Source of the DNA: Pedobacter terrae
GTDB taxonomy: Bacteria > Bacteroidota > Bacteroidia > Sphingobacteriales > Sphingobacteriaceae
Length of the DNA: 64,000 bases
Direction of reading: 5' to 3'
NCBI RefSeq assembly: GCF_036946585.1
Contig: NZ_JAQIIV010000013.1
Coordinates: forward strand, 27,492 to 91,491
Shown: one piece after another, positions 1 to 64,000 of the stretch
Layout: each line of letters opens with the position of its first letter
How positions within the stretch are numbered: the stretch's first letter is position 1
Notes under the pieces: model-generated
The model's input: only the letters and a program-made list of their open reading frames with translations
Told to the model about the DNA's origin: nothing
The model's database searches: none
Translations under genes and position numbers: made by a program

Positions 1-53
1 GGGAAAATTGATAACCCTATATCAAATCCTGAATGGCCTTGCAATAACCAACA

Positions 54-665
54 TTACTGAATGCGTTCAAAGTAAATGATATGATTATCAAAGATACCTT
101 GATAAGGATACCCTTTTGCCTGGAAGCCATTGGCGATAAGAAATCGCTGACTGCTAGCTGTAGCAGTGGTCGAAAATAGGATACCATGATGATCACTGAT
201 TTTTTTTAGCAACATCCCTTTTAAGGCGCTGCTAATTCCTTTTTTACGAACCGACTCAAGCGTAAACGAATAACCGATTTCTAAAAAGGGTTTTTCTGTT
301 TCGCTCGTAATCCCCGCTTTTTTATGCACCTCTTGCAGGTAAGATAAAGTAGGTCTTTTGATGGCCGAAATGCCAACCAGTTTTTTGTTATGATAGCAAA
401 ATGCGAGAAACACTGCATTAAAAATCTTTGCAGGAAGGTCGATTATCGAAACTTTATTTCCTCTTTTTAATAGTAAATAGAAGTGATGGAGCTGGAGCAT
501 CGAACAATCGCATGGCCTTTTAATTTCGAAATAGCAATTGTTCAATAACTTGGGTCGATTATGATGGTCCTGATAAAATACCAGGTCAGTAGTGAACTTC
601 ATCAGATAAATTTTGGGAGATGATGAAAAGATCAGTTTTTGCTGAGGTTTATTTATTTTTGACAC
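54..665 (-). CDS. GNAT-fold acetyltransferase-like hypothetical protein (true start may be ATG at 602)
   Basis: C-terminal LEIGYSFTLESVRKKGISSAL...SQRFLIANGF resembles GNAT motifs A/B. Confidence 0.6.
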   Translation of the reverse strand: MSKINKPQQKLIFSSSPKIYLMKFTTDLVFYQDHHNRPKLLNNCYFEIKRPCDCSMLQLHHFYLLLKRGNKVSIIDLPAKIFNAVFLAFCYHNKKLVGISAIKRPTLSYLQEVHKKAGITSETEKPFLEIGYSFTLESVRKKGISSALKGMLLKKISDHHGILFSTTATASSQRFLIANGFQAKGYPYQGIFDNHIIYFERIQ

Positions 666-918
666 TTAATGATGTACGTAATTGGCCTGACAAGGCAAGC
701 ATTTCGCATACTTTATCATTCCAATCAATCAATGCATCTTCGGGCGAAGTACCAAGGCCCGAAACATCCTGTTCCTCCTCAAAAGATAGTACAGCGTAAA
801 AACAATCACCATCCTGGTACACCGAAGGTTTAAACTGCATCACAAATGTGGGTAACCGGTATCTACTGTAATCAAAATCTACCAGCTTTCCTGGGATCGT
901 TCGAACCTGCTGTTTCAT
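649..918 (-). CDS. Small hypothetical protein, HicB-N-like pattern
   Basis: VYQDGDCFYAVL...VSGLGTSPEDALIDW resembles the HicB-type G-x-T/S-x-E-x-A motif; overlaps the next ORF. Confidence 0.5.
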   Translation of the reverse strand: MKQQVRTIPGKLVDFDYSRYRLPTFVMQFKPSVYQDGDCFYAVLSFEEEQDVSGLGTSPEDALIDWNDKVCEMLALSGQLRTSLSVKNK

Positions 919-1175
919 AACGTAACGCTTTATTAAACATAGTTATTTACCGGTTTTATTGCTGGTAAACAAGTGTTTAGGTAAGTTAGGCAAGTTATGT
1001 TTCCTTAAAGTTAGCGCGTTATTGTTTATTTGTTAAATGTTTGTTGAGCTGAACCATAAATATGGTTAGATTACTCCCTAATTAGGGGTAATTTTATGTT
1101 CATTCCTTAGGGAGCCAAAAAATAAATTTGTCGGTATTAATCTTTTTGATACAAATACAGTCAAATCTAACTAAT

Positions 1176-1328
1176 ATGGCACTAACAATGAATCTTGGGA
1201 AGAAAAAAGCAGATGCATCAGATAAAACCGTTGATGAGCCGGATAAAAGTACCTTTCCAGTGAGCATGATCATTTTTATCCTTGTACTCAGCGCGCTGCT
1301 GATGATCTTGATCTTATTTAGAGCCTAA
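1176..1328 (+). CDS. Small single-TM membrane protein (50 aa)
   Basis: ATG at 1176 after AT-rich leader; charged N-terminus then hydrophobic MIIFILVLSALLMILILF. Confidence 0.45.
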   Translation: MALTMNLGKKKADASDKTVDEPDKSTFPVSMIIFILVLSALLMILILFRA

Positions 1329-1381
1329 CATCAAGCAAGTATTGTTTTGAAATTGCTGCTATTAGGCTCTTAAAAAGGTGA

Positions 1382-3592
1382 CTATTGATGCGCAATCCCC
1401 GTTGTTTTGCGATATTTTTTATACAGTTCCAATGCTGTTTTAACAGGGCTTCCAACGGGATTTAAGGCATAATCTTTTCTTTGATTTACCCATTTCCACT
1501 CCCATTTGCTTACTTCATCGTTAAACTTAGTGATGTTGAGTTCAGTTTTATCCGAAATAGACTTTTCCAATCGGCTAAAAAACATTTCCCATCGTGGTTT
1601 ATAAAAATCATTCATCAATCCGCTCCATTGTCTGCATGCATACTCGTTTAAAGGGTTTTTTGCATCACCCCACAAAGTGATCAAATCCTTTGCATTCATT
1701 TCGTACAAAGCTTTTTCCTGTTCGTTGGTTCCTTGTGTACGGGCATCATTTATCCAGGGACCGAGCATGAAATCTTTTCGCGTAGCCAACAATCTGTCCA
1801 TGTCTTCAATCAAAGTGATAAACTTTTTACGCTCTGTTTGGAAACCTTTCAGGTTTTTACTTCGATAGGCGTCCACCACTTTTCTTTGTAGAGGAAGTGC
1901 GTAATTGGCTAGTACCTGTCGGGTCACATCAACAAGGTCATATTGGTAACCATCACTTTGCTTGCAATCTGCTGCTGCATTAATCAGTTCATCCCAGGCG
2001 GGCAATAAATCGCGTTCGTTATAATTTAGGGTGGTTCGTGCCCAGCGGGTCATCGAATCGAGTGTCGGCCGGCCCTGTATAATAGATTCGGCCCCATCTC
2101 GCACATATTTATCTGCGGGTACACTATAAACGGTTTTTCTAAGTATTTTCCAGGCTTCTAATGCATTTTCATTTTTTTTGCCATAGCGGTTAAAAACATA
2201 TTGGGGTAACCATGTTTCCAGGTCAATTGGTGTAGAACGCCAAACATTTTCCATCATCAACTCGTACATGACCGGATTTTGTTCTATGCCTTCCATAGTC
2301 AAACCGATACCGTTCATTTTGCCACTTTTAGGGTCTTTTAATGCTTGTGCAGGAGCTGTGGCGACCACATCCATTCTTCCAAATAAATTGGTATTTCCGC
2401 CAAAGTTGTTCAGCATATTCCAAATCCATGGCTTTCCATAAAAACCTTCGGTGCGTTTCCAAACCGGTTCAATTTCTGTAGCTAAATCCAACAAAATCAT
2501 TTTATCATTTGGAACAGCCTTTAACAAAGCTTCTGTTTGTGCCTCTTTCCAAAATTTTCTATCGCTGTAAAACAACCAGCCTTGCATCACCCAAACCGCT
2601 TTAGGATCAGCTTGCGACATGCCATCATAAATCCTGGCACTTAATTTACTTAAAAATTCAGGGGCCGAAGATGGCGGTTCGTTTTCATTGAATGTGTCAG
2701 CAGAATACAGGTGATCCGTACCCAGCATTTCAGTCTGCTTTTGTAAAAACTTCTTTCCAATCTCTGCGAACATGGGATCCTCCGAATCAAGTATATAGGT
2801 ATCGGCAAAGCCGTTGGTCCAGTTGGTGGCTTTCAGTTTAGCATTCGGAAATTTATTTTTAAATGCCGCAGGTACATGTCCCGTAAACGCCGGGAGTACT
2901 GGTTTCATGCCCAATGCCCGTTCACGGTTCAAAATTTTCTTTTGTAATTCAAAATGGCTTTTCATCCAGCTTACCGGAAGCGGACCACCCCAGCCATCAA
3001 TATTACCCATCCAAAACCAGGAGAAATAAGCCGGTCCGGTGAAAAAACCTTTTAGTTCATCATCCGAAAAGCCCATTTCTTTGTACAGAAGGTACCAGGT
3101 ATATTCTTCGCCGGTAATGGCAAGTGGCATATTAATGCCATGTAAAGCCATCCAATCTATTTCTTTTTCCCAACGCGCCCAATCCCACCAGCTCATGCTA
3201 TAATTAAACGTACAGTAATTAAGATAATATCGATATTCATACGGTGTTTCCTTTCTTATTTTTGTTTTTACCACCGGAAGCGTAGCAGGTAAATTTAAGT
3301 TAGTGCCGTTCCAGGTAATTTGGCAATGCGCATATTCCGTTAGGTAGTGATAAAAAGCCGAAGCCAAAGCAACACCATTGTTTCCTCGAAGAATGATTTT
3401 GTTGTTCTTTGATTCGATCTCGAACACATCTTTTCCATTAACAGCAGGTAGGCTTTCTGTTGAGAACAATGCTGCATGTTTTGGTAATACCCTTTCTATG
3501 AGTTGGTTTGAAGTATTTAAAAAATCCTGAGCAAGTGCCTTGTTAACAAACAGGGAAAAAAGTGCAACTGAAAAGTATAATTTTAATTTCAT
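1382..3592 (-). CDS. Alpha-N-acetylglucosaminidase, GH89 (NAGLU-like), secreted
   Basis: YRYYLNYCTFNYSMSWWDWARWEKEIDWMALHGIN, DTFNENEP, LTMEGIEQNP, YACRQWSGL; signal peptide. Confidence 0.95.
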   Translation of the reverse strand: MKLKLYFSVALFSLFVNKALAQDFLNTSNQLIERVLPKHAALFSTESLPAVNGKDVFEIESKNNKIILRGNNGVALASAFYHYLTEYAHCQITWNGTNLNLPATLPVVKTKIRKETPYEYRYYLNYCTFNYSMSWWDWARWEKEIDWMALHGINMPLAITGEEYTWYLLYKEMGFSDDELKGFFTGPAYFSWFWMGNIDGWGGPLPVSWMKSHFELQKKILNRERALGMKPVLPAFTGHVPAAFKNKFPNAKLKATNWTNGFADTYILDSEDPMFAEIGKKFLQKQTEMLGTDHLYSADTFNENEPPSSAPEFLSKLSARIYDGMSQADPKAVWVMQGWLFYSDRKFWKEAQTEALLKAVPNDKMILLDLATEIEPVWKRTEGFYGKPWIWNMLNNFGGNTNLFGRMDVVATAPAQALKDPKSGKMNGIGLTMEGIEQNPVMYELMMENVWRSTPIDLETWLPQYVFNRYGKKNENALEAWKILRKTVYSVPADKYVRDGAESIIQGRPTLDSMTRWARTTLNYNERDLLPAWDELINAAADCKQSDGYQYDLVDVTRQVLANYALPLQRKVVDAYRSKNLKGFQTERKKFITLIEDMDRLLATRKDFMLGPWINDARTQGTNEQEKALYEMNAKDLITLWGDAKNPLNEYACRQWSGLMNDFYKPRWEMFFSRLEKSISDKTELNITKFNDEVSKWEWKWVNQRKDYALNPVGSPVKTALELYKKYRKTTGIAHQ

Positions 3593-3593
3593 A

Positions 3594-4820
3594 TCAAATT
3601 TTTAAGAACCACTTTTTATCGTAGAAGAACTTTAATAAAAACAGTTGAATCAATAATACCCCCGTCCACAAAGCAGCTTCATGCCATAGGGGAGGGACAA
3701 AGTTTATGAAACCACCAAATAAAAAATTAGATGATGATTCGAAGTTGAAAAGTCCGTGTGCGCAAACGTAAATCAAAATACTGTTTGTACCAAACCATAC
3801 AAATGGAATACTCCATCCGGAATAGGAGCGTATATCAATAACGTAATAGAATAGGGAGAATAATATGATACTCCAGCCTCCGGCAAATAAAACGAATGAG
3901 CTGGTCCACATGGTTTTATTGATCGGGAAGATGATGCTCCACAACAAACCAAGTCCAATGCACAGCAATCCGCTGCTGAGCAAAGCCGTAACTTTCTGAT
4001 TTGATGTGAAGTTAAACCTGGTCGATTTAACAAAAGCTCCCGTAAAAATGCCGAGCATTGCTGAGCAAATCGCGGGGATTGTGCTTAATAGTCCTTCAGG
4101 ATCGTAAATGGTTCGATGAAGTTTGCCGGGCAAAAACATTCTGTCGAAATAAGCCGAGAGATTTCCTTCTGGGCTAAAAACTCCGGGTCCGAAATGAGGG
4201 ACAGGCACAAACGCCATCAACAGATAATATCCAATAAGGATAGTCGCGAACCAAAAAATCATTCCTCGAAATGAACAATTTAAATAAATGATGGCCGCGA
4301 AAAAAGTGGCTAAAGCGATTCGACCCAGTACGCTGGCAAAACGGGTATTTTCATATCCGTTCCATTTTAATAGTCCGTTTACGACGAAGCCTAAAATGAT
4401 CAGTATGATGGTTCGCTTGATTAGCGGAAAATATATTTTTAGTGATGAATGCCAGTTTTTTTTTCTTTCCGCAAAGTATTTCTGGTAGGAGTAAGGCATG
4501 GATACTCCAGAGATAAATATGAACAAAGGAAAAATCAGGTCATAAAAAGTAAAACCATTCCATGGGGAATGATGCAGTTGATTGCTAATTCCAATAAAAA
4601 ATTTCTCAAAGAAAGATAAGCTATCATTTGTGGAGATGGTCCAGTCAATGGGGTTCCTTTTCAAAGCATGCTTATTCATGATCCCAGTGGCAAGGCCATG
4701 GAAGATTCCTTCGCCACTTACAATCCAGAACATGTCGAAACCGCGCAAAGCATCCAGCGAAATTAATCTTTTGGGCTTTTCTACCTTTTCGTCAATATTT
4801 TTTGTTTCGATAGCCGTCAT
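3594..4820 (-). CDS. HGSNAT-like (DUF5009/DUF1624) transmembrane acetyltransferase
   Basis: RLISLDALRGFDMFW, HSPWNGFTFYDLIFPLF, SVLGRIA, DPEGLLSTIPAI, PINKTMWTSSFVL; multiple TM segments; abuts GH89. Confidence 0.9.
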   Translation of the reverse strand: MTAIETKNIDEKVEKPKRLISLDALRGFDMFWIVSGEGIFHGLATGIMNKHALKRNPIDWTISTNDSLSFFEKFFIGISNQLHHSPWNGFTFYDLIFPLFIFISGVSMPYSYQKYFAERKKNWHSSLKIYFPLIKRTIILIILGFVVNGLLKWNGYENTRFASVLGRIALATFFAAIIYLNCSFRGMIFWFATILIGYYLLMAFVPVPHFGPGVFSPEGNLSAYFDRMFLPGKLHRTIYDPEGLLSTIPAICSAMLGIFTGAFVKSTRFNFTSNQKVTALLSSGLLCIGLGLLWSIIFPINKTMWTSSFVLFAGGWSIILFSLFYYVIDIRSYSGWSIPFVWFGTNSILIYVCAHGLFNFESSSNFLFGGFINFVPPLWHEAALWTGVLLIQLFLLKFFYDKKWFLKI

Positions 4821-4827
4821 TACAGGA

Positions 4828-5811
4828 TTACTTCTTGATTAAAGTATGATAAATAACATAACCTTCCTCGTTAATTACCTGTACGCGTAACTGGTCTTTG
4901 TTTACCGAAAATAGCATGAAGCCATACTCTGATGCCACCATCTGTGCTTCTGGTATTAGCTTAACAGGTGTTTTTTCTGATGCACCTCCGGAAATGAAAT
5001 GATGCGTTTTACCTTCTGGCTTAAGGTATTGTAAACTGTGTTCATGGCCAGTTAAATAAACATCAACACCATATTTATCAAGTATCGGTTTTAATGTGCT
5101 TCTGATTGCTTTGGTATCATAACCATCGGTACGGCTACCGCCAGTAAACATAGGATGGTGACCCACTACAATTTTCCACTTAATCGAAGGATCTTGATCA
5201 GCAAGGGTTTTTACCAACCACTTTTTCTGTCCGGTAGTATCTTGTCCCTTAACGTTTGGTCCGTATTCCGCGTTTTTATAAAATTCAGGGATCAGCGGAT
5301 TGGTATCAATAAATGCGATCAATACCTGATGATTTACATCGCCGTTAATGGTAAACTTTTTTGAATAATAACGGGCAGGCATTTTCCATCTTCTGCTAAT
5401 TTTCGAATAGGCTACCTGTGCATCAGGATTGGATTTGTAATCATGGTTCCCTAAAACCACATACCAATCCCACTGTAAAGAAAAGTCGGTGTAGATATCC
5501 TCAAAAGAGTACTTAAATGATGGATCTTGTGGGCTGATTACGCCGCTTGGGTAGAAGTTATCGCCGGTAGATATGATAAACTGTGCTTTAACATCAGCCG
5601 CCGTAATGCCCATTTGCTTGGCAACTGGTTTCTGGTGATCAGCGCCATTTCGGCCCCAATCACCTAACGCTAAAAACTGCAATGCTCCAGGATCTTTGAC
5701 TAGAGTTTTACTGGCTGCGACAGCTTCAGTTTGGTTTTTAGTAATGATTTGGGCATAAAGCGTATTGATAGATAGAATCAGAATAGGGAAAAGTAGTCGT
5801 TTGATCATCAT
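4828..5811 (-). CDS. Purple/tartrate-resistant acid phosphatase-like metallophosphoesterase, secreted
   Basis: GDWG, GDNFY, GNHD, GHHP, GHEH motifs; likely start MMIKRLL near 5811 with signal peptide (ORF track extends to 5889). Confidence 0.9.
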   Translation of the reverse strand: MMIKRLLFPILILSINTLYAQIITKNQTEAVAASKTLVKDPGALQFLALGDWGRNGADHQKPVAKQMGITAADVKAQFIISTGDNFYPSGVISPQDPSFKYSFEDIYTDFSLQWDWYVVLGNHDYKSNPDAQVAYSKISRRWKMPARYYSKKFTINGDVNHQVLIAFIDTNPLIPEFYKNAEYGPNVKGQDTTGQKKWLVKTLADQDPSIKWKIVVGHHPMFTGGSRTDGYDTKAIRSTLKPILDKYGVDVYLTGHEHSLQYLKPEGKTHHFISGGASEKTPVKLIPEAQMVASEYGFMLFSVNKDQLRVQVINEEGYVIYHTLIKK

Positions 5812-5855
5812 TTTGAATATAGTTGCAAATAAAGACAATGAAGCGTTGAAATAAA

Positions 5856-5886
5856 AATTTCTCCAGACCACCAGTCTGGAGAAATT
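5856..5886 (-). terminator. 13-bp hairpin after susD (terminator or mRNA-stabilising)
   Basis: AATTTCTCCAGAC-N5-GTCTGGAGAAATT followed by a T-rich tract on the minus strand. Confidence 0.65.
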
Positions 5887-5901
5887 CAAATAAAGCTAAA
5901 A

Positions 5902-7500
5902 TTAATTATAGCCAGGGTTTTGTTTCAATTTTGGATTAAGAATCAGCGCCGAAGCCGGAATCGGCATAAGTCTGTGAAATGTCTGTGCATCCGTTTTAAA
6001 GCCCCATGTGCCTTCATACTTGCCAAAGCGGATCATATCATTACGGTGCCAGCATTCCCATGAGAACTCTCTGCAACGCTCTTTATATAAATCTTCTAGC
6101 GTAACAGATGTCCACGCTGGTGAAGTTGTACGCACCGCTCTTAATTGATTCACTAATGATAATGCCGTTTGGCCTTGGGTAGGCGTAGCACCACGCAGGA
6201 TCGCTTCAGCTTTCATTAACAGGATATCAGAATATCTGAAAACAGGTACATCATTGTTTTGATTTCTGCTGGATGAGGTACTGTCACAATAAAATTTATT
6301 GTTCCTGTATCCCATGTTCCAGGCAATTTCATCGTTTCCTACGTCGAAAGGTCTTGCAGCATCTCTAAGCGTAACTGTTGGCGTGATATCAACCTGATAA
6401 GTAATTGCAGCTGAACCATCCGACCCGGTGTAAAACTGATCATAACCTTTTTTTGTGGTGGACACCGTAACTGGCCTGCCATCGTAATAAGTTTGCAATC
6501 CTTTAATCCATTGTGCATTTCTTTTGTCATTAGGATCGTTAAAATTAGCATAGTACTCAGGTAAGGTGCTCATTGGTGCACTTGGCGTAAACTTTAAGCT
6601 ATATTTTTGTTGTAAAGAACGAGGTAACGAATAACGGGCATAAATCATAGAACCACTGCTGAAACCTGGATCGAAAGGAATAGCGAAAATGAATTCTTTG
6701 ATTTGAGGTCCGTTATCAATGAAGAACATTTTTTTGTAATCGCTTTCTAAACTATAAGGAGAACCCGAGGCCCCAATAATGGCATCGCACATGGCTACGG
6801 CATCATTATAACGTTGAGTGCCAGTATAAACTTCTGCATTAAGGTACATTTTAGCCAGAATAGCATAGGCGGTATATTTATTTGGACGGCCATATGTTGC
6901 GGTTCCGGTAGCGCTGCTTAAGCTGGGCAATACCTCTTTAAGTTCAGCTTCAATAAAATTAAATACTTCTGCTCTGGTTTTGGTTTCTGGTGGAGTGGTT
7001 TGGCCAAAAGTAGTTACCACAGGAATATTTCCCCATAAGTCCATCATCATAAAAAATGCCAATGCTCTTGTAGCCCTTAGTTCGGCAACTGCAGTTGTTT
7101 TTGCAGGCGTTTCTGCAGCATCTTTAAGTAAATACAAACTTTGGTTGGCTTTACTTATCGTTGCTGAAAGCCAGTTCCATCCACTTCCCACGTGTCCGTT
7201 ATCTTTAGTCCAGGAGTGCTTATGATGGTTTTCAAATACGCCACCATCATACCAGTTCCCACCACGCGCAGGCATAATGGCTTCATCAGTACTTAACGAT
7301 TGCATGAAAAAATAATCCGTACTCCAGTTTTGACGCAACTGAACATAAACCTGGCCGGTAAGTTGAATATAATGCTGCTCGGTTTGTGGAAATGTTTCCG
7401 GAGTCAATTGTGTTTCCACTTTCAAATCCAGTTTATGGCAGGAAGTTAATACGCCTAGCGACAAAGCTGTTCCTGCAATATATTTGATCAGATTTTTCAT
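5902..7500 (-). CDS. susD: SusD/RagB family outer-membrane lipoprotein
   Basis: Lipobox LTSC; RALAFFMMMDLWGNIP; FRYSDILLMKAEA; ERCREFSWECWHRNDMIRFG; directly after susC. Confidence 0.95.
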   Translation of the reverse strand: MKNLIKYIAGTALSLGVLTSCHKLDLKVETQLTPETFPQTEQHYIQLTGQVYVQLRQNWSTDYFFMQSLSTDEAIMPARGGNWYDGGVFENHHKHSWTKDNGHVGSGWNWLSATISKANQSLYLLKDAAETPAKTTAVAELRATRALAFFMMMDLWGNIPVVTTFGQTTPPETKTRAEVFNFIEAELKEVLPSLSSATGTATYGRPNKYTAYAILAKMYLNAEVYTGTQRYNDAVAMCDAIIGASGSPYSLESDYKKMFFIDNGPQIKEFIFAIPFDPGFSSGSMIYARYSLPRSLQQKYSLKFTPSAPMSTLPEYYANFNDPNDKRNAQWIKGLQTYYDGRPVTVSTTKKGYDQFYTGSDGSAAITYQVDITPTVTLRDAARPFDVGNDEIAWNMGYRNNKFYCDSTSSSRNQNNDVPVFRYSDILLMKAEAILRGATPTQGQTALSLVNQLRAVRTTSPAWTSVTLEDLYKERCREFSWECWHRNDMIRFGKYEGTWGFKTDAQTFHRLMPIPASALILNPKLKQNPGYN

Positions 7501-7511
7501 CTTCTTAATTT

Positions 7512-10500
7512 TTAATTAAATGACACGTTTAACCCGAATAAAAATGTTCTGGTTTTAGGATAAAAGTTATTGGTATCTACACCTGGAGCAGTACCGCCCT
7601 GGTTAATCTCTGGGTCTATTCCTTTGTAACCGGTAATTACAAACAGGTTGTTTGCTGTAGTATATAATCGAAGAGAATTTACACCGGGAATAAGTCCTTT
7701 TTTGAAAGTATAGCCAAGTGTAGCATTATCTAAACGTAAATAACTACCATTTTCTAAAAACCTGCTTGAGTATTTAGGCGCGTTAAAATCAGCCGTTGAT
7801 TCATTTTCAACCTCTACCGGTATATTGGTAAATTGTGCCGTGCTAGGGCGGAATAAGTCTGCACGGGTAACATTCATAATTTTAAGACCTAAAGTAGCTC
7901 TCATGAACACGCTTAAATCAAAATTTTTATAGCGAATATTATTTGACCAACCTATCAATGCTTTTGGCTGTGCATCTCCAAGAATGTAATAGTCTGTTTT
8001 GTTAGCTGGGGTGGTTGTAAGATTACCAGCGGCATCATAATACTGTGAAACCCCATTCGCATTTTTTCCGGCATATTTAAACGTGTAGAAAGTTCCGATT
8101 GCCTGGCCCGGTCTGAGAATTTGCAAGGTAGCACCACTTTGTCCGGCTCCATCAGGAGAAATAGTCAACCGGTCTTCAATGTTAAATCTGCTATCGTTAG
8201 AAAGGGTGATGATTTTATTTTTATTATGCGCCAGGTTAAAACCTGTAGTCCAGCTAAAATTATCAGTAATTACTGGTGTACCATTTAAAACTAATTCAAT
8301 ACCCTTATTGCTTAATTCACCTACATTTGCCGTATAGCTGCCTGCCGGGTATAAATTATTATTAACGTCGAATGATAAAATCAAATCGGTTGTTTTTTTA
8401 TCATATAGATCCACAGATCCTGTTAATCTGCCATTAAGCAATCCAAAGTCGACACCCACATTGGTTGTAGCTGTTTTCTCCCATCTTAAATCAGGATTTT
8501 CATTTTGAATGGCACCATAGGCACCTTCTCTTGGCGAACCATTGTAATAAAATTGTCCAACCTGACCATAGATTAATTTGGTAGTTAACGGAGCAAATCC
8601 AAGAGAGTTACCAGCAATGCCATAACTGGCTCTTAACTTTAGGGTTTTGATTACACCTAAATTTTTGAAGAAATTTTCCTGATCAATGTTCCATGCTGCG
8701 CCAACAGATGGGTAATAACCCCATGTTTCATTTATACCAAATACGTTTGATCCATCTCTTCTGATTGATCCTTGTACAAGGTATTTGTTTTTGTAGTTGT
8801 AATTTACCCTTGCAAAGTCGGAAATCATTAAAATTTCCTGATATGTTCTGCCAGGATTATAATCTACCCTGAAATCAGTTACTGCATACGGATTTCCTAA
8901 ACTTAAGTTGTTATAACTTACCTGATTGATTGGGAAGTTGGTAGAACTGGTTTGGAAACCGTCGTTATTTAACGATTGTTGGTAAGAGTAACCCACTACG
9001 GCGTTGATATCATGATCGCCAAATTTTTTATTCCACGTTAAGTAGGTCTCGATAATTTTATTGGTGTTTTGGTAAGCATTTCTTACCGCTAAACCATCCT
9101 TACCTACTAAGCTTACAAAACCAGGCGTTGCAGGTGGCTCTGGTGTATTCCTAACATTATTATATCTGGAAGTGTAAACACTGTTGTAAAACGCAGCATA
9201 GTTATCTTGAGTATTTTGATATGATGCTGAAACATCATAAGAGAAACCAAACGGTAATTTTAGGTTTACAGTCAAATTTCCTAAAATATTTTTACTCTTC
9301 AAGTTCTCCTTACCATTCTCTAGCATCGAAACCGGATTATAGTAATTACTTTGAATTAAGTTATCAAAATATGATCCGTCCGGATTTTTAACTGGTGAGG
9401 TTGGTAAGTAAGTAAGCATTTGTGATAGCACAGTATTACGATAAGGAACCAGATTAGCGTTACTGATCGAGTTGCTGATGTTTAATCCAATCTTTAACTT
9501 ATCATTTAAAGCTTTTTGTTCAATACCAATACGACCGATAAATCTATTCAAATCACTCGTTTTGATGATACCATCCTGCTTAAAATAATTTAAACTGGCG
9601 TTATAAGTCGTTTTTTCAGTTCCACCGCTGAGCGATACATTGTGGTTGTATGATAAGGCATTGCTGCGCTGAACCTCATCTTGCCAGTTAGTATTGGCAC
9701 CTTTATCATTTGCTGGGGTAAGGGCATAATTGTTTTTTGCAAGGAACGCTTTCAACTCCTCAGCATCCATCATATCATAACGGTTAGATACATTTTCTAC
9801 GCCGAAGTAGCCATTATAACTAATTTGGGCCTGGCCCGCAACACCTTTTTTGGTAGTAACCATAATTACCCCATTCGCCGCCCTGTTACCATAAATTGCT
9901 GATGCTGCTGCATCTTTTAAAACATCAATTGAAGCAATGTCATCTGGTGCCAGAATCGAAATATCGGCACCTACCACACCATCAATTACAAAAAGTGGCG
10001 ATTGTGCACCATCACGTAGGGTAGATGCACCACGCATAATAATAGCTGCGTTACGGTTTGGGTCACCACTTCTGGTAATATTTAAACCTGGTACTTTACC
10101 TTGTAACATCTGGCCAACATCACTAATGGCTCCTTTATTCAAATCATCGCCTTTAACTGTAGAGATGGAACTGGTTAACGCCTTTCTTGAGCTTTTGCCG
10201 TAACCTACTACCACAACGTCAGTTAATGAAGCTGTAGATTCAACGATCGTAACAGAATAAGTAGATGAGGCGCCTACAGTAAGCTCTTTGGTTTGATAAC
10301 CTAAAAAACTGAATAATATTTTATCTCCTGTTTTAGCAGAGATGCTAAACGACCCACCGGCACCCGTTGGAGGTAACCTTTGTTGTTCCCTTTACTGAAA
10401 CCGAAGCCCCTATAATGGGTTGGTTGGTATTATCTAACAAGGTTCCGGTAATTTTTCGTTCAGTTTGCGCGTAGGCATTATTGAACACCTGGCTGATGAG

Positions 10501-10554
10501 TAAAAGCAGCATAAACAGGCCGCTATACTTTAAGCGTGTACTTTTAAATCTCAT
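7512..10554 (-). CDS. susC: SusC/RagA TonB-dependent transporter with an apparent +1 frameshift at ~10364-10370
   Basis: The 10345-10554 ORF gives signal peptide and CarboxypepD-like start; removing one base restores KVTSTGAGGSFSISAKTGDK...LTDVVVVGYG into the 900-aa ORF (DVLKDAAASAIYGNRAANGVIMVTTK, NPDLRWEKT, terminal SFN). Confidence 0.92.
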
Positions 10555-10614
10555 GATTTTTGTAAAATTAGATTCATAAATTGTTATTTGGTTATCAATG
10601 TTTGGAGATAGAAT

Positions 10615-11502
10615 TTAAAACTTAATGGTGTCAGGTAAATACTTAGTCACCAGTGCTTTGTAATAGGGTTCCAGTTCTGCCCAGCTTTTTTGATTGGGGT
10701 TTTTAGAATATAAATCATATGGGTTAAAAAGGTCAACCCACTTAAACATTTCATGGTCTTTTTCATTCATCAGGTGATCGTATGCATGTTCCCTATGTTG
10801 CGAATAAAAAGAGTGGTAACGGAGCATGTATAAACCTGGTTCTGGTAGGTAGGGTTTCATCATGTGGTACACATATTCATCATGGCCCCATGACATATCT
10901 ACATGATCCAAACCACAATTTTGGGTATAAACCCCCAGTTTAGTTTGGTAAACATCATTTTTGTAATCAGGATTCTGACTGAAAAATTCCGGATAAACAA
11001 TTTTATCAGAATAAGCACAACCAACCGGGAAAGTATCACCAACAACAGCCCATTGCGGTTCACCGAATAAACAAAGCACCTTACCCATATCGTGGATTAA
11101 GCCAACCAAAACCATCCAATCAGGGTGACCGTCGTTTCTAATGGCTTCAGATGTTTGCAATAGGTGCTGCATTTGGTCTAAATCAGTATCAGGATCAGAG
11201 TCATCCACCAACTTATTTAAAAAATCGAACGCACTCCAGATGGGCATCTCTTGTTTATTGAACCTAAGGTAATCGGCTTTTTTCTGCTTCACAAAATCGT
11301 AGGTTTGATAAGTGTGGTTAAGCCTGTAAAATTCCTTTACACTATCCTTTTCTGTTTCTTCATAATTTCTGAACTGCTCTTCTTTTTTGTCAGCATTGAT
11401 ACTTTTGGGATTTGGATATCGGGTTAATATATCCTCTTCCCATTGATCAAGATTTTGCAAAGGATTTTGGTTATCCTTTGAAGAATGACTTTGGTTTCTC
11501 AT
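10615..11502 (-). CDS. miox: Myo-inositol oxygenase (MIOX)
   Basis: LVDDSDPDTDLDQMQHLLQTSEAIR, GLIHDMGK, QWAVVGDTFPVGC, MSWGHDEY, LRYHSFY, FNPYDLYSK. Confidence 0.93.
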   Translation of the reverse strand: MRNQSHSSKDNQNPLQNLDQWEEDILTRYPNPKSINADKKEEQFRNYEETEKDSVKEFYRLNHTYQTYDFVKQKKADYLRFNKQEMPIWSAFDFLNKLVDDSDPDTDLDQMQHLLQTSEAIRNDGHPDWMVLVGLIHDMGKVLCLFGEPQWAVVGDTFPVGCAYSDKIVYPEFFSQNPDYKNDVYQTKLGVYTQNCGLDHVDMSWGHDEYVYHMMKPYLPEPGLYMLRYHSFYSQHREHAYDHLMNEKDHEMFKWVDLFNPYDLYSKNPNQKSWAELEPYYKALVTKYLPDTIKF

Positions 11503-11595
11503 AAGGCTAGAAATTGATTTCTATGAAAATTTGTTGGTTGTTGGGTTAAAGTTGAGTTTTTGAAAGCTTAAAATTTTATGATTGGCCAACTTTAT

Positions 11596-11615
11596 TTACT
11601 TAAACGATTACGTAA
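11596..11615. promoter_or_regulatory. Putative LacI-family operator upstream of the miox-susCD operon
   Basis: TTACTTAAACGATTACGTAA; reverse complement shares TTACGTAA-CGTTT with the site at 13023-13042. Confidence 0.55.
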
Positions 11616-11974
11616 AATTTTATTACTTAGTGAAAAATATGAGTTAAAATGCTTAAATTTAATTAGTTATATATTTTGTTCTTTTTGATAATATTGTTGT
11701 GATTGTGCGGGCATTAAAAAAAGGCCAAAGAAAAAAATGAAAGGTGATGTTATGATATTTTTATATTTTCGTTCGCTGTTAGCTATTTGTTTCAACAAGA
11801 AATGATATTGGGCAGCAATCGGCTAACTTATTTAGAACATCCAATTCAATGCTTATATCGTATAACTGTTGAGGCTGCTGTTTTGCAAAGTGCTGCTGGT
11901 GAAAAAAGGTAGATGCTGTCCTGTCAATTTTCATTGGCAAAGGCTACGCAGACCTTAAAAACTAACAAAACAAA

Positions 11975-12997
11975 ATGAAGAACATGGGGGAAGCAGTTAA
12001 TATTAAGCGGTTGGCTCAAGAGTTAAATATTTCAATCGCAACCGTTTCTAAGGCACTCAACGATAGCTATGAAATCAGTTTAAAAACCAAAAACAGGGTA
12101 TGGTCCTTGGCGAAAGAACTGAACTATACCCCAAATCCCGCTGCAAGTAACCTGCGCAGCAACAAAACCAAAACAATAGCAGTAGTTATACCCCGCGTGG
12201 CGAATAATTTTTTCTCTTTGTCTATCATGGGAATCGAAGAAATTGCCCGGCAATATGGTTACCATGTACTGATTTATCAAACCCACGAAGACATAGAGGC
12301 AGAGAAAGCATTTACCAACAGCTTGTTAAACGGGCGGGTAGATGGTATTCTCACTTCCGTATCAAGTAGTGAATACAATAGTGAATATTATGCCAATCTG
12401 GTCAAAAAAATTCCCTTGGTCTTTTTCGATCGGGTATACGAAAACCTGGATGCGGTTAAAGTAACTACTGATGATTACGAAGTTGCTTTTCAGGCTACTG
12501 AACATTTAATTGAGTGTGGCTGCACTAAAATCGCATATTTATTTGGACTCGAAAACCTTCCGGCAGGTAAGGCAAGGTTTGCTGGTTATCTTGATGCATT
12601 GAAAGTGCATGGGATTGCCGTTTCAGATCAACTTGTTATTAACTATATTGACGATGAAGAACTTAACCGGCGGCAGATAACAGAATTACTTAAAAAGTAT
12701 AAACCAGATGCACTTTTTTCCTCTATCGAAGAATTTATTATTCCAACATATTGCGCCTGTAGGGAAATGGGTTTAAAGATTCCGGATGATGTTAAAATAC
12801 TTAGTTTTTCTAACCTCAGTACAGCAAAACTTTTGAGTCCATCACTTACAACAATATCACAACCTGCATTTGAAATTGGCCGCGAAGCAGCTAAATGCCT
12901 CTTCAAAATTCTCAACAAAAAACAACTGGACGATGAACAGAATATTATTCTGAAATCGGTACTTACCAAACGGGAATCTACCGGTTGCGGAAGCTAA
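11975..12997 (+). CDS. LacI-family transcriptional regulator
   Basis: N-terminal HTH IKRLAQELNISIATVSKALND...LNYTPN; periplasmic-binding-type effector domain; divergent from miox. Confidence 0.93.
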   Translation: MKNMGEAVNIKRLAQELNISIATVSKALNDSYEISLKTKNRVWSLAKELNYTPNPAASNLRSNKTKTIAVVIPRVANNFFSLSIMGIEEIARQYGYHVLIYQTHEDIEAEKAFTNSLLNGRVDGILTSVSSSEYNSEYYANLVKKIPLVFFDRVYENLDAVKVTTDDYEVAFQATEHLIECGCTKIAYLFGLENLPAGKARFAGYLDALKVHGIAVSDQLVINYIDDEELNRRQITELLKKYKPDALFSSIEEFIIPTYCACREMGLKIPDDVKILSFSNLSTAKLLSPSLTTISQPAFEIGREAAKCLFKILNKKQLDDEQNIILKSVLTKRESTGCGS

Positions 12998-13022
12998 AAA
13001 AATACATTTTTTATTTGCTGTT

Positions 13023-13042
13023 TCCCGAAAACGTTTACGTAA
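13023..13042. promoter_or_regulatory. Putative LacI-family operator upstream of GH28
   Basis: TCCCGAAAACGTTTACGTAA, central-CG pseudo-palindrome matching 11596-11615. Confidence 0.55.
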
Positions 13043-13148
13043 TTAAATAATTGAATTAGACCATCAACATTGGGATTTTTTATGATTTTTAAACCGTTTT
13101 TTGACCATTGGGATAAGTTAAATAAACCAAACTGATAGCGATTTAAAA

Positions 13149-14567
13149 ATGAAAATTAGACCTTTACTCTTTTTTGTACTGCTGATTTCTTTCAGCGGGA
13201 TGGCCCAAAATAAATTGTTTAATATTAAAAACTACGGCGCAGTGGGCGACGGTAAAACCAACGATGCTGCTGCCATTCAAAAGGCCATCAATGCCTGTTC
13301 GGCGGCGGGTGGTGGACAGGTTATTGTGCCGGCTGGAAATGTGTTTTTAGCAGGTCCTTTTAATTTGAAATCGTTTGTTGATTTAAAGGTAGAAGGTGGG
13401 GCTAAACTATTAGCCAGTCCTGATGAAAAACTATATACGCGAAGTGCTTTTAGGGAAAATAAGGGTGAGGGAACCATTTGGATAGGTGGAGAAAAGCTTG
13501 AGCAGGTGAGTATTACCGGAACAGGAATAATTGATGGAAATGGGATTTCTTTTATGGGAGAGGAGTTGAGCGATTCGTATGTTTTAAAACCGTTTAATAT
13601 TATAGATCCTAGGCCGCATTTGCTTACGCTAATTGGCTGTAATAAATTGAACATAGACGGGGTAACGCTTCAAAATTCCGCGTACTGGACAGTTCATTTG
13701 GTGGGCTGTAATGATGTTTCCATATCCAATATCACCTTGCTGAACAGTATAAAAATCCGCAATAGTGATGGTATTGACCTGGATCACAGTAAAAATGTGC
13801 GAATTACCAATTGTTTTATTGAATCGGGTGATGATTGTATCTGCTTAAAAAACAGACGTGAGTTCGAAGAATATGGAGCCTGTGAAAATATCGTGGTCAG
13901 TAACTGTACCATGACCTCTAGCTCGTGTGCCATTAAAATTGGTTCTGAAAATATGGACCGGATCAGTAATGTACTCATCAATAATTGCAATATCAGAAAG
14001 AGCAACCGCGGTATTGGGATTCAAAATCGCGATGAGGGTACTGTTGAGCATGTTATTTTCTCTAACCTATTTATCGAATCGAAACTTTTCTCGGATGTGT
14101 GGTGGGGCAAGGCAGAGCCGATTTATATAACTGCTTATCCAAGAGCCACGAGTAATAATAAAGACGCTGGCTGGCGTTTACCAAAGGGGGAGACCAAAGG
14201 CAAGGTGGGTGCGGTTAAAAATATTTATTTTAGTAATATCAGGTGTACCGGAGAAAGCGGTGTTTACGTCAGCGGCGAAAGTCCGGATAAAATTTCTGAC
14301 ATCTATTTTGATCAGGTGAGTGTTCATCTCGATAAAACAACAAATGAAGCAGGTGGAGTATATGATCGCAGGCCCAGCAATGTTGAAGGGCTGGTTAAAA
14401 GTGCGGTTGCGGGATTTTATTTTGAAAATACCGGATACATCAGCCTGCAGAACAGCAATGTTGTTTGGGGTAAAAATAAACCTGCCTATGCCAGTAGGGC
14501 ATTGGAGAAAAAAAATGTAAGTAAGCTTAGGGAAATTAACTTTAGTGAAACCACAGTAGAAAAATAA
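13149..14567 (+). CDS. GH28-family (polygalacturonase-like beta-helix) glycoside hydrolase, secreted
   Basis: YGAVGDGKTNDAAAIQKAI; NSDGID, SGDDCI, IKIGSE motifs; signal peptide. Confidence 0.88.
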   Translation: MKIRPLLFFVLLISFSGMAQNKLFNIKNYGAVGDGKTNDAAAIQKAINACSAAGGGQVIVPAGNVFLAGPFNLKSFVDLKVEGGAKLLASPDEKLYTRSAFRENKGEGTIWIGGEKLEQVSITGTGIIDGNGISFMGEELSDSYVLKPFNIIDPRPHLLTLIGCNKLNIDGVTLQNSAYWTVHLVGCNDVSISNITLLNSIKIRNSDGIDLDHSKNVRITNCFIESGDDCICLKNRREFEEYGACENIVVSNCTMTSSSCAIKIGSENMDRISNVLINNCNIRKSNRGIGIQNRDEGTVEHVIFSNLFIESKLFSDVWWGKAEPIYITAYPRATSNNKDAGWRLPKGETKGKVGAVKNIYFSNIRCTGESGVYVSGESPDKISDIYFDQVSVHLDKTTNEAGGVYDRRPSNVEGLVKSAVAGFYFENTGYISLQNSNVVWGKNKPAYASRALEKKNVSKLREINFSETTVEK

Positions 14568-14634
14568 GAAAATTTTAAATAATTGGTTGCCCTATATCAA
14601 ACCGGAAAACACTATACTTAAAGTATGGATTTAA

Positions 14635-14904
14635 TTATTGCTGGTTGCTCATAGCAATTCCAGTTAAGGCAGTATTGATTTCGTTAATGGTTTTGACACT
14701 GAAAACATGCCCGCCGATTAACCATCTTTTGATTTCATCCGGATTAATATCCAATATGGAAGCCAGGTCGTTTTCCGTCGAACCATTTAGATTAAGTATT
14801 GCTGTGGTTTTATGGGCAACATCAAGGTTTAACTGTGTTAGTTTCTCAATTGCAGGATTTCCGGTTTCTTCCAGCCAGATCGAAACAAAATCGTTTTCTT
14901 CCAT
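14635..14904 (-). CDS. Small XRE-like HTH hypothetical protein
   Basis: TENDLASILDINPDEIKRWLIGGHVFSVKTI is HTH-like. Confidence 0.6.
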   Translation of the reverse strand: MEENDFVSIWLEETGNPAIEKLTQLNLDVAHKTTAILNLNGSTENDLASILDINPDEIKRWLIGGHVFSVKTINEINTALTGIAMSNQQ

Positions 14905-15024
14905 TTTATTCTTTTTAAATTAGCACATTAGCTTGCAATAAATAGCAACTGTTTGTTTGGCGGCAAATTTAGCGATTAAGGGAAGCAAAGCAAATCAGAA
15001 TGAAAAGAATATTCTAATTTTACA

Positions 15025-15375
15025 ATGGAGTTTAATTTCAATCAATTCAAAATGGCATCAGATCAGAAATTTGTAGATTTTATAATCGATCAGTTTAATT
15101 ATTCCGGTCAGGTGACCTATAAAAAGATGTTTGGTGAATACGGCTTGTATTTTGATGATAAGTTATTTGCTCTTGTATGCGACAACAAATTGTTTGTTAA
15201 ACCAACATCATCTGGAAGGGCATATATCAGGGATGTGGTAGAAGCACCTCCATATCCGGGAGCAAAAAATCAGTTTGTAATTGAAGAGCAGTTGGAAGAC
15301 CGAGATTGGTTAAAAAAACTGGTGGATATTACGGTAGCCGAACTGCCCGCTGCCAAACCCAAGAAAAAGAAATAA
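15025..15375 (+). CDS. TfoX/Sxy N-terminal domain protein
   Basis: YKKMFGEYGLYFDDKLFALVCDNKLFVKP; PPYPGAK; C-terminal PKKKK. Confidence 0.85.
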   Translation: MEFNFNQFKMASDQKFVDFIIDQFNYSGQVTYKKMFGEYGLYFDDKLFALVCDNKLFVKPTSSGRAYIRDVVEAPPYPGAKNQFVIEEQLEDRDWLKKLVDITVAELPAAKPKKKK

Positions 15376-15462
15376 AGGTATTAATTGAGGTAAGTGCCCG
15401 GCCGAAAAAAAATATCAATTAAGTTCTTTGGCAAATAATAGTAGCCGAAACCTTTATTCATC

Positions 15463-15609
15463 TTAATTTGATAAAGAATTTATACTTTCTGGTTCCGGAT
15501 CGCCAGTTGTTTCACCTAATGGGGCTATACCACAAGCTGCCCATATAAACTTGAAAATATTGAGGAATTCGCATTGTATGTCTCTTTCAGATTGTATTTC
15601 GTTTTCCAT
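15463..15609 (-). CDS. Possible 48-aa small protein (below ORF-track cutoff)
   Basis: Hand-translated MENEIQSERDIQCEFLNIFKFIWAACGIAPLGETTGDPEPESINSLSN*; no family recognised. Confidence 0.25.
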   Translation of the reverse strand: MENEIQSERDIQCEFLNIFKFIWAACGIAPLGETTGDPEPESINSLSN

Positions 15610-16131
15610 ATTTTACCACTTTAATCTGATTACTAAACAAAAAATGGCTGATTTTGTGTTGGCTAAAATAGTGCTTTAATATAAGTACATTGTTGTGTAA
15701 ATGTTAAGTATATATTGTCATCCCCGGCAATAGTTTATCGGGTTAAGCATCACGTAGTTAGGCCTTAACTAGCTAACTTTTCTGCTCAATGCTATAATAT
15801 ACAAGGGCATCTATCATTAAAAAATTTATCTGAAGAAATCTTGATGATTGAAAACAAGGTATTTACGGTCAATAAACTGATTTAATATACAGTTTAAAAT
15901 CCTGTCTTTTTATTCCCAAATGCCATTTTTTTGCCCAAACCTGAAGTTTAACTTCATTATAACTTCATAAAACTGTATTTATTTCGCTTTCGAATTAAAT
16001 CGTTGCGTAACCATAATTTATTGAAATCAAAAAGTATCTATAAACCGGTTGTAGAGAACTTTTCATAATTAAATGGTTAACGAGGGAAACTAATTAGAGA
16101 AAATAAATCAGATTAAAAACCACTCCAAAAA

Positions 16132-17214
16132 ATGAAAAGAGTTCTCATGTGCTTAGGCTTGTTTACTTTGCTTTACGCAACAAGTTGCACCTCGAAGAAA
16201 GAAGAAAAGCAAGAAGTAGAAACTTATGCGGTAACCACGCCTTTAAGAATGGATACTTCCTTTACCAAAGAATATGTTTCGCAGATCAAATCTGTTCGCA
16301 ACATCGAAGTTAGGGCCCAGGAAAAGGGTTATCTCCAAAATATTTATGTAGATGAAGGTCAGCATGTAAAAGCAGGCCAGTTGTTGTTTAAAATTATGCC
16401 TAAAGCGGCACAATCTGAATTGTTAAAGGCACAAGCTGAAACTAAATCGGCTCAAATTGAATTGGAAAACACCAAATTACTTTCAGATAAAAATATCGTT
16501 TCTAAAAATGAACTGGCCATGGCTAAAGCTAAACTGCAATCGGCAAATGCCGAAACCTCTTTGGCTAAATTCCACCTATCCAACACCGAAATCAGAGCAC
16601 CGTTTGATGGTACCATCGATCGTATTCCTTTAAAATTGGGAAGTTTGGTTGATGAAGGTGCGTTATTAACCAGCCTTTCAGATAACAGTCAGGTTTTTGC
16701 CTATTTCAACGTATCAGAACCTGAATATTTAAACTATCAGAGTGCTGCCAAAGCAAAAAGCCAGCAAGAAGTAAGCTTGTTACTGGCAAACGGCGAATTT
16801 CTTAAATCGAAAGGGAAGGTAGAAGTTATTGAAAGCGAATTTGATAACGAAACCGGAAATATTGCTTTCAGGGCAAGGTTCAATAATAGCGATAACCTCC
16901 TTAGGAATGGTGAAACGGGTAAGGTACATATGGTTGTGCCCCTAAAAAATGCGATTATTATCCCCCAAAAGGCCACTTATGATATACAGGACAAAACCTA
17001 TGTTTTTGTAGTTGATAAAAACAACAAGGTACACTCCAGGGCCATTACCATTGCCGGAGATCTTCCTGACTTATACATCGTAGGCGATGGTATTAGCGTT
17101 GATGATAAGATTTTGCTTGAAGGTGTACAGAAAGTTAAAGATGATGATAAAATTGCCTTTAAATTCCAGCAACCTCAGGAAGTGTTGAAACAATTGAGAT
17201 TGAAAACAGAATAA
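16132..17214 (+). CDS. RND efflux periplasmic adaptor (MFP) lipoprotein
   Basis: Lipobox ATSC; IEVRAQEKGYL, IRAPFDGTI, ETGNIAFRARF, IIPQKATY. Confidence 0.93.
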   Translation: MKRVLMCLGLFTLLYATSCTSKKEEKQEVETYAVTTPLRMDTSFTKEYVSQIKSVRNIEVRAQEKGYLQNIYVDEGQHVKAGQLLFKIMPKAAQSELLKAQAETKSAQIELENTKLLSDKNIVSKNELAMAKAKLQSANAETSLAKFHLSNTEIRAPFDGTIDRIPLKLGSLVDEGALLTSLSDNSQVFAYFNVSEPEYLNYQSAAKAKSQQEVSLLLANGEFLKSKGKVEVIESEFDNETGNIAFRARFNNSDNLLRNGETGKVHMVVPLKNAIIIPQKATYDIQDKTYVFVVDKNNKVHSRAITIAGDLPDLYIVGDGISVDDKILLEGVQKVKDDDKIAFKFQQPQEVLKQLRLKTE

Positions 17215-17238
17215 TCTAAACCCCTCTATACTTCATTT

Positions 17239-20200
17239 ATGTTTAGTAAATTCATACAAAGGCCAGTCCTTTCTATCGTAATATCACTGGTTATTGTGTT
17301 TTTGGGGGTGTTGGCCATAAGCTATCTGCCTGTTACACAATTTCCAACCATATCTCCTCCCAAGGTAAATATCACTGCTGATTATCCCGGAGCAAATAAC
17401 GAGCTGCTGATTAAATCTGTAGTGATTCCGCTTGAACGTGCACTTAATGGTGTACCCGGCATGAAATACATTGCGTCTAATGCCGGTAATGATGGTGAAG
17501 CATCTGTACAGGTGGTGTTTAACCTGGGTACCGATCCCAACCAGGCTTCACTTAACGTACAGAACCGTGTAGCTGCTGTGACCAATAAACTTCCGCCCTT
17601 GGTTATCCGCGAAGGGGTAAAAATCACCCGTGAAGAGCCTAACATGTTGATGTATATCAACCTGTATAGCAAAGACCCTAAAATGAACCAGAACTTCCTG
17701 TACAACTATGCCGATATCAACCTGCTTTCAGAGCTAAAAAGGGTTGATGGAGTAGGTTTTGCTGATATTTTGGGCGACAGGGATTATGCCATGCGGATCT
17801 GGTTAAAACCTGACCGTATGCAGGCTTATAAAATTTCGGTTGATGAAGTAATGAAAGGCCTTGAAGAGCAAAGTTTAGAAGCCTCGCCCGGTAAAACAGG
17901 GGAGAGTTCTGGTAAACGCTCGCAGGCTTTCGAATATGTGCTAAAATATTCTGGGCGCTTCAATACCAAAGAGGGTTATGAAAACATTGTGGTGAGGGCC
18001 ACACCTGATGGTCAGTTGCTCCACTTAAAAGATGTAGCAGATGTGGATTTTAGTGCTTCAGCTTACAATTTATATTCCACTTTAAACGGAAAAGCATCTG
18101 CTGCTATCGTTTTAAAGCAATCTTACGGCAGTAACGCCAGCCAGGTGATTAAAGATGTTAAGGCCAAAATGGCTGAAATTAAGGCCGCATCTTTTCCAAA
18201 AGGTTTAGATTATGAGATTAGTTACGACGTTTCCAAATTCCTTGATGCCTCTATTGAAAAGGTAATCCATACCCTGGTAGAGGCCTTTATTTTGGTGGGT
18301 TTAGTGGTATTCCTGTTTCTGGGCGATTGGCGTTCAACGCTTATTCCAGCCATCGCTGTACCCGTATCCTTAATCGGAACGTTCGTGTTTATGCAGTTTT
18401 TTGGCATCACGCTCAACTTAATTACCCTATTTGCATTGGTGTTGGCCATTGGTGTAGTTGTGGATGATGCGATTGTGGTAATTGAGGCGGTGCATGCGAA
18501 GATGGAGCTGGATAGGAATCTATCAGTATTAAAAGCTACACAGCAAGCCATGAAAGAGATCGGCGGTGCCATTATTGCCATTACCTTCTTGATGGCGTCG
18601 GTATTTATTCCGGTAGCATTTATGTCTGGTCCGGTGGGTATTTTTTACCGTCAATTCTCCATCACCATGGCAACGGCAATTATCCTTTCAGGTATTGTGG
18701 CTTTAACACTTACACCTGCCTTGTGTGCCATTATGCTTAAAAACAATCATGGTGCGCCTAAAAAGAAAACATTAATCGATCGTTTTCTGGATGGTTTTAA
18801 TCGCAGTTTCGGTAAATTATCAGGCAAATACGAATTGGTACTGAGCCGGGTGGTAAGCCGTAGATTATTAACCTTTGGCGTGTTGGTGGTTTTTTGTTTA
18901 GGTATTTGGGCATTAAGTGCGAGTGTGCCTTCAGGTTTTATCCCTAACGAAGACCAGGGAATGGTGTATGCCATCATTCAAACCCCTCCGGGATCTACAT
19001 TAGAGCGTACAGATCAGATTGCAGAGAAATTGCAGAAAATGTGCGAAGATATTGATGGCGTTAAATCGGTTTCATCTTTAGCCGGATATGAAATTCTTAG
19101 TGAAGGTACAGGATCCAACTCGGGTACCTGTTTAATTAACCTTAAAGATTGGAACGAACGTAAACACTCGGCACAGGAAATCATTGAAGAATTGGAAGAA
19201 AAATCAAAATCGATACCAGGTGCAACGATCGAATTTTTTCAGCCACCAGCGGTGCCCGGTTATGGTGCAGCGGGTGGTTTCGAACTCCGTTTATTGGATA
19301 AAGCCGGTAGTGGCGATTACAAAAAAATGGAAACCGTTGGTAATGATTTTGTGCGCGAGTTAAATAAACGTAAAGAGTTATCATCTGTATTTACTTTCTA
19401 CAGTGCCAGTTTTCCGCAGTATATGTTAGATGTTGATAATGATATTGCTCAACAAAAGGGCGTAAGCATTGATAATGCAATGAATACCTTGTCTACTTTT
19501 GTGGGTAGCGATTATGAAACCAGCTTTATCAAATACGATCGCCAGTATCGGGTAATCGTACAGGCCCTACCTCAATATCGTGCTTTACCAGAAGATATTT
19601 TGAAACTTTCAGTCAAAAACAGTCGTGACGAAATGGTGCCTTTCTCGGCATTTATAAAAATGAGAAGGGTTTATGGTCTTTCGGAGATCACACGTCACAA
19701 TATGTACAATGCTTCTGAAATCAGCGGACAGGCGGCGCCAGGTTATAGTTCAGGTCAAGCCATTCAAGCCATTAATGAAGTGGCACAGAAAACATTGCCA
19801 AGAGGTTTCGGTATCGACTGGGCAGGTATCTCAAAAGATCAGGTATCAAGGGGCAATGGTGCCATTTATATCTTCCTGATCTGTTTGGGTTTCGTATACC
19901 TGGTATTGGCTGCACAATATGAAAGTTTCATTTTGCCTTTATCAGTAATTCTATCCTTACCTGCAGGTATTTTTGGTGCATTCCTTTTCCTGAAATTATT
20001 AGGATTAGAGAACAATATCTATTCGCAGGTGGCCATGGTTATGCTCATTGGTTTACTCGGTAAAAATGCGGTATTAATTGTAGAATTTGCCACGCAGCGC
20101 CAAAGTCAGGGATTATCAGTACTTAAGGCGGCAATGGAGGGAGCAAGCGTGCGTTTCCGTCCGATTTTAATGACCTCTTTTGCCTTTATTGCCGGTTTGA

Positions 20201-20409
20201 TTCCTTTAATGATCGCAACCGGCCCAGGTAAAATCGGTAACCGTACTATTGGTTCGGCTGCGGCTGGCGGTATGCTTTTCGGTACCATTTTCGGGGTAAT
20301 TGTAATCCCTGGCTTATATTATATATTCGGATCAATTGCAGCAAAATACAAGCTGATCAAAATTGAGGAAGAACATCCATTAACTGAAGAAATTGAGAAT
20401 AATGTTTAA
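17239..20409 (+). CDS. RND efflux permease, HAE1/AcrB-like
   Basis: FIQRPVLS, LPVTQFP, YAMRIWL, LAIGVVVDDAIVVIE, GLLGKNAVLIVEFA, RFRPILMTS. Confidence 0.95.
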   Translation: MFSKFIQRPVLSIVISLVIVFLGVLAISYLPVTQFPTISPPKVNITADYPGANNELLIKSVVIPLERALNGVPGMKYIASNAGNDGEASVQVVFNLGTDPNQASLNVQNRVAAVTNKLPPLVIREGVKITREEPNMLMYINLYSKDPKMNQNFLYNYADINLLSELKRVDGVGFADILGDRDYAMRIWLKPDRMQAYKISVDEVMKGLEEQSLEASPGKTGESSGKRSQAFEYVLKYSGRFNTKEGYENIVVRATPDGQLLHLKDVADVDFSASAYNLYSTLNGKASAAIVLKQSYGSNASQVIKDVKAKMAEIKAASFPKGLDYEISYDVSKFLDASIEKVIHTLVEAFILVGLVVFLFLGDWRSTLIPAIAVPVSLIGTFVFMQFFGITLNLITLFALVLAIGVVVDDAIVVIEAVHAKMELDRNLSVLKATQQAMKEIGGAIIAITFLMASVFIPVAFMSGPVGIFYRQFSITMATAIILSGIVALTLTPALCAIMLKNNHGAPKKKTLIDRFLDGFNRSFGKLSGKYELVLSRVVSRRLLTFGVLVVFCLGIWALSASVPSGFIPNEDQGMVYAIIQTPPGSTLERTDQIAEKLQKMCEDIDGVKSVSSLAGYEILSEGTGSNSGTCLINLKDWNERKHSAQEIIEELEEKSKSIPGATIEFFQPPAVPGYGAAGGFELRLLDKAGSGDYKKMETVGNDFVRELNKRKELSSVFTFYSASFPQYMLDVDNDIAQQKGVSIDNAMNTLSTFVGSDYETSFIKYDRQYRVIVQALPQYRALPEDILKLSVKNSRDEMVPFSAFIKMRRVYGLSEITRHNMYNASEISGQAAPGYSSGQAIQAINEVAQKTLPRGFGIDWAGISKDQVSRGNGAIYIFLICLGFVYLVLAAQYESFILPLSVILSLPAGIFGAFLFLKLLGLENNIYSQVAMVMLIGLLGKNAVLIVEFATQRQSQGLSVLKAAMEGASVRFRPILMTSFAFIAGLIPLMIATGPGKIGNRTIGSAAAGGMLFGTIFGVIVIPGLYYIFGSIAAKYKLIKIEEEHPLTEEIENNV

Positions 20410-21835
20410 GAATAATTTATATAAAGGCCTTGGACTGGTATTAATATGCGCCGCATATACCGCCTGTAAGCTGCCAGAAGTAGCCCAACGTGCCGAAAAT
20501 AAAAATACACCTGTGAGCTTTAATGGCCCGCAGGATACGGTAAGTTCTGCCAGTATACAGTGGCGTAACTTTTTTACTGATCCTAATCTGATCAGCCTGA
20601 TTGATACTGCGCTTAAAAATAACCAGGAGCTGAACATTACCCTTCAGGATATTGAAATAGCCAAAAATGAAATAAAGGCCAGAAAAGGGGAACTTTTACC
20701 AAACGTAACCTATGGAGTAGGGGCAGGATTGGATAAAGTTGGTCGTTATACCAGCTCCGGCGCAGGTGATGCTTCTACTGACATTACTCCAGGTAAAGGT
20801 GTGCCTGAAGTGTTGCCTGATTATCGTTTCGGTTTACAAGCCAATTGGGAAGCAGATATCTGGCATAAGTTGCGCAATTCAAAAAAAGCAGCCATTAATC
20901 ATTACCTGTCAACAGTTGAAGGTAAGAATTTTGTGATCACGAATTTAATTGCTGAAGTTGCAAATTCATATTATGAGTTATTGGCCTCAGATAATCAATT
21001 GGAAACGGTAAGAAAAAACATCGAACTCCAAAGCAATGCGTTAGAGTTGATGAAAATTCAAAAGCAGGCTACAAGGGTTAACGAACTTGCCGTACGCAAA
21101 TTTGAAGCAGAAGTATTAAGCTCTAAGAGTCTGGAATTTGATATTCAACAAGATATTATTGAAAACGAGAATAAGATTAATTTTCTGTTGGGCCGTTTCC
21201 CTCAACCTATTATCAGGGATAAATCCAGCTTTACCGATCTGGTACCGGTAACCGTACATACGGGTTTACCAGCACAATTGTTGGCCAATCGTCCTGATAT
21301 TAAACAGGCTGAGTACGAGCTTGAGGCGGCTAAATTGGATGTTAAAGTTGCTAAGGCACAGTTTTATCCGTCATTGGGAATTTCGGCAGCAATAGGTTAT
21401 CAGGCTTTTAATCCATCTTATTTGTTAAGGACACCAGAGTCCCTGATCTACTCTTTGGCAGGAGATTTGGCCGGACCACTGATTAATAGAAATGCCATTA
21501 AGGCTGAGTATTCTTCTGCAAATGCAAAACAATTACAGGCTGTTTTTGATTATGAAAAAGCTATTTTAAATGGTTATATAGAAGTGGCCAACCAGCTATC
21601 GAAAATCAGCAACCTGCAAAAAAGCTATGATCTCAAATCTAAACAGGTTACCGCGCTTACACAATCTATTGATATTTCGAACGATTTGTTCAAAGCTGCC
21701 CGGGCTGATTATTTTGAGGTATTGATGACACAGCGTGATGCTTTGCAATCAAAATTGGAATTGATTGAAACCAAAAAACAACAATTAAATGCGGTAGTAG
21801 ATATTTACCAGGCACTTGGTGGTGGCTGGAAATAG
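20393..21835 (+). CDS. TolC/NodT-family outer-membrane efflux lipoprotein
   Basis: Lipobox YTAC; WRNFFTDPNL, LLANRPDIKQAE, AKAQFYPSL, YQALGGGW. Confidence 0.93.
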   Translation: MRIMFKNNLYKGLGLVLICAAYTACKLPEVAQRAENKNTPVSFNGPQDTVSSASIQWRNFFTDPNLISLIDTALKNNQELNITLQDIEIAKNEIKARKGELLPNVTYGVGAGLDKVGRYTSSGAGDASTDITPGKGVPEVLPDYRFGLQANWEADIWHKLRNSKKAAINHYLSTVEGKNFVITNLIAEVANSYYELLASDNQLETVRKNIELQSNALELMKIQKQATRVNELAVRKFEAEVLSSKSLEFDIQQDIIENENKINFLLGRFPQPIIRDKSSFTDLVPVTVHTGLPAQLLANRPDIKQAEYELEAAKLDVKVAKAQFYPSLGISAAIGYQAFNPSYLLRTPESLIYSLAGDLAGPLINRNAIKAEYSSANAKQLQAVFDYEKAILNGYIEVANQLSKISNLQKSYDLKSKQVTALTQSIDISNDLFKAARADYFEVLMTQRDALQSKLELIETKKQQLNAVVDIYQALGGGWK

Positions 21836-21886
21836 GCAATACTATAAATAGTCATAAATACTGTAAGTTAAATTATCCTTATAATC

Positions 21887-22029
21887 TTTACTGGTCTTAG
21901 CGTCTCGCTAAGACCTTTTTCATTAAAGCGTGTCATGCTGAGGATAATTTTTGGTATAAAAATCAATATTAATGAACAGATGGTGAAGAAGTTGAATGGT
22001 ATCGAAGTATCGTTTCGACCGAAGTGCCC
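21887..22029 (+). repeat. ~143-bp intergenic repeat, copy A, with GGTCTTAGCG/CGCTAAGACC hairpin
   Basis: Aligns closely by eye with 23110-23255. Confidence 0.85.
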
Positions 22030-22241
22030 GCCTGTGCGGACAGTTATGCACATAGCTATACCCTTCTAGTCTTAACATCCCGCTAAGACATCGTTGTGGG
22101 GGTGGATATTACCATCTGACACCTACATTTCTAGCCGAATAAATGAGTTCCTCATTTATTTATCATAAAATTGGCTTGGCAAACAATGCGATCCCCCTGT
22201 GGTTATTTAATCATAGAATTTATCATCATATCTAAAATAAA

Positions 22242-23072
22242 ATGGGAAAAACAACATTCAAATTTGGCGAATTAGAAGTTAATCGTTTAGGTTACGGCGC
22301 CATGCAGTTAACTGGCGACGGCGTTTTTGGCGAAGTAGAAGATCGGGAGAATGCAATAACCGTTTTGCGCGAAGCAGTAGCAAATGGCGTTAATTTTATT
22401 GATACTGCAGAGGCTTACGGGCCAGAGTTTAACGAATCACTTATTGCTGATGCTTTATCGCCTTTTCAAAAAGATGTTTTTATTGCTACCAAAGGCGGAT
22501 TTGATCGTCCAGGTCCAAACAAATGGGTACCTAATGGAAATCCTAAAAAAATCAGGTTGGATATTGAAGGCAGTTTACAGCGTTTAAAAGTCGATTCAAT
22601 TGATTTATGGCAGCTGCACCGCATTGATCCTAATGTTGATGTCGTAAAAACCCTGGCGCCTGTGGCAGAAGCCGTAAAAGAAGGTAAAATAAAAAATGTA
22701 GGTTTATCAGAAGTAACTATCGATCAGATTAAACAAGTACAGGACATTCTTCCGGTAGTTTCTGTTCAAAATTTATATAACCTTGGCAATAGACAGTGGG
22801 AAAGTGTTTTAGACTTTACAGCAGACCAGGGGCTGGCCTTTATTCCATGGTTTCCATTGGCTTCTGGTCCGCATAAATTAGCAGATAAGATCAAAGCGAT
22901 TGCTGAAAAACATAAAGCAACAACTGCTCAGATTGCATTGGCCTGGTTATTAAAAAGATCATCAAATATCCTTTTAATCCCCGGAACAAAATCTGTAGAA
23001 CATTTAAAAGAAAACTTAGAAGCAGAAAAAATTGAATTGAGTCAAGAAGAATTTGACAGCTTAGCGAATTAA
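22242..23072 (+). CDS. Aldo/keto reductase
   Basis: LGYGAMQL, GVNFIDTAEAYG, IATKGG, IDLWQLHR, VGLSEV, AQIALAWLL, IPGT. Confidence 0.92.
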   Translation: MGKTTFKFGELEVNRLGYGAMQLTGDGVFGEVEDRENAITVLREAVANGVNFIDTAEAYGPEFNESLIADALSPFQKDVFIATKGGFDRPGPNKWVPNGNPKKIRLDIEGSLQRLKVDSIDLWQLHRIDPNVDVVKTLAPVAEAVKEGKIKNVGLSEVTIDQIKQVQDILPVVSVQNLYNLGNRQWESVLDFTADQGLAFIPWFPLASGPHKLADKIKAIAEKHKATTAQIALAWLLKRSSNILLIPGTKSVEHLKENLEAEKIELSQEEFDSLAN

Positions 23073-23109
23073 TATGGTCATTCTGAGCACAGCGTAGAAT
23101 CTTTTTACT

Positions 23110-23255
23110 TTTACTGGTCTTAGCGTCTCGCTAAGACCTTTTGCATTAAAGCGTGTCGTGCTGAGGATAATTTATGGTATAAAAATCAATATTGATAGAC
23201 AGCTATTAAAGAAGTTGAATGGTATGGAAGTATCGTTCTTTCGAACGCAGTGCCC
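23110..23255 (+). repeat. ~145-bp intergenic repeat, copy B
   Basis: Direct repeat of 21887-22029. Confidence 0.85.
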
Positions 23256-23278
23256 ATCCATACAGGTGGGGAGAGATC

Positions 23279-23406
23279 TCATTTGTAAATAAGCCATGAC
23301 GGAAGTACTTTAATTACCACTATCCGTGGTGTCTGCTGTTACCAACTGACACTGATAAAACCTTTTCATTTGTAAATAAGCCATGACGGAAGTACTTTAA
23401 TTACCA
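23279..23406 (+). repeat. 41-bp exact direct repeat x2 separated by 46 bp
   Basis: TCATTTGTAAATAAGCCATGACGGAAGTACTTTAATTACCA at 23279-23319 and 23366-23406. Confidence 0.85.
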
Positions 23407-23435
23407 ATATTCGCATTTAAGTTTGATATTTAAAC

Positions 23436-23897
23436 ATGAAACAAGTCATCTTCACCTTTGCTATTCTATTTTCTATTATTTTTCAAAAAACCATGGCACA
23501 AAATATAACAGAGAACAAACCTGCTATTTTAAATCATATTGCTGTTTATGTGTCAGATCTGAGAAAATCAACTACTTTTTATGAAAGTGTATTCAACCTT
23601 AAAATGATTCCCGAACCTTTTAAAGATAATCGGCATACCTGGTTTACTTTAGGACCTGCCGGACAGCTTCACCTCATCCAGGGTGCCAGGGGAACTGAAA
23701 CTTTTGATAAAAATGGCCACTTGTGTTTCAGTGTCCCATCAATTGATGATTTTGTAAAAAAACTAAACGCCAATAACATCAGCTTTGAAGATTGGGCGGG
23801 GAAAGAAAAAGGCATTACGCTTCGTGTTGATGGCGTAAAACAGGTCTATTTTAAAGATCCAGACGGACACTGGCTGGAAGTAAACGACGATAAATAA
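23436..23897 (+). CDS. VOC/glyoxalase family protein, secreted
   Basis: LNHIAVYVSDL, QLHLI, HLCFSV, QVYFKDPDGHWLEVN; signal peptide. Confidence 0.9.
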   Translation: MKQVIFTFAILFSIIFQKTMAQNITENKPAILNHIAVYVSDLRKSTTFYESVFNLKMIPEPFKDNRHTWFTLGPAGQLHLIQGARGTETFDKNGHLCFSVPSIDDFVKKLNANNISFEDWAGKEKGITLRVDGVKQVYFKDPDGHWLEVNDDK

Positions 23898-23960
23898 TTT
23901 TTTGGAATGTATAGGATTTCTCCATACTATAATCTACGCGCATTCTTATCTGATAAGACT

Positions 23961-25106
23961 ATGAAACTGAAATACTTTTACGCATTTTTTTTAATCTTTG
24001 GCTTAGTTACACCATCTAAAGCTCAGCAAGAAAAAGCTGAAGCAGATTTTAAATCTGTAATGGAAAAATACAATGCTGTTGGCGCTTCAGTAGCCGTAGT
24101 AAAAGATGGCCGGATCATTTATAACCATTCATTCGGTTTAAAGGATTTAGAGCATCAACTGCCTTTAACCAACCAGGATATTTTCAGGATCGCTTCTATT
24201 TCCAAATCTTTTTCGGCAACAGCCATCATGCAGATGGTAGAGGCTGGTAAAATTTCGCTTGATGATGATTTTGGCGACCTGGTGGGGTTCAAAATCAGAA
24301 ATCCGAAATTTCCCGATCAGAAAATTACCTTAAAAATGGCATTATCCCATACTTCCAGTTTAAACGATTCACAAGGATATTTAAGTTTCGATGTGATTAA
24401 TCCTGATAAAAATCCAAACTGGGCCAAATGTTATAATGATTATGCGCCAGGAAGCAAATTCGATTATTGTAACCTTAATTTTAATCTGATTGGTGCCATT
24501 ATTGAAAAGATATCGGGTGAGCGTTTTGATAACTACATTAAAAACCATGTATTAAAACCATTAGGTCTTTATGGAGGTTATTGCATCGATTCTTTAGATA
24601 GTACACGTTTTGTACGCCTGTACGAATACCATCCAGATACTAAGACTTATACAATTTCGTCAAATGCTTATGCACCAAGGCGAACAGAAATTGCGAATTA
24701 TGTGATGGGTTATTCTACGCCAATTTTTTCGCCAACAGGCGGAATGAAAATTTCTGCTTATGATTTAGCCAAATACATGATGATGCATATGAATTATGGA
24801 ACATCAAATGGTGTGAAAATAATAACCAGGAAAAGTGCAAAGATCATGCAAACGGCCATCACCACCGATGAAGGATATGGCTTAGCGATCAGTACTGCAG
24901 ATCGGCTTATACCAGGAGTTAAACTGAAGGGCCATACTGGTTCAGCATACGGCTTACACAGTACCATGTTTTTTAATCCTAAAGAAAAATTCGGCTTCGT
25001 AATTATTACCAATGGAATAAACGCAACTTATACAGACGGTTTGCCCGACTTTAGTCGTGCCGCAATAAACAGTTTATACCAGTCTTTCTTTAACAACTTA
25101 AAGTAA
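23961..25106 (+). CDS. Serine hydrolase, beta-lactamase class C/PBP-like
   Basis: FRIASISKSF (SxxK), YCN, KGHTGS; likely start MKLKYF with signal peptide (ORF track begins 23907). Confidence 0.88.
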   Translation: MKLKYFYAFFLIFGLVTPSKAQQEKAEADFKSVMEKYNAVGASVAVVKDGRIIYNHSFGLKDLEHQLPLTNQDIFRIASISKSFSATAIMQMVEAGKISLDDDFGDLVGFKIRNPKFPDQKITLKMALSHTSSLNDSQGYLSFDVINPDKNPNWAKCYNDYAPGSKFDYCNLNFNLIGAIIEKISGERFDNYIKNHVLKPLGLYGGYCIDSLDSTRFVRLYEYHPDTKTYTISSNAYAPRRTEIANYVMGYSTPIFSPTGGMKISAYDLAKYMMMHMNYGTSNGVKIITRKSAKIMQTAITTDEGYGLAISTADRLIPGVKLKGHTGSAYGLHSTMFFNPKEKFGFVIITNGINATYTDGLPDFSRAAINSLYQSFFNNLK

Positions 25107-25306
25107 ACCAGCTAAACCATTCTTATGGAAGAACGCTGATAAAGTTCTGATGCCAGCTTTTGGATGGCTCAAATTGTTAGCTTTTACTTTCTGATCTAAA
25201 ACACTTTTAACAGGGGGAAGATCAATTAAATGGGTGTAGTCAGTAATTGTTTGAACAACCATTACTGCATTTTCGCTTTCACTTTTACATTCCATACCTT
25301 TATTGA

Positions 25307-25528
25307 TTATTGGTTTATAAAACGTTGATAGGTATTTCCGGATTTAATTTTCTCCATCATGAAGTGTTCTTTCAGTTTTGAGAATTCCATACTTTGCAAA
25401 GCTTTTACAGCTGATTTAAGTTTTTCAGTGCTAATGCCCAATCTTGCGGCCCAATAATTGCGATCTTGTTCGTCTGCGATTTCGATAAATTCTTTTCTGG
25501 CATTCATCGAATTTAGTTGATATTCCAT
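25307..25528 (-). CDS. DUF3606-like small protein
   Basis: IEIADEQDRNYWAARLGISTEKLKSAVK. Confidence 0.7.
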   Translation of the reverse strand: MEYQLNSMNARKEFIEIADEQDRNYWAARLGISTEKLKSAVKALQSMEFSKLKEHFMMEKIKSGNTYQRFINQ

Positions 25529-25788
25529 TTTTATAAATTTTGGTTAGTAATAGACTAAACAGACGATCTTCGATTTTGGTTTTGATGATTTGTCAGTAAA
25601 ATCTCAAAAAATATAATTTTCGTTAGCAGAAATGGTCGAAAATCTCGATTTGTTAAGGTCCGGTATAAGAAAAATTAGCTATAAATTGGGTTTAAACATG
25701 GATAACTCATTTCGGAACTCACCTGATCACTCCAGAGAATATTTTTCATATATAAATCATTAGGTTTTATCGATTTACATTTATATAA

Positions 25789-27024
25789 TTGTATTGTAAT
25801 ATATTTTTTACAATGTTAAATGATTTTCCAGCCAACGATCAGGTCATTTCTTCAGATCGTAAGTTTTATCAAAACAACCGCTTTGTGTTATTGCTTTGGG
25901 TTTTAATCACCCTCATATTTGTAATCGATTCCTGGATAACCAATCGTTACAACAATTACCTGATTTTTGAAAATACATTTAGAAACTTGCTTAATGAGCG
26001 TTCGCTATATGCAAATTATCCGGCTTATCATGATGATTCCAATCATTATGGTCCTATTTTTAGTGTGCTGATAGCCCCTTTTGCAATTTTTCATAACTGG
26101 GTAGGGCTACTGTTATGGAACCTGTTTAATTGCTTCTTTCTCTTTAAGGCTATACAAACCTTGCCCTTAAACGAAGATCAAAAAATAGCAATTGGTTATA
26201 TTGCTATTCCCTGTTTAATAGAATCAATGCTTAACCAACAGTTTAATGCTGGTGCAGGCGCATTGATGATATTAAGTTATACCTTATTAAATAAAGATAA
26301 GGGAGTATGGTCTGCACTTTGCATCATACTGGGTACCTTCATTAAATTATATGGCATTGTAGGCTTGGTTTTTTTCTTTTTTTCCAAAAACAAATCATCT
26401 TTTATATTATGGTTGGTTGTATGGTCGGCGGTCATATTTTTAATTCCTATGCTTTTCGCTTCCCCTGATTATGTGATCCACAGTTATCAAGATTGGAAAA
26501 ACTCTTTAACAAGTAAGAATATGGTCAATGTATTAGGAGGGGGAATTGATATTTCCATCATGGGTTTTTTCAGGGAAATCTTAAATGAGAAAAGAATATC
26601 TAATTTTCTATTCCTTAGCCTGGGTTCCTTATTGTTTATTTTGCCTTTCATAAATATATCTCGTTTCAAAAAAAGCCGATTCCAGTTAATGATGCTGTCG
26701 TCCGTGATGATTTTTCCCATATTATTTAGCACAGGAGCAGAAGACTGTACTTTTATTATAGCTGTTATTGGAGTAGGGGTATGGTATGTAAAAGAAAAGA
26801 ACGATTTGATGAAAAAGGTATTGTTACCCATTTTATTGATAATTACCTGTAATTTCCCCTTATTGCTATTTCCGGTGTTTGCAAAGTCACACCCGCTATC
26901 TTTAGCCATTATCAGTTTTCCCTATTTTCTGGTGTGGATGAGGATTATTTATAATGCAACCAATAATAGGCTTTCCTATATAGAAGACACAGAACCAGAA
27001 AGGATTGCTGTGCTGGTAGATTAA
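25789..27024 (+). CDS. GT87/DUF2029 membrane glycosyltransferase
   Basis: NHYGPIFSVLIAPF, QQFN, FIKLYGIVGL; multiple TM segments; true start probably MLNDF. Confidence 0.82.
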   Translation: MYCNIFFTMLNDFPANDQVISSDRKFYQNNRFVLLLWVLITLIFVIDSWITNRYNNYLIFENTFRNLLNERSLYANYPAYHDDSNHYGPIFSVLIAPFAIFHNWVGLLLWNLFNCFFLFKAIQTLPLNEDQKIAIGYIAIPCLIESMLNQQFNAGAGALMILSYTLLNKDKGVWSALCIILGTFIKLYGIVGLVFFFFSKNKSSFILWLVVWSAVIFLIPMLFASPDYVIHSYQDWKNSLTSKNMVNVLGGGIDISIMGFFREILNEKRISNFLFLSLGSLLFILPFINISRFKKSRFQLMMLSSVMIFPILFSTGAEDCTFIIAVIGVGVWYVKEKNDLMKKVLLPILLIITCNFPLLLFPVFAKSHPLSLAIISFPYFLVWMRIIYNATNNRLSYIEDTEPERIAVLVD

Positions 27025-27131
27025 ATTTTTAATGTTTATTTTTTTTAGGTTTTAATATCTGTTTGAAAAAATGGATGTCAAAACCTTTTTTGTTATGGGG
27101 CTGTTTTATAACTATCTAATCAAAAATAGTT

Positions 27132-27305
27132 ATGGATGATAAACAAAAAACAGGTAACCCTGATCGGGCAAGGATTAATGTTAACGAAGCTTATGAGCTG
27201 GATTATTGGTCTGACAAATTCGGTGTGAGCAAAGATAAACTAAAGGCTGCGGTTGAAACCGTTGGAACCTCTTCCAGCGCGGTTGAAGATTATTTAAAAA
27301 AATAA
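27132..27305 (+). CDS. DUF3606 small protein (57 aa; missing from ORF track)
   Basis: Hand-translated MDDKQKTGNPDRARINVNEAYELDYWSDKFGVSKDKLKAAVETVGTSSSAVEDYLKK*. Confidence 0.85.
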   Translation: MDDKQKTGNPDRARINVNEAYELDYWSDKFGVSKDKLKAAVETVGTSSSAVEDYLKK

Positions 27306-27317
27306 GATATTAATTTT

Positions 27318-30014
27318 ATGAGTCTGAAAAAGTATGTTTCCAAACGTGATTTCTCGAAAACTAACGAACCAAAATCGGGCAAAAGCATCGATCAGAATAA
27401 GTTACATTTTGTGATCCAAAAACACGATGCCTCGAGGTTGCATTACGATTTCAGACTCGAAATGGAAGGTGTGCTAAAAAGCTGGGCAGTGCCAAAGGGT
27501 CCATCAACCGATCCTAAAATTAAGCGGCTGGCCATGATGGTAGAAGATCATCCATACGATTATAAGGATTTTGAAGGGATTATACCAAAGGGCGAATATG
27601 GTGGCGGAACCGTTATTGTATGGGATGAAGGTACTTATGAGCCAATAGAAGCCATTAAAGGCAAAAAAGCACAAGAAAAACATTTGTTAAGCCAGTTGAA
27701 AGATGGCTCTTTAAAAATCAGGCTGAACGGAGAAAAGCTTCAAGGCGAGTTTGCACTGGTTAAAACACATGGAATGGGCGAGAACGGCTGGCTGTTGATC
27801 AAACACAAAGACGATTACGCTTCTACGAAAGACATTACCAAAGAAGATAAATCTGTGCTTTCCGGTAAAACGATTGAAAAGATGGAAACAACATCTGATA
27901 AGGTTTGGAAAGCTGGAAAAGAACAAGATTTAAAAACCGAAAAAAAAAGCCCGAAGCAAAAAGCAAAGAAAGAAACCAAACCCGTGGGTGATGAAGCAAC
28001 GGTAGATGTTAAAAGTATACTAAAGAAAGCGCCGAAAACGGGTATTCCCACGGGCATAAAACCCATGTTAGCCACACTGGTTAACGAACCTTTTGATGAT
28101 CCTGATTGGCAGTATGAGGTAAAATGGGATGGCTACCGTGCCCTCGCATTTCTAAATAAGGGAAAGGTTGATCTGCTATCACGAAATAATAAATCCTTTA
28201 ATGAAAAATTTTATCCCATTTACGATCTGCTTTCGGACTGGAAGATAAATGCCGTTTTTGATGGCGAAATTTTGGTGTTAAATGATAAAGGGATATCTAA
28301 TTTTGGTTCACTTCAGAATTGGAGAAGCGAAGCCGATGGAGAACTCGTTTTTTATGTGTTCGATATCCTATGGTATGAAGGTAAAAACCTAATGGAGCTA
28401 CCTCTTTATCAGCGCCAAGCCATATTGAATGAGGTTTTACCTACCAAAGATGATCGGGTACGTTTAGGGAAAGTTTTTAAAGCGAGTGGCGTTGACTTTT
28501 TTGACGCAGCAGAAAGGATGGGTTTGGAAGGGATTATCGCCAAAAAAACAAATAGCACTTATAGTACAAACTACAGATCTAAAGAATGGCTTAAAATTAA
28601 AGTACATAAACGGCAGGAAGTGGTTATTGCAGGATTTACTAAAAATGCTGATACCACCAAATCTTTCAGTTCTTTACTTTTGGGCGTTTATGAAAACGGA
28701 AAACTGCAGTATGTAGGCAAGGTAGGTACCGGATTTTCAGATAAGCTCCAAAAATCGATGATGGAACAGTTTAAGCCAATTATTGCAGATCAGAGCCCTT
28801 TCGAAAGTATACCCGATGTAAATAAGCCTTCACGCTTCAGGCCCAATCCGCCAAAGGCAAAAGCCACCTGGTTAAAACCCGAATTGGTATGCGAGGTTTC
28901 ATTTACTGAAGTAACTGATGATGGCGTTTTCCGTCATCCATCTTTTCAGGGCATGCGTGAAGATAAAAAAGCAAAGGATGTGGTTAGGGAAGTGGAAGTA
29001 TCTACAGAGAAAGCTGTGGCAGATACTGAGACCAAAAATCCACATGCAAAAGCAATTAAAGCACCAGAAGGTAAAGTTCCAAAAACATTGTTAAATCCGA
29101 AAGATGAAACTCAGGTAAGGAAAGTTAAAGGACATGAACTTAAATTTACCAACCTAAGCAAAATATATTGGCCTGAAGATAAGGTGACGAAAAGAGATAT
29201 GTTTAATTACTATTATCAGGTTGCTGAATATATTTTACCTTATCTGAAAGATCGCCCACAGTCACTTAACCGTTTTCCTGGCGGCATACATGGCAAAAGT
29301 TTTTACCAGAAAGATGTTAAGGGGAAAGCACCAGATTGGGCAGAGACTTTCCCTTATGAAAATGGCGAGGGTGAAAAAAAGGAATACCTGGTTGGAACAG
29401 ATGAAGCATCCTTGCTCTGGATGGCCAGTTTAGGCTGTATAGAAATGAATCCCTGGTTTAGCAGGATTCAAAGTCCGGATCATCCTGATTATTGCGTAAT
29501 TGATCTGGACCCCGATAAACAATCTTTCGATCAGGTGGTGGAAACGGCGTTGGAAACCAAAAAAGTATTGGATGCTATTGGCGTACCCAGTTACTGTAAA
29601 ACATCAGGTTCAACCGGAATGCATATTTATATCCCATTAAATGCTAAATACAGTTATGATCAAAGCCAGCTATTCGCCAAAATGGTGGTTAACCTGGTGC
29701 ATAAACAAATACCAAAATACACCTCTTTGGAGCGGATAATCAGCGCCAGAAAGGGTAAAATGTATCTCGATTTTCTGCAGAACAGGCCGGGAGCAACCAT
29801 AGCAGGTCCTTATTCTTTACGTCCAAAAATTGGTGCAACGGTATCAATGCCCTTACATTGGGATGAAGTAAAACCAGGTTTAAAAATGAAAGACTTTAAT
29901 ATCTTTAATGCCATTGATCGTCTAAAAATTGAAGGCGATCTTTTTAAAGGTGTTTTGGGCAAAGGAATAGATTTGATAAAAGCAGTAGATAAAGCCAAAA
30001 GTGTTTTCGGATAA
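27318..30014 (+). CDS. ligD: DNA ligase D (phosphoesterase-ligase-polymerase)
   Basis: FVIQKHDASRLHYDFRLE; EVKWDGYRAL, EGIIAKK; PDYCVIDLDP, KTSGSTGMH, YLDFLQN. Confidence 0.96.
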   Translation: MSLKKYVSKRDFSKTNEPKSGKSIDQNKLHFVIQKHDASRLHYDFRLEMEGVLKSWAVPKGPSTDPKIKRLAMMVEDHPYDYKDFEGIIPKGEYGGGTVIVWDEGTYEPIEAIKGKKAQEKHLLSQLKDGSLKIRLNGEKLQGEFALVKTHGMGENGWLLIKHKDDYASTKDITKEDKSVLSGKTIEKMETTSDKVWKAGKEQDLKTEKKSPKQKAKKETKPVGDEATVDVKSILKKAPKTGIPTGIKPMLATLVNEPFDDPDWQYEVKWDGYRALAFLNKGKVDLLSRNNKSFNEKFYPIYDLLSDWKINAVFDGEILVLNDKGISNFGSLQNWRSEADGELVFYVFDILWYEGKNLMELPLYQRQAILNEVLPTKDDRVRLGKVFKASGVDFFDAAERMGLEGIIAKKTNSTYSTNYRSKEWLKIKVHKRQEVVIAGFTKNADTTKSFSSLLLGVYENGKLQYVGKVGTGFSDKLQKSMMEQFKPIIADQSPFESIPDVNKPSRFRPNPPKAKATWLKPELVCEVSFTEVTDDGVFRHPSFQGMREDKKAKDVVREVEVSTEKAVADTETKNPHAKAIKAPEGKVPKTLLNPKDETQVRKVKGHELKFTNLSKIYWPEDKVTKRDMFNYYYQVAEYILPYLKDRPQSLNRFPGGIHGKSFYQKDVKGKAPDWAETFPYENGEGEKKEYLVGTDEASLLWMASLGCIEMNPWFSRIQSPDHPDYCVIDLDPDKQSFDQVVETALETKKVLDAIGVPSYCKTSGSTGMHIYIPLNAKYSYDQSQLFAKMVVNLVHKQIPKYTSLERIISARKGKMYLDFLQNRPGATIAGPYSLRPKIGATVSMPLHWDEVKPGLKMKDFNIFNAIDRLKIEGDLFKGVLGKGIDLIKAVDKAKSVFG

Positions 30015-30061
30015 GCCCCGGTATCTTTGATGCTTTCATTATATTTGGCAAAAATTGAAAA

Positions 30062-30358
30062 ATGATAGCACACCACGTTTTATTCTGGCTAAAAGCCGAT
30101 ACTACCAGCGAGCAGAAAATGGCTTTTCGCAATAGCTTGCAAACATTAGAAAATATTGAAGTTGTTAAAACTTTTCATATCGGTGTGCCTGCACCTATTG
30201 AGCGTGCTGTTGTAGATACCACTTATACCTTCAGTCTGCTTTTAATGTTTGAAGATCTGGCCGCACATGATGTTTACCAGGTTCATCCATTGCATAAGGC
30301 TTTCTTAGATGAATTCAGAATTTACTTTGAAAAGGTCGTCATTTACGATGCAGAATAA
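30062..30358 (+). CDS. Dabb (stress-responsive A/B barrel) protein
   Basis: MIAHHVLFWLK...FEDLAAHDVYQVHPLH. Confidence 0.88.
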   Translation: MIAHHVLFWLKADTTSEQKMAFRNSLQTLENIEVVKTFHIGVPAPIERAVVDTTYTFSLLLMFEDLAAHDVYQVHPLHKAFLDEFRIYFEKVVIYDAE

Positions 30359-30363
30359 ATACC

Positions 30364-30394
30364 ATGCCTTCGATAACCGGAGGCATTTTTTTTT
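30364..30394 (+). terminator. Intrinsic terminator after ligD-dabb
   Basis: ATGCCTTCG...CGGAGGCAT stem followed by a T run. Confidence 0.75.
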
Positions 30395-30559
30395 AATCAT
30401 TGTACCGCAATACGAAATTTAGAAGGAAAGTTCGTCCTGTAAGCTAAAAGTAACACCGTATTCAAATTACGGATATGCATGATATGATGATGATATGGTT
30501 GATACTTATTTTTAAGTATTTTATCTACTGATAAATCCAAAGTGCCTTTGAATGCGTAA

Positions 30560-30778
30560 ATGCTTCAAAACGCAATCATTATGGAAAAAAGAGCTACATT
30601 AATTAAAAGAGCATCGCTTAATATCAACCAACTGGACAGTATCAAAATTGGCGATTTTCTTTCCGATGAATATGGTAAGTCTGGCAAAGTATGTGAAATC
30701 GAAAAAATAAACCGTTACGGAGAGTATCACTATTATTTTAAACTATCTAAATCGGGAACCATATTAATTATTCTTTGA
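30560..30778 (+). CDS. Small hypothetical protein
   Basis: 72-aa ORF with beta-rich pattern IKIGDFLSDEYGKSGKVCEIE; no family recognised. Confidence 0.5.
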   Translation: MLQNAIIMEKRATLIKRASLNINQLDSIKIGDFLSDEYGKSGKVCEIEKINRYGEYHYYFKLSKSGTILIIL

Positions 30779-31284
30779 TTTATTCCAACAATCTACTTGC
30801 AATATTCTTTTTTTATCGCCACAGGCTTTGTGATGCTTTTTGTGTTCATACAAATCGGCTAAAAATAAGTTTGCAAAAATGAGATGAGGTTGTTTTTTTA
30901 AGTGTTTATAGGATAAAATCAGTACCATATAACGCGATAGAAGCAGGGGTGATATACCTTCATGCCTGACCCGATCTGATCGCTGTAACATACGGACCAT
31001 TCCTGTTCATGGATATCGCCTGAATAAATGGAAGTTCATGAACAATCCCAATGTCAGTATTCTGGCAGTGGCTTCGCTAATTGTCAAACGAACAAGAACA
31101 GCTGAAAAAAAATCAGGCATCTTAACTTTGCTAAGTAAGTACAACATTAAAAATTAATTTGGTATGCTAAAAGTCAAAAAAATATAGGAGTATCCAAACA
31201 TTTGTGAAGTTAGGCTTGTATGATACTTAGTTTAATTGATTATCAGATTTTAAGTATAGCCGGGTTTTAATTTCTACTGTATAC

Positions 31285-32442
31285 ATGGAAAGTTATTCAA
31301 GAGTTTTAAGTAATGATCAGCTTTTAGAGGTGCTTTCGTTATCAAAAGATGCAACAGCCATATATACATCAGAGCATATTGTCATCGAAATGGCGAATGA
31401 TGCCATGATTAGTTTTTGGGGCAAAGACCGTTCTATTATTGGCAAACCACTGGAAGATGCCGTGCCTGAATTGAAGGGGCAACCTTTTATCAACATGCTA
31501 AAAAATGTATTGCTCACAGGCGTTACAGATAAAGGTGATGCCATACCAGCTGAAACAATGCGGGACGGGAAATTGCAAACAGCTTATTATACTTATGAAT
31601 ACCGGCCCATTAAGGATGAATCTGGAATTCCTTATTGTATCCTTCATACTGCGAGCGATGTGACCGATATGGTAAAAGCTAAAAAAGCCATTAAAGAAAC
31701 TGAACTACAACGCGAAGCGCTGGATCAGGAACAAATGCTAATCAGCATAAAAGAAGAACAGCAAAAAAATGATTTTATTAGCATGGTAAGCCATGAATTA
31801 AAAACGCCCTTAACTTCCATTAGTGCCTACATCCAATTGATGCAGAGTAGAAATTTAGCAGATCTTTTTGTTGTAAATACGCTGGGTAAGGTTCAAAAGC
31901 AAATCCGTAAAATGAGTACGCTAATCAGTTCTTTTTTGAACGTATCACGCTTAGAATCCGGAGAAATTCAATTGAACCTGTCGCATTTTGATCTTGATAA
32001 AGTAATCCTGGATGTAGTGGATGATTTAAGATTGATCTATCCCGCCAACCATATCAATTTCGAGTCACATATTGCTAAATCGATTTATGCTGATAAAGAC
32101 AAAATTGCTTCTGTCATTTCAAACCTCATCAGCAATGCCGTAAAATATTCAGATCTAAATAGTACAGTTTTGATTCAATCAGAAATCAGCGAGAATGAAG
32201 TACATGTTTCTGTAACTGATCATGGCATTGGCATAGAGCCACATGATCTGGAAAAACTTTTTGACCGGTTTTTTCGTGTCTCAAGTCAACAGACCAAAAC
32301 CATTTCAGGCTTTGGAATAGGTTTGTATCTCAGCGCCGAGATTATAAATCTGCATCAAGGTAGAATCTGGGCAGAAAGTGATTACGGTGTGGGTTCTTCT
32401 TTTCATTTCTGTGTTCCGCTTGCTCAGGCTGATAATGTTTAA
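31285..32442 (+). CDS. PAS-domain sensor histidine kinase (orphan)
   Basis: PAS region; FISMVSHELKTPLTSI (H box), NLISNAVKYS, DHGIGI, LFDRFFRV, GFGIGLYL. Confidence 0.92.
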   Translation: MESYSRVLSNDQLLEVLSLSKDATAIYTSEHIVIEMANDAMISFWGKDRSIIGKPLEDAVPELKGQPFINMLKNVLLTGVTDKGDAIPAETMRDGKLQTAYYTYEYRPIKDESGIPYCILHTASDVTDMVKAKKAIKETELQREALDQEQMLISIKEEQQKNDFISMVSHELKTPLTSISAYIQLMQSRNLADLFVVNTLGKVQKQIRKMSTLISSFLNVSRLESGEIQLNLSHFDLDKVILDVVDDLRLIYPANHINFESHIAKSIYADKDKIASVISNLISNAVKYSDLNSTVLIQSEISENEVHVSVTDHGIGIEPHDLEKLFDRFFRVSSQQTKTISGFGIGLYLSAEIINLHQGRIWAESDYGVGSSFHFCVPLAQADNV

Positions 32443-32481
32443 ATAAACAACACAATTAAAATGCTCATTTGTTATCATTAA

Positions 32482-33857
32482 ATGAGCATTTCATCTATAA
32501 ACCCCATCAACGGGGCAATCATAAAAAATTACCAGGCGGATACTGCAAATATCATTGATCATAAAATTGATCATGCGCATCAGGCCTGGTTAAATTATAA
32601 AGAAACTGATTTTCAAGCCCGTTCCGGATTACTACTACAAGCTTCGAGCATATTAACTGAGCGTAAAGATCAGCTGGCAAAATTAATGGCTTTAGAAATG
32701 GGCAAACCCTTAAAAGCTGGTGTGGCCGAAATACTTAAATGTGCCTCCGTTTGCGAATATTATGCTAAAAACGGATCGGAATTTCTAGCCGATCAGATGA
32801 TCAAAACAGAAGCATCCAAAAGTTATGTGAGTTTTCAGCCTATAGGTGTGGTATTGGCCATTATGCCCTGGAATTTCCCTTTCTGGCAAGTGTTTCGCTT
32901 TCTGGCTCCTGCGCTAATGGCCGGTAATGCTGCAGTGTTAAAACATTCATCTGGCGTTACAGGTTGTGCGCTCGAAATAGAAAAAATAATTGAAGATGCA
33001 GGATTTCCTCCAAATATTTTTAGAACGTTGGTTTGTAGCAGTAACGCAATCACGAAAGTAATTGAAAATTCGTACATCAAAGCGGTAACCCTGACCGGAA
33101 GTACCGAAGCAGGCAAAAAAGTAGCTGAACAAGCAGGTAAACTGATAAAAAAAACAGTATTGGAACTTGGCGGCAGTGATCCGTATATTATTTTGGAAGA
33201 TGCAGATTTAGAAAGGGCAGCAAAAATATGCGCCGAAGCCCGCTTAATCAATAACGGGCAAAGTTGCATCGCAGCTAAACGCTTCATCGTGATGGCATCG
33301 GTAGAGGAAAAATTTACCCAACTTTTAAAGCAGAAATGGAACGTAAAAGAACTGGCGATCCATTAAAGCCCGAAACAGATCTTGGGCCAATGGCCAGGGC
33401 CGAACTTCGTGATGAATTGCATCAACAGGTTTTAAAGAGCATAGAACAAGGTGCAAAATGTATCCTTGGAGGCGAGGTTCCAATTATGCCTGGTAATCAT
33501 GCCTATTACCAGCCCACTATTTTGACCAATGTAAAAAAAGGCGTGTTGGCATATGATGAGGAGATATTTGGCCCGGTAGCAGCCATTATCACCGCAAAAG
33601 ATACTGATGATGCCATCCGTATGGCCAACGATACTAATTTCGGATTGGGGGCAGCTGTTTTTACCAGAAATAGCGCGCTGGCAGAAGACATTGCCCGAAA
33701 TAAGCTCGCCGCAGGTTCTTGTTTTGTAAACGAAAGCGTAAAATCAGATAGTGCTTTGCCTTTTGGTGGTATCAATCAGTCTGGCTATGGCCGCGAATTA
33801 AGCATGTTCGGCATCCATGAGTTTGTAAATATTAAAACAGTATATATCAAATCATAA
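32482..33857 (+). CDS. NAD(P)-dependent succinate-semialdehyde dehydrogenase (GabD/Sad-like), apparent -1 frameshift at ~33330
   Basis: IMPWNFPFWQ, LELGGSDP, NGQSCIA in the first ORF; EEIFGP, PFGGINQSGYGRE in the second; adding one G (AAG GCA GAA) joins them as LLKAEMERKRTGDP. Confidence 0.9.
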
Positions 33858-33865
33858 TATCCTAT

Positions 33866-34795
33866 ATGAAAGCAGTTAGAATCCACGAGTTTGGCGGTCC
33901 GGACGTTTTATCAATTGATGAAATTCCAGTACCTCAGCCAGCATCTGATGAAGTATTGATCAAAGTGCATGCAACCAGTGTTAATCCGGTTGATTGGAAA
34001 ATTAGGCAAGGTGATCGTAAAGATAAATTTCCGTCTAAATTACCATTAACCCTGGGCTGGGATGTTTCTGGCACCGTTGAGGAAGTTGGGGAAAAAATAA
34101 GTGCCTTTAAAAAAGGTGATGAAGTATACGGCAGACCCAATCCAACGCAAAATGGTGCTTATGCTGAATATATTGTAGTTAAAGCAAATATCATCAGTAT
34201 CAAACCCACCAGCATAGGGCATACAGAGGCCGCCGCTGTACCATTGGCAGGTTTAACCGCATGGCAGGGTTTATTTGATCATGGTTTGCTAAAAGCCGGA
34301 CAAAAAGTGTTGATCCATGCGGCTGCAGGTGGGGTAGGTACTTACGCTGTACAATTTGCAAAATGGAAAGGTGCATACGTCATCGGTACCGCATCAGCTA
34401 ACAATGCTGATTTTTTGAAGCGTTTGGGCGCAGATGAAGTGATAGATTATAAAATGGAAGATTTTGAGTCTGTGTTGAACGATGTAGATCTTGTTTTGGA
34501 TACCATTGGAAAAGAAACGCAGCTTAAATCATTAAATATATTAAAAGAAGGTGGACGGGTAGTGACTACTTTGATGCCCGAATTTGTAGCTGAAGCTAAA
34601 GCTAAAAAAGTCCACCTGATCGGTTTTATGGCACAATCCATTCCTGCGCAATTAACTGAAATAGGCAGTTTGATCGATTCAGGAAAAGTTAAACCCGTTA
34701 TTGATAAAGTTTTACCTTTTACCAGCGCAAAACAGGCACAAATAGAAAGCGAACAGGGGCATACCAGGGGGAAAATTGTACTCCAGGTAATTTAA
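33866..34795 (+). CDS. NADP-dependent oxidoreductase, MDR/quinone-oxidoreductase-like
   Basis: SVNPVDWK, LGWDVSG, PLAGLTAWQGL, HAAAGGVG, GHTRGKIVL. Confidence 0.92.
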   Translation: MKAVRIHEFGGPDVLSIDEIPVPQPASDEVLIKVHATSVNPVDWKIRQGDRKDKFPSKLPLTLGWDVSGTVEEVGEKISAFKKGDEVYGRPNPTQNGAYAEYIVVKANIISIKPTSIGHTEAAAVPLAGLTAWQGLFDHGLLKAGQKVLIHAAAGGVGTYAVQFAKWKGAYVIGTASANNADFLKRLGADEVIDYKMEDFESVLNDVDLVLDTIGKETQLKSLNILKEGGRVVTTLMPEFVAEAKAKKVHLIGFMAQSIPAQLTEIGSLIDSGKVKPVIDKVLPFTSAKQAQIESEQGHTRGKIVLQVI

Positions 34796-34824
34796 CAGGG
34801 TTTCCTGGCAGCATGTAATGACAT

Positions 34825-34859
34825 GGGGGAGAGCTGGAGCAAAGCTCCAGCTCTCCCCC
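34825..34859. terminator. Perfect 16-bp GC-rich hairpin between convergent genes
   Basis: GGGGGAGAGCTGGAGC-AAA-GCTCCAGCTCTCCCCC. Confidence 0.7.
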
Positions 34860-34875
34860 TTAAAGCATCCAATGG

Positions 34876-35817
34876 TTACTGCAAGTAAATATCTGTGCTA
34901 AAATCATTTTCCTTTACATCGGCTGACTGTGGCTGGATAATCACAAACTTGATGATATTAAATTCCTGTTTAATTTTAGCCCTCAACCGGTCTATTGCGT
35001 GGGTTAAATCAGTGGTGTTCAATTCTGCATTGAAGGTGAGAATGAGTACCAATAATACTTCTTTTGGTGATTGATATTGTGATAATACACTGGTTACGGT
35101 AAGCACATCCTGATCATCTTCCACCAGTTTTTTAATTTTTTGCTGCGTTTCTGACGTTAAGCCTTCGCCCATGAGTAGGCTACGGCTTTCTCTTGCCAGT
35201 ATAAATGATACAAAAATTAAAAGTGTACCCACCAAAACGGAAGCCAGGCCATCTAAAAATGGTAAATTTAAGTTATGGCTCAGTACCATGAAAATAAAAA
35301 CAATTACTAATCCTAAAACCGCGGCTCCATCTTCAAAAAGCACTAAAAAGCCAGATGGATCTTTACTTTTGATGATCGCTTTCCACCAGGGTAAACCTTT
35401 ACGCGTTTTATTAAATTCTTTGATGGCAATGAGGAGTGATATGCCTTCAAAAATGAAGGATAAACCCAATACCACATAGTTCCATGTCGGGTTTCCTAAA
35501 ATTTCAGGGCGACGGATGTGTGCAATACCTTGCGAAATTGAAACCACACCGCCTAAGCCGAAAATCATAACGGATACAATAAACGACCAAAAATACAGCT
35601 CTTTACCATAACCAAACGGGCGGGTTTTATCTGGTGGTTTCACACTTCGTTTTAGTCCATAAAGCAATAAAAGCTGGTTGCTCGTATCAACCGTAGAGTG
35701 AATGCCTTCTGCAATCATTGAAGAGCTGTTGGTAAAAGCCCCGGCTATAAATTTAGTTACTGCAATTAGTAAATTTGCTGCTAAAGCACTATAAATGGAA
35801 TTATTGGCTCTTGCCAT
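34876..35817 (-). CDS. Cation diffusion facilitator (CDF) transporter
   Basis: SSSMIAEGIHSTVD, RPFGYGKELYFWS, EDGAAVLG, DGLAS. Confidence 0.9.
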   Translation of the reverse strand: MARANNSIYSALAANLLIAVTKFIAGAFTNSSSMIAEGIHSTVDTSNQLLLLYGLKRSVKPPDKTRPFGYGKELYFWSFIVSVMIFGLGGVVSISQGIAHIRRPEILGNPTWNYVVLGLSFIFEGISLLIAIKEFNKTRKGLPWWKAIIKSKDPSGFLVLFEDGAAVLGLVIVFIFMVLSHNLNLPFLDGLASVLVGTLLIFVSFILARESRSLLMGEGLTSETQQKIKKLVEDDQDVLTVTSVLSQYQSPKEVLLVLILTFNAELNTTDLTHAIDRLRAKIKQEFNIIKFVIIQPQSADVKENDFSTDIYLQ

Positions 35818-36151
35818 AAATTAAGAAATGTGATAGATCCATTTCTTAAACCCTTTTAATCTCATTTGGTTTTGGAATGAGTGATGAAAACATACGTGAA
35901 TATCTACAACATAGCTCTAATTTTTGCGCCTTTTTATAGTGCAATCGTCCTGCTGATCCGATAGCGATCGGATTTATTTTACAAGTAGAAATATGGTTTT
36001 CAATTGCCTTGTAGCTATTTCGTGGTCAGCATCTTTCCGGTAACGAGTGTCATTTCTGAATAGAAATCTTTAAACATGTACTAAAGATCGCTATCTCTCT
36101 ATAATTCATTTTATAGTTTTCGGAATGGGATGACGACTTTTTTCGGAATTT

Positions 36152-37141
36152 TTACCCTAAAATCTCATCAATCAACTTAATTTCTTCTTCGTTAAATATA
36201 ACATTGTCTAATGCTTTAATTGAATCTGTAATCTGTTCTGGTTTACTTGCACCTATCAATACAGTTGTAACCCTATCATCTTTCAATATCCATGATAAAG
36301 CCATATGCGCCAGTTTTTGTCCACGCGATTGGGCAAGCGCATTTAACCTGGCAATTACCGCTAATTTTTCCGGGGTGATATTGCTTTCGTTTAGGAAAAC
36401 ACCACTTGTCGCCACCCTTGAATCAGATGGGATGCCATGCAAATATTTATCGGTAAGTAAACCTTGCGCCAGTGGCGAGAATGGAATACAGCCTACACCA
36501 TTTTGTGCTAAAACATCAAGCAAGCCATTTTCTACCCAACGTTCAAACATCGAATATTTGGGCTGGTGGATTAAACATGGCGTACCATTATCTTTTAAAA
36601 TCTGAATCGCCTTTTCCGCTTCGGCCGGCTGATAATTTGAGATACCCACATAAAGCGCTTTTCCTTGTTTAACCAAGAGGCTTAAAGCACCCATAGTTTC
36701 CTCTAGAGGTGTTTCAGGATCCGGACGATGGTGGTAAAAAATATCTACATAATCCAGTTTCATCCGTTTTAAACTCTGATCTAAACTGGAAACCAAATAC
36801 TTTTTCGAACCCCAATCGCCGTACGGACCATCCCACATGGTATATCCGGCTTTACTGGAAATAATCATTTCATCACGATAGCCCCTAAAATCTTCATGGA
36901 GTATTTTTCCAAAAACTTCTTCAGCCGACCCAGGGGGCGGACCATAATTATTCGCTAAATCGAAGTGGGTAATTCCGTTATTAAAAGCCGTATAAATGAG
37001 TTTTTTGCTGTTTTCAAAAACATTTACGTATCCGAAATTATGCCATAAACCTAGCGATATGGCTGGCAATTTAAGTCCGCTATTTCCGCAACGGCGATAT
37101 AACATTTTGTCGTAACGCCCGGTTGAAATGATTTGATTCAT
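36152..37141 (-). CDS. mgrA: L-glyceraldehyde-3-phosphate reductase-like aldo/keto reductase (YghZ/Gpr/MgrA)
   Basis: YRRCGNSGLKLPAISLGLWHNFG, FDLANNYGPPPGSAE, SKAGYTMWDGPYGDWGSKKYL. Confidence 0.9.
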   Translation of the reverse strand: MNQIISTGRYDKMLYRRCGNSGLKLPAISLGLWHNFGYVNVFENSKKLIYTAFNNGITHFDLANNYGPPPGSAEEVFGKILHEDFRGYRDEMIISSKAGYTMWDGPYGDWGSKKYLVSSLDQSLKRMKLDYVDIFYHHRPDPETPLEETMGALSLLVKQGKALYVGISNYQPAEAEKAIQILKDNGTPCLIHQPKYSMFERWVENGLLDVLAQNGVGCIPFSPLAQGLLTDKYLHGIPSDSRVATSGVFLNESNITPEKLAVIARLNALAQSRGQKLAHMALSWILKDDRVTTVLIGASKPEQITDSIKALDNVIFNEEEIKLIDEILG

Positions 37142-37501
37142 ATTTAGATTTTGATTGCTACAATGATAATTAGTTTTAACGGATTTTAATTCATGTTAAA
37201 TAGAATATGATGAGCGTTTTAAATGCAATTGCAAAACGAATAATCGGGTTATGGCTTAAAGTACACGCTAATTCAGCTATATGGCTGCTTTAAGTATAAG
37301 GTGTAGCATCTGCCAATAATGTATTCTGCTGAAAAATGAATGATCTTCTAAATTATACTTCCACATATTGTAATTGCTGCTCTACAAATCGTATCGTTCC
37401 GGTTTTACTGAAGCAAATATTTGCTTTTAATTTACCTAAATCGTTTTATTTGTAAAATAATGCAATATATTTACAATTGTAATCTATACCAAATATTCTA
37501 A

Positions 37502-38677
37502 TTGATGAAACCAAAATTATTATTTAGCCTATGTGCCCTGGCCGCAACAGGATTTGCATCCTGTCAATCCGGAACCAAAGAATCATCCTCAAATGATACT
37601 GTGAAAAGTGATACGGTAGCAGTTATAAAATTAGCTGCCGATTCTTTTACCAAGGAAATCGATGGTAAAAAAACAGCATTGTATACCTTAAAAAACAAAA
37701 ATGGCGCAGCAGCTATTTTTACCAATTATGGCGGGCGCCTGGTGAGTTTAGTGATGCCAGATAAAAATGGTAAAATGGTTGATGTGGTGGTGGGCTTTAA
37801 AAGCATTGGCGATTATGAAAAATCTACCGAGCCTTACTTTGGCGCAACCATTGGCCGTTATGGCAACCGTATTGCAAAAGGCAAATTTACACTTGAAGGC
37901 AAAACTTATTCGCTGTTTACCAACAACGGAAAGAATACCCTGCACGGAGGTAAAAAAGGCTTCCAATATGTGGTTTGGGATGCCAGTCAACCTCATGCTA
38001 ACACGTTAGTTCTGCATTATCTGTCAAAAGATGGAGAGGAGAGTTTCCCAGGGAATTTAGATGTTCAGGTTACTTACACCTTAACCGATGATAATGAATT
38101 GAAAATGGACTACGAAGCGAAGACAGATCAAACCACGGTTGTAAATTTAACCAATCATGCATTTTTTAATTTAAATGGTGATGGAAGCGGAGATATTTTA
38201 AACCACCAGGTGAAGATTTATGCAGATGGATATACACCGGTTGATTCTACACTGATTCCGACAGGGAAAATAGAAAAAGTTAAAGGTACACCGTTCGATT
38301 TCACCACGGCAACAACTATTGGTAAACGCATAGATGACAAAAATGAACAGTTAACTTTCGGCAAAGGTTATGACCATAATTTTGTGCTGAATAAAACCAA
38401 AGCCATGGGTATGTTTCATGCAGCAACCGTTAAAGGAGATCAATCGGGCATTGTAATGGATATTTATACCCAGGAGCCGGGTTTACAGTTTTATAGCGGA
38501 AATTTTATGCAAAGTAAAAATACCTTTAAAAGTGGCGCTAAAGATGCTTTCAGAACGGCAATTGCCATGGAAACACAACACTTTCCTGATTCACCCAATC
38601 AGCCTGCTTTCCCATCAACGGTTTTAAAACCAGGCCAGGTATATAAAACCAGCTCCATCTACAAGTTTAGCAAATAA
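37502..38677 (+). CDS. galM: Aldose 1-epimerase (mutarotase), lipoprotein type
   Basis: GATIGRYGNRIA, LHGG, NLTNHAFFNL, QFYSGN, METQHFPDSPN; lipobox FASC. Confidence 0.93.
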   Translation: MMKPKLLFSLCALAATGFASCQSGTKESSSNDTVKSDTVAVIKLAADSFTKEIDGKKTALYTLKNKNGAAAIFTNYGGRLVSLVMPDKNGKMVDVVVGFKSIGDYEKSTEPYFGATIGRYGNRIAKGKFTLEGKTYSLFTNNGKNTLHGGKKGFQYVVWDASQPHANTLVLHYLSKDGEESFPGNLDVQVTYTLTDDNELKMDYEAKTDQTTVVNLTNHAFFNLNGDGSGDILNHQVKIYADGYTPVDSTLIPTGKIEKVKGTPFDFTTATTIGKRIDDKNEQLTFGKGYDHNFVLNKTKAMGMFHAATVKGDQSGIVMDIYTQEPGLQFYSGNFMQSKNTFKSGAKDAFRTAIAMETQHFPDSPNQPAFPSTVLKPGQVYKTSSIYKFSK

Positions 38678-38713
38678 TAATCTTGTTAAACAAAGTATCC
38701 TAATATTATGCTG

Positions 38714-38748
38714 ATAGATACGGCCTGACATAGGAAGGCCGTATCTAT
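38714..38748. terminator. Bidirectional terminator between galM and HAD gene
   Basis: ATAGATACGGCCT-N9-AGGCCGTATCTAT. Confidence 0.75.
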
Positions 38749-39414
38749 TTAAAAAAGTTCCTCTAACTTAGGATCTGTATAATCTTCTATAAATGCTATA
38801 ATGTTAGGGTAAGCAGAAAATTCTTCTTTGGTGTGCATGGTAGTAAGTACAACACATTTCATTCCTGCATTTTGTGCCGCTTCAACACCTTTTGGTGCAT
38901 CTTCAAAAACAATACATTGGTTAGCGTCTACACCTAAAATTTCAGCCCCCTTGGTAAAGGTTTCAGGATCTGGTTTGCTATTGGCCACATCTTCGGCACT
39001 TACTATGGCGTTAAAGTAAGAGCGGATAGCCAAGTTATCCAGCACAAAGTTGATGTTGAAAGGAATGGCTGCCGAACCAATGGCCATTTGAATACCTGAT
39101 TTTTTTGCTTTTTCCAAAAAATCGCCTAAACCGGTTATTAATGCCAAGTGCTTTTTATACGCTGTCTGATACCTGCGTTCTTTTTCGATGGAAATCTGAT
39201 CAATTTGTTCTTGCGTGAAATGACCAACGCCAAAAACACGTTCCAGCAGATCCTGGTTTTTACCATACATCTGTTTTTTAACGGCATCAAAACTGATGTT
39301 GGCACCTAAATCATGTGTAAGTATATTGTGCCAGGCATGGTTGTGAAAAACCATATCATTGATCATGGTGCCGTTAAGGTCAAAAAGGAAGGCTTTGGGT
39401 TTATCGTTTATCAT
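38749..39414 (-). CDS. HAD-family phosphatase (beta-phosphoglucomutase-like)
   Basis: FDLNGTMIND (second Asp of motif I replaced by N), SKPDPE, FEDAPKG; likely start MINDKPK near 39414. Confidence 0.85.
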   Translation of the reverse strand: MINDKPKAFLFDLNGTMINDMVFHNHAWHNILTHDLGANISFDAVKKQMYGKNQDLLERVFGVGHFTQEQIDQISIEKERRYQTAYKKHLALITGLGDFLEKAKKSGIQMAIGSAAIPFNINFVLDNLAIRSYFNAIVSAEDVANSKPDPETFTKGAEILGVDANQCIVFEDAPKGVEAAQNAGMKCVVLTTMHTKEEFSAYPNIIAFIEDYTDPKLEELF

Positions 39415-39624
39415 GAAAACAAAATTATCAGATTTTTTGATCATTAGGCTAAAACACCTAACAATAAAAATAGCCTGGCGGTAATGCGCAAAACAAGGGT
39501 AAAAACGGTTAAAAAAGCATGAGTTTAATGTTAACTCCCGGCTGTTAAGCCCGGCCGAGTTTGTTGGAAATATGCTATTCAAATAATTAACTTGCATATT
39601 CTAAATACAACATAAACAGATATT

Positions 39625-40233
39625 ATGACAGATGCCTACAATGAAGGCGATGCACTTATCAGGTATTTAAATGAGCTGCAGCCATTAAGAAAAGAAATAA
39701 TCGATCGAGGAAAAAAAGAAACGTTTAAATATGCCGTGCCTAAGAATGAGGTTTTGCCTAACTTAAGCCACCTTAATGGATATTATTTGTTCTTTATTGT
39801 TAAAGGTTTGGTAAGGGCTTTTATATTAGATGAAGGGAAGGATATTACGGCATGGTTTATAGATGAAAATCACTCAATTGGACAAATCAGAAATCCAGGG
39901 ATACTCGTACCTACCTACCGGGAACAATACCAGGCGCTGGAAGATTCAGAACTGCTTATACTTCCCTATCATTTTATTGATGATGTGTATGAGCAATTTC
40001 CTGAAACCAATATTTTAGCCAGAAAATTATTGGCTATACATTACCACATGTCGCAAGAGCGCTCTATCTTATCACGAATTCCTTCTGCTGAAATGAGGTA
40101 TAAGCAGTTTAAATCAGGTCATCCTGCAATAAAATCAAGGGTGCCATTAAAATTTCTGGCAAGCTATTTAGGCATGCGGATTGAAACTTTAAGCAGGGTA
40201 AGGAAAAAAGAAAAATTGCAGGCAAATGGCTAA
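39625..40233 (+). CDS. Crp/Fnr-family cNMP-binding protein
   Basis: FFIVKGLVRAF, QALEDSEL, LASYLGMRIETLSRVR. Confidence 0.85.
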   Translation: MTDAYNEGDALIRYLNELQPLRKEIIDRGKKETFKYAVPKNEVLPNLSHLNGYYLFFIVKGLVRAFILDEGKDITAWFIDENHSIGQIRNPGILVPTYREQYQALEDSELLILPYHFIDDVYEQFPETNILARKLLAIHYHMSQERSILSRIPSAEMRYKQFKSGHPAIKSRVPLKFLASYLGMRIETLSRVRKKEKLQANG

Positions 40234-40863
40234 CCTTTTTGCTTTCTAAAATAAAAGTAGCAAAGTGGAAAAAGGCAAATTAAACCTAATAAAAACCCAC
40301 CAACAGTGTCCGTAAACCAGTGTGCACCCAGGTAAATTCTGGATGGGGCAATGGTAATCATCAAAAATGCTGAAATATACGTTACTATATTTCTTGTCAG
40401 CTTCGGTACATCTTTCAACGTAATCATCAAAACAATCAGAAATCCAAAAAAGAGTGTGTAAGAAAGTACATGCCCGCTTGGATAACTTTGAAAACGGTTT
40501 ACTTCAACCAGCCGCACGTAAAATGCAGTTGGGCGTGGACGGTTGATTACATTTTTGATACCTAAAATAATCAATCCCGATAATAAAACTGTTGAAATGA
40601 ATATTCCTTCTCGTTTATATTGCTGCTGATAAAATACGATGGCCACAATTACTACCGATAATAATGAGTAGGGAAGTTCGCCAAAAAAGCTGATGGCCAG
40701 CATTAATTTATCTAACCAGTCTGCATGGTATTGTTGAATAAACAACGAAGTTTTAATGTCAAAATCGAGTAAGGGATGCTGGGCAATAAAGAAGCTTAAA
40801 CCGGTAAAAGCAGCAATTAGTATGGCAAGTATGAAGATTAGGGTAGTTCGTTTTAAAGGCATA
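40230..40863 (-). CDS. PAP2-family membrane phosphatase
   Basis: KNVINRPRP, SYPSGHV, SRIYLGAHWFTD; likely start MPLKRTT near 40863. Confidence 0.88.
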
Positions 40864-41310
40864 GGCTTAAGTTGATAAATGCCAAAACTATGGATTTTAT
40901 ACCGATAGATACGAAAAATCAACTTTAAAAATAAATGATAGTTTAAAAAAAGATGGTTAAAAATCTGATTCAGGGTGAGCAGTAGGACGGAACATTTACA
41001 AAGATTCATCAAGGAAATTAAACGATTCATCAAGGAAATACACCTATCTATATAATCTGTTGGGAGATATTGAAGTGAATGCTAATCTTTGAGTTAGATA
41101 ATAAGGATATCTATGCTTATGATGTTGGCAGGATTAATTCCTGCCAACTGAAAAAGCTCACCTTTCGACAATTCAATCAGATTATACTTTTTGTATTAAC
41201 GCTTCGGCCCAAGCCTACCTCCTTTAAAAGGAGGAGGTGCTTAGGTTGTTACTGGCTATCCTATATTCGTACCATTTTTAAACAATTCACATTTACCAAG
41301 GGTTATCATC

Positions 41311-41814
41311 ATGATGGAGCCCAAACCATACCAGGAAGAAGATATTAAAGTTCCCCGCTTTGAAGAAAGTGCTGGTTTTTACACTACAGCACAGCGAAGC
41401 AAGAACATGGCTAACATTAAGGCAAAAAATAGTTTGCCCGAGCTAAAATTGCGTAAAGCACTTTGGGCAAAAAATGTTAGGTTTAGGATTCATCCTAAAA
41501 ATTTTCCGGGCAAACCCGATCTGGTGATCAATAAATACCGGCTGGCCATATTTGTTGATGGCGATTTTTGGCATGGTTACAAATGGGATGAAAAGAAATT
41601 GATTATAAAAACGAACCCGGGTTTTTGGATTCCGAAGATTGAAAGAAATATACAACGCGACAGGCAAATCAACCAGCTGCTAAACGCTAAAGGTTATACG
41701 GTAATGCGCTTTTGGGAGCATGAAGTGAACCAACAGTTAACTGCTTGTGTGAACCAGGTTTTACTTTACCTCGAAGCGGCCAAAATTGCAGCTATACCGC
41801 AGGTTGATAATTAA
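41311..41814 (+). CDS. vsr: Very-short-patch repair endonuclease
   Basis: RSKNMANIKAKNS.PE, GKPDLV, IFVDGDFWHG, FWIPKIERNIQRD, MRFWEHE. Confidence 0.92.
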   Translation: MMEPKPYQEEDIKVPRFEESAGFYTTAQRSKNMANIKAKNSLPELKLRKALWAKNVRFRIHPKNFPGKPDLVINKYRLAIFVDGDFWHGYKWDEKKLIIKTNPGFWIPKIERNIQRDRQINQLLNAKGYTVMRFWEHEVNQQLTACVNQVLLYLEAAKIAAIPQVDN

Positions 41815-42165
41815 TTACTTTACCACAATCTGCTTCGGATCAGTAACTACGATCTGTTTTTTGCCTTTAAATTCTGAAACTACCCCGGTAACACAAATGT
41901 TGTTTCCCATAAACATGCTTGCAGGCTCTGAAGGGAATTTACGTTCATCTTCTTTATTAATCACTATCGTAATCAGCTCTTTTGGATAGGCACCGCCTAA
42001 ATTTAGGAGCGTTAATTTATCTAAAGCTTTCGTGCCGTACACTGAATCGCAAATGGATACGTTTTTTCCAATATATTGAGCCACATCCTTGGTTAATACC
42101 ATCGTTTGGCTCTTTGCATAAAATGCCGTGGCAATTAGCAAAACTAGGAGGGATAATCTTTTCAT
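41815..42165 (-). CDS. Secreted OB-fold-like hypothetical protein
   Basis: Signal peptide; LNLGGAYP...ICVTGVVSEFKGKKQIVV. Confidence 0.7.
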   Translation of the reverse strand: MKRLSLLVLLIATAFYAKSQTMVLTKDVAQYIGKNVSICDSVYGTKALDKLTLLNLGGAYPKELITIVINKEDERKFPSEPASMFMGNNICVTGVVSEFKGKKQIVVTDPKQIVVK

Positions 42166-42314
42166 CAGTGTTAAGATTTTATTGGATATTTATGTGTGCC
42201 ATGCAAGGCATTGGAGTTACCTTTCAAAGGTAAGTGACACTTTGGTGAAAAATGCCAAACAAGCATAAATATTACATTGGCTTAATTTAACTTATTTGGC
42301 TCACTTTGAAACCA

Positions 42315-44687
42315 TGAGGGGAACTCCCCGCCTGATTTAGGAGGGGCGGGGGTGGTAAAAGGATTAATTTTCTATTCCAGTTCTTTCCCTTGAAGAAACA
42401 ATTTATCAGTAATGGGGTAATTTTTTTGCACTCGCTATAATACGGTTATTGTTCCGCCAATAAATCCGTCATTCCCGCGCATGCGGGAACCTTAATGCAA
42501 ACGCTATTTTCTTTTCCCGGGCTCAGTCTTGCCTCGGTTAGCCACCGAAGGGCTTTTACTTTTTCCTTGATGAAAAAGTAACAAACCTGAGCGAAGCGAA
42601 AGCATGCCTACCATTGAAAACAACAACAAACAAGGCATAACTGAAAGGCTTGCATCGTTCCTTGTAAAAAGCTACGGAAATCTTTATTGCGGCAGCATCG
42701 AGGCTCTTACCTTTGCTTGTCCCATCGCAATCGCTTTGATCCTGCCTTGGGCTGTGGGGGTATGAAGGGGACTGCAAAGATTTCCTTGCTTTTTCCGGCG
42801 GAAATCTGCCAGGCCGGTAGCAGGGTGCAGATAGCATGGTGCTTATAGCGGGATGTTCAGAGGTAGTTTCTAATATGGCGTTGTTCTACCACCAAATCCG
42901 TCATTGCGAGAAGGCTTTTTCAGCCGACGAAGCAATCTTTAAACCCAAGGCTTGCAGCGTTTTTTATGTGATCATGTTGTTTTTATCGGTATAAAAGATT
43001 GCTGCGCAATTCCTTGTAAAAAGCTACGGAAATCTTTATTGCGGCAGCATCGAGGCTCTTACCTTTGCTTGTCCCATCGCAATCGCTTTGATCCTGCCTT
43101 GGGCTGTGGGGTTATGAGGGTAAGTGCAAAGATTTCCGTGCTTTTTCCGGCGGAAATCTGCCAGGCCGGTAGCAGGGTGCAGATAGCATGGTGCTTATAG
43201 CGGGATGTTCAGAGGTAGTTTCTAATATGGCGTTGTTCTACCACCAAATCCGTCATTGCGAGAAGGCTTTTTCAGCCGACGAAGCAATCTTTAAACCCAA
43301 GGCTTGCAGCGTTTTTTATGTGATCATGTTGTTTTTATCGGTATAAAAGATTGCTGAGAAATTCCTTGTAAAAAGCTACGGAAATCTTTATTGCGGCAGC
43401 ATCGAGGATCTTACCTTTGCTTGTCCCATCGCAATCGCTTTGATCCTGCCTTGGGCTATGGGGTAATGAGGGGGAGTGCAAAGATTTCCGTGCTTTTTCC
43501 GGCGGAAATCTGCGAGGCCGGTAGCATGGTGCAGATAGCGTGGAGCTTATAGCGGGATGTTCAGAGATAGTTTCTAATATGGCGTGGTTCTACCACCAAA
43601 TCCGTCATTGCGAGAAGGCTTTTTCAGCCGACGAAGCAATCTTTATAGCGAGGATCATTAGCGTGAAAGATTGCCAGCCTGTTGCCGGCAGGCTTCGTCG
43701 TTCCTCCTCGCAATGACGACTTTTTTTAGATAGTATGTAAATGGCAGCGAAGGATCTTTTAATTTCTGTTATTTCAAAAAAAATCCGTCTCAACCGCAGT
43801 GCCCGCCTGTGCGGACAGGCCCGCCCGTACAGGCGGGGAGAGATCTTTTAATTAGTTTATTAGCTGCAATTTTCTCCCTCAGCTTGGGCTTGCCTCGGCT
43901 ACCGATTAAAAATCGGTACAGGTCAACCGCCACCGAAGGGCTTTTACTTTTTCCTTGATGAAAAAGTAACAAAAAATCAAGGCTTGCATCATTCCTTGTA
44001 AAAAGCTACGGAAATCTTAATTGCGGCAGCATCGAGGCTCTTACCTTTGCTTGTCCCGACGCGCTCGCTTTGATCCTGCCTTGGGCTGTGGGGGTATGAA
44101 GGGGAGTGCAAAGATTTCCGTGCTTTTTCCGGCGGAAATCTGCGAGGCCGGATAGCAGGGTGCAGATAGCGTGGAGCATATAAGAGGCTAAGGCGATCGC
44201 TATAAGACGGTCGTCATCCGATGGCTATCGGATCCCGCGCATGCGGGAACCTTAATGCAAACGCTATTTTCTTTTCCCGGGCTCAGTCTTGCCTCGGTTA
44301 GCCACCGAAGGGCTTTTACTTTTTCCTTGATGAAAAAGTAACAAACCTGAGCGAAGCGAAAGCATGCCTACCATTGAAAACAACAACAAACAAAGCATAA
44401 CTGAAAGGCTTGCATCGTTCCTTGTAAAAAGCTACGGAAATCTTAATTGCGGCAGCATCGAGGCTCTTACCTTCGCTTGTCCCATCGCAATCGCTTTGAT
44501 CCTGCCTTGGGCTGTGGGGGGTATGAGGGGTAGTGCAAAGATTTCCGTGCTTTTTCCGGCGGAAATCTGCGAGGCCGGATAGCAGGGTGCAGATAGCATG
44601 GAGCATATTGCAGGCTAAGGCGATCGCTATAAGACGGTCGTCATCCGATGGCTATCGGATCCCGCGCAGGTGGGAACCTTAATGCGT
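42315..44687 (+). repeat. Left mosaic repeat array: 5 copies of a long structured element plus CGTC-type REPs
   Basis: Copies at ~42495-42840, 42946-43192, 43298-43545, 43880-44178, 44245-44605, sharing AAAAAGCTACGGAAATCTT...AAAGATTTCCGTGCTTTTTCCGGCGGAAATCTGC..AGGCCGG.AGCAGGGTGCAGATAGC; REPs CGTCATTCCCGCGCATGCGGGAA and CGTCATTGCGAG...GCAATC in between. Confidence 0.93.
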
Positions 44688-45065
44688 AGCTCAGACGTTG
44701 CGGTCGATAGTTCAGACGTTGCAGTCAGTAGTTCAGACGTTGCGGTTGACAGTTCAGACGTTGCGGTTGACAGTTCAGAGGTTGCGGTCGATAGTTCAGA
44801 CGTTGCGGTCGGTAGTTCAGAGGTTGCGGTCGGTAGTTCAGAGGTTGCGGTCGATAGTTCAGACGTTACGGTCGATAGTTCAGACGTTGCGGTCGTTAGT
44901 TCAGACGTTGCAGTCGATAGTTCAGACGTTGCGGTCGAAAGTTCAGATGTTGCGGTCGACAGTTCAGGCGTTGCAGTCGGTAGTTCAGACGTTGCGGTCG
45001 ATAGTTCAGACGTCGCGGTCGATAGTTCAGACGTTTCGGTCGACAGTTCAGACGTTGCAGATGGT
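44688..45065. repeat. 21-bp tandem repeat x18, plus 1-2 degenerate units to ~45100
   Basis: Consensus AGTTCAGACGTTGCGGTCGAT counted unit by unit; no spacers. Confidence 0.95.
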
Positions 45066-45219
45066 AGTTTAGCGGTATTAGGAGATAGTTGAGGAGATGC
45101 AATGGGCCATTTTAGCGCTAAGCACTGCCTGAGAGAGAAATAGCCACCCGTTTGGCGCTTGTTAAATGGAAATAGGGAAATAAATTAGGGATGATTTTTT
45201 TTAGGGTATTATTGGTTGG

Positions 45220-45963
45220 TTATTCCAGCGATCGTACCGGAATACCCGAAATCTGTTTGTATTGGGGACTGGTTGAGCCGAAAACAGATTTTACGTAGTT
45301 TTTCACATCCTGTGCCAGGGCAACAATACCGGTTTCTGCATCGTACAGCGCGTTATTGCGGTTAATGCGGAGGGTGCTCAACTGCGAGGTATTGGCCACT
45401 ACATCACGGTTTTTCTGCAATAAGTCGTTATATAAAGTGGTGAGGCTTACCAGCTGCAAATCTACCTCGTTAGGGGCGTACTGCGGTATGGTGGCTAAGA
45501 GTTTAATCTGCTTATCCAACGTATCGAGCAGGTTATCGTAACTCTGTTGCGAAGCAGAAATCTGGTTAACCACCTTGCCGCTGGCGGCCAGGTTATTCTT
45601 TTCTTCGGCGGTGAGTTTGGCGGTTGCCCTTTGCCCCTGTATTTTGCGGTGGTGGCTAACGGCATTATCTAATACCTGTTGGGCTACACTGTTTGCCTTA
45701 ACTGCGCTGAGCACACGGGTACTTAGCTTTTTTAAGGGGGCAAAAGCCAGATCGCGTAGGGCTATGGCATTGCTGTTTTTAGCGGCAGCATCGTGCACCT
45801 GCTCGTTAATGGTTTTGGCTGCGGCGGCTTTCTCGGTTAAACTGCTCAACTGGATGTTGGCATTACTGGGGTTGTACACGGCGCCATAACCGGTTACATA
45901 ACTCAAAAGGGTTTCGAAATTGGCTACGTTTTTGGCGTGGCCTGTCTCATTTGTTTTAGACAT
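45220..45963 (-). CDS. Helical hypothetical protein (247 aa) upstream of the 21-bp array
   Basis: Clean ORF with AT-rich leader (ETGHAKNVANFE...YNPSN...SQQSYD...YVKSVFG.TSPQYKQI); no catalytic motif recognised. Confidence 0.85.
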   Translation of the reverse strand: MSKTNETGHAKNVANFETLLSYVTGYGAVYNPSNANIQLSSLTEKAAAAKTINEQVHDAAAKNSNAIALRDLAFAPLKKLSTRVLSAVKANSVAQQVLDNAVSHHRKIQGQRATAKLTAEEKNNLAASGKVVNQISASQQSYDNLLDTLDKQIKLLATIPQYAPNEVDLQLVSLTTLYNDLLQKNRDVVANTSQLSTLRINRNNALYDAETGIVALAQDVKNYVKSVFGSTSPQYKQISGIPVRSLE

Positions 45964-46196
45964 AACATGTAGTTTTAAAAAGTAAATAAATTAGATTAAT
46001 TGGCATTAAGTTAATATTATTTTCTTTACAACTAAAAGGAGTGAAGAAATTTTTTTGATAAGGGCTATTGATAATTATATGGAAGCACAATGGGCCTAAA
46101 ATTTTTATATCAAATAATTTACCAGGCTTTTACAGCTAAGTTTGATTAAATATGTTGGTTACATTAAAATTTTCTATTTTCGGAAAACACTTTACT

Positions 46197-48590
46197 ATGT
46201 CTAAAAAGCTGCTCTCGGAACGTGATATTTGCACTAAGTTTATTTCTCCTGCCATTGAAGATGCAGGTTGGAATAAACTAACTCAATACCTTGAAGAGGT
46301 TTCTTTCACTGATGGAAAGATTTATGTTAAAGGTAGACTAACAACTCGTGGAGCTAAAAAGAGAGCAGACTATATTTTATTCTATAAGCCAAATATTCCC
46401 ATTGCAATTATTGAAGCCAAGGATAACAAACATTCTATTGGTTCTGGAATGCAACAGGCACTTAATTATGCGCAGATTTTAGATATTCCTTTTGTATTCA
46501 GTTCAAATGGTGATGGCTTTCTTTTTCACGATAAAACAAATTTAACTAAAATTGAGCAACAGCTAAACCTTGATGAATTTCCATCACCCCAGATGCTTTG
46601 GGAGAAGTATAAAGATTACAAAGGAATAGTAACCGAGCAGGCTGAAAAGATTATTGAGCAGGATTACTTTTTTGATGGTTCAGGGCGGAGGCCTAGATAT
46701 TACCAACAGAATGCTGTTAACAGAACTTTAGAAGCTATTGCATCGGGCCAAAATCGTATTCTTCTGGTAATGGCTACCGGTACTGGGAAAACCTATACTG
46801 CATTTCAAATTGCCTATCGTTTATGGAAATCGAAGACTAAAAAAAGAATATTGTTTCTCGCCGACCGCAATTCATTAGTTGACCAAACAAAAAGAGGCGA
46901 CTTTAAATACTTTAAGGATAAAATGACTGTTATCCAAAAAAGACAGATTGATAAGAGCTATGAAATCTATCTAGCTATTTATCAAGGTTTGACAGGTTCG
47001 GAAGAAGAAAAAAATATATTTAAACAATTTACACCAGGCTTTTTTGATTTAATTATCATAGATGAGTGCCATCGTGGAAGTGCAAGAGAAGATAGTGCCT
47101 GGAGAGAGGTTTTAAGTTACTTTAAAGGTGCTACACAAATTGGTTTAACTGCAACGCCAAAAGAAAGCGAGACAGCAAGCAATAGTGAATATTTTGGTGA
47201 TCCAATTTATACTTACAGTTTAAAACAAGGCATTGATGATGGATTCCTCGCTCCATATAGAGTAGTAAGGATTGGATTGAATGTAGATTTGGAAGGATAC
47301 CGACCTGATTTAGGAAAAAAAGATATTGACGGTAATGAGGTAGAAGATAAGATTTACAACCGTAAAGACTTTGACCGAACAATGGTTATAGAAGAGCGCA
47401 CGGAAGTTGTGGCCTCGAAAATCACTGAATTTTTAAAAGGTTACGATCGGTTTGCAAAAACGATCGTATTCTGTCGAGATATAGATCATGCGGAACGGAT
47501 GCGTTCTGCTCTTGCCAATCAGAATAGTGATTTGATTGCCAAAAACCATAAATACATTATGCGCATTACTGGCGATAATGATGAAGGTAAAAGGGAACTA
47601 GATAATTTTATTGAACCTGAATCTGTTTACCCGGTAATTGCAACAACATCTGAATTGATGACAACTGGTGTAGATGCTAAAACTTGTAAGGTTATTGTTT
47701 TAGATGCAGAGATTGGCTCCATGACTAAGTTTAAACAAATTATAGGTCGAGGTACCAGAATAGATGAAGAACATGGTAAGCTCTATTTTACCATTATTGA
47801 TTTTAGAAACGCGACAGATAAATTTGCGGATAAAGATTTTGATGGAGACCCTATTCGCGTTAAACCTTTACCGCAAGATGCTGACCTAGGCAATATTATT
47901 AATGAAGAACAGAAAGAAGATACACCAATAATTGATGAATTAAGCGGTGAGAATTTAGATGATAAGCTTGTCCCAAAGGAATCACCAACTGTAAGAGAGC
48001 CTGCTTCTAGCTACCAAAAAGTAAAAAGAGAAAAAATTGTTGTTAATGGTGTTGATGTTTCCATTCTAGTAACCCGTGAGTTGTACTTTAATAAAGACGG
48101 AAAACTGATTACGGTTAATCTGCAAGACTATTCAAAGGAAATGTTGCAAAATAAGTTCCATAGCCTTGAAGAATTTTTAACGGTTTGGAATGCTGCTGAT
48201 AAAAAAGAAATCTTAATAAATGAACTTGCAGAACAGGGTGTGCCAGTTGAAGCCCTATTGGAAGCCGTTGATCGAAATTGTGATTTATTTGATATCATCT
48301 GCCACGTAGCTTTTGATCAACAACCTCTTACACGCAAGGAAAGAGCTAATAATGTTAAAAAGCGTAATTACTTTACTAAATATGGCGAACAGGCAAAAAA
48401 TGTGCTGAACGCATTATTAGATAAGTATGCCGATGAAGGAATCGCGAATATTGAAAGTTTGGAGGTACTTAAAGTTAATCCAGTAGCTTCCTATGGCTCA
48501 GCACTAGAAATTATAGAAAGCTTTGGAGGCAAACCTAATTACCTGAAAGCTATTAAAGAATTAGAAAATCAATTATATCAAATAGCATAA
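46197..48590 (+). CDS. hsdR: Type I restriction enzyme R subunit (EcoAI/EcoEI-like)
   Basis: AIIEAK nuclease, MATGTGKT, DECHRG, TATP, QIIGRGTR; likely ATG at 46197 (track 46152). Confidence 0.95.
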   Translation: MSKKLLSERDICTKFISPAIEDAGWNKLTQYLEEVSFTDGKIYVKGRLTTRGAKKRADYILFYKPNIPIAIIEAKDNKHSIGSGMQQALNYAQILDIPFVFSSNGDGFLFHDKTNLTKIEQQLNLDEFPSPQMLWEKYKDYKGIVTEQAEKIIEQDYFFDGSGRRPRYYQQNAVNRTLEAIASGQNRILLVMATGTGKTYTAFQIAYRLWKSKTKKRILFLADRNSLVDQTKRGDFKYFKDKMTVIQKRQIDKSYEIYLAIYQGLTGSEEEKNIFKQFTPGFFDLIIIDECHRGSAREDSAWREVLSYFKGATQIGLTATPKESETASNSEYFGDPIYTYSLKQGIDDGFLAPYRVVRIGLNVDLEGYRPDLGKKDIDGNEVEDKIYNRKDFDRTMVIEERTEVVASKITEFLKGYDRFAKTIVFCRDIDHAERMRSALANQNSDLIAKNHKYIMRITGDNDEGKRELDNFIEPESVYPVIATTSELMTTGVDAKTCKVIVLDAEIGSMTKFKQIIGRGTRIDEEHGKLYFTIIDFRNATDKFADKDFDGDPIRVKPLPQDADLGNIINEEQKEDTPIIDELSGENLDDKLVPKESPTVREPASSYQKVKREKIVVNGVDVSILVTRELYFNKDGKLITVNLQDYSKEMLQNKFHSLEEFLTVWNAADKKEILINELAEQGVPVEALLEAVDRNCDLFDIICHVAFDQQPLTRKERANNVKKRNYFTKYGEQAKNVLNALLDKYADEGIANIESLEVLKVNPVASYGSALEIIESFGGKPNYLKAIKELENQLYQIA

Positions 48591-48591
48591 A

Positions 48592-50202
48592 ATGTCATCG
48601 ATCTATTTAAACAATCTCAATCCGGCTGAAAGAACAGCTTTAATCGAAAAACTTTGGCATATCCAAAATGGTAAATGTTTCATAACAAACGAACAGATAG
48701 ATTTGCAACTACATATCTCAGATTTGGATATCGATCATGTAATACCTTCAAAATTGGATGGGAAGGATGATCCTTCAAATTTCGCGCTAACCTTTTCGAG
48801 TGCTAACCGATCAAAGCAGGCTGCAGATTTGAATTTAGCACGTATACTTCACGCATTTAGTAAAATACAAGAAAATCTCAAAAAGAAAGAAGACCGTAGT
48901 CCAAATCTAGATGATATTTTAAAGCTTCAAGGAGGAGCGACCGATAAAATAAGGTTTAAGTTATCTGACGATAAAGTAAGTTACTCATTTTCCTCACTTG
49001 GGAGGCCTGAAATAATTACACAAGATGTTTATATTGATAAGTTAAGTGGTTTAAAATATTTCTTTGCAGTTTTTCCTATTCAATATTTGCATCATGACAA
49101 TGTTATTAACCCTAGAGCAATTGGCTCAAACATTAGTAAACTGGTAGATGAATTTTATTCAGGCAATCCACAACTACATATTTCATTAGGATGGGTTGAT
49201 ATTAAAAGTGAAGAAGAATCGGAGATTAAAATATTTGATGGACAACATAAAGCTGCTGCGCAAATATTGTTAAATACTCTAAATATACCGGTAAGGGTTT
49301 TTATAAATCCAGATAGAGATAAATTAATACTTACAAATTTTAGGGCGGGTACTACCTTAAGGCAAGTTGCTTTTGATAAATCTGTTCAACGACATTTGGG
49401 TAACACGCTGTATTGGGATCGTGTAACTCGTTATCAAGAAGAATTAAAATTGGAAAAGGATAATTTCAACTTTTCTGAAAGGCAGTTGGTGGGTTACTTT
49501 AAAGGTGAATCGAGAGAATTAAAACGTTATATCTTGGATTCCGTTAGAGATGCAATAACAAGACATCCAGAAAATAAGCTTATTGAGTTTGTGGATATGG
49601 GGGGGCGAGCAAAAGAAAAACCACTTTCTTATAGTACAATTGAGAAAACATTTTATCCATTTTTTATTTATCAAGATTTATTAGATACGCCTATATCTTA
49701 CAGGCTTGATGAAGGAAAAAATCCCAGAAGCTTAGAAACTGAACAAATTGTCCGCCTAATGAGTATAATTGCAGAAGAATTATTTATTGGTAAATTTGAC
49801 CTCGAATTAGGAACTTTTAAAATAGAAAATCGAATTCAAAATGGGGAGAATTTACCTGCAGATCATGTCAGGGCATATAGAATGGTCAAGGAAGAGATTC
49901 TGCACAATTGGTTAAGGTTTATAGGGCAAATTATTCAAAATCACTTTATCTCTTTAGGTATTCCAATAGACGATAAAAAGTTGTTTCAAAATGAATTCAG
50001 CGATGTTCTATGGAAGATAATTACCAATTCAATAATTAATTTAAGTAATCTGCCCTTATGGAAAAATAATTCTCTTGCAGTTTCCGTTTTTGGTGGAAAA
50101 CAAAACTATCATTACTGGCACAGCATATTTACAACAGGTAATTCACCACAAGGTGTAAAGGTATTGCCTGAACCGATAAATTTAATGAAACTACAACAAT
50201 AA
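48592..50202 (+). CDS. HNH + ParB-like (DGQH) domain protein inserted in the hsd operon
   Basis: DIDHVIP...SNFALTFSSANRSK (HNH); INPRAI...IKIFDGQHKAAA (ParB/DGQHR-like). Confidence 0.75.
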   Translation: MSSIYLNNLNPAERTALIEKLWHIQNGKCFITNEQIDLQLHISDLDIDHVIPSKLDGKDDPSNFALTFSSANRSKQAADLNLARILHAFSKIQENLKKKEDRSPNLDDILKLQGGATDKIRFKLSDDKVSYSFSSLGRPEIITQDVYIDKLSGLKYFFAVFPIQYLHHDNVINPRAIGSNISKLVDEFYSGNPQLHISLGWVDIKSEEESEIKIFDGQHKAAAQILLNTLNIPVRVFINPDRDKLILTNFRAGTTLRQVAFDKSVQRHLGNTLYWDRVTRYQEELKLEKDNFNFSERQLVGYFKGESRELKRYILDSVRDAITRHPENKLIEFVDMGGRAKEKPLSYSTIEKTFYPFFIYQDLLDTPISYRLDEGKNPRSLETEQIVRLMSIIAEELFIGKFDLELGTFKIENRIQNGENLPADHVRAYRMVKEEILHNWLRFIGQIIQNHFISLGIPIDDKKLFQNEFSDVLWKIITNSIINLSNLPLWKNNSLAVSVFGGKQNYHYWHSIFTTGNSPQGVKVLPEPINLMKLQQ

Positions 50203-50205
50203 TAA

Positions 50206-51630
50206 ATGAGTAATATTTCAGGGGTAATAAGCAGCATCCGCCAGATTATGTGGCAAGATAACGGGCTGAATGGAGATGCACAAAGGGTTGAGCAGCTGGG
50301 CTGGATGCTTTTTCTTAAGATATTTTGTGATAAGGATAAGGAGTTACAATTATTAAATGATGATTATGTTTCACCAATTCCAGAATTATACCATTGGGAT
50401 AATTGGGCAGCAGACGACGAGGGTATTACTGGCGATGAGCTGCAGGAATTTGTAGATCGTAAATTGTTTACTGCTTTACGTAATATTGATATAAGTACAG
50501 GGAATAAGAGAGCTATATTAGTGCGCGAGGTTTTTGATGGCAACAACAATTACATGAAAAGCGGGACCAACATCCGTAAGGTGTTAAATAAGCTTAATGA
50601 AATAGATTTTAATAAAGCGAAGGATCGCCATGCATTTGGAGATATTTATGAAAGCATACTAAAAGAGTTACAAAGTGCCGGAAAAAGTGGTGAGTTTTAT
50701 ACGCCAAGAGCCATTACCCAATTTATTACCGATATAATTAATCCACAGTTAGGTGAAAAGATTCTTGACCCGGCATGTGGCACAGCGGGCTATCTAACAT
50801 GTGCCATTGAGCATTTGAATAAGCAGGCAAATAGTGTCGATGATCGTAATAAAATACAACAGAATATTATTGGCTGGGAATACAAACCTTTACCTTATTT
50901 GTTGGCTACTACAAATTTAATACTACACGATATTGAAGTACCAAACATAACTTATCGTGATAGTTTAGATCAACCGTTAAGCGAATACAAAGAAAGAGAT
51001 CGTGTAAATGTTATTTTGGCGAATCCACCTTTTGGCGGCATTGTAGCAAACAATAATGAAAATAATTTCCCTCAAAATTATCGTACAAAAGAAAGTGCCG
51101 ATTTATTTTTAATTTTAATGATACACCTGCTTAAGCATGATGGAAGAGCAGGCATTGTTTTGCCTGATGGTTCGTTAACCGGTGACGGTGTAAAGCAGCG
51201 TGTACGCCAAAAACTATTAGAAGAATGTAATCTCCATACCATTATTCGTCTGCCCAACTCTGTTTTCCAACCTTATGCTACGGTAGCTACCAATTTATTA
51301 TTTTTTGATAAAGGCACGCCAACTAAAGAGGTTTGGTATTATGAGCACCGTTTGCCCGAAGGACAAAAATCGTATAGCAAAACCAAAACCATACAAGCTA
51401 AAGAGTTCGATCCTATAAAAGCATGGTGGGATAATCGGCAAGAAAGTGAAACTGCTTGGAAAGTAGATATTCAAACTGTAATTGATCGTAATTACGATTT
51501 AGATATAAAGAACCCGACCAAAGCTAAGGAAACTCATAATTACAATAGTATGGAATTGATGGATATGTTGCAGCAGTCTTTTGAAAAAAGTAATGCTTTA
51601 CTTGCGAGTTTAAAGGAGGCTATAAATTAA
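50206..51630 (+). CDS. hsdM: Type I R-M methyltransferase (N6-adenine)
   Basis: GEFYTPRAIT, ILDPACGTAGYL, ANPPFGG, IIRLPNSVFQPY. Confidence 0.96.
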   Translation: MSNISGVISSIRQIMWQDNGLNGDAQRVEQLGWMLFLKIFCDKDKELQLLNDDYVSPIPELYHWDNWAADDEGITGDELQEFVDRKLFTALRNIDISTGNKRAILVREVFDGNNNYMKSGTNIRKVLNKLNEIDFNKAKDRHAFGDIYESILKELQSAGKSGEFYTPRAITQFITDIINPQLGEKILDPACGTAGYLTCAIEHLNKQANSVDDRNKIQQNIIGWEYKPLPYLLATTNLILHDIEVPNITYRDSLDQPLSEYKERDRVNVILANPPFGGIVANNNENNFPQNYRTKESADLFLILMIHLLKHDGRAGIVLPDGSLTGDGVKQRVRQKLLEECNLHTIIRLPNSVFQPYATVATNLLFFDKGTPTKEVWYYEHRLPEGQKSYSKTKTIQAKEFDPIKAWWDNRQESETAWKVDIQTVIDRNYDLDIKNPTKAKETHNYNSMELMDMLQQSFEKSNALLASLKEAIN

Positions 51631-60793: not shown

Positions 60794-60899
60794 CGGCAAC
60801 AGGCTGGCAATCTATCATGCTAATGATCCTTGTTATAAAGATTGCCTCGTCGGCTGAAAAAGCCTTCTCGCAATGACGATCCCTCGGATGACACAACAA

Positions 60900-60931
60900 A
60901 AAAGCCGCAGATTTTTTTATCTACGGCTTTA
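60900..60931. terminator. Terminator-like hairpin downstream of porP/sprF
   Basis: AAAAGCCG.AGAT...ATCT.CGGCTTTT. Confidence 0.6.
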
Positions 60932-61032
60932 ACTTAAAGTCAATCTTAAAATTGTTTCAAATCTGTTATGCATTAAAATTCCCGCATGCGCGAGATCCGA
61001 CAGTAATCGGATGACGACTTTTTCTTTTAAAA

Positions 61033-61953
61033 TTACGGCTTCTTACCAATGTTCAGCCTGATGTTTACTTCAAAATCGCCATCGGTATAACCGCTGATGG
61101 CTGAAGTGGCGGTATTGTAATATGCCATAAAATATAAGGTCGATTTGTAATTCATGCCAAAACCAACCGTAGCATTTTGCGTATTGTGGTACATGGCCAT
61201 TACATACAGTTTATCATTAGCAAAATTGGCATTTAAACCGGCATCCCATAAATTTTTATAATTTTTGATGCCCCTAAACACCCCTTTAGGCTCCAGACTG
61301 ATGCCGTTTATACCCGAACCCAGCGTGAACTTATAGCCCACAGCTGAATAAAAGGTAGGTTTATTGGCATAGTTTAAATCATCGTTCCTAAAAACCGAAC
61401 GCATGTTGGGTACGGCACCTTCAACTGTTAATCCTTTTGAGGTATAAGAAATCCCGAAATCGCCATCCAGGTAATAACCCCTATCATTAAAACGGGCAAT
61501 GGATGGATCGTTAATATCACTGTTCCTTACACTGCTCATATCCAGTTTATCCTGACTGGCGCCAAAAGAGATACCGAAGTTTAGTTTCTGATCGTCGCTA
61601 TTTAACGGCAGGTGATAGGCAAAAGTTCCAACGGCTTTGGTGCGCTGGATGCCACCTGATTTTTCGTTGTAAATGTTTACACCCCAACCCACTTTGTTTA
61701 CCTGCTGATCTAAAGTGACGCTTTGGGTAATGGGTGCGCCTGGAATGTTTGACCATTGCTTGCGGAAACTGCCATTGATGTTAAACCCTTCGTTAAGACC
61801 GGCCATGGATGGGTTAACCAGGTAACGGTTTTGGAAATATTGTGCATTGAGTGGAAGGAGCTGTGCCTTTACGCTGCAAGCAAATAATGTACTGGCTGCA
61901 AATAGAAACGTTACCCGACGCATTTGCTTTATGTTTTTGGTAATTGCTTTCAT
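61033..61953 (-). CDS. PorP/SprF-family T9SS membrane protein
   Basis: QYFQNRYLVNPSMAG, FRKQWSNIPGAPITQS, AYHLPL, ISFG. Confidence 0.9.
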   Translation of the reverse strand: MKAITKNIKQMRRVTFLFAASTLFACSVKAQLLPLNAQYFQNRYLVNPSMAGLNEGFNINGSFRKQWSNIPGAPITQSVTLDQQVNKVGWGVNIYNEKSGGIQRTKAVGTFAYHLPLNSDDQKLNFGISFGASQDKLDMSSVRNSDINDPSIARFNDRGYYLDGDFGISYTSKGLTVEGAVPNMRSVFRNDDLNYANKPTFYSAVGYKFTLGSGINGISLEPKGVFRGIKNYKNLWDAGLNANFANDKLYVMAMYHNTQNATVGFGMNYKSTLYFMAYYNTATSAISGYTDGDFEVNIRLNIGKKP

Positions 61954-61961
61954 GTCTGTAA

Positions 61962-64000
61962 TTAGTCTCTAATGATGTTGATATAACCTTTAAATGTACC
62001 AATGCCCTTACCGAGATCGATAATGTAATAGTACGTGCCTTCGTTTAAAGGACTGCCGTTTATGGTTCCATCCCAATCGTTGGCGTAAGCTTGTTTGGTA
62101 TATAAAATCCGCCCGGCTTTATCAAATATTTTTAAGGTATTGTTTGGATAATAATCGATGTTTTTGACGATAAATTTATCGTTATATCCATCACCATTTG
62201 GGGTAATTACGGTACTGGCTTCGAGCTTATAATCTTCGGTTACGGTAATCGAAATGGTCTGCTCGCTTACACAACCACTGGCGTTGGTTACGGTTACTTT
62301 ATAAGTGCCGCTTTGTTTTGGCCTGATGGTTGCCGATGCGGTGTTTTGCCCATTGATGATTTCAGTGCCTGTCCAGCTGTACTGTCCACCGCCTGTGGCA
62401 GTTAACATAAGGACATCGCCTTTAGAAATGTTTAGCCCTTTGTTGCTGCTGATGGAAACTACCGGTAAAGCATTTACGGTTATAGTTGCCGTTCCGGTTT
62501 GTGGCTGGCCGCAATTTACATCTTTTACATTGACTAGATTATAAGCAAAAGTGCCCGCTACGTTACCCGGTGCAGAAACCGTTACTGAGGCGCTTGCTGC
62601 GGTAGTACTTACGGTTTGGTTAGCGCCACCGTTAATGTTGTAGGTAAAGGTATAAGGTGCCGTTCCGTTTGCGCCGGTAAAGGTGATGGTTTGCGGCCCT
62701 CCGTTTACACAAACTGCAGCTGTGCCTGTAACGGTAGCCGTAGCTGTTGAAATTACTGTTAGCTTGAAGGTTTTGGTAATTTTATCTACTCCTCCAAAAT
62801 CTGTTCCGCCGTTATCCATCACAGTAACCGTAATGTTGGCCACCCCGCTCACATTGTTTTTTAAGTGGTAAGTAATGGTGCCTTTATCGGTACCGTTTGC
62901 CGCTATGGTTAATACATCAAACAGGTTGGCATTATCTGAAGTAACTGCAAGCGTGGTGTTCTGTGCCGTTTCTGGTCCTGCAGAAATTCCACTTAAGGCA
63001 ATTGTTTGGTTCGCTGGACTGTAACAAACGGACTGGTTTTGCACTGCATTGATTGTTGGGGCGCCATTGCCAAATAAATACCTCGTCCTGATCGGGTAAT
63101 GATCAGTTGTGGTTGAGCTATAATTGGCTACCAGGTTTTTAACGTCATCCAAAACCTCGGCCGAGGCCGGAATGTAATTGAGGTTAAGGCTCTTCGTAAT
63201 GATTACGTTATCGATTACAGTATTAAATCCAGCTGTAGATTGCTTTCCGGCTAAACTTAAAGGCAAGGTAACCGGGAAATAATTGGCTGCATCCTGTGTA
63301 AAATCAGCATAGGATGTGCCGGTACCTGCAGGCATTGTCGCAATGGTTTTATCGGCATCCAATACGTCGTTAAAATCGCCCAGGATGATGATCTTTTTAC
63401 CCGCCAGGTTTTGGTCTAGCCAATCTTTTAACTGTTTGTTCCCCGCTTTTCGGCGGTTGTACGAATCAATCTGATCGGCTGTGGTGCCCGTGTTGGCCTT
63501 GGCATGAATCTCCACGAAATAAACCGTATCCAGCTTATTGTTGATTTTTACCTGGGCCTGCATCATATAAGGGAAACGGCCTGACGACCAGTTTTTGTAA
63601 GCACTACCATCGGCACTGGTTGACGGTACAGCAGGATTATAGGTGTCTCTTAAAATGTCCAGAGTAGATATGGGCTTAATCTGGTCGGTACGGTACATAA
63701 AAGCCAGTTTTTGTGCCAATGGATAATCGGCATCGGCTTTATTATCGGCGTAAGATCCAAATTCGCTGAACACCACATCATATCCTGCCGGTAAAACCGT
63801 ATTTCTGAACAAAGTGGTATCTACTACCTCTGCAAAGCCATAAATATCTGCATTGATATTGTTTACAATGGTTTTAACATTGGCGGCCTGCAAGGCATCG
63901 TTTGACGGATTTTGAGCCGGGCTACCAAACCATTCAATGTTCCAGTTAACCACTTCTAAAGTGTTGGCAATATCGAAAGTATTCCCGCTAAAGGCAACGG
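61962..64000 (-). CDS. T9SS type-B-sorted protein with EEP (endonuclease/exonuclease/phosphatase) domain; 5' end outside window
   Basis: VNWNIEWFG, GFAEV, EIHAKA, ILGDFND, TDHYPI; Ig-like repeats; type B CTD TPNGDGYNDKF...GTYYYII...GYINIIR; frame open to the window edge. Confidence 0.9.
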   Translation of the reverse strand, partial: VAFSGNTFDIANTLEVVNWNIEWFGSPAQNPSNDALQAANVKTIVNNINADIYGFAEVVDTTLFRNTVLPAGYDVVFSEFGSYADNKADADYPLAQKLAFMYRTDQIKPISTLDILRDTYNPAVPSTSADGSAYKNWSSGRFPYMMQAQVKINNKLDTVYFVEIHAKANTGTTADQIDSYNRRKAGNKQLKDWLDQNLAGKKIIILGDFNDVLDADKTIATMPAGTGTSYADFTQDAANYFPVTLPLSLAGKQSTAGFNTVIDNVIITKSLNLNYIPASAEVLDDVKNLVANYSSTTTDHYPIRTRYLFGNGAPTINAVQNQSVCYSPANQTIALSGISAGPETAQNTTLAVTSDNANLFDVLTIAANGTDKGTITYHLKNNVSGVANITVTVMDNGGTDFGGVDKITKTFKLTVISTATATVTGTAAVCVNGGPQTITFTGANGTAPYTFTYNINGGANQTVSTTAASASVTVSAPGNVAGTFAYNLVNVKDVNCGQPQTGTATITVNALPVVSISSNKGLNISKGDVLMLTATGGGQYSWTGTEIINGQNTASATIRPKQSGTYKVTVTNASGCVSEQTISITVTEDYKLEASTVITPNGDGYNDKFIVKNIDYYPNNTLKIFDKAGRILYTKQAYANDWDGTINGSPLNEGTYYYIIDLGKGIGTFKGYINIIRD

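What the first reader, a model, noticed from the sequence alone, without database searches (positions are those of the whole stretch)
1382..14567. Candidate utilisation locus for glucosaminyl-inositol-phosphate glycans (plant GIPC, GPI, mycothiol-type)
Seen: one co-oriented run miox-susC-susD-acid phosphatase-HGSNAT-like-GH89, a divergent LacI and a GH28, with no sulfatase or lyase. Known: HGSNAT N-acetylates terminal alpha-GlcN so that GH89 can cleave it. MIOX converts myo-inositol to D-glucuronate. Some plant GIPC headgroups are GlcN(Ac)-alpha1,4-GlcA-alpha1,2-inositol-1-P. GPI cores contain GlcN-alpha1,6-inositol-P, and mycothiol contains alpha-linked GlcN-inositol. Inference: the genes form a route for such headgroups (acetylate, remove GlcNAc, dephosphorylate, oxidise inositol) rather than for heparan sulfate. 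I know of no described PUL with this combination.
Basis: partly seen in the sequence, partly recalled or inferred. Interest (0 to 1): 0.75.

Follow-up and report, generated by a model that had tools for sequence, protein, structure and literature searches.

The report
Inositol-glycan (plant GIPC headgroup) utilisation locus
A soil or plant Pedobacter carries a conserved gene cluster that probably imports and dismantles the sugar-inositol-phosphate headgroups of plant membrane sphingolipids (GIPCs), a very abundant lipid class with no described bacterial breakdown route.

Summary
On the minus strand lie MIOX, SusC, SusD, a purple acid phosphatase, a NagX/HGSNAT-like transmembrane N-acetyltransferase and GH89. 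A LacI regulator and a GH28 diverge from them. The locus holds no sulfatase or lyase.

New findings:
- SusC is split by one extra base.
- This copy lacks a Na+/solute symporter and a GH92 that most Pedobacter copies have.
- A 14-nt LacI-type operator lies before both transcription units and is conserved in more than 20 Pedobacter species.

The gene set recurs across Bacteroidota with orthologous SusC/SusD. Other genera add GH92, GH2, GH51/GH43, a second GH28 and a heparinase-fold protein. In a 401-genome sample, MIOX, GH89 and this GH28 subfamily co-occur far above chance. In two MIOX-less genomes the same GH28, GH92 and symporter (with NagX and GH89 in one of them) sit beside a classical iol inositol operon: complete iolBCDAEG in one, iolD, iolE and iolG in the other. 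So the substrate contains inositol.

The enzyme inventory matches plant GIPC headgroups (GlcN(Ac)/Man-α1,4-GlcA-α1,2-Ins-P, plus or minus Gal and Ara). It fits GPI, fungal GIPC, mycothiol or heparan less well. A Mucilaginibacter PUL of the same gene order matters for plant colonisation, and its substrate is unknown. Nothing here has been tested biochemically.

The parts
1382..3592 (-). GH89 alpha-N-acetylglucosaminidase, periplasmic (SPI signal MKLKLYFSVALFSLFVNKALAQ). Last gene of the operon in this genome.
   Evidence: Pfam NAGLU N, TIM and C domains, E 6.5e-149. Best PDB match is human NAGLU 4xwh, 3.3e-167. N-terminus.
3594..4820 (-). NagX/HGSNAT-like transmembrane acetyl-CoA:alpha-glucosaminide N-acetyltransferase. 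Its stop lies 1 nt from the GH89 start.
   Evidence: NF046061 NagX, 2.9e-93, below the equivalog cut-off. Matches human HGSNAT 8vkj, with His84 aligned to catalytic His297. A separate paralog (33% identity) sits in the canonical nag cluster on another contig.
4828..5811 (-). Secreted purple acid phosphatase of the mammalian ACP5/TRAP type. The likely true start is Met at 5811 (MMIKRLLFPILILSINTLYAQ). The ORF as listed runs to a TTG at 5889.
   Evidence: Pfam Metallophos. PDB 1qhw, 1war and 1ute, 1e-37 to 1e-40. Motifs GDWG, GDNFY, GNHD, VGHH and GHEH are in the sequence.
5855..5887 (-). 15-bp stem-loop followed by a T-rich tail, between susD and the phosphatase gene. Probably an attenuator or partial terminator after susCD.
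   Evidence: Strongest terminator-like site of the region.
5902..7500 (-). SusD-like surface lipoprotein (lipobox LTSC, Cys21).
   Evidence: Pfam SusD_RagB and SusD-like_3. Orthologs of 57-66% identity occur in Arcicella, Flectobacillus, Spirosoma, Fibrella, Chitinophagaceae, Flavobacterium and Prolixibacteraceae.
7512..10554 (-). SusC-like TonB-dependent transporter, split in two. Body: 7512-10214. Signal peptide and N-terminal domain: 10345-10554, in another frame.
   Evidence: TIGR04056, 666 bits, starting at model position 82. Three-frame translation. Intact 1013-aa ortholog in P. terrae.
10369..10370 (-). Site of the single extra C that shifts the SusC frame (ACCTCCAAC here, ACCT-CAAC in four relatives).
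   Evidence: DNA alignment A3. The same sequence is in Logan contigs of two runs of one sample at depth about 8, which is not independent support.
10615..11502 (-). myo-Inositol oxygenase (MIOX), cytoplasmic. First gene of the operon.
   Evidence: PF05153, full length, 1.7e-106. No signal peptide.
11602..11615 (.). Candidate LacI operator 1 (AAACGATTACGTAA), about 100 nt upstream of MIOX.
   Evidence: There are only 3 copies in the 5.19-Mb genome. The site is conserved at this position in many Pedobacter species.
11975..12997 (+). LacI-family repressor, transcribed divergently from the MIOX operon.
   Evidence: Pfam LacI HTH plus Peripla_BP domains. Orthologs of 72-93% identity are at this position in 26 of the 32 Pedobacter loci; 5 other loci carry a 45-48% LacI there.
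13029..13042 (.). Candidate LacI operator 2 (AAACGTTTACGTAA), 107 nt upstream of GH28. In relatives it precedes the SSF-GH28 operon.
13149..14567 (+). GH28 subfamily 'GH28a', periplasmic (signal MKIRPLLFFVLLISFSGMAQ). Proposed to remove the uronic acid from inositol.
   Evidence: PF00295, 1.7e-32. Catalytic NSDGID and GDD motifs are present. Orthologs (55% identity or more) lie within 26 kb of MIOX or GH89 in 14 of 16 genomes and beside iol operons in the remaining two, one of the 14 having both.

Best explanation
This is a LacI-controlled polysaccharide-utilisation-type locus of a Pedobacter. It takes up and fully dismantles small inositol-linked glycans. The most likely substrates are soluble headgroups of plant glycosyl-inositol-phosphoceramides (GIPCs): inositol phosphate glycans or glycosyl-inositols such as GlcN(Ac)-α1,4-GlcA-α1,2-Ins(-1-P).

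Proposed route (every step is inferred from homology and gene context; none is shown):
1. A phospholipase of the plant, of a fungus or of the bacterium itself releases the headgroup from ceramide.
2. SusD and SusC import it directly. No gene of the locus encodes a surface endo-enzyme.
3. In the periplasm, the purple acid phosphatase removes the inositol-1-phosphate monoester.
4. NagX uses cytoplasmic acetyl-CoA to N-acetylate a terminal α-GlcN.
5. GH89 removes the α-GlcNAc. This is the same GlcNAc-α1,4-GlcA bond that its closest solved relative, human NAGLU, cuts.
6. The GH28 enzyme removes the remaining α-linked uronic acid from inositol.
7. Inositol enters the cell. In relatives a Na+/solute symporter co-transcribed with GH28 would do this.
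8. MIOX opens the inositol ring to D-glucuronate.
9. Both glucuronates enter the UxaC/UxuA hexuronate pathway, which is encoded elsewhere in the genome.

Relatives add GH92 for the Man-GlcA-Ins variant. They also add GH2 and GH51/GH43 for the galactose and arabinose of polyglycosylated GIPCs.

The copy in this window is a reduced version. It has no dedicated symporter and no GH92, and its SusC reading frame is broken, either truly or by an assembly error.
For: **Gene identities.**

**One regulon.** The 14-nt motif AAACGNTTACGTAA occurs 3 times in 5.19 Mb. Two copies lie in the two promoter regions of this locus. The motif keeps those two positions in more than 20 Pedobacter species.

**Conserved linkage within the genus.**

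**Conserved linkage outside the genus, with orthologous SusC/SusD (53-66% identity).**
- Flavobacterium: GH89-SusC-SusD-GH92-GH92-phosphoesterase-HTCS-MIOX-GH2-NagX-SSF-GH28b-GH28a-GH51.
- Chitinophagaceae: LacI-MIOX-SusC-SusD-lyase-fold protein-PAP-NagX-GH89-GH28a.
- Arcicella and Flectobacillus: SusC-SusD-NagX-GH89-GH92.

**Co-occurrence in 401 Bacteroidota genomes**.
- MIOX 31 genomes, GH89 23, both 14 (1.8 expected; Fisher p 6e-12; by genus 5 against 1.6, p 0.011).
- GH28a orthologs 16 genomes. Of these, 12 have MIOX and 13 have GH89.

**Non-orthologous replacement of MIOX.** Two MIOX-less genomes of other families carry the classical iol genes beside the same glycosidases.
- One has iolB-C-D-A-E-G followed by GH92-GH28a-SSF. 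All but iolE score above the NCBIfam cut-offs.
- The other has iolD, iolE and iolG, then GH92-GH28a-SSF-NagX-GH89.
- So the glycan contains inositol.

**Uronate content of the glycan.** Two GH28 subfamilies recur. A Tat-exported protein follows SusD in many genera, and its AF2 model matches exo-heparinase, PL33, PL12, PL17 and PL8 lyases.

**Substrate chemistry from the literature.**
- GIPC core is GlcNAc(α1-4)GlcA(α1-2)Ins-1-P-Cer. GlcN and Man variants exist, with extra Gal, Ara and Man (PMC8099651).
- Soluble IPGs such as Man-GlcA-Ino-P are released in plant tissue (PMC11496612).

**In-planta relevance.** Mutants of a PUL with the same gene order (LacI, inositol oxygenase, TBDT, SusD, symporter) in Mucilaginibacter yixingensis are impaired in Brachypodium colonisation. 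They show no phenotype on the tested pure carbon sources (PMC13440311).

**Downstream pathway.** UxaC and UxuA are present in this genome.
Against: - No enzyme or transporter of this locus family has been assayed.
- No GH28 is known, to my knowledge, to act on GlcA or on an inositol aglycone. Characterised GH28s act on α-GalA.
- The step that frees the headgroup from ceramide is not encoded in the window.
- The phosphatase is common in Pedobacter (28 of 32 loci) but rare elsewhere (3 of 47).
- This genome's copy lacks orthologs of the symporter and GH92 and has a frameshifted SusC, so it may be decaying or non-functional.
- Some hosts (Arcicella, Flectobacillus) are freshwater bacteria, not plant-associated.
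- My link to Mucilaginibacter PUL39 rests on gene order and annotation only. I could not compare sequences.
- The co-occurrence statistics are not corrected for phylogeny beyond the by-genus count.
Confidence: 0.6

Rival explanations
1. Same logic, different inositol glycan. The locus targets GlcN-α-inositol cores that lack uronic acid: GPI anchors (Man3-GlcN-α1,6-Ins-P) or fungal GIPCs (Man-Man-GlcN-α1,2-Ins-P-Cer).
For: NagX, GH89, phosphatase and MIOX (with GH92 in relatives) would suffice for these structures. GPI GlcN is never N-acetylated, which would make NagX essential. Pedobacter lives with fungi and plants. The genome holds a PI-PLC-like lipoprotein that could release GPI or PI headgroups.
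Against: It does not explain three things. GH28a shares the operator and is the gene most tightly linked to MIOX, iol genes and GH89. GH28b and a heparinase-fold protein recur. GH51/GH43 and GH2 appear in the larger versions. The minimal iol-linked set GH92+GH28a+SSF fits Man-GlcA-Ins exactly.
Confidence: 0.15
2. A PUL for unsulfated heparosan-like or another bacterial or algal glycan with GlcN(Ac)-α1,4-GlcA repeats. MIOX is attached only because it is another source of glucuronate under the same hexuronate-responsive LacI.
For: GH89 is closest to NAGLU and NagX to HGSNAT. The protein that follows SusD in other genera has a heparinase or GAG-lyase fold. A Bacteroides GH89 acts on heparosan oligosaccharides (PMC8225759).
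Against: Heparosan GlcA is β-linked, and no β-glucuronidase or GH88/GH105 is a regular member. The locus has no surface endo-lyase, so it is not built for a polymer. Linkage to inositol catabolism holds through two unrelated pathways, MIOX and iolBCDEG, which a 'glucuronate regulon' does not predict. GH92, the phosphatase and the arabinofuranosidases are left unexplained.
Confidence: 0.08
3. No single substrate. A free-inositol module (MIOX plus or minus symporter), an α-GlcNAc-glycan PUL and a pectin GH28 merely sit together in Pedobacter.
For: MIOX-symporter pairs without glycosidases are common in the phylum. A second Pedobacter MIOX context lacks GH89 and NagX. Pedobacter genomes hold many pectin enzymes.
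Against: MIOX is the first gene of the susCD operon, only 60 nt upstream of susC. A shared, genome-specific operator precedes both units. The same set recurs in different orders in other families and classes. Co-occurrence is far above chance.
Confidence: 0.07
4. Scavenging of actinobacterial mycothiol or its precursors (GlcNAc-Ins, GlcN-Ins, GlcNAc-Ins-3-P).
For: The phosphatase, NagX, GH89 and MIOX match GlcNAc-Ins-P, GlcN-Ins and Ins one-to-one. Actinobacteria are abundant in soil.
Against: It leaves no role for GH28a, GH28b, GH92, the lyase-fold protein, GH2 or GH51. The plant-colonisation phenotype of the same-order PUL points to a plant compound.
Confidence: 0.03

Closest known systems
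'PUL39' of Mucilaginibacter yixingensis YX-36 (ISME Commun 2026, PMC13440311)
   Same: Same family (Sphingobacteriaceae). Same annotated parts and order: LacI, inositol oxygenase, TonB-dependent receptor, SusD, one further gene, Na+/sugar symporter. Predicted as a PUL, substrate unknown.
   Different: Only gene order and annotation could be compared, because no sequence was available here. The paper lists no GH89, NagX or GH28 and proposes no substrate. It does provide the only phenotype: mild but significant loss of Brachypodium colonisation and no phenotype in vitro.
Pus1/PusCD1 phospho(inositol)lipid utilisation system of Flavobacterium johnsoniae (bioRxiv 10.64898/2026.09.03.749221)
   Same: A SusCD-like pair of plant-associated Bacteroidota that imports an inositol-phosphate headgroup (IP1, GroPI). 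It is clustered with phosphoesterases. The authors speculate that GIPC-derived IPGs are also ligands.
   Different: Pus1 serves phosphorus acquisition. It carries PI-PLC and a GIPC-PLC-like phosphodiesterase and is rarely flanked by CAZymes. The present locus is LacI-controlled, has no PI-PLC, carries glycosidases, NagX and an inositol ring-opening oxygenase, and so looks like carbon catabolism of the glycan and the inositol. Whether the two SusD proteins are related was not testable, since no PusD sequence or structure is in the PDB copy.
Lysosomal heparan sulfate end-trimming pair HGSNAT then NAGLU (with ACP5 as a lysosomal acid phosphatase)
   Same: The same two-step chemistry on the same disaccharide: acetylate terminal GlcN-α1,4-uronate across a membrane, then hydrolyse α-GlcNAc. 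The catalytic His is conserved. NAGLU is the best solved match. The phosphatase is ACP5-like.
   Different: No sulfatases, iduronidase or β-glucuronidase. The setting is bacterial periplasm and inner membrane. The pair is coupled to inositol catabolism.
NagX of chitin/GlcN utilisation clusters (Price et al. 2022, PMC9007349)
   Same: Same protein family. Genetic evidence supports periplasmic N-acetylation of glucosamine using cytoplasmic acetyl-CoA.
   Different: The canonical NagX acts on free GlcN and sits with nagA, nagB, nagK and nagP. This genome has such a copy elsewhere (33% identity). The copy in the window scores below the equivalog cut-off and is translationally coupled to GH89, which suggests a glycan-bound α-GlcN substrate.
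Botrytis cinerea GIPC-PLC (BCIN07g04350; Commun Biol 2024, PMC11496612)
   Same: The only characterised microbial enzyme acting on plant GIPC. It produces the soluble IPGs proposed here as substrates.
   Different: It is a fungal acid-sphingomyelinase-like phosphodiesterase that cuts the lipid off. Nothing downstream (deglycosylation, inositol use) has been described. No ortholog was identified in the window.

Membership tests
Bacteroidota polysaccharide utilisation locus (PUL) | Adjacent susC-like TonB-dependent transporter and susD-like lipoprotein genes | tested here: met
   TIGR04056 at 666 bits and the SusC signature. SusD_RagB and SusD-like_3 domains, lipobox Cys21.
Bacteroidota polysaccharide utilisation locus (PUL) | Intact, expressible SusC | tested here: inconclusive
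   A +1 frameshift at 10369-10370 separates the signal peptide and N-terminal domain from the barrel. Contigs of two runs of the same sample agree at depth about 8. A second conserved gene in the window (aldehyde dehydrogenase) is also split, at an A-run, which suggests assembly indel errors.
Bacteroidota polysaccharide utilisation locus (PUL) | Co-localised, co-regulated CAZymes and a dedicated regulator | tested here: met
   GH89 and GH28, plus LacI. The shared operator motif is conserved in more than 20 species. Regulation itself has not been measured.
myo-Inositol oxygenase (MIOX, PF05153) | Full-length match to the family profile above the curated cut-off | tested here: met
   355.8 bits against a cut-off of 25, covering profile positions 1-249 of 249.
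myo-Inositol oxygenase (MIOX, PF05153) | Diiron-ligand His/Asp residues and activity on myo-inositol | not tested
   Individual ligands were not checked. Activity is not testable with these tools.
GH89 alpha-N-acetylglucosaminidase | Three-domain NAGLU architecture | tested here: met
   NAGLU_N, NAGLU and NAGLU_C are all above cut-off. Human NAGLU is matched over residues 37-728.
HGSNAT/NagX transmembrane N-acetyltransferase | Catalytic histidine that carries the acetyl group (His297 of HGSNAT) | tested here: met
   Query 'lhHspwng' aligns with HGSNAT 'fkHaswng' at residues 295-302. The role of this His is from PMC9007349.
HGSNAT/NagX transmembrane N-acetyltransferase | Equivalog-level identity to NagX_SO_3504 (free-GlcN acetyltransferase) | tested here: not met
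   312.9 bits, below the 480-bit cut-off. It is a diverged subfamily distinct from the genome's nag-cluster copy.
Purple acid phosphatase | Five metal-ligand motifs: DXG, GDXXY, GNH(D/E), VXXH, GHXH | tested here: met
   GDWG, GDNFY, GNHD, VGHH and GHEH can be read in the sequence. The motif definition is from my own knowledge of the family. PDB matches to ACP5/TRAP at 1e-40.
GH28 | Catalytic Asp motifs (NTD / G-D-D) on a right-handed beta-helix | tested here: met
   PF00295, 113 bits. 'NSDGID' and 'GDDCI' align with 5olp.
GH28 | Activity on alpha-D-galacturonosyl linkages (all characterised members known to me) | not testable with these tools
   All NCBIfam equivalogs score far below cut-off (best 250 of 600). 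The gene context argues for a GlcA-inositol substrate, which would be new for the family.
Pus1-type phospho(inositol)lipid system | PI-PLC and a GIPC-PLC-like phosphodiesterase next to pusCD | tested here: not met
   No PI-PLC domain in the locus. The genome's only PI-PLC-X hit is on another contig, not beside a SusCD pair. The phosphoesterase here is a PAP-type monoesterase.
Heparin/heparan sulfate PUL | Heparinase (PL12/13/15/21), sulfatases, GH88 | tested here: not met
   None in the window locus. The genome has no homolog of the lyase-fold family found in other genera.

The most novel reading that the evidence does not exclude
This locus family is the missing bacterial catabolic pathway for plant GIPC headgroups. 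GIPC is the major sphingolipid of plant plasma membranes. The family would contain three new activities: a GH28 that is an α-glucuronidase releasing myo-inositol from GlcA-α1,2-Ins; a NagX that acetylates glycan-bound GlcN in the periplasm; and, in other genera, a new polysaccharide-lyase family that cuts GlcN(Ac)-α1,4-GlcA in the headgroup. The pathway would contribute to plant colonisation by Bacteroidota.
Probability: 0.45. Interest if true: 0.85.

Novelty: new variant of a known kind. Interest (0 to 1): 0.72.

Why it matters
GIPCs make up to about 40% of plant plasma-membrane sphingolipids (PMC8099651). They are receptors for microbial NLP toxins, and their soluble headgroups accumulate during infection (PMC11496612). 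No organism's route for consuming these headgroups is described. Full-text searches for GIPC with PUL, glycoside hydrolase or Bacteroidota, and for MIOX with GH89, found nothing relevant.

The comparative picture assembled here gives a concrete, gene-by-gene hypothesis with cheap tests. It assigns a probable substrate to a PUL already shown to matter for root colonisation but left unexplained. It also predicts new specificities in GH28, in NagX and in an unclassified lyase-fold family. Finally, it shows a rare design in which a PUL carries the ring-opening enzyme for a non-sugar aglycone.

Tried and rejected
- An Rfam scan of the window found nothing.
- σ70 promoter scans were at shuffle level and are not suited to Bacteroidota.
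- Reads did not settle the SusC frameshift. Only assembled contigs of the same sample matched, and Nanopore runs with the same species label did not map.
- The third genomic copy of the operator motif lies inside a nagB/PIG-L-type ORF of the canonical nag cluster. I treat it as chance.
- I tested whether the 610-aa metallophosphoesterase of the Flavobacterium version is acid-sphingomyelinase/GIPC-PLC-like by sequence. The only hit was a weak one to Lmo2642, so that idea is not supported here.
- I searched the PDB copy for a solved PusD/PusC to compare with this SusD. None was identifiable.
- Supplementary tables of the Mucilaginibacter paper, which would show the full PUL39 content, are not held.
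- NCBIfam gave no specific name for the symporter, so 'inositol transporter' rests on context only.
- No remnants of GH92 or the symporter were found in this genome. Two relatives (Pedobacter sp. KLB.chiD and a MAG) also lack the symporter.
- I considered and rejected phytate, mucin α-GlcNAc caps and teichoic acids as substrates. None explains the MIOX/iol linkage together with the GH28 enzymes.

Full report
**1. What is in the window**

On the minus strand, in order of transcription, lie:
- MIOX, 10615-11502 (PF05153, full length, 356 bits)
- SusC, 7512-10214 (TIGR04056, 666 bits)
- SusD, 5902-7500
- a calcineurin-like phosphoesterase, 4828-5889
- a NagX/HGSNAT-like membrane protein, 3594-4820 (NF046061, 313 bits, below the 480-bit equivalog cut-off)
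- GH89, 1382-3592 (three NAGLU domains)

A LacI regulator (11975-12997) and a GH28 (13149-14567) diverge from them. The flanks are unrelated: TfoX and an RND efflux system on one side, an unannotatable 203-aa ORF on the other. The locus contains no sulfatase or lyase.

Closer identification:
- The phosphoesterase is a mammalian-type purple acid phosphatase (ACP5/TRAP, E about 1e-40). All five metal-ligand motifs are present.
- The best solved relative of GH89 is human NAGLU (3e-167).
- NagX His84 aligns with the catalytic His297 of human HGSNAT.
- GH28 keeps the catalytic NSDGID and GDD motifs.
- GH89, the phosphatase and GH28 have SPI signal peptides. SusD has a lipobox. MIOX has no signal.
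- So the locus encodes no surface endo-enzyme. Whatever is imported must already be small.

**2. Corrections to the observation**

*SusC is interrupted.* Its signal peptide and N-terminal domain are encoded in another frame at 10345-10554. Alignment with four Pedobacter relatives shows one extra C at 10369-10370. In P. terrae the gene is one ORF of 1013 aa.
- Contigs from two runs of the same sample carry the same base at depth about 8. That is not independent support.
- A second conserved gene in the window, an aldehyde dehydrogenase, is also split, at profile position 293/295 beside an A-run.
- Genome completeness is 92%.
- I therefore think an assembly indel is at least as likely as a true pseudogene, but I cannot decide.

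*The phosphatase start.* The listed TTG start lies inside a 15-bp hairpin with a T-rich tail just after susD. The real start is probably the Met at 5811.

**3. One regulon**

The motif AAACGNTTACGTAA occurs three times in the 5.19-Mb genome. About 0.15-0.3 copies are expected by chance (my own estimate from motif length and genome size). One copy lies about 100 nt upstream of MIOX and one lies 107 nt upstream of GH28. The third is inside an ORF of the canonical nag cluster, and I regard it as chance.

In more than 20 Pedobacter species the motif occupies the same two positions. One is upstream of MIOX. The other is about 75 nt upstream of a Na+/solute symporter gene that precedes GH28. So the unit is [MIOX-susC-susD-PAP-nagX-GH89(-GH28b)(-GH92)] plus [SSF-GH28], under one LacI repressor.

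The window's genome, Pedobacter sp. KLB.chiD and one MAG have lost the symporter, which leaves the operator directly in front of GH28. The window's genome has no ortholog of the symporter, of GH92 or of GH28b anywhere. This copy is therefore a reduced version.

**4. Conservation**

The genus is Pedobacter.
- MIOX occurs in 25 of 37 genomes of the genus.
- Among 32 loci anchored on close SusD orthologs, MIOX is present in 30, NagX 31, LacI 31, PAP 28, SSF 28, GH28a 27, GH92 27 and GH89 26.

SusC/SusD orthologs at 53-66% identity mark the same locus family in other families. That identity is high for these proteins.
- Flavobacterium: GH89-SusC-SusD-GH92-GH92-metallophosphoesterase-HTCS-MIOX-GH2-NagX-SSF-GH28b-GH28a-GH51
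- Chitinophagaceae: LacI-MIOX-SusC-SusD-unk608-PAP-NagX-GH89-GH28a, with GH92 in some
- Arcicella and Flectobacillus: SusC-SusD-NagX-GH89-GH92
- Spirosoma and Fibrella: only sigma/anti-sigma-SusC-SusD-unk608
- A further Flavobacterium-genus genome: SSF-MIOX next to SusC-SusD-GH92-unk597-DUF4861-GH28b-GH2-GH92-GH43-GH89-NagX

**5. Statistics**

In an even sample of 401 Bacteroidota genomes:

| Gene | Genomes | Genera |
|---|---|---|
| MIOX | 31 | 20 of 178 |
| GH89 | 23 | 14 of 178 |
| GH28a ortholog (55% identity or more) | 16 | — |

- MIOX and GH89 occur together in 14 genomes against 1.8 expected (Fisher p 6e-12). By genus the count is 5 against 1.6 (p 0.011). In 12 of the 14 the two genes lie on one contig within 26 kb.
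- Of the 16 genomes with a GH28a ortholog, 12 have MIOX and 13 have GH89. In 14 of the 16, MIOX or GH89 lies within 26 kb.
- These tests are not corrected for phylogeny beyond the genus count.

**6. The decisive comparative result**

Two genomes of other families have a GH28a ortholog but no MIOX: G366, one of the two without MIOX or GH89 nearby, and G112, where GH89 lies nearby. Both carry the classical inositol pathway next to it.
- One has iolB-iolC-iolD-iolA-iolE-iolG followed directly by GH92-GH28a-SSF. All but iolE score above the curated NCBIfam cut-offs; iolE scores 216 bits against 290.
- The other has iolD, iolE and iolG, then GH92-GH28a-SSF-NagX-GH89.

Two unrelated inositol-catabolic routes are thus attached to the same glycosidase set. 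That is hard to explain unless the glycan carries inositol.

The smallest set, GH92 + GH28a + symporter + iol, is exactly what Man-GlcA-Ins would need. NagX + GH89 is what the GlcN(Ac)-GlcA-Ins variant needs in place of GH92.

**7. Uronic acid in the substrate**

Two GH28 subfamilies recur. In addition, a roughly 600-aa Tat-exported protein with no Pfam or NCBIfam match follows SusD in many genera. I call it unk608; the Flavobacterium form, unk597, is 47% identical.
- Its AlphaFold model (pLDDT 77) is an (α/α)-toroid plus β-sandwich.
- The best structural matches are exo-heparinase, PL33, GAGase VII, heparinase III, PL17 and PL8 lyases (probability 1.0, TM about 0.5).
- It has an invariant GGVHTPNHRW motif.
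- These lyases cut hexosamine-(1,4)-uronate bonds, and GlcN(Ac)-α1,4-GlcA is such a bond.
- This protein is absent from the window's genome.

**8. Matching to known chemistry**

According to PMC8099651:
- All characterised plant GIPCs have GlcA on inositol-phosphoceramide.
- The best-described headgroup is GlcNAc(α1-4)GlcA(α1-2)Ins-1-P.
- GlcN (PSL2) and Man (Arabidopsis leaves) variants exist.

Each component has one candidate enzyme in the locus family:

| Component | Candidate |
|---|---|
| Ara | GH51/GH43 |
| Gal | GH2 |
| Man | GH92 |
| GlcN | NagX |
| GlcNAc | GH89 |
| GlcA | GH28a/b or the lyase-fold protein |
| Phosphate | PAP |
| Inositol | SSF plus MIOX or iol |

Soluble inositol phosphate glycans such as Man-GlcA-Ino-P occur in plant tissue. 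Plant enzymes and a Botrytis GIPC-PLC release them (PMC11496612). These small phosphomonoesters suit a SusCD importer that has no surface endo-enzyme, and they suit a periplasmic acid phosphatase. UxaC and UxuA for the glucuronate produced are present in the genome.

**9. Literature**

- Full-text searches found no paper joining GIPC with PULs or glycoside hydrolases of Bacteroidota, and none joining MIOX with GH89 in bacteria.
- Closest report 1: 'PUL39' of Mucilaginibacter yixingensis (symporter, SusD, TBDT, inositol oxygenase, LacI). Its mutants colonise Brachypodium less well. The authors say the substrate is unclear and close homologs are uncharacterised.
- Closest report 2: the PusCD systems of F. 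johnsoniae. They import inositol phosphate or glycerophosphoinositol as a phosphorus source. The authors speculate about GIPC-derived IPGs but could not test them.
- NagX has genetic support as a periplasmic GlcN N-acetyltransferase.
- Earlier notes of this scan describe related loci in other genomes and pointed me to the Pus work. I treated them as leads only.

**10. Verdict**

- That the substrate is an inositol glycan I hold at about 0.85.
- That it is specifically plant GIPC I hold at about 0.6.

The window's own copy is a trimmed and possibly damaged member of the family. All functions are inferred; none is shown.

Noticed in passing
window 32482-33857 (+): An aldehyde dehydrogenase is split into two overlapping ORFs (Pfam positions 9-293 and 295-461). 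The shift lies near 33330 beside an A-run. It is a second single-base frame break in 64 kb, which suggests indel errors in this assembly.
   Followed up: partly
loci L127:11729-13528, L154:11693-13528, L133:11707-13476, L084:1319-3112 (not in the window): An unannotated family of about 600 aa with a Tat signal follows SusD in this PUL family in many genera. It has a heparinase/PL33/PL17-like fold and an invariant GGVHTPNHRW motif. It is a candidate new polysaccharide-lyase family.
   Followed up: partly
loci L166 and L168 (genomes G112, G366): The classical iol pathway (iolB-C-D-A-E-G in L168; iolD, iolE and iolG in L166) lies directly beside GH92-GH28a-SSF (plus NagX-GH89 in L166) in MIOX-less Bacteroidota. 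It is an iol-linked version of the same system.
   Followed up: yes
own genome, contig C4:82950-87467: The canonical GlcNAc/GlcN cluster: LacI, a NagX paralog (33% identity to the window's), a NagB/PIG-L fusion and an anhydro-sugar-kinase-like gene. It holds the third genomic copy of the operator-like motif, inside the nagB-like ORF.
   Followed up: partly
own genome, contig C3:459185-463895: A PI-PLC-X lipoprotein (322 aa, lipobox) lies next to GH43-like and GH51-like genes and not beside a SusCD pair. It could release inositol-phosphate headgroups from PI, GPI or IPC lipids.
   Followed up: no
loci L030, L031, L033, L035, L038 (other Pedobacter species): A second MIOX clade (about 70% identity) with its own LacI (45-47%). 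In some species it has a different SusCD pair (31-35%), and it has no GH89 or NagX. Its function relative to the main locus is unknown.
   Followed up: no
window 5855-5887 (-): A perfect 15-bp hairpin with a T-rich tail lies between susD and the phosphatase gene. It is probably an intra-operon attenuator that sets susCD above enzyme expression.
   Followed up: no
window 25789-30014 (+): A GT87-family glycosyltransferase homolog (a family typical of mycobacterial mannosyltransferases) and a three-domain LigD lie in a Pedobacter genome. Neither is related to the finding.
   Followed up: no

Follow-up and report, generated by a model that had tools for sequence, protein, structure and literature searches.

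The window analysed here, a 64,000-nt stretch of Pedobacter terrae DNA, contains between hsdR and hsdM an ORF coding for a three-part protein of 536 aa (48592..50202, + strand), which we refer to as X. Sequence comparisons and predicted structures suggest that X is most likely a second-layer, self-sufficient anti-phage nuclease. We would describe it as an autonomous nucleotide-gated defence nuclease located in a variable cargo slot, a reading for and against which we see about equal weight. In our working model, X would work as a lone protein, a DNA nuclease of the innate-immunity type, carried as optional cargo at the EcoAI-type hsdR-hsdM junction. Its ParB/sulfiredoxin (Srx)-fold domain, with the motifs NPR and DGQHK, would bind a nucleoside triphosphate and act as a conformational or dimerisation switch, its 274-residue helical domain would read the target or trigger (a DNA feature, for instance a modified base, or an infection cue), and the switch would license the N-terminal Cas9-type HNH (D48-H49-N63-N72) to nick or cleave the DNA of invaders. 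Such an activity would have to be conditional, since the cell's own DNA has to escape it with no help from a partner gene, and within the operon X would form a second layer against DNA that the type I enzyme cannot restrict. The NTP-regulated enzymes GmrSD, BrxU and SspE and the CTP switch of ParB serve as analogues for this model (PMC4619093, PMC13251355, PMC12839542).

The gene and its host operon

The operon and the parts of X are arranged as follows:

46152..48590, + strand: hsdR, EcoAI/type IB restriction subunit (NF046051; Pfam ResIII, EcoEI_R_C, HSDR_N)
48592..48831, + strand: X, HNH, residues 1-80 (Pfam HNH_4, PDB matches, Foldseek, residue census)
48832..48927, + strand: X, linker helix, residues 81-112 (AF2 secondary structure; per-domain conservation)
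48928..49377, + strand: X, predicted ParB/sulfiredoxin-fold domain, residues 113-262 (Foldseek; weak TIGR03187 match; invariant columns)
49378..50202, + strand: X, predicted all-alpha domain, residues 263-536 and stop codon (AF2 model)
50206..51630, + strand: hsdM, type I m6A methyltransferase (Pfam N6_Mtase, HsdM_N; PADLOC MTase_I)
51630..53531, + strand: hsdS, specificity subunit (Pfam Methylase_S; PADLOC Specificity_I)

The host operon is an intact type I R-M operon of the EcoAI (IB) family. HsdR scored 1161 bits against NCBIfam NF046051 (cut-off 550), the model for the EcoAI family, and its translation contains intact PD-(D/E)xK (D73, E88, K90), Walker A and DECH motifs; M16 may be its true start. 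Because the host HsdR thus retains nuclease and helicase motifs of its own, X is no replacement for HsdR activities, and the idea that it substitutes for a defective HsdR nuclease was ruled out. HsdM was recognised by Pfam N6_Mtase (E 4.5e-72) and PADLOC MTase_I (E 1.7e-188), and Pfam Methylase_S matched HsdS in two stretches, corresponding to two TRDs. The start of hsdS overlaps the hsdM stop, and HsdS also has an unexplained C-terminal extension of ~200 aa.

The junctions on both sides of X were read directly from the sequence. The hsdR stop codon TAA (48588-48590) is followed by one A and then by the ATG of X at 48592, and the last codons of X are CAA CAA TAA (stop at 50200-50202), after which come another TAA and the hsdM ATG at 50206. 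This leaves 1 nt between hsdR and X and 3 nt between X and hsdM, the tight spacing that had been reported in a preliminary description of this DNA, and X is probably co-transcribed with the EcoAI-type operon. An Rfam search of the 64,000-nt window gave no match. With more than 2510 homologues (at 90% identity, over 2500 clusters) and a dN/dS of 0.02-0.04 over X, X is, to judge from these comparisons, a genuine gene and not a chance ORF. Amino acid identity to the copy at locus L007 is 94% at a dS of ~1.6, and the whole protein is under very strong selection, purifying in all three domains.

Domain architecture of X

By its sequence, the N-terminal part of X belongs with the beta-beta-alpha-Me nucleases, in the subtype of Cas9, IscB and group II intron maturases. 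Pfam HNH_4 (PF13395) spans residues 29-76 with 23.4 bits against a cut-off of 22 (E 6.1e-5), and among 27 family members 25 match PF01844. Used as query against the PDB, the family profile found a group II intron maturase (E 8.9e-11) along with many Cas9 HNH domains, and Foldseek matched the domain to the HNH of GeoCas9 with an rmsd of 2.2. The catalytic HNH residues D48-H49, N63 and N72 are present in X and kept in 97 of the 99 aligned family members. The structural CCHC zinc site, which is common among HNH proteins without being universal and is likewise missing from the HNH of Cas9, is not retained in X, where only C29 is left and the other three ligands are replaced by T32, F68 and A71. 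This site is lost across the whole Bacteroidota clade (21 rows of the alignment) and intact in 73 of the 77 other, more distant members. The HNH domain is followed by a long linker helix (residues 81-112), the least conserved region of X.

Residues 113-262 are predicted to have a ParB/Srx fold, as judged by the modelled structure and a sub-threshold HMM match. With the predicted model of X as query, Foldseek matched this domain to Noc 7ol9, PadC 6ryk, Srx 1xw4 and ParB 7bnk with probabilities of 0.99-1.0 and TM scores of up to 0.65 on the target; the full-length model has a pLDDT of 79 and a pTM of 0.52. The DGQHR model TIGR03187 gave a weak match over residues 164-242 (E 7e-4; 19.4 bits, cut-off 58.85). 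The DGQHK motif (216-220) is the same in all 99 aligned family members, and NPR (173-175) and Q194 are further invariant positions of the domain. We take NPR and DGQHK to be the two nucleotide-binding motifs of ParB (NP-x-R-like and in the box II position), and the presence of these motifs makes the domain a putative NTP-binding switch. The K that X has where the DGQHR motif has R is a point against our preferred explanation.

The C-terminal domain, which was modelled separately, comprises 274 residues and is predicted to be all-alpha (AF2 pLDDT 92.3, pTM 0.90), with invariant residues that include E296, P344, R379, H425 and R430. Fold searches returned no relative in the PDB (best E 0.96) or in BFVD (best E 2.9), and in Pfam searches of 27 members the C-terminal half gave no family other than HNH. 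The architecture that the preliminary description had outlined was therefore recovered, since it had named an N-terminal HNH with only one Cys, seen in the residue census as C29 alone, a ParB-like DGQHK core, which is invariant and lies inside the domain that Foldseek assigned to the ParB/Noc/PadC/sulfiredoxin type, and a long helical C-terminus, seen in the AF2 models. Its proposal of a nucleotide-regulated nuclease is plausible.

Distribution of the family and the hsdR-hsdM junction

Members of the X family, with identities of 50-94%, occur in at least 560 bacterial and archaeal species. X was found in 1 of 300 other Bacteroidota species and in neither of the two congeners sampled, which corresponds to ~0.3% of species, and it is present as a single copy in each of the two genomes matched. 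Scarcity within groups combined with wide spread gives the patchy distribution typical of accessory defence genes, and X has evidently spread horizontally. Most family members are solitary or stand beside unrelated genes, and 68 of the 80 species loci have no adjoining type I operon of the hsdR-X-hsdM-hsdS kind. Many solitary copies are flanked by housekeeping genes, among them those for ValRS, a class II aaRS, PurH, PurC, aconitase, propionyl-CoA carboxylase subunits and a Nuo subunit, and some copies directly follow methyltransferase or helicase genes that are type IIG-, type III- or type I-like. Clustering of all flanking ORFs from the 80 loci revealed no shared neighbour except the type I genes of one clade, and a conserved partner gene for the whole family was rejected. 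Because many copies are solitary and no neighbour is conserved across the 80 loci, X would be expected to act autonomously. Further observations weigh against our preferred explanation: about half of the tested neighbours are housekeeping genes and not defence genes, and a tblastn search of 72,556 plasmids and 50,697 phages gave no match to X. The flanks of closely related solitary copies contain no conserved flanking sequence, repeats, attC-like sites or RNA partner, and homology among related copies stops exactly at the ORF ends.

The order hsdR-X-hsdM-hsdS is found in the window and 11 relatives, which are all 12 sampled members of one clade (SH-aLRT 99) from Bacteroidota/Chlorobiota, and embedding represents one change on the X tree. 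Among 24 close EcoAI-type operons without X, hsdR abuts hsdM in 15 and the junction holds other cargo in 9, including a GmrSD_N protein, RhuM, DUF3644, a four-helix-bundle protein and an IS200-like transposase. The HsdR tree mixes X-carrying operons with X-less ones, and its supported branches force at least four changes; the HsdR of locus L012, which has X, is sister (support 100) to that of L091, which has a GmrSD-type gene in the same slot. X is also missing from operons whose HsdR is 60-71% identical. The hsdR-hsdM junction of type IB operons appears to be a slot in which accessory effectors are swapped.

Known systems and alternative explanations

A characterised full-length match to X was not found in Pfam, NCBIfam, PADLOC or the PDB by sequence, profile or fold, in line with the interpretation of the preliminary description, and the papers searched offered generic remarks on ParB-fold/nuclease fusions and no characterised X-like system. 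Within X, the matches from Pfam, NCBIfam and PADLOC were confined to the HNH part, apart from the sub-threshold DGQHR hit. The closest designs are those of GmrSD, BrxU, SspE and DndI, which likewise pair a ParB/Srx nucleotide module (DGQ-x-[RK]) with a His-Me-finger nuclease in one polypeptide and are likewise single-gene accessories in or beside R-M, BREX and PT systems; for GmrSD the likeness extends to position, since a GmrSD_N gene fills the slot of X in sister operons. X differs from them in its reversed domain order, HNH and then ParB fold where GmrSD and SspE have ParB and then HNH (an arrangement already pointed out in the preliminary description), in its nuclease, which is of the HNH/HNH_4, Cas9/group II intron type whereas theirs is DUF1524, and in its helical domain without a fold relative. 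A permuted GmrSD was ruled out, because PF03235 (DUF262/GmrSD_N, the domain with DGQQR) gave no hit in 27 members and hhalign of X with a PF03235 protein returned a probability of 0.4%. X resembles GmrSD/SspE in design, yet lies outside that family, and since order, nuclease, ParB signal and helical domain all differ, it would represent an independent assembly. The CTPase clamps ParB, Noc and PadC provide the best structural matches for residues ~113-262, but X has no HTH, parS-binding domain or ParA partner and is fused to a nuclease.

DndB/DGQHR proteins (TIGR03187, PF14072) share the ParB/Srx fold and a near-identical signature, DGQHR against DGQHK. DndB has been described as an ATP-dependent repressor of dnd genes (PMC10853773), and with this repression as precedent X could be a regulator that tunes methylation or restriction by a neighbouring R-M system and does not attack invaders. 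The weak DGQHR-domain similarity and the frequent position of X next to methyltransferases would fit such a role. We consider it extremely improbable, because X carries a conserved HNH with an intact catalytic site, which DndB lacks, falls below the family cut-off for DGQHR/DndB, and has no HTH domain, and its solitary copies have nothing to regulate. PF14072 gave no match at E <= 0.1 in 27 members, no dnd/ssp family was found among 28 immediate neighbours searched with Pfam or in the flanking ORFs of the window, and no neighbour cluster common to the 80 loci linked X to dnd/ssp genes. A selfish, homing-like gene, whose HNH nicks a target so that the gene is copied in and for which any defence role is incidental, is also very unlikely. 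X belongs to the HNH subtype of group II intron maturases and IscB/Cas9, it occurs as single-gene insertions with gaps of 8-60 nt within housekeeping operons (at locus L044 it lies between both propionyl-CoA carboxylase subunit genes), and the sharp end of homology at the ORF would also fit. Yet the insertions share no target gene or site and show no conserved flank, repeat or RNA partner, X is missing from the phage and plasmid collections, in which homing endonucleases are plentiful, and its rarity (~0.3% of species, one copy in each of the two matched genomes) and the strong purifying selection on all three domains argue against homing-like behaviour.

The preliminary description had proposed X as an R-M guard. 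In that explanation X would, in the embedded clade at the least, guard the type I enzyme as PrrC and RloC do, kept latent through HsdR/HsdM until a phage anti-restriction protein puts the R-M complex out of action and so frees it. Like PrrC and RloC, X and its 11 relatives are accessory genes inside a type I hsd operon; the gene order with its 1-nt and 3-nt junctions is shared by all 12 members of the supported clade after one change on the tree, and between the window and L007 X is better conserved (94%) than HsdM (89%) and HsdR (83%). Against this, X has no sequence or fold relation to PrrC/RloC, with an HNH DNase design in place of ABC-ATPase plus anticodon RNase and no ABC-type ATPase or anticodon nuclease domain in Pfam, NCBIfam or PADLOC searches. 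Most family members are unlinked to type I genes and, outside the embedded clade, X occurs without any of them, the HsdR tree interleaves operons with and without X over at least four forced changes, and operons with 60-71% identical HsdR do without X. The embedded clade is also unchanged at the invariant sites, and the loss of the zinc site predates embedding. A guard is therefore unlikely. The embedding in one clade (12/12) stands, but the view that it defines the function of X is not supported, since it is confined to that clade, most members are solitary or lie beside unrelated genes, and sister operons lack X or carry other cargo; the monophyly leaves room for a functional tie with the type I enzyme that is specific to this clade. 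The preliminary description also named a modification-dependent nuclease, and X may be one. As a strictly defined type IV enzyme, X would be a specific sub-case of the autonomous defence nuclease that we prefer, and we regard this as possible, if on balance rather doubtful. When a solitary nuclease lacks a methyltransferase partner, it has to leave self DNA intact, whether unmodified or modified by the host, X is interchangeable in position with the GmrSD_N gene of sister operons, and its pair of folds, ParB and His-Me finger, is that of GmrSD/BrxU/SspE. Nevertheless, no known modified-base reader (SRA, PUA, YTH-like, wHTH-SBD, DUF262) was found in X, the helical domain has no fold relative, X has no sequence relation to GmrSD, and m6A would be a risky target for a gene directly coupled to m6A methyltransferase genes in several contexts.

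More broadly, and tentatively enough that we would not call it probable, the X family may constitute an unrecognised class of single-protein nucleotide-gated immune nuclease in bacteria and archaea, assembled independently of GmrSD/SspE, with the exceptionally conserved helical domain as a new sensor (of DNA modification, a phage protein or a nucleotide-pool signal) and the EcoAI-type hsdR-hsdM junction as a dedicated exchange slot that swaps second-layer effectors such as X, GmrSD-type, RhuM and DUF3644 genes. X is attractive for structural and mechanistic work because it is extremely conserved between domains of life, has a helical domain that was predicted with confidence and has no fold relative in the PDB or BFVD, and contains a Cas9-type HNH. 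Mining of the hsdR-hsdM slot for cargo offers a practical route to more candidates. Should X prove to be an autonomous defence nuclease, it would show that the design of a ParB-fold NTP switch plus a His-Me nuclease arose more than once, and it would be a widespread single-gene system missed by current defence-finder models, of which PADLOC 2.0.0 returned partial Cas9-HNH matches only.

Host operon and its surroundings

The 536-aa protein X is encoded within a type I restriction-modification (R-M) operon, between hsdR and hsdM, and the four genes share one orientation.

46152-48590, hsdR
48592-50202, X (536 aa)
50206-51630, hsdM
51630-53531, hsdS

The sequence bears out the spacing reported in the preliminary description (1 bp after hsdR, 3 bp before hsdM), since the TAA stop of hsdR is followed by a single A and the ATG of X, and the TAA stop of X by a second TAA and the ATG of hsdM. 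HsdR belongs to the EcoAI family of type IB subunits (NF046051, 1161 bits, cut-off 550 bits) and its translation contains the motifs D73...E88-x-K90, GTGKT and DECH. Because these motifs are present and the type I matches of HsdM and HsdS are strong, the R-M system looks intact at the sequence level, and a role for X as stand-in for a broken HsdR nuclease was ruled out. HsdS has 633 aa in the window vs 430-460 aa in most relatives, with a C-terminal extension of ~200 aa (residues ~430-633) after its two TRDs that has no Pfam match; the long form is also found in L007 (632 aa), the locus of a Pedobacter relative with X embedded in a type I operon.

The R-M island (46.1-56.9 kb) has a low GC content (0.32-0.36) and is flanked by two arrays of related direct repeats (window 42300-45200 and 57000-59250), with repeats of ~350-500 nt, GC 0.45-0.49 and no long ORFs; a 21-nt tandem array is located at 44603-45163. 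No Rfam matches were found in the 64-kb window. Downstream of hsdS (53650-54937), a 92-aa ORF is followed after 2 nt by a PIN_8 protein (PF18476, E 4.5e-61); the pair, for which PADLOC gave no match, possibly forms a module of two genes, either toxin-antitoxin-like or for defence. The gene 4 kb upstream of the island (41311-41814) encodes a Vsr-type very-short-patch repair endonuclease (PF03852, E 2.2e-27), with no adjoining m5C methyltransferase identified, and a DDE transposase (Tnp_DNA_bind and DDE_Tnp_1) lies right past the downstream repeat array (59379-60857).

Domain architecture of X

Residues 29-76 of X match Pfam HNH_4 with a score barely over the cut-off, and the N-terminus also matches Cas9 HNH domains in NCBIfam, PADLOC, PDB and Foldseek searches. 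Among the matches to a profile of the X family were many Cas9 HNH domains and the HNH of one group II intron maturase (E 8.9e-11). The catalytic site was shown to be intact and conserved, with D48-H49, N63 and N72 kept in 97 of 99 aligned members. The family consensus includes a CCHC zinc site (positions 29, 32, 68 and 71), intact in 73/77 more distant members and replaced by C-[T/S]-F-A in a 21-member Bacteroidota clade that includes the window's X; the single Cys pointed out earlier for this HNH is therefore correct, and the replacement is shared across the clade.

In the AlphaFold2 model (pLDDT 79), the HNH module is followed by a long linker helix, an alpha/beta domain (~113-262) and an all-alpha region (263-536). 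In Foldseek, the predicted middle domain resembled Noc, ParB, PadC and sulfiredoxin (probability 0.99-1.0), and no structure matched X over its full length. The middle domain carries NPR (173-175), Q194 and DGQHK (216-220), the latter invariant in all 99 aligned rows, in agreement with the ParB-like core proposed earlier. At the level of predicted structure X is a ParB/Srx-fold protein, and we take its invariant motifs to sit at the nucleotide-binding positions of that fold, by an assumed mapping to the ParB box motifs. Sequence comparison ties X only weakly to named ParB-fold families: TIGR03187 (DGQHR) gives 19.4 bits (cut-off 58.85), and 27 diverse family members have no DndB, ParBc or GmrSD_N Pfam match. 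The long helical C-terminus, likewise described before, reached pLDDT 92.3 and pTM 0.90 when modelled alone with 38 sequences, and no fold relative was found for it in PDB (best E 0.96, TM at most 0.22) or BFVD (best E 2.9).

Spread of the family and cargo at the hsdR-hsdM junction

More than 2510 homologues were retrieved from a 90%-clustered collection (E <= 1e-3), labelled merely as 'HNH endonuclease domain-containing protein' or 'hypothetical', and full-length relatives with the same ~540-aa architecture extend down to ~23-30% identity in a 50%-representative library. Scanning one genome per species, we found the family, sharing 50-94% identity with the window protein, in at least 560 species of Bacteroidota, Pseudomonadota, Chloroflexota, Planctomycetota, Actinomycetota, Bacillota, Acidobacteriota and several archaeal phyla. 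The nearest relative is from a Pedobacter genome (94% identity); X is rare among Bacteroidota (1/300 other species genomes) and was found in neither of the two same-genus genomes examined. Searches with tblastn gave no match among 72,556 plasmids and 50,697 phage genomes. Purifying selection on X is very strong, with dN/dS of 0.02-0.04 where dS is measurable, dS of ~1.6 between the window and L007 despite 94% amino acid identity, and conservation over all three domains. Two near-identical X genes with common neighbours (L073 and L076, branch lengths 0 and 0.004) come from MAGs labelled Halobacteria and Methanomicrobiales, so that either the gene was transferred very recently or the MAGs were wrongly binned or labelled.

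The order hsdR-X-hsdM-hsdS was seen in all three homologues looked up by identity, and in only 9/80 species loci, which are the closest relatives. Since the 12 embedded genes group as a single clade in the maximum-likelihood tree (SH-aLRT 99) and embedding requires one change (0/500 shuffles as low), X entered an EcoAI-type operon once and has since moved along with operons of this type in Bacteroidota and Chlorobiota. Outside this clade, no conserved neighbour was found in the 80 species loci. A Pfam scan of 28 immediate same-strand neighbours identified nine R-M-like or defence-like genes, spread over 7 loci (N6_N4 methylase, HsdM, Eco57I-type methylases of 1057-1657 aa, ResIII/SNF2 helicases, PLD-helicase and kinase-helicase among them), ~13 plain housekeeping genes (including valyl-tRNA synthetase, class II aaRS, PurH, PurC, aconitase, both propionyl-CoA carboxylase subunits and a Nuo antiporter-like subunit) and one serine recombinase, the remaining few being without match or uninformative (ATP-cone domain). 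With no conserved neighbour and such mixed surroundings, X is therefore independent of any fixed partner. Between closely related copies at different places, DNA homology ends 0-17 nt from the ORF ends, and neither cassette ends nor repeats nor an RNA partner were seen around them.

In four Pseudomonadota loci (L040, L042, L051 and L034; 7001-8600 and flanks), X overlaps the end of an Eco57I-type methyltransferase gene (1657-1908 aa), and in three of the loci a 663-674-aa ORF lies ahead of the methyltransferase gene. A 1153-1169-aa ORF (protein kinase and SF1 helicase in L040) and then two additional ORFs common to both loci follow X in L040 and L042, and an SNF2 helicase takes the place of the 1153-1169-aa ORF in L051. 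This block is possibly a BREX-like or other large multi-gene system that also hosts X.

When 300 Bacteroidota genomes were searched with the window's HsdR, X was present in none of the best 29 loci. In 15 of these operons hsdM begins ~6-106 nt after hsdR, and nine have an insert of ~0.65-1.5 kb at this junction. The junctions examined were those of loci L088-L111, in related Bacteroidota operons; the scan covered the inserts listed below, and the insert of L107 was extracted.

Genes between hsdR and hsdM in X-less operons
L091: GmrSD_N (DUF262) protein with a DGQQR motif (E 1.7e-31)
L094: RhuM
L106: DUF3644
L089: four-helix-bundle '23S IVP' protein
L092: IS200-like transposase
L103, L105: proteins without assigned family (three such cargo proteins, 222-372 aa)

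The X-carrying operons L004, L012 and L015 have extra genes between X and hsdM. On the HsdR tree, X-carrying and X-less operons are interleaved, with 6 changes in X presence by parsimony, at least 4 of them forced by supported branches, and the HsdR of L012 is sister to that of L091, with its GmrSD-type gene (support 100). As the junction can be empty or otherwise filled and the HsdR tree is interleaved, X is therefore dispensable cargo, swappable by position with a known type IV-class effector, and the junction looks like a minable exchange slot.

Candidate function

By analogy, there is about an even chance that X is a conditional DNA nuclease, in which NTP bound by the ParB-fold domain would bring about a change of conformation or oligomeric state, the helical domain would recognise a target or trigger and the HNH would cut. 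The switch is modelled on the clamps formed by ParB and on GmrSD/BrxU/SspE, enzymes regulated by NTP (PMC4619093; PMC13251355; PMC12839542). A solitary nuclease that has neither an immunity partner nor a methylase has to leave self DNA uncut, and its activity must therefore be tied to a non-self feature or to a signal of infection. X resembles GmrSD/BrxU/SspE in its putative design, but differs in domain order and nuclease family and lacks the DUF262 signal of GmrSD (hhalign probability 0.4%), and membership in this group was rejected on these grounds. With PrrC and RloC, X has only its location in common.

The preliminary description had taken X for a reversed-order, nucleotide-regulated nuclease acting as R-M guard or modification-dependent enzyme; its observations were confirmed and this interpretation gained partial support. 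The modification-dependent (strict type IV) case, a sub-case of the conditional nuclease, is rather doubtful, as X lacks a known modified-base reader. Guarding of the type I enzyme, conceivable for the embedded clade alone, seems somewhat less probable still: the 12 embedded genes speak for it, but they make up a single clade, X has no fixed partner elsewhere and sister operons do without it. We consider it very unlikely that X is a homing-like selfish gene. Least probable of all is a DndB-like regulator, X scoring under the threshold of the DGQHR/DndB family.

ParB-superfamily domains fused to nucleases have been linked to R-M loci (PMC3632139), and a domain census mentions 'novel fusions' of the ParB-CTPase fold with HNH (bioRxiv 10.1101/2025.10.10.680097); no paper describing or testing the X family was found in the literature searched. 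Three findings are new here: the embedded clade arose once, one clade has lost the zinc site, and X is interchanged with GmrSD-type and other accessory genes in one slot. The X family is widespread and putatively follows the known design of a ParB-fold NTP switch plus a His-Me nuclease, and its member in the window is carried by a type IB R-M operon, as cargo of a variable slot.
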